From an uncultured Solirubrobacterales bacterium (GTDB lineage: Bacteria > Actinomycetota > Thermoleophilia > Solirubrobacterales > Solirubrobacteraceae), in contig CAWHDH010000017.1 in the NCBI GenBank assembly GCA_963828075.1, forward strand, positions 859,821 to 891,820: a stretch of 32,000 nt of DNA. Reading direction: 5' to 3'. How positions within the stretch are numbered: the stretch's first letter is position 1; every line of letters starts with the position of its first letter. Below the pieces are notes generated by a model. That model was not told the DNA's origin, did not search any database, and worked only from the letters and a program-made list of their open reading frames with translations. A program made the position numbers and the translations under genes. Positions 1 to 32,000 of the stretch are shown piece after piece.

Positions 1-140
1 ACGGCGACGCGATCGAGGTCCGGCCGCTCTCGCGCCCGGACGCGGGCGGGATCTCGATCGAGAAGGCGCGGCGGCTGCTGGGCTACGACCCGCGCCGCTC
101 CTGGCGCGACCACCTCGACGAGAACGGGAGCCCGCGCTGA
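1..140 (+). CDS. 3' end of a CDS entering from upstream; the C-terminus resembles NAD-dependent epimerase/dehydratase family proteins
   Basis: The frame starting at nt 3 translates GDAIEVRPLSRPDAGGISIEKARRLLGYDPRRSWRDHLDENGSPR*, with TGA at 138-140. The KARRLLGYxP tail is typical of SDR-type epimerases. Only 45 aa are visible. Confidence 0.4.
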   Translation, partial: GDAIEVRPLSRPDAGGISIEKARRLLGYDPRRSWRDHLDENGSPR

Positions 141-145
141 ACCCG

Positions 146-751
146 GTGCGCCTCGTGCGTCGCCTCCGCTCGCCCGGGCTGATCGTCGCGATGATCGCGG
201 TCGTCCTCGCGGGCGTCGGGACCGCGACGGCTGCGCGCGACCTCATCACCGGGCGCGACGTGCGCAACAGCTCACTGACCGGCGCCGACATCCGCAACCG
301 CTCGCTCTCTCCGCGTGACTTCCGCGGGTCGGTGACCGGCCAGCCCGGCCCGGCGGGACGCACCGGCGAGCCCGGACCGATCGGCCCGGCCGGCCCGGCG
401 GGCCCTGCCGGCAAGGGGTTCGAGGGGCTCCGGCGGGTCAGCAAGGCCTACCGCCTGGACCCGCGGACCCCGAACCAGGCGCTCGCCGTCGACTGCCCGG
501 GCGGGAGTGCCCCGATCTCGAGCGGCGTCGACGTCTACGACGAGAGCACCAAGGAGGGTGTCGCGGGCGCATACCCGACGGGCTCCTTCCCCAACGTGAC
601 GGGCGGCGCAGCGTTCGTGACCAACACCACCGGACGGACGGACCTCATCGCGGTCGTCATCGCCATCTGCGCTCCCGGCGCGACGTTCGCGCCCGAGGAT
701 CCGGTGCCGCCGGCGGGCAAGCTGGACGCGCCCGCCGCGCACGCTCGCTAG
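146..751 (+). CDS. Small secreted or membrane-anchored protein with a short collagen-like G-X-Y stretch
   Basis: The N-terminus MRLVRRLRSPGLIVAMIAVVLAGVGTATA looks like a signal peptide or anchor. Nine consecutive G-X-Y triplets follow (GQPGPAGRTGEPGPIGPAGPAGPAGKG). GTG start. The overlapping antisense ORFs are Arg/Pro-rich junk. Confidence 0.6.
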   Translation: MRLVRRLRSPGLIVAMIAVVLAGVGTATAARDLITGRDVRNSSLTGADIRNRSLSPRDFRGSVTGQPGPAGRTGEPGPIGPAGPAGPAGKGFEGLRRVSKAYRLDPRTPNQALAVDCPGGSAPISSGVDVYDESTKEGVAGAYPTGSFPNVTGGAAFVTNTTGRTDLIAVVIAICAPGATFAPEDPVPPAGKLDAPAAHAR

Positions 752-3436
752 TCACCAGGTCTTCAGCCGCTCGGACGCCGGCGGCGGCGCCAGGCGGATC
801 CGCGCGTCGAGAACCACGGCGCCCTCCGGCAGCAGCCGGACCGGGTTCAGGTCGCACTCGCGCAGCTCGGGCAGCGCGCCCGCGAGCGCGGCGAGGCGGC
901 CGAGGACGTCCGCCAGCGCGCGGCCGTCGAGCGCCGGCGCGCCGCGGAATCCGCGGACCAGGGCGGCGACCCCGGGCGAGCCGGCGATCAGGTCGTCGAC
1001 GTCGAGGTCGGTGAGCGGTAGCAGCCGGAAGGCGGTGTCGCCCAGCATCCCGGCGAGGCGGCCGCCCATGCCGAGGGCGAGCAGCGGCCCGAGGTCGGGG
1101 TCGGTGACCGAGCCGACCAGCACGTCGCCGCCCGCACCCGCCAGCGGCTGGACGAGCGCGCCCGGCCACTCGCGGCCCGCTTCGCGGACGCGGCGCTCGA
1201 GCTCGCGCCAGCCGGTGCGGATCGCATCCTCGCCTTCGATGCCGAGCAGGATCGCGTCGATGTCGGAGGCGTGCGCGGGGGGCGCGAAGTCGGCCTTGAC
1301 GACGACCGGGCCACCAAAGCCGGCGGCGGCGCTCACGGCGGCGTCGGGATCCGCGCACGCGGCGGACGCGAGCAGCTCGATCCCGTGGGTGGCGAGCAGC
1401 TCGCGCGCGGCGTCCGGCGAGATCCACCCCGGCCCGTGCTGATCGAGCTGGTGGGCCACGAGCGCGCGGGCGGCCTCAGGGTCGGCGCCCTCGACCGGCG
1501 GCGCCTGGCCGAGCGGGCGCGAGAGCCATTCGCGCCGGTCGGCGGCGAGCGCCAGCACGCCCGCGCACGCCTCGGGGAACCGGTAGTTGGGCAGCGTCTT
1601 CGCCGTGTCGGCGCCGGCGTCGGCGACGCGGCCATCCGCGGCGAGCACCGAGGCGGCGACCGGCTTCTCGTGCCGGCGCCCCTCGGTCGCGAGCGCCCGC
1701 AGGATCTCGTCGGGCGGGCGGCCGGAGATGTCGACGTGCAGCGCGACCGCCGCGTCGACCCCGTCGTCGGAGAGCAGCATCCGCAGCGCGGTCGCGTACT
1801 CGTCGGGGCCGGCGTCGATGCCCATGTCGATCGGGTTGCCGGTCCGGTCGGCGGCCGGGAGCTTCTCGCGGAGCAGCGTGTACGTGTTCCGCGCGAACTC
1901 GGCCAGCTCGAGGCCCCGGCTCAAGCAGGCGTCCGCGGCGACCGTCCCCAGACCACCCGAGTTGGTGAGGATCGCGACCCGCCGCCCGGGCGGCAGCGGC
2001 TGGGAGGCCAGCAGCGCGGCGGCGTCGAACAGCTCCTGCGTTCCCGACACCGGCAGCACGCCGGCCTGGCGGAACAGCGCGTCGACGCCCGCCTCGGTCC
2101 GGAACGCGGCGGCGGTGTGCGAGCTCGAGCCGGTCTCCGGCTCGCGCGAGCGGCGACCCTTGACGACCAGCACCGGCTTTGACCGGGAGACCCGCCGCGA
2201 GATCTGCGCGAACCGGGCGGGGTTGCCGAACGACTCCATGTAGAGCAGCACGAGCGAGACCTCCGCGTCCTCCTCCCACAGCTCCAGCAGGTCGTTGGTG
2301 GAGACGTCGGCGCGGTTGCCGAGCGCGACGAACGCCGCGACGCCGAGCCCGCGACGGGCCGCATGGCCGAGCAGCGCGATCCCCAGCGCGCCGGACTGCG
2401 ACGAGATCGCCACCGGGCCGGCGGGGGTCTGGGCGCGCGAGATCGTCGCGTCGAGCCGGCGGCCACCGGTGGTTCTGAGGAGGCCGAGCGAGTTCGGGCC
2501 GAGCATCCGCAGGCCGTGGCTGCGGACGGTGGCGAGCAGCGTCGCCTCGCGCCGTGCTCCCTCCGGGCTCGCGTCGCTGAAGCCTGCCGACACGACGACG
2601 AGCGCCTTGACGGCGGCCGCGGCCGCCTCCTCGGCCACGCCCTGCACCTCCTCCGCCGGCACCGCGATCACCACCAGGTCGGGCGGCTCTTGGAGGGCTG
2701 CGATGGACTCGACGGCGCGGATCGAGCGCACCACCGGCTGACCGCGGTTGACGGGATGGACGACGCCGTCGAAGCCGCCGTCGACGATGTTCGCCACGAT
2801 CGCCCCGCCGACGCTGCCCGGCGCGTCGGACGCACCGACCACCGCGACCGACCGCGGGTTGAGCATCGGCTGCAGCGACGCGACCGTCGCCTGGTGGTCG
2901 CGCTCGGCGATCCGCTCGGCCAGCGTCTCGGTCGGGCGGATGTCCAGCGTCAGCTTCACCTCGCCGCCGAACCCGGACCGCCGCACCCCGAACCCCGCCG
3001 AGCGGAAGACCCCGAGCATGCGCATGTTGTCCGTGAGCACCTCGGCGTCGAACCGGTGGATGCCGTGCTCGGCCGCGATCCCGGCGAGCTGCTCGAGCAG
3101 GCGCGTCCCGGTCCCCCGGCCCTGGTACTCCTGCGAGACCGCGAACGCGACCTCCGCCACCCCCGGCTCGCGCAGCCGGTCATAGCCCGCCACGGCGACG
3201 ATGTGGTCCTGGTGGTGCGCGAGGAGCGCGACGCGCGTGTCGCCGTCGGACTCGGCGTAGTAGCGCGCGATCGCCGCCGTCGCCCCGTAGCCGTGGAAGC
3301 GCAGGTACCGGCTCTCGTCATCCAAGCCGTCGAAGAACGCCCCGATCGCGTCGACGTCGTCGGGCGTGGGCGAGCGCAGCCGCAGCGTGGTGCCGTCGCG
3401 CAGCAGGACGTCGCGGACCACGGCGGCGGCGGGCAT
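752..3436 (-). CDS. Pat-type protein acetyltransferase: N-terminal GNAT domain fused to an NDP-forming acyl-CoA synthetase-like region (CoA-binding plus ATP-grasp)
   Basis: 894 aa. The N-terminus has a GNAT signature (AFAVSQEYQGRGTGTRLLEQL). A CoA-binding/succinyl-CoA-synthetase-like region follows (PRSVAVVGASDAPGSVGG, LGPNSLG, SQSGALG), then an ATP-grasp-like C-terminus. ATG at 3436. Confidence 0.85.
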   Translation of the reverse strand: MPAAAVVRDVLLRDGTTLRLRSPTPDDVDAIGAFFDGLDDESRYLRFHGYGATAAIARYYAESDGDTRVALLAHHQDHIVAVAGYDRLREPGVAEVAFAVSQEYQGRGTGTRLLEQLAGIAAEHGIHRFDAEVLTDNMRMLGVFRSAGFGVRRSGFGGEVKLTLDIRPTETLAERIAERDHQATVASLQPMLNPRSVAVVGASDAPGSVGGAIVANIVDGGFDGVVHPVNRGQPVVRSIRAVESIAALQEPPDLVVIAVPAEEVQGVAEEAAAAAVKALVVVSAGFSDASPEGARREATLLATVRSHGLRMLGPNSLGLLRTTGGRRLDATISRAQTPAGPVAISSQSGALGIALLGHAARRGLGVAAFVALGNRADVSTNDLLELWEEDAEVSLVLLYMESFGNPARFAQISRRVSRSKPVLVVKGRRSREPETGSSSHTAAAFRTEAGVDALFRQAGVLPVSGTQELFDAAALLASQPLPPGRRVAILTNSGGLGTVAADACLSRGLELAEFARNTYTLLREKLPAADRTGNPIDMGIDAGPDEYATALRMLLSDDGVDAAVALHVDISGRPPDEILRALATEGRRHEKPVAASVLAADGRVADAGADTAKTLPNYRFPEACAGVLALAADRREWLSRPLGQAPPVEGADPEAARALVAHQLDQHGPGWISPDAARELLATHGIELLASAACADPDAAVSAAAGFGGPVVVKADFAPPAHASDIDAILLGIEGEDAIRTGWRELERRVREAGREWPGALVQPLAGAGGDVLVGSVTDPDLGPLLALGMGGRLAGMLGDTAFRLLPLTDLDVDDLIAGSPGVAALVRGFRGAPALDGRALADVLGRLAALAGALPELRECDLNPVRLLPEGAVVLDARIRLAPPPASERLKTW

Positions 3437-3452
3437 GGTTTCGGGAGGTTAA

Positions 3453-3611
3453 GCCCTGATCCACCGATGATCCGTGGATGCCTCGGCGTCGCAGGCCAAG
3501 CCAGGGGTCATCGGCCGCGTATCTGCAGGGTGACCCTTTCGGTTCGCGGCCGATGGCGCATGGCGCAGTGCCTGCGGCGGCGAGGCGCCGCGGGTATCGG
3601 TGGATCAGGGC
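3453..3611. repeat. Highly structured 159-bp intergenic element with nested perfect inverted repeats (MITE/REP-like element or structured RNA)
   Basis: The outer 16-bp perfect inverted repeat is GCCCTGATCCACCGAT (3453-3468) paired with ATCGGTGGATCAGGGC (3596-3611). The inner 11-bp perfect inverted repeat is CATCGGCCGCG (3509-3519) paired with CGCGGCCGATG (3545-3555). There is also a local dyad ATCCAC-N9-GTGGAT (3459-3479). The first 30 nt recur at 16359-16388 with 27/30 identity. Confidence 0.55.
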
Positions 3612-3650
3612 TCAGGCCCGGTCCGTTCGGGTCGTCGGCCGAGGCCGCTG

Positions 3651-3656
3651 TATAAT
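3651..3656 (+). promoter_or_regulatory. Candidate -10 box (perfect TATAAT) for the tRNA-Gly gene
   Basis: A perfect TATAAT lies 11 nt upstream of tRNA position 1, in otherwise very GC-rich DNA, and is preceded by TG. I found no convincing -35 element. Confidence 0.3.
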
Positions 3657-3667
3657 CCGCCGCTCGC

Positions 3668-3741
3668 GCGGATGTAGCTCAGTTGGCTAGAGCGTCTGCT
3701 TGCCATGCAGAAGGTCGAGGGTTCGAGTCCCTTCATCCGCT
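3668..3741 (+). tRNA. tRNA-Gly (anticodon GCC)
   Basis: Hand-folded cloverleaf. Acceptor stem GCGGATG/CATCCGC; D stem GCTC/GAGC; anticodon stem TCTGC/GCAGA with loop TTGCCAT (anticodon GCC). Variable loop AGGTC; T arm GAGGG-TTCGAGT-CCCTT; discriminator T. 74 nt, with no encoded CCA. Confidence 0.93.
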
Positions 3742-3743
3742 TG
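3694..3743 (+). repeat. attL: 50-bp direct repeat running from the tRNA-Gly anticodon stem to 2 nt past the tRNA 3' end
   Basis: GTCTGCTTGCCATGCAGAAGGTCGAGGGTTCGAGTCCCTTCATCCGCTTG is identical base-for-base to 13861-13910. The flanking bases differ on both sides. Confidence 0.9.
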
Positions 3744-3751
3744 AAGCGAAA

Positions 3752-3775
3752 GCCCTGCTAGTCAGGGCTTTTTCT
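3752..3775 (+). terminator. Rho-independent terminator after tRNA-Gly (element-supplied copy)
   Basis: Stem GCCCTG / CAGGGC (6 bp) with loop CTAGT, followed by TTTTTCTTT. Confidence 0.7.
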
Positions 3776-3815
3776 TTGGGTTGAGCGGGTGGATTTGCTG
3801 GATTCTGGTGGTCGT

Positions 3816-3840
3816 GGGTACCACCCGTGGGTACCAAACG
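3816..3840 (+). promoter_or_regulatory. Two GGGTACCA motifs at the left island end (candidate integrase/Xis arm-type sites)
   Basis: GGGTACCAC lies at 3816-3824 and GGGTACCAAACG at 3829-3840. The same 12-mer GGGTACCAAACG recurs at 13775-13786 at the right end. Confidence 0.4.
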
Positions 3841-3942
3841 CCGGTCGCTCTGTCGCCCGTCAACGGGGCTTAGCGCTCCGGCGCAGGTGGATCGCCGGCC
3901 AGCCGTAACGCGCCCAGCGCGGAAGTCGTGGTCTCGACGCCA

Positions 3943-5184
3943 CTACTGCGTGCGCGCCGGCCCGCGCTGACCGGCGCTGAGTTCGCGCTCCATCTCATCG
4001 ATGAGTGCGAAGAGGCCTGTGGACTCCCAGATCCGGTTCCGCTTCCCGACCGTCACCAGTGCAAGAACGCCCTTTTCCTCTAGGTGGTTGAGCGCATTGC
4101 GAGCGGCGACCTCGCTGCGGCGGGTCAGTGCAGCGGCCTTCGCGGCATCGAGCATCGGGTACTCAGGAAGCGCATCGATGATGGCCGCAGCGGCGGAATC
4201 CTTGCGCGGATTGCCCGCCTGTTCGCGCCAGCGTTGCTGGAGAGCGGCGACCTGACCCGCCAGACGACCGGAGGCCAAAGCAGCATCCTCAGCGGCGCGC
4301 GCCAGCAAGACGATCCACTGCTGGGCGCCGTCCTCTTCAAACCGCCATGCCGTCAATGCTTCGACGTACCGCTCCCGCTCGCGCGCCAGTACGAGGCTGA
4401 TCGGCGGAATTACGTCGCGACAGACCTCCCGCCGAGCCAGGATCGCTCCGATCAGCGAACGTCCGACGCGGCCGTTGCCATCCACGAACGGGTGCACAGT
4501 CTCGAATTGCGCGTGCACCACGGCGGCTTGGACAAGGGGCGGGACGTCCCACCGGTTGGCGTAGTCGCACAAGTCCTCGAGCAGCCCCTCGACATGCCGA
4601 GCAGGAGGGGGAATGAAGTCTGCCCCAGCGGGCGTGTACGGATCATGTCCGATCCAGTTCTGGCCTGTGCGGATCTTGCCTCCATGCGCCGCCAGGAAGC
4701 GATCGGCAGCAGCAAGGCGCTTGTGAACATCACGAATCACGTCGGCGCTGAACGGATCACCGCTGGCGGCTGCCCACCGGTACACCCAGCGAACTGCGTC
4801 GATGTTGGCCACGGCGGCCTGGGCGCTGGGTTTGTGCTGGCCGCCGGCAAGCGCCTTGGCGAGCGCTCGGTGCGACGGCACATCGATGCCTTCAATCTGA
4901 CTCGAGGCGATCGCCTCAGAGCGCAGAAGTTGCTGGGCGATCGTGTTGACGCCGACAGTGTCCGTATGTCGCTGAGCATCAGCGACCGCTTCCTGGGCAT
5001 CGAGAATCGCCTGCACCGTGGTTTCGTCGAGCTTGAGCTGGAGCTCCGACAGCGGTGCCGGCACGTATGCCTGCACGCGTACCGACCGCCGGGCGCGCTT
5101 TGGAATCCCAGTTACGGCCTCCAGCGATGGCTGCCACACCTCTTCAAGCAGCTCGTAGCGAGTTCCTTTCGTCGGCGATTCCAT
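3943..5184 (-). CDS. Fic family protein (AMPylase-type, class II with an N-terminal autoinhibitory helix and a C-terminal winged-helix-like region)
   Basis: The canonical Fic motif HPFVDGNGRVGR is encoded at 4459-4494. The N-terminal SSQIEG matches the (S/T)xxxE(G/N) inhibitory motif. I prefer the ATG at 5184 over the TTG at 5190. A TATTAT -10-like box on the minus strand (5198-5193) lies 8 nt upstream, suggesting a leaderless mRNA. Confidence 0.9.
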   Translation of the reverse strand: MESPTKGTRYELLEEVWQPSLEAVTGIPKRARRSVRVQAYVPAPLSELQLKLDETTVQAILDAQEAVADAQRHTDTVGVNTIAQQLLRSEAIASSQIEGIDVPSHRALAKALAGGQHKPSAQAAVANIDAVRWVYRWAAASGDPFSADVIRDVHKRLAAADRFLAAHGGKIRTGQNWIGHDPYTPAGADFIPPPARHVEGLLEDLCDYANRWDVPPLVQAAVVHAQFETVHPFVDGNGRVGRSLIGAILARREVCRDVIPPISLVLARERERYVEALTAWRFEEDGAQQWIVLLARAAEDAALASGRLAGQVAALQQRWREQAGNPRKDSAAAAIIDALPEYPMLDAAKAAALTRRSEVAARNALNHLEEKGVLALVTVGKRNRIWESTGLFALIDEMERELSAGQRGPARTQ

Positions 5185-5321
5185 ACGCAAGGATAATACA
5201 GTATGCTTGCGCTTGACTAAGCTTGCTCATAGCCTGAGGTGCGAAACGATAGTCCTACAGCCTTTCGCAAGAACCCTCGAGCTTCGCGCCGAGTGTGCGT
5301 CAGCCATCGCCGGTAGTTCGC

Positions 5322-5654
5322 TCAGCGAGCCGGCTCACGAAACGCTTCGAGGCGCGCGACGATGGCTTCGAGGTCGGTCTGCTGCTGCCGCGCCCGATCG
5401 ATCGCCTCGATGAGTTCGTCAGGCTCGAGCTGAGCCTCGCGGAGCCGGCGCGAGCGGTAGCGCTCGACCTCCTTCGTCACCAGCTCCCCGAGGAGCTCGC
5501 TGAGCGGTCGGTAGCCGGCGAGGGCGCGGAAGTCCGCCCAGACCTCGTCTGACACCTGGACTCTGGCCATCCGGTCACGTTTCGCGGGCGGCGCGGGTTT
5601 CTCGGCGGCGGTCGATGGAGCCTGGGTGCGGCGCGGGCGCTTCTTTCGAGCCAT
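5322..5654 (-). CDS. Small basic protein with a possible ribbon-helix-helix DNA-binding core and a coiled-coil tail
   Basis: The segment ARVQVSDEVWADFRALAGYRPLSELLGELV fits a strand-helix-helix pattern and follows a Lys/Arg/Pro-rich N-terminal tail. An alternative start is the ATG at 5570 (MARVQVS). It lies directly upstream of the Fic gene on the same strand. Confidence 0.5.
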   Translation of the reverse strand: MARKKRPRRTQAPSTAAEKPAPPAKRDRMARVQVSDEVWADFRALAGYRPLSELLGELVTKEVERYRSRRLREAQLEPDELIEAIDRARQQQTDLEAIVARLEAFREPAR

Positions 5655-5684
5655 CGTGCGGATCGTATACGCGTAGACGGCGCA

Positions 5685-6062
5685 TCAGCGATGCAAGTGC
5701 GTCCCCGTTGTTGGGAGGTGTCGGGACGGGTTGGCCTTCCCCGGCTTGGCCTTCCTCGGCCTGCTGCTCATGGCGATCGTCTTGGTTGCTGGTTTCGCTC
5801 TCTGGTCGTTGGGTTCGTGCGTTGACTTGCTGTGCTTGCCGTTCGTTCTGACTTGGCTGCTTGTCTTGAGGACTTGGGCTTTGAGGGGTGTGGTGCTGTT
5901 GGGCTGGATCTCTCGCTCGCCAATCAGCCGATGCTTGAAGTCGGCCGGCGCCCAATCACAACACCCAACCGCCAGCGCGCCAGCTCGTGCGCCGTCATCG
6001 AATGCGAGCTCCCCGATCCCATCCGTTCCTGCCAGCCAGCAGGTAGCGACGACCGCATCCAC
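5685..6062 (-). CDS. Hypothetical protein: ~55-aa N-terminal domain plus a long basic, polar, low-complexity tail
   Basis: This frame has the highest third-position G+C of the three overlapping ORFs here, judged by hand inspection. It starts 19 nt after the Imm8-like stop and ends 30 nt before the next minus-strand start, which is operon-like spacing. There is no recognisable motif. Confidence 0.4.
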   Translation of the reverse strand: MDAVVATCWLAGTDGIGELAFDDGARAGALAVGCCDWAPADFKHRLIGEREIQPNSTTPLKAQVLKTSSQVRTNGKHSKSTHEPNDQRAKPATKTIAMSSRPRKAKPGKANPSRHLPTTGTHLHR

Positions 6063-6080
6063 GCGCGAAAGCGGAAGCCG

Positions 6081-6413
6081 CTAGAAGCGCGGCTGCCTAT
6101 GTGAGAACTCCCAGTAGGCGTAGCGTCCGAACTCCGCCGTGAACTCATCCCAGTCGGCGGCGGGCACGGTTCGGATCAGGCGCTGGACGGCGGTCTCGAC
6201 AGCGCCCCATGTGAACGCGTTGATCACCACCGTGTACTCGGGCACCACCGGCTCGTCGCCATGTTCCGCCAACCACTGGGGCGTCACGAACCGAAGGTCG
6301 AAGTCGTCCGCGCCCTCGGATCGGGCATCCCCGATTGCGACCGTCACCTCGACCTGGCAGTTGGTCGGGTCGTCGGGCAAGTCCTCAACGCCCGGTAGGT
6401 GGCGACTGAACAT
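6081..6413 (-). CDS. Imm8-like immunity protein (polymorphic-toxin immunity family)
   Basis: EDLPDDPTNCQVEVTVAIGDARSEGADDFDLRFVTPQWLAEH...DWDEFTAEFGRYAYWEFSH matches my recollection of the Imm8 pattern. That pattern is an acidic EGxESFD-type segment, then (V/C)TPxWL, then a C-terminal Y(G)xWEF. The ATG at 6413 gives a typical ~110-aa size. The ORF is also open to 6509 (start there unchecked), with a further in-frame Met (ATG, 6452). Confidence 0.62.
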   Translation of the reverse strand: MFSRHLPGVEDLPDDPTNCQVEVTVAIGDARSEGADDFDLRFVTPQWLAEHGDEPVVPEYTVVINAFTWGAVETAVQRLIRTVPAADWDEFTAEFGRYAYWEFSHRQPRF

Positions 6414-6728
6414 GCGCCTCACAACCGGGCTGAACGCTGGTTCGGGCGGCATCGGTACAGGATGCCGCTTAGACACCACAGGGGCATCGTGGCCAACCCC
6501 TTTGCGCAACAGCCACCATGCAAAGCAACAGACGAAGTCCTGCGCAACAGACCCCGTAGCTCCGCGTCGAGGTCATGCTCCTTTCGACGGTTGTCGACCG
6601 TCGCTTGTCGAGGGGAAGTCTGGAAGAGGATCGGCATGTGGGCGCCGCCGGACCGTCCCGCCGCGCCGCCGCCGACGGCGCGCTATGTCTCCGGCAACGC
6701 GTCCGGTTCATCGGGTTGGCTATAGCCG

Positions 6729-7370
6729 GTGCACACCGCGGCGATCTTCGCCCAGCAGCAGCCGGCCCCGACCGACTACACCCCGGCAATCATCGCGGCT
6801 TGTGTTGCGCTCGTTGGCATCCTCGTAGCCGCTTGGACCGCGCAGAAGCGTCTCCGAGTCCAGCTCGATCACGACCGCGAGCTGCACGACCTCGGCGAGC
6901 TGCGCACCGTCGTGGATGAGGCGGCCGCCCTGACCTATACGGCGCTCGACAAGCTCACGGACGCGATGGCAGCCGCGGAGGATTGGGCTATCGCTGGGCA
7001 GTCCGGCGTCAAGGAAGCCGTGGCCGCCGCCGCAGCGCGCCACGAAGCATTCGTGGTGATATGGCCGATGGAGAACATGGCAGCCCGCCTAGCGCTCCGG
7101 CTGACGGAACAACACCCCGTGTACACCGCGTTCCAAGAGTTCCACCACGGCTGTAAGCAGGCGGCGCGCCAGATGCCGCTCAAGAACCCTCCGGATCCGA
7201 TCCTTGAACCCGACCGTTGGGCGGCGCTCAGAGCGGAGCTCCGCCGCACGCGTGTGGCCTATGTTCGCCAAGCGCACGAAGTAGTCGCTTCGCGCCTTCC
7301 GCCACCCACGCCGACGGTACGCGCACATCCGAGGCTGCCCAAACTCCTCCGGCCATCCGGGCAGCGCTGA
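6729..7370 (+). CDS. Hypothetical single-pass membrane-anchored helical protein
   Basis: It has one N-terminal hydrophobic helix (PAIIAACVALVGILVAAWTA) followed by a helical soluble region. GTG start; no known motif. Confidence 0.45.
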   Translation: MHTAAIFAQQQPAPTDYTPAIIAACVALVGILVAAWTAQKRLRVQLDHDRELHDLGELRTVVDEAAALTYTALDKLTDAMAAAEDWAIAGQSGVKEAVAAAAARHEAFVVIWPMENMAARLALRLTEQHPVYTAFQEFHHGCKQAARQMPLKNPPDPILEPDRWAALRAELRRTRVAYVRQAHEVVASRLPPPTPTVRAHPRLPKLLRPSGQR

Positions 7371-7652
7371 GCGGAACTCTTGGCTCGGCCGGACCGCAGA
7401 TCCAGCGCCCTACGCCGCACCCTTCCGCGAGTGGGAGCCTTGCGCGTTGGACGAGCAGGAGCAGTCCACTCTCAAGCGCTCTGCCCATCTCGCGCCGCTA
7501 GCGCATCGCGCGACTTGCGCAAGTCGTCCGAAGCAGTAGCGCGAGGGCGTGCTGACGGACACCATGGATCCGGTGCGCGACCACCTGCGGGCGGTCGGCT
7601 CCCGGCCGACGAGCCTCGATCGAGCCCTGACCCCGCCGGTACGGTTTCGCCC

Positions 7653-8573
7653 GTGAATCTCATCCGCCGCATTGAGGCCTGTCACGGCGAGTTCCTGCTC
7701 TTCTCCCTCACCCCACCGCGTCTAGCGACGGAACCCGGGCAGGTGCGGGAGATCGCCGACGTGACCACCGCGCGTCTGCGCCCGCTCGGCCTGGACGGCC
7801 TGATCCTCTACGACATCGCCGACGAAGCGGAGCGCAACCAGGCCGAGCGCCCGTTCCCGTTCATGCCGACGCTGGATCCTGCTGACTACCTCGCCGATCA
7901 CCTCAACACCTGGCCAACGCCGGTGATCGTGTATCGCGCGGTGGGCAAGTACACGCCCGATGAGCTTCGGGCGTGGCTGACGGCGCAGGATCCAGCACGG
8001 GTTATGACGGTCCTCGTCGGAGCGGCCTCGAGCACCGCGGCCACTCGAACGTCGCTCGCCGACGCCCAAGCGCTGCGCCGGGACGCCAACGCGGCGCTCA
8101 AGCTAGGCGGCGTCGCGATCCCCGAGCGCCACAGCCGGCGCGAGGATGAGCATCTGCGCCTGCTGGCCAAGCAGGAGGCGGGTTGCCGGTTCTTCGTCAC
8201 GCAGGTCGTCTACGACCTGAACGCAGCGAAAAACTTCGTGTCCGACTACCACTATGAGTGCCGGTCGCGCGGCGTGTCACGGGTCCCGCTCGTCTTCACG
8301 TTCTCGGTCTGCGGGTCGATGAAGACGTTGGCCTTCCTGCGGTGGCTCGGCGTCGACGTGCCGCGGTGGATCGAGAACGACCTTCGACACGCCGCTGACC
8401 CACTCGAAGCCTCCTACCAACAGGCGCTCACGACAGCCACCGAGTTGATCGCGTACTGCCGCACGCTCGACGTTCCCTTCGGCATCAACGTCGAGAGCGT
8501 CTCGATCCGTCGCGTGGAGATCGAAGCCTCGGTGCGCCTCGCCGAAGCGCTCCGAGCGCAGCTCAGGAGCTAG
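7653..8573 (+). CDS. Methylenetetrahydrofolate reductase (MetF/MTHFR)-like TIM-barrel protein
   Basis: Its layout resembles MetF. FLLFSLTPPR corresponds to FSFEFFPP(K/R)T. GGVAIPERH...LLAKQEAGCRFFVTQVVYD corresponds to AAYPExHP...K.dAGAdf.ITQ.fFD. The C-terminal part has VDVPRWI. The GTG start at 7653 is inferred from where the homology begins. The ORF is open upstream to 7380, but that part is Arg/Ser/Pro-rich. Confidence 0.6.
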   Translation: MNLIRRIEACHGEFLLFSLTPPRLATEPGQVREIADVTTARLRPLGLDGLILYDIADEAERNQAERPFPFMPTLDPADYLADHLNTWPTPVIVYRAVGKYTPDELRAWLTAQDPARVMTVLVGAASSTAATRTSLADAQALRRDANAALKLGGVAIPERHSRREDEHLRLLAKQEAGCRFFVTQVVYDLNAAKNFVSDYHYECRSRGVSRVPLVFTFSVCGSMKTLAFLRWLGVDVPRWIENDLRHAADPLEASYQQALTTATELIAYCRTLDVPFGINVESVSIRRVEIEASVRLAEALRAQLRS

Positions 8574-8754
8574 TCGCACGCGACTGGGGCGGCGACGTCA
8601 GCGGCGAGTCGGTGCCGTACATGCCCGCCAGCCCTAATCCCAACTAAATCGTGTACCGAAGCAAGTCCAGCACGGTCCCGTGGCAGCGGCGACCGCTCGC
8701 ACTCTCAGCACCAGCAAGCAGCAGGCGGTGACTGCTGGTTTCCATGCGCGAGCG

Positions 8755-9462
8755 TCACCGCGGCCAGGACAAGCCAGCGCTCGCGGGGAGCATCGGCGCC
8801 CGGCGGGCGTAGACGGTGTCGATGATCTCGGCGTTGTCGATGCCCTGTAGGTAAACGGACGTCACGCCGAGGTTCGCGTGGCCGAGCTGGCGTTGGATGA
8901 CGTTCAGCGGCACGCCTTCGCGAGCCATCTCGACCGCATGCGCGTGACGGAGTTGATGCGGCGCGAACCGCCGACGCACTCCCGCGTCGAACGCGAGGCG
9001 CCGGAGGGTCGCTCGAGCCGCGGCGGCTGACCATGGCCGGCCACGGGTCGACCCCGTGAGCACGCAGATCAGGGAGCCGACTGGCAGCTCGACGCGCCGC
9101 TCGAGCCACGGCGAGAGCTGCTCCCAGCCCCACGGGTCCATGCCGACCTCTCGACGTTTGTCACCTTTGCCGTGGCGGACGAGGACTGCGCCGCGCCGTC
9201 GGTCAAGGTCGCTCTCGGCGAGATCGAGCGCTTCGCTGATCCGAAGACCCGCTCGCCAGAGCAAGACCACAAGGGCACGCGCTCGCAGCCCATGCGGGCC
9301 ATCGCCGGCCGAGCGCATGACGGCGACGATTTCCTCGACGGTCGGCGGATCGGCCGGATAGCGCAGACCCTTGTTGCGCGGCGCGCGGCCACAGTGATAG
9401 CCGGGCAAGGTCGCCGGCGAGCGACGCCGACCAGCGGCGTCGAGAAGCACGAGAGTGGTCAT
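8755..9462 (-). CDS. Short tyrosine recombinase/integrase (catalytic domain with only a minimal N-terminal region)
   Basis: The catalytic signature is present: AGLRISEAL (Arg), HQLRHAH (His-x-x-Arg), LGHANLGVT (His) and SVYLQG (Tyr). The ATG at 9462 (MTTLVLLD...) gives 235 aa. The upstream 95 codons of the ORF look non-coding. Confidence 0.85.
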   Translation of the reverse strand: MTTLVLLDAAGRRRSPATLPGYHCGRAPRNKGLRYPADPPTVEEIVAVMRSAGDGPHGLRARALVVLLWRAGLRISEALDLAESDLDRRRGAVLVRHGKGDKRREVGMDPWGWEQLSPWLERRVELPVGSLICVLTGSTRGRPWSAAAARATLRRLAFDAGVRRRFAPHQLRHAHAVEMAREGVPLNVIQRQLGHANLGVTSVYLQGIDNAEIIDTVYARRAPMLPASAGLSWPR

Positions 9463-9728
9463 CGACGCAGCCTCGACGGATCCCAGCTCAGCCACCCCGC
9501 TGCCAGGCAAGCACTCGCTCCCACTCCGCATGGAAAGGGTGGTCGCGTGCGCGCGCAGCCCACTAGTGCCGCCATGCGAAGCGGCTGCGCCGCGGGGCCA
9601 CTCGGTTGTCATGCTCATCGGCGTGACCGGCCCGATCTCGTTTCTAAACCGATCCCTCTGGACCGAAGTCGAGCGGTATCCCGCGGTCGAACCAGACGCG
9701 CTCTCCCCATTACGAGGAGGCAGTGGGT

Positions 9729-10052
9729 ATGCGCCTCCCCGACGCACTGCGGACCCTGCTGCTAGACGAAGGAGCGATCAGGGGCTGGGTCGGCTCGTAC
9801 TACCTCTGCCTCGTGCACCCAGGCTTGGCGCTCGAGATTCGCAACGAGCAGCTGAGCTACGGATGGAGCCCAGATTTTGTTCTGTTCGCCGACGACGGCA
9901 GCCGCAAGCAATTCTTCATCGCGAGCAGCGACGGATCCATCTGGCTGTCTGACATTCTCACTTACGCCCAAGACGGCGAACCGTTCGCCGACGGGCTGGA
10001 AACGTTCGCGAAGCAAATCGAGCAGGAAGGCCAGGACCCGCTTCCACTATGA
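9729..10052 (+). CDS. SMI1/KNR4 (SUKH superfamily)-like immunity protein
   Basis: MRLPDALRTLLLDEG...PDFVLFADDGSRKQFFIASSDGSIWLSD...FADGLETFAKQIEQE fits the SUKH pattern (LPxxyxxFLxxxNG ... ipFAxDGgGnxxcfd ... sFeeFl). A strong RBS (GAGGAGG, 9714-9720) lies 8 nt before the ATG at 9729. Confidence 0.68.
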   Translation: MRLPDALRTLLLDEGAIRGWVGSYYLCLVHPGLALEIRNEQLSYGWSPDFVLFADDGSRKQFFIASSDGSIWLSDILTYAQDGEPFADGLETFAKQIEQEGQDPLPL

Positions 10053-10265
10053 CGCCAGGAGCGGTAGCGCGATCTCGCTGGCGCGCCGCTGTCGCTGTGG
10101 ACGAGAAGCGCAATTCGCGCAAAGCAGCCCTCGCCGCGGATCAGCCGGAGCCGGCCAACACCAGATAGAAAAGCGGAGCAAAGGGTCATGACCCAGCCCC
10201 TAGTGAGCGTCTCTTGCAATTCCATCGCCCGGGAACTCTTTGACCACCGGTGAGGTTGGCTCTGA

Positions 10266-11120
10266 TCAGCTTCTAAGCCTGCGGATCAAGTTCGCGAGCA
10301 TGATGGTCGCGTCGGCCGCAAGCCCGGCGTCGCGGCGGCTTGGCGTCGTGCGGTGCTTAATCGCCTGGGCTGCCTCGATCGTCGCCCGCGCGAGCTTCCG
10401 TAGCTCAGCGTTCTCCGGTCCGGGCAGTTCGACCTCGACGATGCGGTCCAAGCGGTCCTTGGTCCTAGCGACGGGCGGCTCGGATTCGTTCGCTCGCGAG
10501 TGGCGTGCGGCGTCGTAGGCAGCGGCGCTAATCGCTTCGATGACGATGACGCAATCGTTACCGACGTTCCTGTAGTCCTGGGGAGTAGTTGCGCTTTGGA
10601 AGTGGCGACGTAATTCGGCAACCTCTGCGTCGACCTTGGTCCACCCGGTGCGGCCGCGAGGACTAACAGCTTCGGCCAGGGACGACGTGAGCGATTGCGA
10701 TTCCAGGTCGGCCAGCTGATCATGCAGGGCATCGAAGATGCCGCCCAGGATGTCGCGGCGCGCTTGCCAACCGCCCGCGCCGCTGGCGCCGGTACGTATC
10801 CAGTAGCTGCGAAACGTCGTGAAATCCCGAAACCGAACGTCGGGGACGTCCGCGCCGAGACGCGTGCACACCGCTCGTAATGCCAGAAGCGCGTCGCGCA
10901 TGTCGGCGTCGTCCATAATCTCGCCGCCACCCGTGCCGAACGCCTCAAGCTCGTCGTGGATCAAGCGCGCGAGTCCCACCGCAGTTTCCACGTCGGGCGC
11001 GTTGCTCAGCGGCCCTTGTCGGAGCCGTCGCGCGACGTCTCGACGGAATCGACGAACTGTTGAGTCGAACCCGAACCCAGAGGGCTCAACCGTCTCCTCA
11101 ATGAAGTTCTCCGGCCGCAT
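10266..11120 (-). CDS. Hypothetical protein (284 aa, mostly helical), downstream member of a two-gene ORFan module
   Basis: This is a long clean ORF with ATG at 11120 and lower G+C than the core genome. It lies 88 nt downstream of the HEPN-like ORF on the same strand. No motif was recognised. Confidence 0.6.
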   Translation of the reverse strand: MRPENFIEETVEPSGFGFDSTVRRFRRDVARRLRQGPLSNAPDVETAVGLARLIHDELEAFGTGGGEIMDDADMRDALLALRAVCTRLGADVPDVRFRDFTTFRSYWIRTGASGAGGWQARRDILGGIFDALHDQLADLESQSLTSSLAEAVSPRGRTGWTKVDAEVAELRRHFQSATTPQDYRNVGNDCVIVIEAISAAAYDAARHSRANESEPPVARTKDRLDRIVEVELPGPENAELRKLARATIEAAQAIKHRTTPSRRDAGLAADATIMLANLIRRLRS

Positions 11121-11208
11121 GAGCTGGAACGTAGTTCGCGTCCCGACGTACGCAGACCTCTGCGCTGTCCCGGCTTAGGGCAACAAACGACACGATGGCG
11201 TATCGATT

Positions 11209-11769
11209 TCAGCCTTGCTTATCGGTCAGCCGCTCGATCTTTGCCTCAAGGTCTGGGTCCCAGTCCCATTCGTCGGCTTCGGGGAAGCGCTCTTTGGCGT
11301 CGTCGAGGATGCGCTCGAGCACCTCGATCTTCTCGCGGAGCATCTGCCTGAGGTCACGGTCCGGCGGCTCGGCAAGCCGTGGGTTACTCCCGCTTCGGGC
11401 CGGCCTGATCCGCAGTTCGGGCCGGGTGATTCCTACCTGGCTGTGGATCATGAGCGCACCCTCGTGCAGGACGTAGTTGCGGGCTTGCAGCAGGTAGGCG
11501 AACTCGGGGTCCGCGGCGAGTTGCCTCCGCACATCCGCGTACCACTCATCGAAGCCAGTGTCGTGCTTGAACTCCTTCTGGAGGAAGAGCGTGAAGCTGC
11601 GTATCGCCGAGATGGCGCTGTGGGTGTAGACCGCGTTGTCCGGCCACTGGGTCGGCGAATCCGAGAGGTGGGCCAGCATGAGCTTCGCCTGCTCGAGCAT
11701 CACCCAGGTGGGAACCCACCGTAAGAGGTCGTCGTAGTCGAGGTTGTCGAAGCCGAGGTCGCCGGGCAT
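11209..11769 (-). CDS. Hypothetical helical protein with a HEPN-like RNxxxH motif (candidate RNase/Abi-type effector)
   Basis: The protein contains ...EFAYLLQARNYVLHEGAL..., and RNYVLH is encoded at 11464-11481 (cgc aac tac gtc ctg cac, minus strand). Three predicted helices precede the motif, as in HEPN domains. I prefer the ATG at 11769; a TTG at 11802 is also possible. Confidence 0.55.
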   Translation of the reverse strand: MPGDLGFDNLDYDDLLRWVPTWVMLEQAKLMLAHLSDSPTQWPDNAVYTHSAISAIRSFTLFLQKEFKHDTGFDEWYADVRRQLAADPEFAYLLQARNYVLHEGALMIHSQVGITRPELRIRPARSGSNPRLAEPPDRDLRQMLREKIEVLERILDDAKERFPEADEWDWDPDLEAKIERLTDKQG

Positions 11770-11985
11770 GGAAGCCGTGGATCGCTGGCAACTCTCCCAC
11801 AAGTCGTCCGTAGTGCCTCATCCGTTGAAATGCTCTCGGGGCCTGCAGGCTCTCGCTTTCGCGTGGATGCGCTAGCTGGCGCTCAGGGTTCGGGACGACC
11901 GCAGCCAAACGGCTACTGGTGTCCGTCTACAGAGCAGACCGTGCAACTCGCGCTTCCTACTCAGCCGCTCACTCGCGAGGACGTC

Positions 11986-12135
11986 ATGACAGCCGGCGAG
12001 GTCGCCGAGCTCGTGAAGATCCCTCGGTCGACCGTCTACGATCTCGCGCGTCGCGGGCTGATTCCCGCGCACAGGATCGGGCGGGCGTGGCGGTTCGTCC
12101 GGCAGGAGATCGAGCAGTGGCTGCTCGCGAGCTGA
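11986..12135 (+). CDS. xis: Excisionase-family / MerR-type helix-turn-helix DNA-binding protein (Xis)
   Basis: MTAGEVAELVKIPRSTVYDLARRGLIPAHRIGRAWRFVRQEIEQWLLAS is a classic 50-aa excisionase-type HTH. GAGGA lies 5 nt upstream of the ATG at 11986. Confidence 0.8.
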   Translation: MTAGEVAELVKIPRSTVYDLARRGLIPAHRIGRAWRFVRQEIEQWLLAS

Positions 12136-12136
12136 G

Positions 12137-12412
12137 CTACGCGGGCTGGCGTTCGCGTCCGCTGGTCGCCCACCTATGGAGGGTCTCCGGGGCGATGTCG
12201 GCTCCGTTGGGCCAGACGATCGTGCCGAGCTCCTCGTCGAGGGTCGCGCGACGGAAGTAGGAGGGATCACGGAGCGGTTCGAAGACGCCGGACCACTCGG
12301 CCTGCGAGAACGCCACCTCTCCCTCGGAGCCATCGTCGAACGACACGCGGAGCCGATGGTCGGCGATGACCTCGAAAGCGGTGGCGTGGACGAGCTGGGC
12401 CACTGCGCTCAT
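12137..12412 (-). CDS. DUF2442 domain protein
   Basis: MSAVAQLVHATAFEVIADHRLRVSFDDGSEGEVAFS...GVFEPLRDPSYFRRATLDEELGTIVWPNGADIAPETL matches the DUF2442 consensus (YxLxVxFxDGxxGxxDL ... FxPLxDPxxFxxVxxDxELGTIxWPNGADLxPExLY). Its ATG at 12412 is 1 nt after the integrase stop. Confidence 0.75.
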   Translation of the reverse strand: MSAVAQLVHATAFEVIADHRLRVSFDDGSEGEVAFSQAEWSGVFEPLRDPSYFRRATLDEELGTIVWPNGADIAPETLHRWATSGRERQPA

Positions 12413-12413
12413 G

Positions 12414-13715
12414 CTAATCCGCGGCAACCGCGAGCCCCTGCGCCGTACCCTTGGAGCCGGTGGCAAAGGCGGCGTCGAGGCGCGCGTACTCCTCAGGGCG
12501 GTACTTGGCCGAGACGTAGCGGTCGGTCGTCGTGAGCTTCGCGTGGCCGAGCATGTCGCGGACGAAGACCGGGTCGGCGGTGCGGGCGACGATGCTGCCG
12601 GCGGCGTGGCGGAGGGCGTGGAGCCTGAGTGGGCGGAGGCCGGCGGCGGCGCAGGCGGCCTTGTAGCGGCGGCGGACGGCAGAGCCGTCGAGGCGCCTCC
12701 CCCACACGTTCGCGAAGACGTAGTCGTCGGGTGAGAGGAACTCGCCTCGCCCACGGAGGCGCTGCAGCACGTCGACGGCCGGCTGAGCGAGCGGGGCGAT
12801 GCGGAAGCGGCGGCCCTTCGGGATTCCTTCGACGTCGGCTGAGAGGCCGCGGCGGACGAGCAGCGTCCGGAGCTCGAGGTCGACGTCGTCCCAGCGGAGC
12901 GTCAGCGCCTCGCCGAGCCGGAGGCCGGTGAAGAACAACAGCCGGAACAGCTCGGCGTCCTGCTCATCGATGCGGATGTCGAGGGCGTCGCGGACGCGCC
13001 GCCGATGCTCCCCGGCGGCCGTCACCAGGGCGAGCGCCTCGATCTCATGGGGCTCGTAGTAGTCGAGCGCGGCCGGCGGGTCCTCCGGGCGCTTGTCGGT
13101 GCCGAGGACCGGGTTGGCCGGGAGGTTGTGCGCGTCCTCGCGACAGGCGTACTGGAACATCGCGGCGAGGACCTGGCGGTGCTTGTTGACGTTGCGCGGC
13201 GTCAGGCCCTCGGCGTCGAGCGTCCGGAGGAACCTCGAGATGTCGCGGGTGGTCACCGACTCGATCGGCCGGTCGCCGAGGGCGGCGAGGATGCGGCCGG
13301 CGCTCGACCGCCTGCCGCGCTTGAACGGCGTCCCCGGCTCGCGCAGCAGCGCCTCGTAGTCGCGCAGCGTCGACGGCTTGCTCTGCTTGACGTCTCGCTG
13401 CCACTCCAGCCAGTCGCGCGCGAGGTCGCGGACGAGGACCGGCCGGTTCGCCGCTTCACGCGCCAGCCGCTCGCGCTCAACCCGCTCCTCCCCCACCGCC
13501 GCGATCGTCGCAACCGCCGCCGCGTGGGCGCCCCGCTCGTCCAACCAGCCATCACGGACGCGGCCCGCGCGCCGCGCCCATCCCCCATCAGCCGCCGTCA
13601 ACCAGGCCGGACCGAGGCGTCGCTTGAGCTGCTGACCACCGGCTCGCCACTTGACCTCGTAGTACGGAACCCCGCCCTTCCCGACCCGCACGACGAGGTT
13701 GTACGAGGCCGCCAT
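12414..13715 (-). CDS. int: Tyrosine integrase of the island
   Basis: 433 aa. The N-terminal arm-binding/SAM-like region is followed by a catalytic domain with TGLRLGEALTLRWDDVDL, HALRHAAGS, LGHAKLTTTDRYV. It lies 145 nt from attR. Confidence 0.9.
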   Translation of the reverse strand: MAASYNLVVRVGKGGVPYYEVKWRAGGQQLKRRLGPAWLTAADGGWARRAGRVRDGWLDERGAHAAAVATIAAVGEERVERERLAREAANRPVLVRDLARDWLEWQRDVKQSKPSTLRDYEALLREPGTPFKRGRRSSAGRILAALGDRPIESVTTRDISRFLRTLDAEGLTPRNVNKHRQVLAAMFQYACREDAHNLPANPVLGTDKRPEDPPAALDYYEPHEIEALALVTAAGEHRRRVRDALDIRIDEQDAELFRLLFFTGLRLGEALTLRWDDVDLELRTLLVRRGLSADVEGIPKGRRFRIAPLAQPAVDVLQRLRGRGEFLSPDDYVFANVWGRRLDGSAVRRRYKAACAAAGLRPLRLHALRHAAGSIVARTADPVFVRDMLGHAKLTTTDRYVSAKYRPEEYARLDAAFATGSKGTAQGLAVAAD

Positions 13716-13786
13716 TTCGGCGAGGGTACCACCGATTTCGGCGAGGGTACCAACTCCTCCGCGGGTACCACTTTGGGTACCAAACG
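13714..13786 (+). promoter_or_regulatory. Cluster of four GGGTACCA motifs between int and attR, including a 21-bp tandem duplication (candidate arm-type sites / int promoter region)
   Basis: ATTTCGGCGAGGGTACCA occurs twice in tandem (13714-13734 and 13735-13755), and the first copy overlaps the int start codon. Further GGGTACCA copies lie at 13763-13770 and 13775-13782. Confidence 0.45.
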
Positions 13787-13860
13787 ACCCCGATTCAACG
13801 CTCCAAAGCCATAAAACCGCGATCTAGCCTTCCCGTTTCAGAGCCAAATCGCCCCTCATT

Positions 13861-13910
13861 GTCTGCTTGCCATGCAGAAGGTCGAGGGTTCGAGTCCCTT
13901 CATCCGCTTG
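13861..13910 (+). repeat. attR: 50-bp direct repeat (orphan 3' half of tRNA-Gly)
   Basis: Identical to 3694-3743. It lacks the tRNA acceptor 5' strand and D arm, so it is not a functional tRNA. Confidence 0.9.
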
Positions 13911-13918
13911 TGAGGAAA

Positions 13919-13945
13919 GCCCCGGTAATCGGGGCCTTTTCTTTG
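13919..13945 (+). terminator. Rho-independent terminator (probably the original chromosomal tRNA-Gly terminator, now orphaned)
   Basis: Stem GCCCCG / CGGGGC with loop GTAAT, followed by CTTTTCTTT. It is homologous to, but diverged from, the hairpin at 3752-3775. Confidence 0.6.
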
Positions 13946-14049
13946 GTCTGAGCGGCCGTTTTCTGGGGTCTGGTGGTCGCCCGTCCCACCTGCGGGTACC
14001 GTGCCCCTCGGGCCGTACGGCCCCGAGAGCCCATCGAGGAGGACCGCTC

Positions 14050-16323
14050 ATGTCTGCCGCCGCTGGCCCGGTCACCGCTCGCGCACGGAGGGCGCTCGTG
14101 TTGGTCGCCGTCCTCGGCGGGACGCTCGTGTGGGGCGCCGGTCCCGTCCTCGCGATCGACTACGAAGACGACAATCGCAACATCTGCGCCGGCACGAACT
14201 GCTTCGAAGGGCAGGACCTCGAGGCCGATGGCGCGACGGACAACGTCGCGCTCGGTCACTTTCCGATGGTCAACCTGACGAGCGGCGACGGCAACGTCTC
14301 GCTGGGTACCTTCGCGTTGCGGCTGACCTCGACGGGAAGTCACAACTTCGCCGGCGGCTACCGCGCGCTGTACCGAAACACGAGCGGTAGCTCCAACATC
14401 GCGCTCGGCACGGACGCGCTGTTCGGGACGACGACCGGGAGCAGCAACCTCGGCGCGGGGACGGCCGCGCTCTACTACAACACGACCGGTCACCACAACG
14501 TCGCCCTCGGTAGTCGGGCGCTGTCAGAGAACACGACGGGCTACGAGAACGTCGCCACCGGCTACAGCGCGCTGTACTCGAACACGACCGCGCACGACAA
14601 CGTCGCCACGGGCCACCAGGCGCTGTACTCCAACCGCGGCCTGTTCAACACCGCCACCGGCTCGGATGCGCTGTACGCCAACACCACCGGTCACGACAAC
14701 GTGGCCACCGGCACCGAAGCCCTGCTGTCCAACACGACCGGCACCAACCTCGTCGCCACCGGCTCTGACGCCCTGCGCCACAACACGACGGGCAACTACA
14801 ACGTGGCCAACGGCTACAACGCCCTGCGCTTCAACACCATCGGCTCGGACAACGTCGCCGGCGGCGCCAACGCGCTGTACGCCAACACGTCAGGCAACGA
14901 GAACGTCGCGGCGGGCGCCGGCGCGATGTTCGACAACACCACCGGCAGCCGCAACGTGGCCGGCGGCACCGATGCGCTGCGCTCGAACCGGGGCGGCGAC
15001 GACAACGTCGCCACGGGCACCAGCGCCCTGCACGCGAACATCTCCGGCGACGGGAACGTCGCCACGGGACGCGACGCGCTGCGCGCGAACACCACCGGCA
15101 GCGACAACGTCGCGACCGGGATTCGTGCGCTCTCCGCCAACGTCGACGGCACGGGCAACGTCGCCGCCGGCGTCGACGCCCTGCGTTCGAACCGCGGGGG
15201 CGACAACAACGTCGCCGCCGGCCGCGAGGCGCTCTACTCGAACGCGACCGGCTCGGGCAACGTCGCCCACGGCACCGGGGCGCTGCGGTCCAATTCCAGC
15301 GGCTACGACAACGTGGCCAGCGGCACCGAGGCGCTGCGCGCGAACACCACCGGCGCCTACAACGTCGCCTCCGGCTACCGCGCGCTCTTCACGAACACCA
15401 CGGGCGACTTCAACGTCGCCAGCGGCTACCGGGCGCTGCTCTCCAACACCGAGGGGCGCTACAACGCCGCCTACGGGTCGCACGCGCTCTACTCCAACAC
15501 GGCCGGCAGCAACAACGTCGCCACCGGCATCACCGCCCTGGAGAAGAACACCACCGGTCAGGACAACGTCGCGGTCGGCGCGGGGGCGCTGCGGGCCAGC
15601 ACGACCGCGTCGGGCAACGTCGCCACGGGCAGCGGCGCGCTGGTCTCCAACACGACCGGCACCGGGAACGTCGCCAGCGGTCAGCGAGCGCTCGAATCCA
15701 ACACGACCGGACAGTCCAACGTCGCCATCGGGATCGACGCCGGCTCGGCCCTGACCACGGGCAACAACAACGTCACGATCGCGAACAAGGGCGTCGCCGG
15801 GCAGACCAACACGATCCGCATCGGAAGCCCCACGCACACCGGGGCCTACCTCGCGGCCGTCAACAACGTCGCGGTCAGCGGGCCGACCCAGCCGGTGCTC
15901 GTCAACGCCTCCGGCCGGCTGGGCACCGCCACGCTCAGCTCGGCGGCGCTCAAGACCGGGATCGAGCCGCTGGGTGGCAGCGTGCTCGACCGGCTGATGG
16001 CGCTCGAGCCGGTCAGCTACCGCTACCGCGCCGGCGACGGGACGCGTCAGTTCGGGCTGCTGGCGGAGGACGTCGCCCGCGCGCTGCCGACGCTCGTGAC
16101 GCGCAACGATCGCGGCCGGCCGACGGGCATCCACTACGACCAGCTCTCACCGCTGCTCCTGGCCCAGGCCCAGCGCCACGAGCGCCGGCTCGCCGACCAG
16201 GCGGCGACGATCGCTCGGCTGCGGGGCGCGCTGCGCGGCCAGGCGGCCGCCAACGCGCGGCAGGACCGCCAACTGCGTGAGCAAGGACGCCTGCTGCGGC
16301 GGCTCGCGGCGGCGTCGAGGTAG
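14050..16323 (+). CDS. Secreted repeat protein: ~30 tandem 17-residue NTTGxxNVAxGxxALxS repeats plus a C-terminal tail-fibre intramolecular-chaperone (peptidase S74-like) domain
   Basis: RBS GAGGAGG lies 7 nt before the ATG at 14050. The signal-like N-terminus is MSAAAGPVTARARRALVLVAVLGGTLVWGAGPVLA. The 51-nt coding periodicity runs from ~14236 to ~15790. The C-terminus SSAALKTGIEPLGGSVLDRLMALEPVSYRYRAGDGTRQFGLLAEDVARALPTLV...IHYDQLSPLLLAQAQ matches the S74 chaperone pattern. Confidence 0.85.
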   Translation: MSAAAGPVTARARRALVLVAVLGGTLVWGAGPVLAIDYEDDNRNICAGTNCFEGQDLEADGATDNVALGHFPMVNLTSGDGNVSLGTFALRLTSTGSHNFAGGYRALYRNTSGSSNIALGTDALFGTTTGSSNLGAGTAALYYNTTGHHNVALGSRALSENTTGYENVATGYSALYSNTTAHDNVATGHQALYSNRGLFNTATGSDALYANTTGHDNVATGTEALLSNTTGTNLVATGSDALRHNTTGNYNVANGYNALRFNTIGSDNVAGGANALYANTSGNENVAAGAGAMFDNTTGSRNVAGGTDALRSNRGGDDNVATGTSALHANISGDGNVATGRDALRANTTGSDNVATGIRALSANVDGTGNVAAGVDALRSNRGGDNNVAAGREALYSNATGSGNVAHGTGALRSNSSGYDNVASGTEALRANTTGAYNVASGYRALFTNTTGDFNVASGYRALLSNTEGRYNAAYGSHALYSNTAGSNNVATGITALEKNTTGQDNVAVGAGALRASTTASGNVATGSGALVSNTTGTGNVASGQRALESNTTGQSNVAIGIDAGSALTTGNNNVTIANKGVAGQTNTIRIGSPTHTGAYLAAVNNVAVSGPTQPVLVNASGRLGTATLSSAALKTGIEPLGGSVLDRLMALEPVSYRYRAGDGTRQFGLLAEDVARALPTLVTRNDRGRPTGIHYDQLSPLLLAQAQRHERRLADQAATIARLRGALRGQAAANARQDRQLREQGRLLRRLAAASR

Positions 16324-16358
16324 CGCCCGACCCAGGCGCGGACGTACGGCCGGCCCTA

Positions 16359-16388
16359 GCCTGGATCCACCGATCATCCGTGGATGCC
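16359..16388 (+). repeat. Second copy of the 30-nt dyad-containing motif seen at 3453-3482
   Basis: GCCTGGATCCACCGATCATCCGTGGATGCC aligns with GCCCTGATCCACCGATGATCCGTGGATGCC at 27/30 identity. It sits inside a larger hairpin (CCTGGATC at 16360-16367 with GATCCAGG at 16401-16408), 36 nt after the tail-fibre-like gene stop. Confidence 0.6.
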
Positions 16389-16471
16389 GCGGGAATCGGA
16401 GATCCAGGCCTAGATAAAATCATCCATTCGGTTGATGGCAGGCGGCGCCGGGGTCCGTACCTTCCCGTGGT

Positions 16472-16912
16472 ATGGGCGTCATCGAGGACCTCCCATGGAT
16501 CTACGGGGCGGCCTGCCAAACGGTCGCCGACGAGGCGGCCGCGCGCCAGGTGACCGAGCGCGTCGTGCGCGACGCCCGTCCCGGAACGCCGCGGCGTGCG
16601 CTCGTCGCCGAGGCCGTGCGCCTCGGCGTCGCCAGCGCGACGCCGGCCGCGCCGTTCGACCGTCTTCCACCGCGGGAGCGCGAGACGCTGGCGCTGGTGC
16701 GTCTGGCGGGCATGGGTGTCGCGGAGGTCGCCGCTCTGACCGGCGAGGACCCGACGACCGTCAAGCGGAGGCTGACGGCCGGCCTGCAGATGCTGGCGAC
16801 GCCGCGACCGGTGGCGCCGACGCCGCCGGAAGCCAGCGTGCCGCGAAGGCGGCGGCCTCGGTTCGGTTTCGGATCCGCAGCTTCTCGAGCACGTGCCGCA
16901 CATGTGTCTTGA
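16472..16912 (+). CDS. Small sigma-70 region-4 (ECF-like) HTH protein
   Basis: [44 protein letters not shown] is a typical sigma region 4.2 HTH. Only a rudimentary region-2-like N-terminus is present. The last ~40 aa are low complexity and overlap the convergent LuxR gene. Confidence 0.55.
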
Positions 16913-17633
16913 CGGTCGCCTCGGAGATGAACAGCTGCGCTGAGATCTCGCGGTTGCGCAAACCGCGACCCATGAGCTGCAGCACCTCGCACTCGCGAGC
17001 GGACAGGTCGATCACCGGGCTGTCGCGCGGCCGCTCCGGCGCGGCCGGTGGCTCGTGCGCGCCCATCCCCAGGAGCGTCTCGAGCACCGAGACGCCACCC
17101 GGCCCGGACATGAGCAGCGCGTCGTGGAACTCACCGAGCTCCTCGGCGCGGGCCCTGCGCTCGTCCTCGCTCAGGTCACCGACGATGTAGAGACAGAGCG
17201 ACACGGCCGGCCGGCCATGGATGCACTGCTCCCACGCTCGGTCGTAGGCGATCGCGAAGTTGTAGACGTCCGTCGTGGACGGGATCGGCGGCCCAGTCCA
17301 CCAGACCGCGTCGAAGCCACGCAGCAGCGCCCCCTCGGCGACGGCGGCCCAGCGGTGCGCCCAGTCCTCCGGCGCCTCGTGGATCGGCGTCTCGTCGATC
17401 ACCATGCGTCCCTCGCGGACAAGCGCGTCGACATCGAGCCCGGCACTTCGCAGGCCTTCGCGGTCGGTCTCGAGCAGTCCAGGGATCGACCGGTGCAGGA
17501 TCCAGCCGTTGCGCCGCAGGCCAAGCCCGTAAAACGATGCCTGCGCGATGTGGACCTCCTGCATGCTGCGCAGGAGCATCGCGAGGTGCGGGCACTTTCG
17601 CGCGCCCAGGACATCGTCGAGCGCCGACTCCAT
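16761..17633 (-). CDS. LuxR-family transcriptional regulator with an N-terminal MEDS-like sensory domain
   Basis: The C-terminal HTH is [55 protein letters not shown]. The N-terminal ~190 aa resemble MEDS domains ([34 protein letters not shown]). Confidence 0.75.
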
Positions 17634-17833
17634 GATGCGAACGTACCCGACGGCTCGGGCAGTGTGTGGACTCGAGGGTCACGGCCGTGATTCGGCTACC
17701 AGTTTGCGGGTCCCAAACGCAGGGCGGAATCGTCGCTTAGCAGTGCCGCTCCGGAAGCATCCGGCGACCTCTCGCGGAACCTATTCGCCGCGACGGGACG
17801 TACTAGAGGTGCAAAGGAAGAGAGGAGCCCGTC

Positions 17834-18892
17834 GTGTACCGCACCGCCTTGGCCGTCCTGATGCTCGTTCCGGCGTTCGTCGCCTGCGGGGCGGAGCCCG
17901 CGCCAAGTGCCCCCGAACCGGTCTCTGCGCGCGAGACGGTGCTTGCTCGCGTCGGTAGCTCGCTGGTCAGCGTCGACGCCCGCACGGGACGCACGCTCCA
18001 GGACGTGACGCTCGGCGCGCACGACGCGTCGCTCGATGCCGTCTACACAGCAGCGAGCGACGCCGCCAGGACGACGGTCGTCGCCGCCGACCCGGTGAGC
18101 GGCCGGCGGCTGCGGTCGACCGAGGTGCCGGGACGGTGGATCATCCCCGTGGCGGCGGGCTCGACTCCCGATGGTGCGGTGTCGGGCGACGGCGAGGTGC
18201 TCGCCCTCGCCGGTCCGAGCAGTCAACGTCGGAGCCGCTTCGCGCTGCTCGGCACCGAGCTGAAGTCGCAGCCACAACGCTTCGCTCTGCGCGGCCGCTA
18301 CGAGTTCGACGCGATGTCGCCGGACGGCTCGGCGCTGTATCTGAGCGAGATCCGGGCCGACGGTCGCTACCGCGTGCGAGCCTATGACGTCAAACGCGGT
18401 GCGCTGCGGCCCCAGGTCGTCGTTGAGAAGACATCACTCGGGGTGCTCATGCAGGGCGCGCCCGTCACGCGGGCCGTCGACCCGAGCGGCTCGCCGGTCC
18501 ACACGCTTTATCGCGGTGGCCCTGCCGGCGCCTTCGTGCACTCGCTGAACACCCAGCGGGGCACCGCGCTGTGCATGTTCCTGCCGGACTCCAAACGCGC
18601 CGGCCCCGACTGGCGGCTGGCGCTGGACTCCCGGCGCGACAGGTTGCACGCGCTGAACCGCGACCTCGGCGCGCATTACGTCATCGACCCCACGAGCGGC
18701 GAGCTGACCCAGGCCCCGCCGAGCGCGACGCTGCCCAACCTGGCGGTGTCGAGCCCGGACGGCGCGCGCACCTACACCGTCGAGCCCGACGGAACGATCG
18801 CGGTCCGCGACAGCGCCGGCGTGCAGATCGGGACGCTGCCATCGCCGGGCGCCCAAGCCGAGCTGCTCGCGATCCGTCGCAACGCCCCGTGA
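17834..18892 (+). CDS. Putative lipoprotein of unknown function (beta-rich)
   Basis: RBS GAGGAG precedes the GTG at 17834. The signal peptide MYRTALAVLMLVPAFVACG has a lipobox-like VAC. Confidence 0.7.
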   Translation: MYRTALAVLMLVPAFVACGAEPAPSAPEPVSARETVLARVGSSLVSVDARTGRTLQDVTLGAHDASLDAVYTAASDAARTTVVAADPVSGRRLRSTEVPGRWIIPVAAGSTPDGAVSGDGEVLALAGPSSQRRSRFALLGTELKSQPQRFALRGRYEFDAMSPDGSALYLSEIRADGRYRVRAYDVKRGALRPQVVVEKTSLGVLMQGAPVTRAVDPSGSPVHTLYRGGPAGAFVHSLNTQRGTALCMFLPDSKRAGPDWRLALDSRRDRLHALNRDLGAHYVIDPTSGELTQAPPSATLPNLAVSSPDGARTYTVEPDGTIAVRDSAGVQIGTLPSPGAQAELLAIRRNAP

Positions 18893-18913
18893 GGTGGCCC
18901 GCGCAGGCGCGTC

Positions 18914-20134
18914 TTAGGGTGCGACCGCGAGTTGCCGCGAACCGTCGGCGCGCGTCCACGCGGCGACGAGGGTCCCGCCGGGTCCGTGCGCCGCCAGCAC
19001 GCCGCCCTCGCCCCCGGCGCGGTCGAGCACCTCAGCGGGTTGCACGGACCCGTCGGGCCTGCGGCGCTGCACCACGAGAGGCCCGGCGAACGGCTCGACC
19101 CCAGCCTCGAGTTGCGTTCCGAACACGTGCAGGTCGCCGATCGAGTCGAACACCGCTCCTTGGAGACGCGCCCCTCGCCGGGGACCGACCCGGCGCCCGA
19201 ACAGTTCACCCGGCACCGCCAACGCGATCCGCACGCGCGTCGCGCTCGGTGGGGTGCCTTCTGGCGCCGCTCCCCACAGCACGGCGAGCCGACCGGCCGG
19301 CCCGGAAACCAGGCGGGCTCCTGAAGCGCCGCAGGCCAGGTCGAGCTGGTCGAGCATGCGTGTCGGCTGAAACCGCTCCGCAGCCGGCTCCCGTACCGCG
19401 ACGCGAATCATCCGCGGCTCGTGGTCTCTCACACACTCTCCGACCTCCCCCTCGATTCCGGTGTCCTCGGCCACCACAGCGGTACGGCCTCCGGGGGCCA
19501 CGTGGAGGCTGACGAGGCCTTCGACGCGAGGGGCCGGTTGGCGCTGCAGAACCCGGCCGTCGCGTTCGGTCGACGCCAGCACCAGAACAGACCGCGGTCG
19601 GCCCCCAACCGTCATTGCGAACGTGACGCGGCCGTCTGGGTCGACCGCGATATCGAGGTCCGCGAGATACAAGGGATCGCTGCGGCCGAGCCACGCCGGG
19701 AGAACACCCGCGACCCGATGAGTCCGGATCCGGGACCCACGGACCGTCGCCAGCCGCAGAACGGGGGGTCGATCCGAAAGACCGGCGTCGGCCAGCCAGG
19801 CGATCGCGGTCCAAGATCCGGAGCGCGCCAGCGCGGCCTGCCCGCCGGCCTCGACAACTCGCCACAGGCGGCGAACCGACCCGTTCCGTTCGACGCGCAG
19901 GAGCGACAGCGAAACCGGCCGGTCGTCGCGGCCGTGGTCGCGGACCAGCAGGTCCGCCCCTCCGCCGTCGGTGACCGCGGAGTCGACCAGAAGCGTCCGA
20001 CGCCCGATCCAGCGACGGTTGGGCTCGCCAGGCCGGACGACATCGATCGTCAGATCGCCGGGACCGTCGTAGATCTCATCCGTCGCCGAGACCAGGACCG
20101 CCGTCCCACCCTCGGTCGCAGCGAGGACGCGCAT
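18914..20134 (-). CDS. Hypothetical beta-rich protein (propeller-like repeats); 5' end uncertain
   Basis: The convincing coding sequence starts at MRVLAATEGGTAVLV (ATG 20134). The frame stays open to 20590, but that extension is Arg/Pro-rich and runs through a 40-bp tandem repeat. A signal-peptide-like start (ATG 20307) lies in a different frame. Confidence 0.6.
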   Translation of the reverse strand: MRVLAATEGGTAVLVSATDEIYDGPGDLTIDVVRPGEPNRRWIGRRTLLVDSAVTDGGGADLLVRDHGRDDRPVSLSLLRVERNGSVRRLWRVVEAGGQAALARSGSWTAIAWLADAGLSDRPPVLRLATVRGSRIRTHRVAGVLPAWLGRSDPLYLADLDIAVDPDGRVTFAMTVGGRPRSVLVLASTERDGRVLQRQPAPRVEGLVSLHVAPGGRTAVVAEDTGIEGEVGECVRDHEPRMIRVAVREPAAERFQPTRMLDQLDLACGASGARLVSGPAGRLAVLWGAAPEGTPPSATRVRIALAVPGELFGRRVGPRRGARLQGAVFDSIGDLHVFGTQLEAGVEPFAGPLVVQRRRPDGSVQPAEVLDRAGGEGGVLAAHGPGGTLVAAWTRADGSRQLAVAP

Positions 20135-20338
20135 GAAGCCGGGAGCCTTTCGGGGCGGTCGCGACCGTGCGCCAGGCGGCGGCGCTCGTCGAGGCCGCGG
20201 CCGCGGTGGACGTGCGCTGGGGTTGCTCGGCGAGCCACACCACCGGCACACAGGAAGGCGAGGACGAGGGCATGGCGACCGCGACGAGGGTCGGAGCGCT
20301 GTGACATACCCCGGCTCCAACGCGCCAGCACCAGCAAA

Positions 20339-20430
20339 GTGTCGGCGGAAGCGCCACGCGCTGACGGTGGCGGGCTGGGTGTCGGCGGAAGTGCCACGCG
20401 CTGACGGTGGCGGGCTGGGCGTCCGCGGCG
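20339..20430. repeat. Intergenic tandem repeat, 40-bp unit, about 2.3 copies
   Basis: GTGTCGGCGGAAGCGCCACGCGCTGACGGTGGCGGGCTGG (20339-20378) repeats at 20379-20418 with one mismatch. A partial third copy follows (20419-20430, 8/12 identity). The unit length is not a multiple of 3. Confidence 0.85.
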
Positions 20431-20443
20431 TACCCTCGGTGTC

Positions 20444-21700
<1,257 letters not shown>

Positions 21701-21715
21701 GGCCTGGATCGGGCG

Positions 21716-21741
21716 CGCGTGTTGCGGTAGGCCAACACGCG
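21716..21741. terminator. Hairpin between convergent genes (possible bidirectional terminator)
   Basis: Perfect 9-bp stem CGCGTGTTG / CAACACGCG with an 8-nt loop. There is no U-tract. Confidence 0.4.
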
Positions 21742-21758
21742 GGCACCAGCGTGATGCC

Positions 21759-22382
21759 TCAGGCGGTGGGGGGTCGCCATGGCTCGTGCTCGTGGGTGAG
21801 CCACACGAGCTCGGGGTCGAGCGCAAGGACCCGCTGCCGGCCTTCTGTGGGCGGCTCGTCGAACTCGCCGAACCACACCGCCACGTCGCCGCCGACGATG
21901 AGCGGCCGCCCGCCAGTCTCGACGACGACCATCTGCATGCCAGGTGTGTGGCCCGGCGCCGGGACGAGTCGGAGCCCGGGCAGCAGCTCGTGCTCGCCGT
22001 CGACCGGCACGTACTGCACGCCGGGCGCCTCGACCCACTCGCGAATGGTGTAGCCGTCCTCGCTGCGCGCGTCGTCGAGCTCCCGACGCTGGACGTAGAT
22101 CGGCCTGCCGGCGAAGAGGTGGTTGCCGCCGCAGTGGTCGGCGTGCAGGTGTGTGTTGACGACGATGTCGATGCCGGCGAGATCGAAGTCCTGCTCGCTC
22201 AGCGGCTGCAGGCGGGGATCCATGTCGGCCAGCGCCGGGTGCCGCTCCGTCATGCCGGTGTCGACCAGCACGCGCGCGTCGGGATGGTCGATGACGTGCA
22301 CGTAGACCGGCATCACCTCGCCTTCGACGTGCAGGTCGGCAACGAGGATTGGCGTGATGGTGACTGAGGCGGGGGCGTTCAT
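21759..22382 (-). CDS. MBL-fold metallo-hydrolase (lactonase-like)
   Basis: The HxHxDH motif VVNTHLHADHCGGN is present, along with the downstream His/Asp ligands typical of the metallo-beta-lactamase fold. 207 aa. Confidence 0.85.
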   Translation of the reverse strand: MNAPASVTITPILVADLHVEGEVMPVYVHVIDHPDARVLVDTGMTERHPALADMDPRLQPLSEQDFDLAGIDIVVNTHLHADHCGGNHLFAGRPIYVQRRELDDARSEDGYTIREWVEAPGVQYVPVDGEHELLPGLRLVPAPGHTPGMQMVVVETGGRPLIVGGDVAVWFGEFDEPPTEGRQRVLALDPELVWLTHEHEPWRPPTA

Positions 22383-22449
22383 CGTGTACCGACCGCCGCG
22401 GTGGTGGTTGGTATCGGCATCTGCGTTCCTCCTCGTCTATCGGGACAGT

Positions 22450-22990
22450 TCAACCGGTATGACGCAGGGAACCCTCGATACTCATCGCCTGCGGAGTCGA
22501 GCTGAGCGGGTTCAGCCGCCGCGGGGCTGGGTCGAGCGTCTCGAGGAGGATGGAGTGGACGACGCCGTGGCGGAAGACGAGCCGGTCGGGACGGTCGCGC
22601 GCGGGCACGATGAGACCGGCCGCCTGCGCCGCCGCCAGCGCTCTGCGCGCTTCGGCCGGCCGGGCGGAGGCCCGGGCGACGACGAGGCGCGGGTCGAACT
22701 CGACCCCGGCGGACGCCGCCGTCGCGAGCACACGCTCGGCGCCCGCGGGCAGCGCGGCGAGGCGCTCGCGCACGAACCCGAGCACGCGGACGGGCCGCCG
22801 GTGGCCGTCGCCCTTCCTCCCGTTCGGCCAGCGGAGCAGCTCGGTCGCCAGGAACGGATTGGTGCCACACCCCGGCGGCGACCTCGTCGTGGCCCGGGCC
22901 GGCGAGCTCCGCCACATCGCTCACCGCCAGCGGTTCGAGAGGGAGGTTGTGGCCACGGATGAAGGGGGTTGAGCCGTCCCCCTGCGTGGC
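22450..22990 (-). pseudogene. Decayed internal fragment of a large ATP-binding LuxR (LAL/MalT-like) regulator
   Basis: GTNPFLATELLR...LPAGAERVLATAASAGVEFDPRLV...AAQAAGLIVPA...LVFRHGVVHSILLETL matches the middle of LAL regulators (TGGNPFFxxELxR ... helical repeats). The upstream piece NLPLEPLAVSDVAELAG lies in another frame, with the shift near 22870. No ATPase N-terminus or LuxR HTH is present. Confidence 0.5.
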
Positions 22991-23112
22991 GGCGCGGCGA
23001 GTCTCCCAGGGGACGTGCAACGTCAGCGCAACGACCGGAGCTGGTCTGTGCGGTGTGCCGCGATCAGGCGGTTCTCAGAGAACTCTTAGGGACCGGATCG
23101 AAGATCGGTGCC

Positions 23113-23943
23113 ATGCCCAGCGCACTGAACTCGGCCCTCGCGGCCGCACTGGCCGCCGGCGCCGTCGTCGCCGCGACGGCGATCGGAGACACGAGCGACA
23201 GCGCGAGCCGCGCCGTCGCCGCTCGCGCCAAGCCCGTCCTGATCGCGCCGACTCGAGCACAGGCGATCGAGGCCGCCGCCGCGTTGCGCGACCGCGCCAA
23301 CGGCGAGCTGGGGCGCCGGCTCGGCGTCCCGGCCGATCGCCTCCTCGCCGCCGAGCGTGCGATCGTCGCCCGCCAGCTCGCCGAGGCGGTCGATCATCAG
23401 GTCCTGAGCCCGGACCAGCGCGACGCGCTTCTCGCCTGCTTCGACGCCCCGAAGGCGTGCGATCGCGGGGCGCTCCCGGTGCTGGGCGGCGGCCTGCCGC
23501 CCGGTGGCGTCCCCCTTCCCGTCATCGTCGGCGCGCCCCCCGCGGGCGGCCCGCGGCCCGCGATTCCCGCACCACCTCGCGCGATTCCCGTGCCGGCCCC
23601 TCCCCCCCGGTCTCGCGCGGGCCTGTGCGATCCGGTCTCGCGTCGCCCCGCACGCAGCCGCCGCGCCCTTCGGTGCGCCGTGCCGCTGTTCCCGGGGCAG
23701 GCCACCGCCCTCGCCAAGGAGCTCTCGCTGCCGGAGGAGAAGGTCGCGGCGGCGATGCGCGGCACGATGCGCGCGCTTGCCGGCGACGCACCGAGCGGGC
23801 CGGCCGCGGACCCGGACGGCGTCCCATTGGGCGTGCCGATCCAGCTGTTCCCGTTCGCGGTCGTGCCGCAGCTGGGCTTCGCCTGGGATGTCGGCCCGCA
23901 CCCGGCACCGAGCCGGCCGCGACCCCGCGCGCGCACCCCCTGA
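23113..23943 (+). CDS. Hypothetical secreted/anchored protein with a proline-rich central region
   Basis: MPSALNSALAAALAAGAVVAATAIG looks like a signal or anchor sequence. Helical segments flank a PPGGVPLPVIVGAPPAGGPRPAIPAPPRAIPVPAPPP stretch. It lies directly upstream of the two-component pair. Confidence 0.5.
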   Translation: MPSALNSALAAALAAGAVVAATAIGDTSDSASRAVAARAKPVLIAPTRAQAIEAAAALRDRANGELGRRLGVPADRLLAAERAIVARQLAEAVDHQVLSPDQRDALLACFDAPKACDRGALPVLGGGLPPGGVPLPVIVGAPPAGGPRPAIPAPPRAIPVPAPPPRSRAGLCDPVSRRPARSRRALRCAVPLFPGQATALAKELSLPEEKVAAAMRGTMRALAGDAPSGPAADPDGVPLGVPIQLFPFAVVPQLGFAWDVGPHPAPSRPRPRARTP

Positions 23944-23965
23944 TCCCCGCCGTCGGGACGCGATC

Positions 23966-24688
23966 ATGTCCGGCATGACGGCGAGCCCGCGGATCCTCGT
24001 GGTCGACGACGACCGGGCACTGTGCGACGCGCTCCGGCGGAGCCTGCGCCTCGAGGGGTTCGCCGTCGAAGTGGCGGCTGACGGCGGCGGCGCGCTGCGC
24101 GCCGTGGCGGCGAGTCCGCCGAGCGCGGTCGTCCTCGACGTCGGGCTGCCGGATCTCAGCGGGCGGGCCGTGTGCGCGCGGCTGCGGGCGGGTGGGATCG
24201 CGACGCCGATCCTCATCCTCTCGGCCCGCGACGAGGTCGACGACCGCATCGCCGGACTGGAGGCGGGCGCCGACGACTATCTGGTCAAGCCGTTCGAGAT
24301 GGGCGAGCTGGTGGCGCGGTTGCGCGCGCTGCTGCGGCGGGGCGCCGGCCGCGCGACCGAAGGGCCGGCGGACCCGGCGGCGATCGAGCCGCCGCTGCGG
24401 ATCGGCCGGCTGCTCCTTGATCCCGCCGCGCGGCAGGCCACCTGGGACGGCCGCGATCTGGGGCTCACCCGCCGCGAGCTCGACCTGCTCGAGGCGCTGG
24501 CGCGCAACCGCGGCATGGTGCTGACGCGCGACCGGCTGCTCGAGCTCGTGTGGGGCTACGAGTTCGCGGCCGACACCAACGTCGTCGACGTCTTCGTCAG
24601 CTACGTCCGGCGCAAGCTCGAGGCGGCCGGCGCTCCTGGCCTGATCGCCACCGTCCGCGGCGTCGGCTTCGTCCTGCGCGCGCCATGA
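23966..24688 (+). CDS. OmpR/PhoB-family response regulator
   Basis: The receiver domain has RILVVDDD...DVGLPDLSG...LILSARDEVDDRIAGLEAGADDYLVKPF. The winged-helix output has LTRRELDLLEALARNRGMVLTRDRLLELVWGY...VDVFVSYVRRKLE...TVRGVGFVL. Confidence 0.9.
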   Translation: MSGMTASPRILVVDDDRALCDALRRSLRLEGFAVEVAADGGGALRAVAASPPSAVVLDVGLPDLSGRAVCARLRAGGIATPILILSARDEVDDRIAGLEAGADDYLVKPFEMGELVARLRALLRRGAGRATEGPADPAAIEPPLRIGRLLLDPAARQATWDGRDLGLTRRELDLLEALARNRGMVLTRDRLLELVWGYEFAADTNVVDVFVSYVRRKLEAAGAPGLIATVRGVGFVLRAP

Positions 24689-26136
24689 CCGCGCCGGTCC
24701 CGCGCACGCTGACCGGGCGCGTCGCGGTCGCCGCGTCGGTCGCCGTCTGCCTGGCGCTCATCGCGGCGGCGGTCCCCATCCTCTTCGCGTCCGAGCGCGC
24801 GGATCGGCGGGCGCTGGACCGCGACCTCCGCGACAGCGCCCTGCGCCTACGTGAGACGGCCGCCGCCTCGCTCGGCGTCGGGTCCAGGCCAGGGCTCGGG
24901 ACGTCGGAGCTCCCGGAGAGCCTCCGCGCGCCCGCGGTGCTGCTGCCCGGCAGCCGGCCGACGGAGCTGTCCGGGGCCGCGCTGGACCCCGGGGAAGGGC
25001 GCTTCGCGCGCGCGCTGCGGGCGGACGGATACGGCTTCCTCACCGGTGGCGAGGTCCCGACGGGGTTCCCCGACGACGGCCGTCGCGGCCTGCGCACCGT
25101 CGAGGCAGCGGGTGAGCGCTGGCGCGTCGAGACGATCGCGCTGGGCGACCGCGCGCGGCTCGAGGTCGCCGCGCCGCTCCGGCCGATCGAGCGGCGGGCG
25201 GCGCGGCTGCGCCAGTTGGTGGGCGGAACCCTCCTGGCCGCCTTGGCCGCGGCGGGGCTGCTGGCACGGTGGCTGGCCCGCGTGGCGCTGCGCCCGCTCG
25301 CCGACCTGCGCGGCACCGCGGCATACGTGCGCGATACGGGCGACCTCGGCGCGCGCGTGTCCCGAGACGGCGCGCCCGAGGAGGTCGCCGCGCTGGCCGG
25401 CGACCTGGACGCGATGCTCACCCGGCTCGAGCGCGCCGGCGGCGAGCGCGAGGCCGCGCTGCACGCCGCCCGGCGCTTCGCCGCCGACGCCGGCCACGAG
25501 CTGCGGGCGCCGCTGACCAGCCTGCGCGCCAATCTCAGCCTGGCCGCCGACGGTCGCGCGGTCGATGGCGACCGCACAAGCGCCGTCCACGCCGCAGCCG
25601 AGGATTCGGACCGCATGGGACGGCTCGTCGACGGGCTCCAGGCGCTGGCCCGCGGGGAGGCCGGCCTCGCCGCCTCCCACGCCGTGGACCTGGGCGAGCT
25701 CGCCGACCAGGCCGTCGCTGCCGCGCGCACGCGGCATCCGCACCTCGAGATCGAGCTGCGCGTCCCGGAAGCCGGCCCGTGTGTCGACGGCGATCGCGAC
25801 GGTCTGCGGCGGATCCTCGACAACCTCCTCGAGAACGCCGCAGGGCACGGCCGCCCGGAGGGGCGGGTCGTCGTTCAGGCCGATGCGGCCGACGGCGGAG
25901 CCGCAGTGCTGACCGTCGATGACGACGGGCCCGGGATCCCCGCCGGCGAGCGCGACCGGGTCCTGGAGCGCTTCACCCGCGGCTCGACGCCACGGGCCGC
26001 CGGCACCGGCCTCGGGCTCGCGATCGTCGCCGCCGAGGCGGCCCGCCACGGCGGCTCGATCGCGCTCGAGGACGCCGCGCTCGGCGGCCTGCGCGTGCGC
26101 ATCGACCTGCCGGCTCAGTCAGTTGACCGGCACTGA
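24685..26136 (+). CDS. Sensor histidine kinase (two TM segments, HAMP-like linker, HisKA, HATPase_c)
   Basis: The start overlaps the response-regulator stop in an ATGA arrangement. Motifs present are the H-box HELRAPLTSLRANL, the N-box RILDNLLENAAGHG, G1 DDGPGIP and G2 GTGLGLAIV. Confidence 0.9.
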   Translation: MTAPVPRTLTGRVAVAASVAVCLALIAAAVPILFASERADRRALDRDLRDSALRLRETAAASLGVGSRPGLGTSELPESLRAPAVLLPGSRPTELSGAALDPGEGRFARALRADGYGFLTGGEVPTGFPDDGRRGLRTVEAAGERWRVETIALGDRARLEVAAPLRPIERRAARLRQLVGGTLLAALAAAGLLARWLARVALRPLADLRGTAAYVRDTGDLGARVSRDGAPEEVAALAGDLDAMLTRLERAGGEREAALHAARRFAADAGHELRAPLTSLRANLSLAADGRAVDGDRTSAVHAAAEDSDRMGRLVDGLQALARGEAGLAASHAVDLGELADQAVAAARTRHPHLEIELRVPEAGPCVDGDRDGLRRILDNLLENAAGHGRPEGRVVVQADAADGGAAVLTVDDDGPGIPAGERDRVLERFTRGSTPRAAGTGLGLAIVAAEAARHGGSIALEDAALGGLRVRIDLPAQSVDRH

Positions 26137-26237
26137 ACGCCCGAGTCGTAGTCCGTGCCACAAACGCCTGGTTCGATCACCTTGCGCCTTGCGGCGGTCT
26201 GCTCGCGGGCGTCGTGCGCTCGCCACAATGCGAGGCG

Positions 26238-27851
26238 ATGCCGCCGGACGCGTACGGTGCAGTGATCGAACAGGGGCGAGCGGCGCTCGCGCGTGGCGCT
26301 TGGTCGCTCGCGCGGAAGTGCTTCGCTGAGGCCCTGGCGGATGAGGAGGTGCCAGAGGCCTATGAAGGGCTCGGCATCGCGGCGCGTTACGAGCTCGATG
26401 GCGATGCAGCGTTCGAGGCTCACGAGCGCGGCTTTCGACTTGCGCGGTCGCACGCTGATGTGGCGACGGCCGCGCGACTCGCGGTCCAGCTCGGCTACGA
26501 CGCCTACGCGTTCCGCGGGCCGGCCGAGGCGCAGGGCTGGGTGGAGCGCGCCGCGATGCTGGTCGAGGCGCAGCCCCCGAGTCTCGCCTCCGCGTTCGTT
26601 CCGATGATGCAGGCGCATCTCGCGTTGCTCGCCAACCACGACCCGGAGTCCGCGCTCGTGCTCTCCGGCCACGCCGTCGCGCTGGCACGCGAGATCGGTG
26701 CGGTCGACGTCGAGATGCTCGCGCTGGCAATCAACGGCCTCGCGCACGTCAGCCTCGGCGAGGTCGGTCCCGGGATGCGGCGCCTCGATGCGGCCGCCGC
26801 GGCGGCGCTCGGTGGCGAGATGAGCGACGTCGATGCGATCGAGACCGTCTGCTGTTTCGTCATCGACGCCTGCCGTCGCGTGCGCGATCTCGAACGCGCA
26901 CGCGAGTGGTGCGAGCGGGTCCGAGAGGTGGCGACGCGCTACGGCGATCGCCAGATGTTCTCGGTCTGCCGCACGTACCACGCGGACGTGCTCATGTGGC
27001 AGGGAGACTGGGACCTCGCCGATGCGGAGCTGACCGCGGCGGCCCGCGAGCTGGCGTCGATGCGGCCGGGGCGCGAGGTCGACGCGCTCGCTCGCCTCGC
27101 CGAATTGCGGCGGCGGCAGGGACGCACGACCGAGGCCGGCGAGCTCGTCGCCGCCGCGGCCCCGCATCGGTTCCAGGTGCTCGTCGAGGGGCGCCTGGCC
27201 CTCGACCGCGGCGACGCCGCGACGGCGCTCGACGCATCGCGACGTTTCCTGCGGCTCGTCGGCGCAAGCGATCGCTTCGAGCGCGTGGCGGGCCTCGAGC
27301 TCATGGTGCGCGCGGCAGTCGCCTCCGGTGACGAGTCCGCGACGGCCGCGGTGCTCGAACTCGGCGCGATCGCGGATGCCACCCCGACCGTCCCGCTGCG
27401 CGCGGCGGCCCGGCTGGCGGATGGAAGAGTCGCCGCTGCGAGGGGTGATGCCGTCGTCGCGCAAGAACTGCTCGGTGAGGCGGCCGATCTGTACGCGCTC
27501 GCCGGTGCGAAGTACGACGCCGCGTTGGCACGGCTAGAGCTCGCCTCGGTGCTGCGCCTCGTCGGACGCGTCGAGGCAGCGTCTGAAGCGGAGACCCATG
27601 CCCAGCGCGAACTCGCGACGCTTGGTGCGCGCCGGCCCGAGCCACGCGCCGGTGGGCTTTCCGCCCGCGAGACCGAGGTCCTGCGTCTCGTCGCCCGCGG
27701 GTTGTCCAACGACGACATCGCCCGCCAACTGGTCCTGAGCGTCCGGACGGTCGAGCGCCACGCGGCGAACGTGTACGCGAAGGTCGGCGCCTCGGGGCGC
27801 ACCGCTCGGGCAATCGCGACCGCGTGGGCACACAGGCACGGAATTACGTAG
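26238..27851 (+). CDS. LuxR-family regulator with a long TPR-like helical N-terminal region
   Basis: The C-terminal HTH is LSARETEVLRLVARGLSNDDIARQLVLSVRTVERHAANVYAKVG. Repeated helical hairpins lie upstream. The start is either the ATG at 26238 or the GTG at 26214. Confidence 0.8.
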   Translation: MPPDAYGAVIEQGRAALARGAWSLARKCFAEALADEEVPEAYEGLGIAARYELDGDAAFEAHERGFRLARSHADVATAARLAVQLGYDAYAFRGPAEAQGWVERAAMLVEAQPPSLASAFVPMMQAHLALLANHDPESALVLSGHAVALAREIGAVDVEMLALAINGLAHVSLGEVGPGMRRLDAAAAAALGGEMSDVDAIETVCCFVIDACRRVRDLERAREWCERVREVATRYGDRQMFSVCRTYHADVLMWQGDWDLADAELTAAARELASMRPGREVDALARLAELRRRQGRTTEAGELVAAAAPHRFQVLVEGRLALDRGDAATALDASRRFLRLVGASDRFERVAGLELMVRAAVASGDESATAAVLELGAIADATPTVPLRAAARLADGRVAAARGDAVVAQELLGEAADLYALAGAKYDAALARLELASVLRLVGRVEAASEAETHAQRELATLGARRPEPRAGGLSARETEVLRLVARGLSNDDIARQLVLSVRTVERHAANVYAKVGASGRTARAIATAWAHRHGIT

Positions 27852-27946
27852 CGCGGGTCGGGAAGTTGGGTACCGGCGCCGATGCGCGCCGCGCCCCGCG
27901 CTGACAGCCTCAGTCGCACGTCAAGACGATGCGGAGAGGAGTTGTC

Positions 27947-28330
27947 ATGCCGAGAGTTTCGAAGCACGGAGCGTCTGAGAGGCTGACGATGGAGGGCTTC
28001 GAGGGGCGCTACGAGAAGCTCCCGGGTGGCTACACCGTCGGTTTTGAGACCTACACCACGGACGCCGACGCCGCGCCCCTGTTCCAAGGTCTTCCCGATG
28101 ACAGCTGCCAATGCCCGCACTGGGGCTACGTGCTGAGCGGACGCGTCGATTTCAAGTTCGCCGACCGCGAGGAGACCTATGAGGCCGGTGATGCATACTT
28201 CGCGCCGCCGGGGCACACGCCGGTCTTCTTCGCCGGCACAGAGATCGTCGAGTTCAGCCCGTCTGACGGTCTCGACGAGACCGTCGGCGTGATCCTCGGC
28301 AACCTCCGGGCTGCGGGGGTCGAGGTATGA
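27947..28330 (+). CDS. Cupin-domain protein
   Basis: RBS GGAGAGGAG precedes the ATG at 27947. The sequence is a beta-rich cupin-like core, CPHWGYVLSGRVDFKFADREETYEAGDAYFAPPGHTPVF. Confidence 0.7.
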   Translation: MPRVSKHGASERLTMEGFEGRYEKLPGGYTVGFETYTTDADAAPLFQGLPDDSCQCPHWGYVLSGRVDFKFADREETYEAGDAYFAPPGHTPVFFAGTEIVEFSPSDGLDETVGVILGNLRAAGVEV

Positions 28331-28962
28331 CGACCGCCGTCGAAGTCGCAGTCGGGATCACCGCCCGACAGCTCGAACTGCTCCGACGGATGGCGCAGCT
28401 GACGCCCGCTCCATGCGTGATGGGGGGCTACGCCGAGGACGCGCTGCTCGCCGGCACCGTCACCCGCCCACACGGCGACGTCGACTGGCTGTTCCCGCGA
28501 CGCGAGCTCGAGCTGCGCGTGGCACAGGCACGCGCGCTGGGCTTCGCGGAGTTCGAGACCTGGGGCGAAGCCGCGCCCGGCGAGCCGTTCTACCTGTTCG
28601 CCCAAGACGGTGACCTGAAGATCGACCTGGGGATCACCGACGAGGCAGACGGCAAACACGTGATCAGAGTGCATCGGCTTGCGTTCGACATCGCCGGCCG
28701 GGAGGCGCCGGCCGGCTACCAGGTCGTTCTCCCCGACGACACCTACGACCATCCGCCCGTCGAGATCGACGGGATCCCGATCCGCGTGGCCTCTCCGCTC
28801 GCGCTGTACCAGCTACGGGTCGGCATCGCCTCGCAAGGATCGTTCGGCGAGCTGTCCGACCGCCACCGGGAAACGTCGCGCAGACTGAACGAGGCTTTCC
28901 TCGGAGGCCGGCATGACGCCGAACTCGCACCGCCAATCGAGAAGCTTGGTACCGGTGCTTGA
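28327..28962 (+). CDS. Nucleotidyltransferase of the aminoglycoside 2''-nucleotidyltransferase (ANT(2'')/AadB)-like family
   Basis: VMGGYAEDALLAGTVTRPHGDVDW parallels the ANT(2'')-Ia segment IGGGWAIDARLGRVTRKHDDIDL. Its start overlaps the cupin stop in an ATGA arrangement. Confidence 0.65.
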   Translation: MTTAVEVAVGITARQLELLRRMAQLTPAPCVMGGYAEDALLAGTVTRPHGDVDWLFPRRELELRVAQARALGFAEFETWGEAAPGEPFYLFAQDGDLKIDLGITDEADGKHVIRVHRLAFDIAGREAPAGYQVVLPDDTYDHPPVEIDGIPIRVASPLALYQLRVGIASQGSFGELSDRHRETSRRLNEAFLGGRHDAELAPPIEKLGTGA

Positions 28963-29067
28963 AGCCGAGCGGTCGCGCTACATCGGTCCAGGCTCGCGCC
29001 TCCGCCGGTGAAGTGCGGGCCGGCACCCTGTCCGTTCGTCGACGGCACGGGCACCGAGCAGCGGACG

Positions 29068-31133
29068 ATGGCCAACGCCGCCACCCACGAGGTGCGCATC
29101 CTCGACCCACACGTGGTGAGCGTCGGGGAGGAGATCACCGTGATGATCACCGCCAACCCGAACTCGACGAGCTGCCAGGGCTTCATCCCGTTCGCCGACT
29201 TCGTCCGCAGTCATGGTGCCGGCACCGACACCGTCACGTGCGTCTACCGCGCCACGGGGCCGACGAACTTCCAGGAACCCGGCAGTCCCAGCGGCCCGGG
29301 CTACCTCGTCTATGACCGCTTCGAGGGCGACCAGGATCACGACTACCAACGCCATCCTGCCCGCCGACCGGTTCGAGCTGTCGGGCACGGGTTCGCGTCG
29401 CGGGCGAGCCGCCAGACGCGCCGGTCGAGCTGACGATCGACGGCGGCTCGCCTCCGACGCCGCGCACCGTCGCCACCAACACCGAGGGCGAGTACGGCAT
29501 CGTCCTCGCCGCGGGCACCTACACCGTCACGCCGCAGGCCGACGGCGCGGACCCGCCGTCACGCTCCGTCAACCTCACGGCCCACCGGCGTGACGTCGAC
29601 TTCGCCCTCGGCGACGAGGACGGTGACGGCCTGATCGACGCGTGGGAGCGCGACGGGGTCGACGTCGACGGCGACGACCAGATCGATCTGGACCTGCCCG
29701 CGATGGGCGCCGACCCGCGCCACAAGGACATCTTCATCGAGGTCGACGCTATGGAGCAGCACGCGTTTCCCCCGGGGGCCGCGACCCTCATGAGCGTGGC
29801 GTTCCAGGTCGCGCCCGTGCCCAATCCGGACGGGACGACGGGGATCGCCCTGCATCTCGACAACGGACCCGGCTCGATCATGGACCCGCGCACGGGCACG
29901 ACCTGGGGGGCGCTCAGCGACGCCGACCTCCTCCGCCACGACGACGTCCTGGGCACGCTGACCGGCGACGACCTCGACTGGACCGAGTTCGACGCGATCA
30001 AGGCCGCCCACTTCTCCGACAACCGCAAGCCCGCGTTCCACTACGTGGTCTCCGCACACGACCATCCCGCGGAGGGCACGCTCGGCGAGTCGCGCGGGGC
30101 ACCGGCGAGCGATCTCGTGCTCACGACGAACGGCATGTGCCCCCACTGCGAGACCGTGGATCGTGAGCAGGCCGGCAACCTCATGCACGAGCTCGGCCAC
30201 AACCTCGGCCTCCGCCACGGCGGTGGCGACGACGTCAACTACAAGCCCACCTACCTGTCGGTCATGAACTACAGCTTCGTGTACGGGCTGCTGCTCCAGG
30301 ACTTCCAGACGCGGAGGCTCGACTACGACCGCTTCGGCGCAGTGACGATCGACGAGCGGGCGCTGAACGAGACCGCGGGCTTCGGCGTCGATCCCCGGAG
30401 CCCGGCCGCACAGTTCAGCGCGGTCTTCTACTGCGGATCCGGCGGCCCGCGGCTCTACCTCCTCCCAGAGACTCCGCTCGACTTCGACTGCGACCGAGCG
30501 ATCGAGCCGCTGGTCGCGGCCGACGTCAACCGCGATGGCCAGCTCACCCGCCTCGAGCCCTACGACGACTGGGCCGGCCTGCGGTTCACGGGCGGGGCGA
30601 TCGGCGCGCTCAACGCCGCGCCGCTGCCGACCACCACGACCAGCGACGAACCGACGCTGCAGGAGGTCCTCGCCGCCGAGCATGCGCTCAAGACCCCGCC
30701 GGAGGACCCCGGGCCCTCGACCCCGCCCGGGACTCCACCCGCTGATCCGCCCCCGGCCGTCAGCGGTCCGCCGTCGCCGCAGGGCGCGCCGACGGTCCCG
30801 AGCAACCGCTTCACGATCGCCCGCGCGGTGCGCCGCCGGCGCGACGGCAGCGTGCAGATCACCATCGCCGTGCCCGGGCCCGGCCGGATCGACGCCGCGG
30901 CCACCGCCCGCGGCAGCATCCGCAAGCGACGCACGATCACCGTCGCCCGCGCCCGCGCGTCCGCCCGCCGCGCTGGGCGCGTCACCGTCACGCTGCGGCC
31001 GTCGCGCGCCGCCCGCGCCATGCTGCGCCGCGTGACGCGGCTGAAGGCCTCCGTGCGCGTCACCTTCCGGCCCGCCGGCGGCGCCCCCGCCACCCGCACC
31101 ACGACGGTCACGTTCCGGTCACCCCGGCGCTGA
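29068..31133 (+). pseudogene. Metzincin-type zinc metalloprotease, apparently interrupted by two 1-nt frameshifts. Domains: N-terminal beta domain, CarboxypepD_reg-like domain, Ca-binding DxDxDG segment, HExxHxxGxxH protease, Pro-rich linker, basic beta C-terminal domain.
   Basis: The frame of ORF 29703-31133 (codon phase 0) is clearly coding from ~29391 (VRVAGEPPDAPVELTIDGG...TNTEGEYGIVLAAGTYTVTP...DEDGDGLIDAWE). Yet it has no ATG/GTG/TTG between the stop at 29313-29315 and 29703. HELGHNLGLRHGG starts at 30186 and a Met-turn SVMNY follows. The upstream coding signal sits in the +1 phase (29068-~29346) and then the +2 phase (~29348-29389). Confidence 0.55.
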
Positions 31134-31188
31134 ACCCTGCCGTTGCTGCAGCATGTCAGGTTGCTAAGGTACAGACTTGTCCGTAACT

Positions 31189-31740
31189 ATGCCTTCCCCG
31201 CTGACAAAACACCCCCGGCTGTCCGCGCCCGAACGGCGCGCGCAGATCCTCGACGCCGCCATCGCCGAGTTCGCGAAGCACGGCTTCCACGGCGCGCGCA
31301 TCGAGGCGATCGCCGGCCGCGCCGGCATCTCGCATCCCTACCTGTTGCGCCTGTTCTCCAACAAGCGGTCGTTGTTCGTGGCCGCGGTCGACGCCGCGTT
31401 CGACCGTATCGAACGGGCCTTCCGAGCTGCCGCCGACGCCGCCGAGGGCGATCCCCTCCTGGCCATGGGCGAGGCCTATGTGGAGCTGCTCGACCGTCAC
31501 GATGACCTGAATCTTCAGTTCCACGCGTACGCGGTGGCCTCGGACAGCGACGTCGGGCCCCCGATCCGAGAGCGTGTCCGCGCGCTGCGAGATGCCGTCC
31601 AGGAGATCTCCGGCGCGCCGCCTGATCGAGTGCGGACGTTCTTCGCCGTCGGCCTCAGCCTCACGGTCGCCGCAGCACTCGAGCTTCCCGACCGGTCGTC
31701 TGAGGCGAGCTGGGCCGCGCGCCAGCTCGAGGTCGCATGA
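31189..31740 (+). CDS. TetR-family transcriptional regulator
   Basis: The N-terminal HTH is RRAQILDAAIAEFAKHGFHGARIEAIAGRAGISHPYLLRLFSNKRSLF. ATG at 31189 (a TTG at 31177 is also possible). Confidence 0.85.
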   Translation: MPSPLTKHPRLSAPERRAQILDAAIAEFAKHGFHGARIEAIAGRAGISHPYLLRLFSNKRSLFVAAVDAAFDRIERAFRAAADAAEGDPLLAMGEAYVELLDRHDDLNLQFHAYAVASDSDVGPPIRERVRALRDAVQEISGAPPDRVRTFFAVGLSLTVAAALELPDRSSEASWAARQLEVA

Positions 31741-32000
31741 CCGCGCGCCACCCCGCCACGCGCGTGATCAGCGCCCACGGACGCGTCGCCGCGCGGCGCC
31801 ACCACGTCTTCAGCGCCCTCGCCGATCTCGACACGCACGAGGCGCTGACCGATCGCCGCATGCGCATCGTCGAGCTGCACGGCCGGCGTGGCGCGCGCAC
31901 CGGAGGCCGGGTCCGCCTCCGCGGCCCGCTCGGCCTCACCCGCGAGGCGACCACGCACGTCACCGGGACGAGCTATCCCCACACGCTCGAAGGCACCGCG
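31737..32000 (+). CDS. 5' part of an SRPBCC/START-like protein (runs off the window)
   Basis: My own translation from the ATG at 31737 gives MTARHPATRVISAHGRVAARRHHVFSALADLDTHEALTD...VRLRGPLGLTREATTHVTG. The start overlaps the TetR stop in an ATGA arrangement. The pattern is typical of SRPBCC proteins paired with TetR regulators. No stop is seen before the window ends. Confidence 0.5.
   Translation, partial: MTARHPATRVISAHGRVAARRHHVFSALADLDTHEALTDRRMRIVELHGRRGARTGGRVRLRGPLGLTREATTHVTGTSYPHTLEGTA

What the first reader, a model, noticed from the sequence alone, without database searches (positions are those of the whole stretch)
3694..13910. 10.2-kb integrative island in tRNA-Gly(GCC), bounded by perfect 50-bp direct repeats
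A 50-nt segment is repeated exactly, 10.1 kb apart. It runs from the first base of the tRNA anticodon stem to 2 nt past the tRNA 3' end. The left copy is part of a complete, foldable tRNA-Gly, while the right copy is an orphan 3' half. Between them lie a 433-aa tyrosine integrase (145 nt from attR), a 50-aa excisionase, and cargo with visibly lower G+C than the flanks. This is the classic footprint of a tyrosine-integrase element with crossover in the anticodon loop. No replication, relaxase or capsid genes are present. It therefore looks like a small non-autonomous (mobilisable or satellite-like) island carrying conflict genes.
Basis: partly seen in the sequence, partly recalled or inferred. 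Interest (0 to 1): 0.75.

Follow-up and report, generated by a model that had tools for sequence, protein, structure and literature searches.

The report
Small integrase island in tRNA-Gly gene
A 10.2-kb piece of foreign DNA carrying its own integrase, excisionase and a load of defence and toxin-immunity genes sits in a glycine tRNA gene of a soil actinobacterium; it is a well-preserved but ordinary kind of mobile island, from a little-studied bacterial lineage.

Summary
An exact 50-nt direct repeat (3694-3743 and 13861-13910) covers the 3' two-thirds of an intact tRNA-Gly(GCC) and an orphan copy 10,167 bp away. Between them lie a 433-aa tyrosine integrase, a 50-aa HTH_17 excisionase and lower-G+C cargo.

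New here:
- Six GGGTACCA repeats, four upstream of int and two in the left arm, give a lambda-like attP layout.
- Integrase relatives (39-84% identity) in about 95 metagenome or MAG loci nearly all sit 170-320 nt from an orphan tRNA 3' half.
- Six other islands with both ends (3.8-11.3 kb) share the layout but only int, xis and sometimes DUF2442. Their identifiable cargo differs: TA pairs, TIR proteins, an MmeI-type RM enzyme, a PIN-TPR protein.
- Four distinct genus-level relatives (five loci) have the same neighbour gene and tRNA-Gly with no island.
- About 92 nt right of attR resemble the island's own left arm, probably a remnant of an earlier insertion.

No replication, transfer or capsid gene was detected, and four ORFs stay unknown. 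Excision was not observed.

Verdict: a genuine, probably still competent, non-autonomous integrative island. It is a new member of a known kind.

The parts
3668..3741 (+). Intact tRNA-Gly(GCC). The 5' part is chromosomal and the 3' part from 3694 is supplied by the island.
   Evidence: ARAGORN; Rfam RF00005, 72 bits. Window 3651-3742 is 100% identical to the tRNA region of the island-free relative L008.
3694..3743 (+). attL core: left copy of the exact 50-nt direct repeat. The anticodon loop TTGCCAT is at 3700-3706.
3748..3782 (+). Island-borne intrinsic-terminator-like hairpin plus T-run directly after the rebuilt tRNA.
   Evidence: Related islands carry an equivalent hairpin.
3816..3836 (+). 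Left-arm (P'-type) doublet of putative arm-type integrase sites, GGGTACCA x2.
   Evidence: 9 GGGTACC in the window versus 1.9 expected; 6 at the island ends and a 7th just outside attR. A doublet lies at the same relative position in L007, L062, L095 and L096.
3943..5190 (-). Fic-domain protein, SoFic-like, with the HPFVDGNGR motif and an N-terminal SxxxEG inhibitory motif. Candidate anti-phage or toxin cargo.
   Evidence: Pfam Fic 1.2e-18. PADLOC SoFic 1.8e-69 over 353 of 361 profile positions. The NCBIfam SoFic equivalog cutoff is not reached, 67.8 versus 550 bits.
5322..5654 (-). 110-aa ORF upstream of Fic, function unknown.
   Evidence: Coding-like GC3. No hit in Pfam, PADLOC, NCBIfam or PHROGs.
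6081..6509 (-). Imm8-family immunity-like protein with no toxin partner seen.
   Evidence: Pfam Imm8 1.1e-17, 64.6 bits versus cutoff 27.
6729..7370 (+). 213-aa ORF, unknown.
7380..8573 (+). MTHFR-like protein; the start codon is uncertain.
   Evidence: Pfam MTHFR 5.5e-7, 29.7 bits. NCBIfam scores are far below equivalog cutoffs.
8755..9462 (-). Second, short tyrosine recombinase (about 235 aa from Met at 9462; the ORF extends to 9747). Role unknown.
   Evidence: Pfam Phage_integrase 9.7e-30. A 72% homologue lies in L066 near an IS-disrupted integrase of this family. No flanking repeats.
9723..10052 (+). SUKH-1/SMI1-like small protein (weak match).
   Evidence: Pfam SMI1_KNR4 1.1e-3, 20.1 bits, below the cutoff of 25.4.
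10266..11120 (-). 284-aa protein of a widespread uncharacterised family.
   Evidence: 816 representatives at E<=1e-3. No Pfam or PDB relative, even with a 49-sequence profile. AF2 single-sequence pLDDT 53.6, unusable.
11209..11802 (-). 197-aa ORF divergent from xis, unknown.
   Evidence: AF2 pLDDT 51.6. Not homologous to the ORF at the same position in L006.
11983..12135 (+). Excisionase-type HTH_17 protein (xis), 50 aa.
   Evidence: Pfam HTH_17 8.5e-17. 52-86% identical copies in 11 related islands, with weaker hits in two further loci.
12137..12412 (-). DUF2442 protein (DhiA-antitoxin-like) without its DUF4160 partner.
   Evidence: Pfam DUF2442 7.5e-14. The DUF4160+DUF2442 pair sits in the same slot in L006 and L096, and in L046 and L077 a DUF2442 homologue follows a gap of about 250 nt. 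The pair is a TA system in Dickeya (PMC8198452).
12414..13715 (-). Tyrosine integrase, 433 aa, reading inward from the right end.
   Evidence: Pfam Phage_integrase 9.1e-27 plus SAM-like domain. R266, H366, R369, H391 and Y400 are invariant in 20 homologues. 910 homologues, named Thermoleophilia or Solirubrobacteraceae where named.
13724..13782 (+). Right-arm (P-type) set of four GGGTACCA sites: a spaced pair plus a tight doublet ending in AAAC.
13861..13910 (+). attR core: orphan tRNA-Gly 3' fragment, right copy of the repeat.
   Evidence: Not called as a tRNA.
13911..14002 (+). Flank outside attR that resembles the island's own left arm: a hairpin and a decayed doublet (CCCGTCCCA, GGGTACCG). 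Probable remnant of an earlier related insertion.
   Evidence: Alignment score 75 versus 17 +/- 2.5 for shuffles. Native flanks of relatives score 32 or less. Comparable remnants occur in L022 and L095.

Best explanation
This is a 10.2-kb integrative genomic island. The mobile DNA is 3744-13860 plus one copy of the 50-bp core. It inserted by tyrosine-integrase site-specific recombination into the tRNA-Gly(GCC) gene of a Thermoleophilia/Solirubrobacterales-type actinobacterium.

Inferred mechanism:
1. The circular form carries an attP of roughly 280 bp. It consists of four GGGTACCA arm sites next to the int promoter region, about 79 nt of spacer, a 50-bp copy of the tRNA from the anticodon stem to 2 nt past the 3' end, a terminator hairpin, and a GGGTACCA doublet.
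2. Int binds the arm sites through its N-terminal part. It binds the anticodon-stem inverted repeat through its core-binding and catalytic domains.
3. Strands are exchanged in or just 3' of the anticodon loop.
4. Insertion displaces the native tRNA 3' half to attR. The island's identical copy and its own terminator rebuild a working tRNA at attL.
5. The divergently placed HTH_17 protein would direct excision.

The island has an int, (TA slot), xis backbone shared with a large family of small islands. The rest is exchangeable cargo, here mainly conflict genes: SoFic-like Fic, Imm8, SUKH-like and an orphan DUF2442. It encodes no recognisable replication, conjugation or packaging function, so spread between cells must depend on other agents.

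Shown: the repeats, genes, motifs, family-wide layout and island-free relatives. Inferred: the crossover position, arm-site binding, current activity and mode of transfer.
For: - An exact 50-nt repeat lies in the same orientation as an intact tRNA, and the orphan copy lacks a 5' half.
- An intact integrase with its catalytic residues, plus xis, lies just inside attR.
- GGGTACC occurs 9 times against 1.9 expected. Six copies lie at the island ends in one orientation, with a 7th just outside attR.
- The same 4+2 site layout is found in L006, L007, L046, L050-L058, L062, L077, L095 and L096. Other subclades use other motifs (CGTACAACA, TGGGCATCA, GGCGTAGCG) at the same positions.
- In 49 of 65 related loci an orphan tRNA 3' half lies 170-320 nt upstream of int by a T-arm pattern. 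Four more were found by eye or by direct repeat. Targets are Gly-GCC, Ala, Asp, Val, Tyr, Arg and Gly-CCC.
- Six further islands with both ends were recovered: 3756, 4504, 4815, 7903, 8582 and 11346 bp.
- Only int, xis and DUF2442 of this island recur in them. Their cargo differs.
- Relatives L008/L009, L010, L093 and L094 (neighbour Pat-like protein 74-76% identical) have tRNA-Gly beside the Pat-like gene, in two of them with a small DoxX gene between. All have a single copy of the tRNA 3' half and no integrase. Each has different downstream genes.
- The rebuilt tRNA is 100% identical to that of L008.
- Island G+C is 0.667 versus 0.73-0.75 outside.
- No replication, relaxase or capsid family was found in Pfam, NCBIfam or PHROGs.
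Against: - No empty site with the same right flank was found. The closest available relatives are only about 75% identical in the neighbour protein, and their DNA downstream of the tRNA is unrelated to 13911 onward.
- No circular or excised junction was observed, so current mobility is unproven.
- The integrase has host-like GC3 (0.92), so part of the element is well adapted to this host or is old.
- Four ORFs (110, 213, 284 and 197 aa) have no assignable function and could hide a mobility function.
- A crude comparison of Int N-terminal identity with arm-motif class showed no clear co-variation.
Confidence: 0.9

Rival explanations
1. The island was acquired by integration but is now a fixed, immobile resident. 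Its repeats and genes are kept only by recency or chance.
For: No excised form was seen. The integrase has host-like GC3 of 0.92. The TA slot holds only the antitoxin-like DUF2442, suggesting some gene loss. The site shows debris of earlier elements.
Against: The two 50-nt cores are identical. All six arm sites are perfect GGGTACCA. Both int and xis are full length, with the catalytic residues conserved.
Confidence: 0.3
2. It is a phage satellite (PICI-like) or a decayed prophage that uses helper capsids.
For: It has a small size, an integrase and xis at one end, a tRNA site and a defence-type gene. This resembles satellites in outline.
Against: PHROGs hits are limited to the two recombinases and Fic. 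There is no terminase, capsid, primase or repressor. No relative of the integrase was found in 2.9 million viral contigs or in 50,697 phage genomes at E<=1e-5. None of the related islands examined carries packaging genes.
Confidence: 0.05
3. It is an actinomycete integrative conjugative or mobilisable element. Either it is an AICE-like element with unrecognised transfer genes, or it has a cis site used by a host TraB/FtsK-type system.
For: The host is an actinobacterium. AICEs also integrate in tRNA genes with int and xis at one end (my knowledge of pSAM2 and SLP1). Four ORFs are unassigned. A cis-acting transfer site would be invisible to gene searches.
Against: No FtsK/SpoIIIE, Rep, relaxase, Nudix or Tra family was hit. 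No such gene is conserved among the related islands, the smallest of which is 3.8 kb. The integrase has no match in 72,556 plasmids.
Confidence: 0.12
4. The repeat is a leftover of a tandem tRNA-Gly gene duplication and the DNA between is ordinary chromosome.
For: tRNA genes can be duplicated, and both copies are followed by similar hairpins.
Against: The right copy starts exactly at the anticodon stem, and the sequence upstream of it is unrelated to a tRNA 5' half. The interval holds int, xis and arm sites. Relatives have one tRNA-Gly copy here.
Confidence: 0.01
5. The unit is larger or composite. The 10.2-kb island is the newest member of a tandem series, and DNA to the right (13911 to at least 16.4 kb, including the repeat-rich Peptidase_S74 protein) is cargo of an older, decayed island.
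For: 92 nt right of attR align to the island's left arm, including a decayed site doublet. Native flanks in relatives do not align this way. L022 has a foreign doublet GGCGCTACCA x2 at the equivalent place, and L095 has a second decayed tRNA fragment. The S74 protein has no close orthologue. DNA right of attR is not syntenic with any relative.
Against: No third tRNA fragment and no int or xis pseudogene were found up to 32000. The S74 gene has host-like GC3 of 0.91. Native terminators after this tRNA look partly similar, as in L094.
Confidence: 0.55

Closest known systems
tRNA-gene genomic islands with anticodon-centred att sites (Islander class 'A'; Williams 2002; Hudson et al. 2015, PMC4383910)
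   Same: An intact tDNA plus a displaced 3' fragment in the same orientation. A tyrosine integrase lies within the interval. The identity block runs from the anticodon region to the tRNA 3' end. Islander lists 2083 of 3919 islands of this type and 125 tandem arrays.
   Different: The host lineage (Thermoleophilia/Solirubrobacterales) and this integrase clade have no description in the searched literature. The clade has no match in phage or plasmid collections.
Lambda-type heterobivalent integrases with arm-type sites and an Xis
   Same: Repeated short motifs lie on both arms, about 80-140 nt from the core. The attP inferred spans about 280 bp, and a small HTH excisionase is present.
   Different: All six sites point the same way in a fixed pair+doublet / doublet layout. 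Binding was not tested. No Pfam arm-binding domain was recognised in the N-terminus.
Tycheposons of Prochlorococcus (Hackl et al., bioRxiv 10.1101/2020.12.28.424599)
   Same: Small cargo-carrying elements with an inward-facing tyrosine recombinase at one end. They integrate in tRNA genes. Integrase subclades are tied to different tRNAs. Degenerate elements accumulate next to the tRNA.
   Different: Tycheposons share a set of replication hallmark genes (primase, helicase), with the replication module itself described as optional, and a lineage-specific integrase. No replication module is seen here or in the related islands. Relatedness of the integrases was not tested.
Actinomycete integrative and conjugative elements (pSAM2, SLP1 type)
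   Same: An actinobacterial host, tRNA integration, and int-xis at one end beside att (my knowledge).
   Different: No Rep, TraB/FtsK-like or spread genes were detected. Family members are as small as 3.8 kb.
SoFic single-gene anti-phage defence (PADLOC SoFic; PMC12249575)
   Same: The cargo Fic protein matches the SoFic model end to end at 1.8e-69. It has the HPFxDGNGR active-site motif.
   Different: It falls far below the NCBIfam SoFic equivalog cutoff. The reported downstream AS1 antitoxin has no evident counterpart. Defence activity is untested.

Membership tests
tRNA-integrated genomic island with tyrosine integrase (Islander criteria) | Intact tRNA gene plus a cognate displaced fragment in the same orientation | tested here: met
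   tRNA at 3668-3741. An exact 50-nt 3' fragment at 13861-13910 on the same strand.
tRNA-integrated genomic island with tyrosine integrase (Islander criteria) | Integrase gene (PF00589, not Xer or integron class) inside the interval | tested here: met
   PF00589 at 9.1e-27. XerC, XerD and integron NCBIfam scores are 30-90 bits against cutoffs of 265-335.
tRNA-integrated genomic island with tyrosine integrase (Islander criteria) | The island restores the disrupted tRNA gene | tested here: met
   The tRNA folds and scores 72 bits. It is 100% identical to that of the island-free relative L008.
tRNA-integrated genomic island with tyrosine integrase (Islander criteria) | Absent from the same site in related genomes (empty site) | tested here: inconclusive
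   Four distinct genus-level relatives (five loci) have Pat-like gene and tRNA-Gly without an island. None shares the right flank, so the exact attB was not recovered.
Lambda-type integrase with arm-type sites | Repeated arm motifs on both sides of the core, conserved across related elements | tested here: met
   4+2 GGGTACCA sites. The same layout occurs in at least 12 related loci, and other motifs occupy the same positions in other subclades.
Lambda-type integrase with arm-type sites | The Int N-terminal domain binds the arm sites | not testable with these tools
   The crude N-terminal identity versus motif-class comparison was uninformative.
Phage satellite / PICI | Packaging or capsid-redirection gene, replication module, phage-responsive regulator | tested here: not met
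   No such hit in Pfam, PHROGs or NCBIfam. No viral-contig or phage-genome relatives of int.
Prophage | Capsid, terminase, tail and lysis genes | tested here: not met
AICE / ICE / IME | Conjugative DNA translocase or relaxase, and a replication initiator | tested here: not met
   No FtsK/SpoIIIE, relaxase or Rep family hit. Four ORFs are unassigned, so a novel protein cannot be excluded.
Tycheposon | Tycheposon-lineage tyrosine recombinase and shared hallmark gene set | not tested
Only the architecture was compared.
SoFic defence system | Full-length match to the SoFic model with an intact Fic motif | tested here: met
   PADLOC 1.8e-69, profile positions 6-358 of 361. HPFVDGNGR is present.
SoFic defence system | Equivalog-level identity to characterised SoFic, and anti-phage activity | tested here: not met
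   NCBIfam NF046030 scores 67.8 bits against a cutoff of 550. Activity is not testable.
DhiTA (DUF4160/DUF2442) toxin-antitoxin pair | Adjacent DUF4160 toxin and DUF2442 antitoxin genes | tested here: not met
   Only DUF2442 is present. The int stop codon (12414-12416) lies one base from the DUF2442 start at 12412, leaving no room for a toxin gene. The pair is complete in L006 and L096.

The most novel reading that the evidence does not exclude
The window island may be one member of a large, undescribed family of minimal (3.8-11 kb) int, TA, xis 'cargo shuttles' in Thermoleophilia and other soil bacteria. These elements carry defence or toxin-immunity genes but no replication or transfer genes. 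They keep one fixed attP scaffold while swapping both the arm-site motif and the tRNA core. They also pile up serially at the same tRNA. This would be a soil-actinobacterial counterpart of the marine tycheposons, with an unknown route of cell-to-cell transfer.
Probability: 0.45. Interest if true: 0.5.

Novelty: new member of a known kind. Interest (0 to 1): 0.3.

Why it matters
The island itself is textbook biology. It is still useful in three ways.

- It gives precisely mapped att sites and a complete inferred attP (core plus six arm sites) for an integrase clade with no characterised member. The host belongs to a poorly studied, hard-to-manipulate soil lineage, so the clade is a possible source of site-specific integration tools.
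- Comparison across relatives shows a clean natural series. The same attP scaffold is re-targeted to different tRNAs and uses different arm motifs. This bears on how integrase specificity evolves.
- The elements move defence and TA genes (SoFic-like, TIR, MmeI-type RM, PIN-TPR) between genomes without any visible transfer machinery. How they travel is an open question.

Tried and rejected
- Exact-protein look-ups of the window integrase, and of its 100% identical database entry, found no contig. The source genome could not be retrieved.
- The single genome-contig scan with the neighbour Pat-like protein returned only distant relatives (42% identity or less), none useful as an empty site.
- The last homologue search, on the S74 repeat protein next to attR, found no orthologue. 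It found only repeat-driven hits in many phyla, so no 'tRNA-Gly then S74' empty site emerged.
- tblastn of 18 right-flank ORFs and one left-flank ORF against all fetched loci found no synteny.
- A search for a third tRNA fragment or int/xis pseudogenes right of attR found none.
- Single-sequence AlphaFold models of the 284-aa and 197-aa ORFs had pLDDT 53.6 and 51.6. They were too poor to use, so no fold search was run.
- A 49-sequence profile of the 284-aa family hit nothing in PDB or Pfam.
- Co-variation between the Int N-terminus and arm-motif class was inconclusive.
- No repeats flank the second recombinase, so a nested element could not be shown.
- The small ORF upstream of Fic was considered as a SoFic antitoxin. 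It was not adopted, because the published AS1 lies downstream and there is no homology evidence.

Full report
**1. The observation**

ARAGORN finds a single tRNA in the window, tRNA-Gly(GCC) at 3668-3741 on the + strand. Rfam confirms it at 72 bits and calls nothing else between 3300 and 17000.

The repeat finder reports 3694-3743 and 13861-13910 as an exact 50-nt direct repeat, 10,167 bp apart. A direct string comparison confirms identity, with different bases on both sides. A Hamming scan allowing 20 mismatches in 50 finds no third copy on either strand.

The repeat begins at the G between the D-arm and the anticodon stem. It ends 2 nt past the tRNA. DNA left of the right copy shows no similarity to a tRNA 5' half, so the right copy is an orphan 3' fragment.

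G+C is 0.667 for 3744-13860 and 0.658 for the cargo part. It is 0.753 to the left and 0.730 beyond 16.4 kb.

**2. Gene content**

Frame-specific G+C picks out twelve likely genes. Profile searches gave the following, from left to right:

- A 415-aa Fic protein at 3943-5190 (-). Pfam Fic 1.2e-18. PADLOC SoFic 1.8e-69 over nearly the whole model. It has the HPFVDGNGR motif, but lies far below the NCBIfam SoFic equivalog cutoff.
- A 110-aa unknown ORF.
- An Imm8 immunity-like protein (1.1e-17).
- A 213-aa unknown ORF.
- An MTHFR-like protein.
- A second, short tyrosine recombinase of about 235 aa from Met at 9462 (Pfam 9.7e-30).
- A weak SUKH-1 match, below the Pfam cutoff.
- A 284-aa and a 197-aa unknown ORF.
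- A 50-aa HTH_17 excisionase-type protein at 11983-12135 (+) (8.5e-17).
- A DUF2442 protein at 12137-12412 (-).
- The 433-aa integrase at 12414-13715 (-). It has Phage_integrase and SAM-like domains. R266, H366, R369, H391 and Y400 are invariant across 20 homologues.

No replication initiator, relaxase, FtsK-like translocase, terminase or capsid family was hit in Pfam, NCBIfam or PHROGs.

The 284-aa protein belongs to a sizeable uncharacterised family, with 816 representatives at E<=1e-3. That family has no Pfam or PDB relative, even by profile. Single-sequence structure models of the 284- and 197-aa proteins were too poor to use.

**3. att-site anatomy**

The heptamer GGGTACC occurs nine times in the window against 1.9 expected. 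As GGGTACCA it occurs twice at 3816-3836, in the left arm 72-92 nt past the core. It occurs four times at 13724-13782, between the int start and the right core. All copies have the same orientation.

The right-arm sites form a spaced pair followed by a tight doublet, GGGTACCACTTTGGGTACCAAAC. The left arm carries a similar doublet.

Directly after the rebuilt tRNA, the island supplies a terminator-like hairpin with a T-run (3748-3782).

Joined through one core copy, these parts would form an attP of roughly 280 bp. That layout matches lambda-type integrases with arm-type and core-type sites. This is an inference from established knowledge; binding was not tested.

**4. Related elements**

The integrase has 910 database homologues. 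Those with names are from Thermoleophilia or Solirubrobacteraceae MAGs. I fetched context for four of them. A metagenome scan with a 20-sequence alignment added 80 loci.

In 49 of 65 loci with enough upstream DNA, a T-arm pattern finds an orphan tRNA 3' half 170-320 nt upstream of int. Four more were found by eye or as direct repeats. Judged from the anticodon loops, most targets are Gly-GCC. Others are Ala (two anticodons), Asp, Val, Tyr, Arg-CCG and Gly-CCC.

Six loci contain both ends of an island:

| Locus | Target tRNA | Island size | Int identity to window | Repeat |
|---|---|---|---|---|
| L007 | Gly-GCC | 4815 bp | 73% | 45 nt |
| L095 | Gly-GCC | 8582 bp | 82% | both core copies found |
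| L096 | Gly-GCC | 4504 bp | 78% | both core copies found |
| L022 | Gly-GCC | 3756 bp | 58% | 47 nt |
| L062 | Arg-CCG | 7903 bp | 50% | 52 nt |
| L067 | Gly-CCC | 11346 bp | 46% | 48 nt |

All six have the order tRNA, left arm, cargo, int, arm sites, orphan half. A xis homologue lies next to int in four of them. In L062 and L067 it lies elsewhere in the island.

The four-site-plus-doublet layout is conserved. The motif differs by subclade: GGGTACCA, CGTACAACA, TGGGCATCA or GGCGTAGCG. GGGTACCA elements target three different tRNAs. Core and arm specificities therefore vary independently.

Across orphan fragments, identity to the tRNA consistently begins at or just before the anticodon loop. 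This places the crossover in or 3' of that loop. That is an inference.

**5. Modularity and cargo**

tblastn of all window-island proteins against every fetched locus finds only int, xis and DUF2442 elsewhere. The single exception is a 72% homologue of the second recombinase in L066.

The slot between int and xis holds different small gene pairs in different islands:

- DUF4160 plus DUF2442 in L006 and L096 (in L046 and L077 a DUF2442 homologue follows a gap of about 250 nt). This is the DhiTA toxin-antitoxin pair of Dickeya (PMC8198452).
- A Gp49/HTH pair (HigBA-like) in L007 and L095.
- DUF2442 alone in the window.

Cargo elsewhere also varies:

- Three TIR proteins with an AAA protein in L095.
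- An MmeI-type restriction-modification enzyme in L067.
- A 1289-aa TPR-PIN protein with a PIN/MazE pair in L062.
- A PIN-like protein in L022.

None of these islands carries recognisable replication, transfer or packaging genes. No relative of the integrase was found in IMG/VR contigs, in 50,697 phage genomes or in 72,556 plasmids. There is no support for the satellite option.

**6. Empty sites**

The gene left of the tRNA encodes an 894-aa GNAT plus NDP-forming acyl-CoA synthetase (Pat-like) protein. Its closest database homologues are only 71-76% identical, so no same-species genome is available.

In L008/L009, L010, L093 and L094 the same gene lies next to tRNA-Gly(GCC), in two of them with a small DoxX gene between. 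Each has a single copy of the tRNA 3' half and no integrase. Each has different genes downstream.

L011/L012 have, after the tRNA, a family-type hairpin and a 149-aa integrase fragment. This looks like a decayed element.

The window tRNA region is 100% identical to that of L008. This shows absence of the island at genus level and a hypervariable tRNA-proximal region. It does not recover the exact attB, because nothing right of 13911 is syntenic with any relative.

**7. The flank right of attR**

Past the 50-nt core, 13911-14002 aligns to the island's own left arm, 3744-3835, at about 78% identity. The score is 75, against 17 +/- 2.5 (maximum 29) for shuffles. The alignment includes the hairpin and a decayed version of the site doublet (CCCGTCCCA and GGGTACCG).

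Flanks of island-free relatives and of other islands score 32 or less against either sequence. Some native flanks, such as L094, do share a similar terminator hairpin.

Two other loci show comparable features. L022 has a foreign doublet, GGCGCTACCA x2, at the equivalent position outside its attR. L095 has a second, degenerate tRNA-Gly fragment just outside attR.

I read these as traces of earlier insertions at the same tRNA. This matches tandem arrays in Islander and the accretion model for tycheposons.

It is uncertain whether the Peptidase_S74 repeat protein at 14050-16323 belonged to such an older element. In favour, it has no close orthologue. Against, its GC3 is host-like, and no third tRNA fragment or int/xis pseudogene exists in the window.

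**8. Comparison with known systems, and verdict**

The element meets the Islander criteria for a tRNA-gene island with an anticodon-centred att site. That class is the most common in the database.

- It works like a lambda-type Int/Xis system.
- It resembles tycheposons in architecture and in serial use of tRNA sites, but lacks their replication module. Integrase relatedness was not tested.
- It fails the defining features of prophages, satellites and AICEs/ICEs as far as profile searches can tell.

No paper in the searchable library describes such islands in Thermoleophilia or Solirubrobacter.

The finding is real and its interpretation is largely right. It is a new member of a known kind, of modest interest. 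Its main value is the well-resolved attP architecture and the family-wide view of swapped tRNA targets, arm motifs and defence cargo.

Noticed in passing
window 3452-3612: A ~160-nt near-perfect long hairpin lies between the Pat-like gene start and the tRNA. It has 17-nt perfect terminal inverted repeats. RNA fold is -138.7 kcal/mol, z = -11.2. It is not conserved in relatives. It may be a MITE-like or REP-like element.
   Followed up: partly
window 16358-16392: A second copy (89%) of the first 35 nt of that hairpin element lies just after the S74 gene stop. Here it forms only a short hairpin.
   Followed up: partly
window 14050-16323: A secreted 757-aa protein built from about 26 tandem 51-nt (17-aa) repeats, ending in a Peptidase_S74 intramolecular-chaperone domain. 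It has no close orthologue; the best hits are repeat-driven and come from many phyla.
   Followed up: partly
window 8755-9462 and L066 7602-8306: A short (~235 aa) tyrosine recombinase lacking an N-terminal SAM-like domain sits inside the island. A 72% homologue lies in L066 beside a RelE/Phd-like pair and an IS256-type transposase that truncates a family integrase. No flanking repeats were found. Its role is unexplained.
   Followed up: partly
L006 9807-21314: The integrase (72% identical) and an orphan tRNA-Gly half are present. No full tRNA lies within 11.5 kb, and a NiFe-hydrogenase gene cluster follows the int-xis module. This is either a much larger island or a lost left end.
   Followed up: no
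L022 9649-9671; L095 ~2640-2700: Just outside attR, L022 has a doublet of a different arm-type motif (GGCGCTACCA x2). L095 has a second degenerate tRNA-Gly 3' fragment. These look like traces of earlier insertions at the same tRNA.
   Followed up: partly
L096 1182-1700: A second DUF2442 gene and a small xis-like ORF lie outside the island's attR, in inverted orientation relative to the island module.
   Followed up: no
window 20339-20418: A 40-nt unit is repeated in tandem at 98% identity, upstream of an fn3-domain protein gene.
   Followed up: no
window 146-751: A 201-aa ORF with a weak collagen-triple-helix-like repeat abuts the end of the Pat-like gene.
   Followed up: no

What the first reader, a model, noticed from the sequence alone, without database searches (positions are those of the whole stretch)
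10266..11802. Two-gene ORFan module next to xis/int; upstream protein has a HEPN-type RNxxxH motif (candidate novel defence/abortive-infection system)
Two co-directional genes (11209-11769/11802 and 10266-11120, separated by 88 nt) occupy the slot between the excisionase and a SUKH immunity gene. This is the lowest-G+C part of the island. I recognise no family for either protein. However, the ~190-aa upstream protein is all-helical and has ...LLQARNYVLHEGAL... after three predicted helices. That is the position and form (R-N-x3-H, followed by a small residue) of the catalytic motif of HEPN RNases such as Abi_2/AbiD-F, HepT and Cas13/Csm6-type HEPN. HEPN effectors paired with an uncharacterised partner and located beside an integrase are a common pattern for phage-defence or toxin modules. 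The 284-aa partner could be a sensor, an antitoxin or a second degenerate HEPN.
Basis: inference. Interest (0 to 1): 0.72.

Follow-up and report, generated by a model that had tools for sequence, protein, structure and literature searches.

The report
Ea47-like gene beside AbiJ-like gene
Two neighbouring genes on a small integrated element are independent passengers, one related to phage lambda's uncharacterised Ea47 protein and the other a variant of single-protein AbiJ-type abortive-infection defence proteins, and they do not form a new two-gene HEPN toxin system.

Summary
The two ORFs, the 88-nt gap and the LLQARNYVLHEGAL motif are real, and both genes are under purifying selection. They are not ORFans and not a conserved pair.

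- **Gene A (11209-11769, minus strand, 186 aa):** it belongs to Pfam PF26900 Phage_lambda_Ea47. The family has 873 representatives at 50% identity, and its profile hits lambda Ea47 at E=7e-30.
- **The HEPN-type motif in A:** R and N are near-invariant. The "H" is K in 127 of 143 family representatives, including lambda Ea47. No HEPN model or structure matches significantly.
- **Gene B (10266-11120, minus strand, 284 aa):** it has more than 440 relatives in Actinomycetota, many on plasmids. Its N-terminal domain is homologous (hhalign E=4e-41) to that of a large "abortive infection family protein" group whose C-terminus is Abi_C (AbiJ-HEPN). Its C-terminal helical domain recurs behind AbiJ_NTD3 in Rhizobium and Bosea plasmid proteins.
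- **Pairing:** across 8 distinct A loci and 12 distinct B loci, the two genes never co-occur. DNA homology stops at each gene's borders.

Best reading: two separate cargo genes on a 10.2-kb tRNA-Gly island. B is a plausible AbiJ-architecture defence protein with an unrecognised effector domain. A is an Ea47-family accessory protein of unknown function. Interest is moderate to low.

The parts
11209..11769 (-). Gene A: 186-aa protein of the lambda Ea47 family (N-terminal-domain-only form). An alternative TTG start at 11802 would give 197 aa.
   Evidence: ORF. Homologues start at the ATG. Precomputed PF26900 Phage_lambda_Ea47. The family profile hits lambda Ea47 at E=7.4e-30. AlphaFold pLDDT 88. 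dN/dS 0.18-0.31.
11464..11481 (-).
   Evidence: Sequence. In the family, R is 143/143, N is 132/143, and position 102 is K 127 / H 16. Lambda Ea47 has SRNTIEKQG.
11188..11205 (-). Weak terminator-like hairpin followed by TTTGTT, just after the stop codon of A.
   Evidence: Consensus scan: 1 site found against 1.1 expected by chance. Fold z-score -0.76. Not significant, only a hint that A and B may be separate transcription units.
10680..11120 (-). Gene B N-terminal domain (aa 1-147): beta-hairpin plus helices. It is shared with actinobacterial 'abortive infection family proteins' that end in Abi_C.
   Evidence: hhalign A3 vs A4 gives probability 100%, E=3.7e-41 over B residues 1-147. The Arthrobacter ORF L020:3387-4313 has Abi_C at E=6.9e-24. 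The sister family has 647 hits.
10269..10655 (-). Gene B C-terminal domain (aa 156-284): five-helix bundle with invariant H207 and H256. It is also found behind AbiJ_NTD3 and other N-terminal domains in Rhizobium, Bosea and Haliscomenobacter plasmid proteins.
   Evidence: tblastn E=2e-7 to 3e-8. AbiJ_NTD3 E=3e-52 in L024:3039-3905. The B profile hits only the C-domain region of these proteins, E=1e-16 to 2e-23. Invariant residues. Weak Foldseek resemblance to HEPN structures 2q00 and 1wol, E=0.75-0.86.
10266..11120 (-). Gene B as a whole: 284 aa, AbiJ-type architecture (variable N-terminal domain plus C-terminal putative effector).
   Evidence: ORF. At least 442 homologues. Present on actinobacterial plasmids. 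AlphaFold pLDDT 89.5, two domains. dN/dS 0.07-0.12.
11830..12135 (+). Excisionase-type HTH_17 gene, divergent from A. The real start is probably near 11986.
   Evidence: Pfam HTH_17 E=5.6e-16 over aa 52-98.
12414..13715 (-). Tyrosine integrase of the island.
   Evidence: Pfam Phage_integrase E=9e-27.
3694..3743 (+). attL: 50-nt core identical to attR, overlapping the 3' part of tRNA-Gly(GCC) at 3668-3741.
   Evidence: ARAGORN. Direct repeat D1. Rfam tRNA.
13861..13910 (+). attR: second copy of the 50-nt core. Together with attL it delimits a ~10.2-kb integrated element that contains A and B.
   Evidence: Direct repeat D1, spacing 10167 nt.
8755..9747 (-). Second, smaller tyrosine recombinase downstream of B. 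It is 71% identical to the recombinase next to the B homologue in L005/L006.
   Evidence: Pfam Phage_integrase E=1e-29. tblastn.
9723..10052 (+). SUKH/SMI1_KNR4-like gene (weak match).
   Evidence: Pfam E=0.0011, 20.1 bits, below the cut-off of 25.4.

Best explanation
The finding covers two unrelated, independently mobile cargo genes that happen to be adjacent on a ~10.2-kb element integrated in tRNA-Gly(GCC). They are not a two-gene system.

Gene B is a single-chain AbiJ-architecture protein. Its N-terminal domain is shared with actinobacterial 'abortive infection family proteins', which carry Abi_C. It is joined to a different C-terminal helical-bundle domain, which in Rhizobiales sits behind AbiJ_NTD3.

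Inferred mechanism for B, following the model of Anantharaman et al. 2013 for AbiJ-type proteins: the N-domain senses or is restrained by a phage component, and the C-domain (invariant H207 and H256, conserved K221 and R262) is the growth-arresting effector. That effector may be a non-canonical HEPN-like nuclease.

Gene A is the N-domain-only form of the lambda Ea47 family. This family is a helical-bundle accessory ('moron') protein of temperate phages, ICEs and plasmids. It has a conserved polar cluster: R57, T60, Q64, K65, W76, Y77, R97, N98 and K/H102. Its function is unknown.

Inferred role for A: a stand-alone accessory protein that binds a phosphate-bearing ligand or nucleic acid. It is not a canonical HEPN RNase.

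Shown: family memberships, domain sharing, lack of co-occurrence, island boundaries. Inferred: the defence role, the sensor/effector split and any enzymatic activity.
For: Gene A:
- PF26900 is precomputed on all close homologues.
- The exhaustive profile search finds 873 representatives, of about 200 aa and about 410-430 aa.
- The family profile hits lambda Ea47 at E=7.4e-30. A family member hits Ea47 at E=7e-25.
- Homologues sit in the leftward accessory block between the tail genes and the integrase in Gordonia phages. Lambda ea47 occupies a comparable place, beside the tail-fibre genes in the block that runs ea47-ea31-ea59-attP-int-xis. Others sit in relaxase/T4SS elements.

Gene B:
- N-domain homology to Abi_C proteins, E=3.7e-41.
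- The C-domain occurs behind AbiJ_NTD3 (E=3e-52) and behind other N-terminal domains.
- It is found on plasmids of Rhodococcus, Mycobacterium, Arthrobacter, Clavibacter, Gordonia, Kocuria and Prescottella.
- Its neighbours include Mrr, HipA, KAP NTPase, integrases and transposases.
- Anantharaman 2013 (PMC3710099) describes this swap pattern for AbiJ N-terminal domains and effectors.

Independence of A and B:
- 8 distinct A loci lack B, and 12 distinct B loci lack A, by profile search of six-frame translations. A ninth A locus, with a gene table only, shows no 284-aa neighbour.
- DNA homology to other contigs ends at each gene's borders.
- dS to the nearest relatives differs: about 0.34 for A against 0.63-1.3 for B.
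- A and B are not related to each other.
- No RNA antitoxin-like repeats or Rfam hits were found.
Against: - Nothing here is experimental, and the function of Ea47 is unknown in the literature searched.
- Neither protein hits PADLOC, NCBIfam or PHROGs.
- B's C-domain has no significant sequence or fold match. Foldseek gives E=0.2-0.9, and hhalign to Abi_C gives probability 0.2%. 'Effector' therefore rests on architectural analogy alone.
- Most close homologues of A and B lie on short contigs, so adjacency in the nearest relatives is poorly sampled.
- One B homologue (L008) is preceded at 20 nt by a different small protein with a canonical RNKIAH HEPN motif. A recurrent loose association of B with HEPN-motif genes therefore cannot be excluded.
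- The 88-nt gap and shared strand allow co-transcription of A and B here.
Confidence: 0.6

Rival explanations
1. One reading: A is a HEPN RNase toxin or effector, and B is its sensor or antitoxin partner in a two-gene defence or toxin-antitoxin module.
For: - The two genes are co-directional with an 88-nt gap and lie next to xis/int.
- R-N-x3-H sits at the end of a helix, followed by a loop. This is the topological place of Rx4-6H (PMC3710099).
- HepT HEPN toxins appear among the weak Foldseek hits (8xdj, 8yuf, 7ae6, 6m6u, 5yep; E=1.4-3.4).
- B has Abi-type relatives.
- In L008 a different HEPN-motif gene precedes a B homologue.
Against: - The genes never co-occur in 20 other distinct loci.
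- Homology breaks at the gene borders.
- The H is K in 89% of the family and no other invariant His exists.
- There are no HEPN Pfam hits among 52 family members. One had PF05168 at E=0.089.
- hhalign to Abi_C gives probability 0.1-0.8%.
- There is a terminator-like hairpin between the genes, though it is weak.
Confidence: 0.08
2. A alone is a divergent member of the HEPN superfamily. In its clade H102 has been regained or retained, making it an active RNase. The K-bearing majority, including lambda Ea47, would be non-catalytic or use different chemistry.
For: - Invariant R97, with N98 at 92% (a polar residue after R, as in HEPN).
- Position 102 is restricted to K or H.
- The helix order fits the HEPN description: H1, H2, an inserted helix, H3 ending in the motif, then H4.
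- A beta-hairpin directly after the motif has a precedent in Csx1.
- One homologue is fused to an RNase H-like domain, which suggests a nucleic-acid context.
Against: - No significant structural or profile similarity to any HEPN.
- No Ex3[KR] motif in helix 2.
- The strongest conservation is elsewhere (R57, T60, Q64, W76, Y77), which is not a HEPN signature.
- His is essential in characterised HEPN RNases.
Confidence: 0.15
3. B is not a defence protein. It is a plasmid/ICE housekeeping or regulatory protein whose domains merely circulate among mobile elements.
For: - No PADLOC hit.
- The C-domain is unrelated to Abi_C by profile comparison.
- Several B loci show no obvious defence neighbours, for example L010 and L011 in chromosomes and L021 next to a DnaB-like helicase.
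Against: - The N-domain is shared with a 647-hit family whose only recognised domain is Abi_C.
- The C-domain is fused to AbiJ_NTD3, a domain described only in conflict-system architectures.
- Genomic placement is patchy and variable, on plasmids, islands and next to transposases.
Confidence: 0.2
4. A is a phage-side factor, that is, an anti-defence, superinfection-exclusion or lysogeny-associated regulator like other lambda b-region genes, and not a host defence gene.
For: - The family is named after lambda ea47, which lies in the same leftward gene block as int and xis.
- Homologues in Gordonia temperate phages sit in the integrase-proximal accessory block.
- In the window, A sits next to xis/int.
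Against: - No functional data for any member.
- Many members are on conjugative elements rather than phages.
- This rival is compatible with, and not exclusive of, the best explanation's 'accessory protein of unknown function'.
Confidence: 0.25

Closest known systems
Phage lambda Ea47 (Pfam PF26900 Phage_lambda_Ea47)
   Same: - Gene A shares the N-terminal helical domain and its signature, R-[ST]-V-T-x3-Q-K ... G-F-x2-W-Y ... D-P ... R-N-x3-[KH]-[EQ]-G.
- It has the same kind of genomic slot, near int/xis or among accessory genes of temperate elements.
   Different: - A is 186 aa and lacks the ~200-aa C-terminal half of the 410-aa Ea47.
- A has H where Ea47 and 89% of the family have K.
- The host is a high-G+C actinobacterium-type genome.
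- The function of Ea47 itself is unknown, so the family assignment gives no mechanism.
AbiJ-type abortive-infection proteins (variable N-terminal domain plus Abi_C/AbiJ-HEPN; Anantharaman et al. 2013, PMC3710099), in particular the actinobacterial 'abortive infection family protein' group (e.g. Arthrobacter sp. U41 plasmid ORF, P0286)
   Same: - Gene B has the same two-domain layout and size (~285-310 aa).
- Its N-domain is clearly homologous (E=3.7e-41), down to the MRxxDFF start and the PFRDFxxFRSYW / WQARRD motifs.
- It is a stand-alone gene on plasmids and islands.
   Different: - B lacks Abi_C and its ELRNRGYGTGHG motif.
- Its C-domain is a different family, with no profile similarity.
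- That domain has invariant H207 and H256 and no Rx4-6H.
- No PADLOC model matches.
AbiJ_NTD3-containing plasmid proteins of Rhizobium and Bosea (e.g. WP_018516676.1, L024:3039-3905)
   Same: They share B's C-terminal domain (32-34% identity; profile E=2e-23) with the same invariant residues.
   Different: Their N-terminal domain is AbiJ_NTD3 (PF18860), not B's N-domain. They are also uncharacterised.
HEPN RNases with an R-N-x3-H motif (HepT/DUF86, Abi_2/AbiD-F, RiboL-PSP-HEPN)
   Same: The window copy of A has R-N-x3-H-E-G at the end of a helix within a helical bundle. HepT structures appear among the weak Foldseek hits.
   Different: - The H is not conserved in A's family, which mostly has K.
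- No significant fold or profile match.
- A different set of invariant residues.

Membership tests
HEPN superfamily (for gene A) | Rx4-6H motif at the end of helix 3 or the start of the loop to helix 4, with a polar residue after R (PMC3710099). | tested here: met
   In the window protein, R97-N98-x3-H102 lies at the C-terminal end of helix 88-103 and is followed by a loop and hairpin. This holds for this copy only.
HEPN superfamily (for gene A) | Conservation of the catalytic His of the motif, or of an alternative His, across the family. | tested here: not met
   Position 102 is K in 127 and H in 16 of 143 representatives. Lambda Ea47 has K. There is no other invariant His; the invariant residues are R57, W76 and R97.
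HEPN superfamily (for gene A) | Four-helix up-down bundle that is recognisably similar to solved HEPN domains. | tested here: inconclusive
HEPN superfamily (for gene A) | Sequence or profile similarity to a HEPN family. | tested here: not met
   - Pfam scan of 52 family members: one PF05168 hit at E=0.089.
- PDB profile search: none.
- hhalign to Abi_C: probability 0.1-0.8%.
- PADLOC and NCBIfam: none.
HEPN superfamily (for gene A) | Conserved acidic residue in helix 2, typically within Ex3[KR]. | tested here: not met
   Helix 44-67 carries R57, T60, Q64 and K65. E66 is present in only 85 of 143 representatives and is not in an Ex3[KR] context.
Phage_lambda_Ea47 (PF26900) (for gene A) | A match to the family model or to lambda Ea47 itself. 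| tested here: met
   - PF26900 is precomputed on the identical protein P0001 and on all close homologues.
- The profile of A's family hits lambda Ea47 residues 22-415 at E=7.4e-30.
- P0264 against Ea47 gives E=7e-25.
- The model itself is absent from the local Pfam copy.
AbiJ-type Abi proteins (for gene B) | C-terminal Abi_C (AbiJ-family HEPN) domain with a conserved R...H motif. | tested here: not met
   No Pfam hit for B or for 44 homologues. hhalign of B's C-domain against Abi_C gives probability 0.2%. There is no Rx4-6H motif. H256 is invariant, but the preceding R is absent.
AbiJ-type Abi proteins (for gene B) | Architecture: an N-terminal domain that also occurs with Abi_C, followed by a C-terminal effector-position domain. 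| tested here: met
   The N-domain is homologous to that of Abi_C proteins (E=3.7e-41). The C-domain recurs behind AbiJ_NTD3 (E=3e-52) and behind other N-terminal domains.
AbiJ-type Abi proteins (for gene B) | Confers abortive infection or phage resistance. | not testable with these tools
The mechanism of AbiJ itself is still unknown (PMC13064643).
Two-gene toxin-antitoxin or defence operon (A+B) | Conserved adjacency of the two families across genomes. | tested here: not met
   The genes co-occur in 0 of 8 distinct A loci and 0 of 12 distinct B loci. The closest B homologue with context (89% identity, L031) has a transposase upstream.
Known defence systems (PADLOC-DB 2.0) | A match to any component model. 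| tested here: not met
   No hit for A or B at E<=1.

The most novel reading that the evidence does not exclude
B's C-terminal domain may be a previously unrecognised effector module. It has invariant H207 and H256, conserved K221 and an H-x5-R motif, and a HEPN-like bundle. It would substitute for Abi_C in AbiJ-type single-protein abortive-infection systems. That would define a new Abi variant spread over actinobacterial plasmids and islands, including ~87-kb Prescottella equi plasmids, and, with other N-terminal domains, over Rhizobiales and Bacteroidota plasmids.

In parallel, the lambda Ea47 N-domain (gene A) may be a HEPN-derived fold that uses R-N-x3-K/H for nucleic-acid binding or cleavage. 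That would give the first functional handle on a lambda gene that is still unexplained.
Probability: 0.3. Interest if true: 0.55.

Novelty: new variant of a known kind. Interest (0 to 1): 0.35.

Why it matters
- **A false lead is removed.** The finding is not a new two-gene HEPN system.
- **Two testable candidates replace it.** The first is an AbiJ-architecture protein family (more than 440 clusters) in which the HEPN-type Abi_C domain is replaced by an uncharacterised two-histidine helical domain. The second is the Ea47 family, shown here to be large (873 representative clusters) with a sharply conserved polar site.
- **What each would add if confirmed.** If B protects against phages, it adds an effector domain to the Abi repertoire of Actinomycetota, where defence systems are less well charted. 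If A's site is functional, it gives a starting point for the unknown role of lambda ea47.

Tried and rejected
- **Family libraries for A and B.** Local Pfam, PADLOC, NCBIfam and PHROGs gave nothing. PF26900 is missing from the local Pfam copy.
- **Foldseek, PDB.** Nothing significant for either model.
- **Foldseek, BFVD, for A.** Only one unnamed 166-aa phage protein (E=1e-5), probably a Gordonia phage homologue.
- **PDB sequence-profile searches with A2, A3 and A5.** No meaningful hits.
- **hhalign.** No relation for A vs B, A vs Abi_C, B C-domain vs Abi_C, or A vs the L008 HEPN-like protein.
- **Idea that B is regularly preceded by an Ea47-like or HEPN-like gene.** Rejected. Upstream neighbours are a 385-aa unknown, transposases, a helicase, a 64-aa ORF or nothing. 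Only L008 has a HEPN-motif gene.
- **Type III toxin-antitoxin-like RNA repeats or Rfam elements.** None.
- **Promoter scan.** No sigma-70-type sites. This is uninformative in a high-G+C genome.
- **Collection scans.** The genome and metagenome scans returned few loci, 2 each. The viral scan with A2 failed for lack of a conserved stretch.
- **Literature on Ea47 function.** None found.
Full report
**Observation.** The window carries two co-directional minus-strand ORFs, 11209-11802 (TTG start; ATG at 11769) and 10266-11120, with 88 nt between them. The peptide LLQARNYVLHEGAL is present, with the R codon at 11481-11479 and the H codon at 11466-11464. An HTH_17 excisionase-type gene (11830-12135, plus strand; E=5.6e-16) and a tyrosine integrase (12414-13715, minus strand) flank one side. 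A weak SUKH match (9723-10052; E=0.0011, below Pfam's cut-off) and a second small tyrosine recombinase (8755-9747, minus strand) flank the other. G+C is 0.63-0.645 here against 0.72-0.78 in the flanks.

**The island.** tRNA-Gly(GCC) lies at 3668-3741. A 50-nt stretch covering its 3' part (3694-3743) is repeated exactly at 13861-13910, just beyond the integrase. A and B are therefore cargo of a ~10.2-kb integrated element. The element also carries a Fic gene (3943-5190, minus strand), an Imm8 gene (6081-6509, minus strand), an MTHFR-like gene and the SUKH-like gene.

**Gene A is not an ORFan.** The local Pfam, PADLOC, NCBIfam and PHROGs copies gave nothing. The identical database protein and all close homologues nevertheless carry a precomputed hit to PF26900, named Phage_lambda_Ea47.
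- An exhaustive profile search found 873 representatives at E<=1e-3, clustering around ~200 aa and ~410-430 aa.
- The profile of a 52-sequence alignment hits lambda Ea47 itself at E=7.4e-30. A 410-aa member hits Ea47 at E=7e-25.
- A directly hits hypothetical proteins of temperate Gordonia phages (Apricot gp35, PhorbesPhlower gp28). These lie in the leftward accessory block between the tail genes and the integrase.
- Lambda ea47 has a comparable position beside the tail-fibre genes, in the order tail fibres, ea47, ea31 (HNH), ea59 (AAA ATPase), attP, int, xis.
- Other close homologues sit in elements with a TrwC relaxase, a T4SS coupling protein, a KAP NTPase or an SRA/ScoMcrA-like gene.
- No paper in the library assigns a function to Ea47.

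**The HEPN reading of A.**
- *Conservation.* Among 143 aligned representatives, R97 is invariant and N98 is present in 132. Position 102 is K in 127 and H in 16, and never anything else. Lambda Ea47 reads SRNTIEKQG and the Gordonia phage proteins read MRSEMLHEG. The other invariant or near-invariant residues are R57, T60, Q64, K65, F73, W76 and Y77. No His is conserved family-wide.
- *Structure.* The AlphaFold model (pLDDT 88) has helices 19-37, 44-67, 73-86 and 88-103, a beta-hairpin at 106-123, then helices 140-161 and 172-184. The motif ends helix 88-103 and is followed by a loop. According to Anantharaman et al. 2013 (PMC3710099), this is the topological place of Rx4-6H. An extra helix between H2 and H3 is also common in HEPN domains.
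- *Conclusion.* The fold topology is compatible with HEPN, but membership is not shown. The defining His is not conserved, and that His is essential in characterised HEPN RNases. The strict K/H alternation next to invariant arginines points to a functional basic site of unknown chemistry.

**Gene B.** It has at least 442 relatives (53-90% identity in the top 120), none with a Pfam domain. The few that carry organism names come from Gaiellaceae, Micromonospora, Kribbella and Streptosporangium. tblastn finds it on plasmids of Rhodococcus, Mycobacterium, Arthrobacter, Clavibacter, Gordonia, Kocuria and Prescottella equi, and in no phage record. The model (pLDDT 89.5) has two domains, 1-145 and 160-284.
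- *N-domain.* Taken alone it matches an Arthrobacter plasmid ORF of 308 aa (L020:3387-4313), whose C-terminal half is Abi_C (PF14355; E=6.9e-24). That ORF represents a large actinobacterial family (647 hits), annotated 'abortive infection family protein'. hhalign of the two families gives probability 100% and E=3.7e-41, but only over B residues 1-147.
- *C-domain.* Taken alone it matches Rhizobium and Bosea plasmid proteins whose N-terminus is AbiJ_NTD3 (PF18860; E=3e-52). It also occurs behind unrecognised N-terminal regions in Haliscomenobacter (353 aa) and Rhizobium sp. N1341 (337 aa), and in a ~200-aa R. tumorigenes ORF whose annotated CDS is only 127 aa.
- *Conserved residues.* Across all these, H207 and H256 are invariant, with conserved TGW, D164, C190, Y202, K221 and R262.
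- *No recognised relative.* The C-domain shows no profile similarity to Abi_C or to any solved structure. Foldseek gives only weak resemblance to HEPN structures 2q00 and 1wol (probability 0.92-0.95 but E=0.75-0.86), on a par with cytochrome b562 bundles.
- *Interpretation.* This is the combinatorial pattern described for AbiJ proteins. Variable N-terminal domains are joined to Abi_C or to alternative effector domains. The N-terminal domains are proposed to act as sensors or inhibitors and the C-domains as toxins. The mechanism of AbiJ itself remains unknown.

**Are A and B a module?** No.
- Profile searches of six-frame translations found no B in 8 distinct A loci: L001, L002, L013, L014, L015/16, L017, L018 and lambda.
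- They found no A in 12 distinct B loci: L003, L004, L005/6, L007, L008/9, L010, L011/12, L019, L021, L022, L023 and L031.
- The closest B homologue with context (89% identity, L031) has IS256-type transposase fragments upstream.
- At the DNA level, homology to other contigs covers 11201-11813 for A and 10266-11174 for B, and stops there.
- A weak terminator-like hairpin follows A's stop codon. It is no more than chance would give.
- A and B are unrelated to each other.
- One caveat remains. In L008 a B homologue is preceded at 20 nt by a different 181-aa protein with a canonical DRNKIAHG motif and a weak RiboL-PSP-HEPN hit. This may reflect defence-island clustering (Mrr and HipA are nearby) or a loose functional association.

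**Mechanism, committed.** The steps below are inferred, not shown.
- B (probability about 0.5-0.6 that it is defence-related) acts alone as an AbiJ-architecture abortive-infection protein. The N-domain recognises, or is released by, a phage component. The two-histidine C-domain then arrests growth, possibly as a non-canonical HEPN-like nuclease.
- A is a stand-alone Ea47-family accessory protein with a conserved basic/aromatic pocket. I infer that it binds nucleic acid or a phosphorylated ligand. Its role may be superinfection exclusion, defence or counter-defence.

**Verdict.** The sequence features are real. The 'ORFan two-gene HEPN module' interpretation fails its own refutation tests. The abortive-infection idea survives, transferred to the partner gene. 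Novelty: a new variant of a known kind (AbiJ-type architecture with an unrecognised effector domain) plus a new member of the uncharacterised Ea47 family. Interest is moderate to low (0.35).

Noticed in passing
L008:5435-5980 (a 1.34-Mb metagenome-assembled contig), 20 nt upstream of a B homologue at 6001-6819: A 181-aa protein with a canonical HEPN motif (DRNKIAHG). It has a weak HEPN_RiboL-PSP hit (E=0.009) and a phrog_12663 hit (E=1e-26). It is unrelated to A by hhalign. Mrr_cat and HipA genes are nearby. This is a second, different HEPN-motif gene directly upstream of a B-family gene.
   Followed up: partly
L017:7001-7978 (protein P0003): An A homologue (86% identity) is fused in frame to an RNase H-like RVT_3 domain. 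The protein is 325 aa and its cluster has 14 member sequences. The extension is absent from every other locus examined.
   Followed up: partly
window 8755-9747 (minus strand); L005:4236-4937 and L006:4868-5569: The second, small tyrosine recombinase of the island is 71% identical to the recombinase beside the 84%-identical B homologue in L005/L006, although gene order and orientation differ. B may travel with this recombinase as a small cassette nested in the tRNA-Gly island.
   Followed up: partly
window 13714-13731 and 13735-13752: Two exact 18-nt direct repeats (ATTTCGGCGAGGGTACCA), 21 nt apart start to start, lie between the integrase start codon and attR. They may be arm-type integrase binding sites or promoter elements.
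   Followed up: no
window 3744-3788 and 13911-13955: Beyond the 50-nt identical att core, both copies continue into a GC-rich hairpin followed by a T-run. The stem differences are compensatory (GCCCTGCTAGTCAGGGC against GCCCCGGTAATCGGGGC). This looks like a conserved tRNA terminator that the element duplicated or brought in.
   Followed up: no
window 3943-5190 (minus strand), 6081-6509 (minus strand), 9723-10052 (plus strand): The same island carries a Fic/DOC gene (E=1e-18), an Imm8 immunity-type gene (E=1e-17) and a weak SUKH-type gene. It is a small conflict/immunity cargo island.
   Followed up: partly
window 13867-16323 (plus strand): An 818-aa ORF immediately outside attR has long runs of an 'NTTGxxNVAxGxxAL' repeat and a C-terminal Peptidase_S74 (endosialidase chaperone) domain (E=3e-10). 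It looks like a tail-fibre or adhesin-like repeat protein. Its listed start overlaps attR.
   Followed up: no
L003:6001-6853 (Solirubrobacteraceae MAG CAVSHS010000023.1): The 87%-identical B homologue is split over two reading frames near 6700. This is either a frameshifted pseudogene or an assembly error.
   Followed up: no
L005:8405-12364: A 1319-aa protein with a C-terminal AHH nuclease domain, of the polymorphic-toxin type, lies 1.2 kb downstream of a B homologue. It is next to a primase-like gene and a KAP NTPase.
   Followed up: no
Plasmid hits H32-H34 (Prescottella equi plasmids of ~87-89 kb): B-family genes (49% identity) are present on Prescottella (Rhodococcus) equi plasmids from a horse (Equus caballus) and from clinical isolates.
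   Followed up: no
L010:1982-2056 against window 3668-3742 and 13861-13909: A 2.7-Mb MAG contig carries a 95%-identical tRNA-Gly with the same att core, apparently unoccupied. A 55%-identical B homologue lies about 4 kb away in a non-island context.
   Followed up: no
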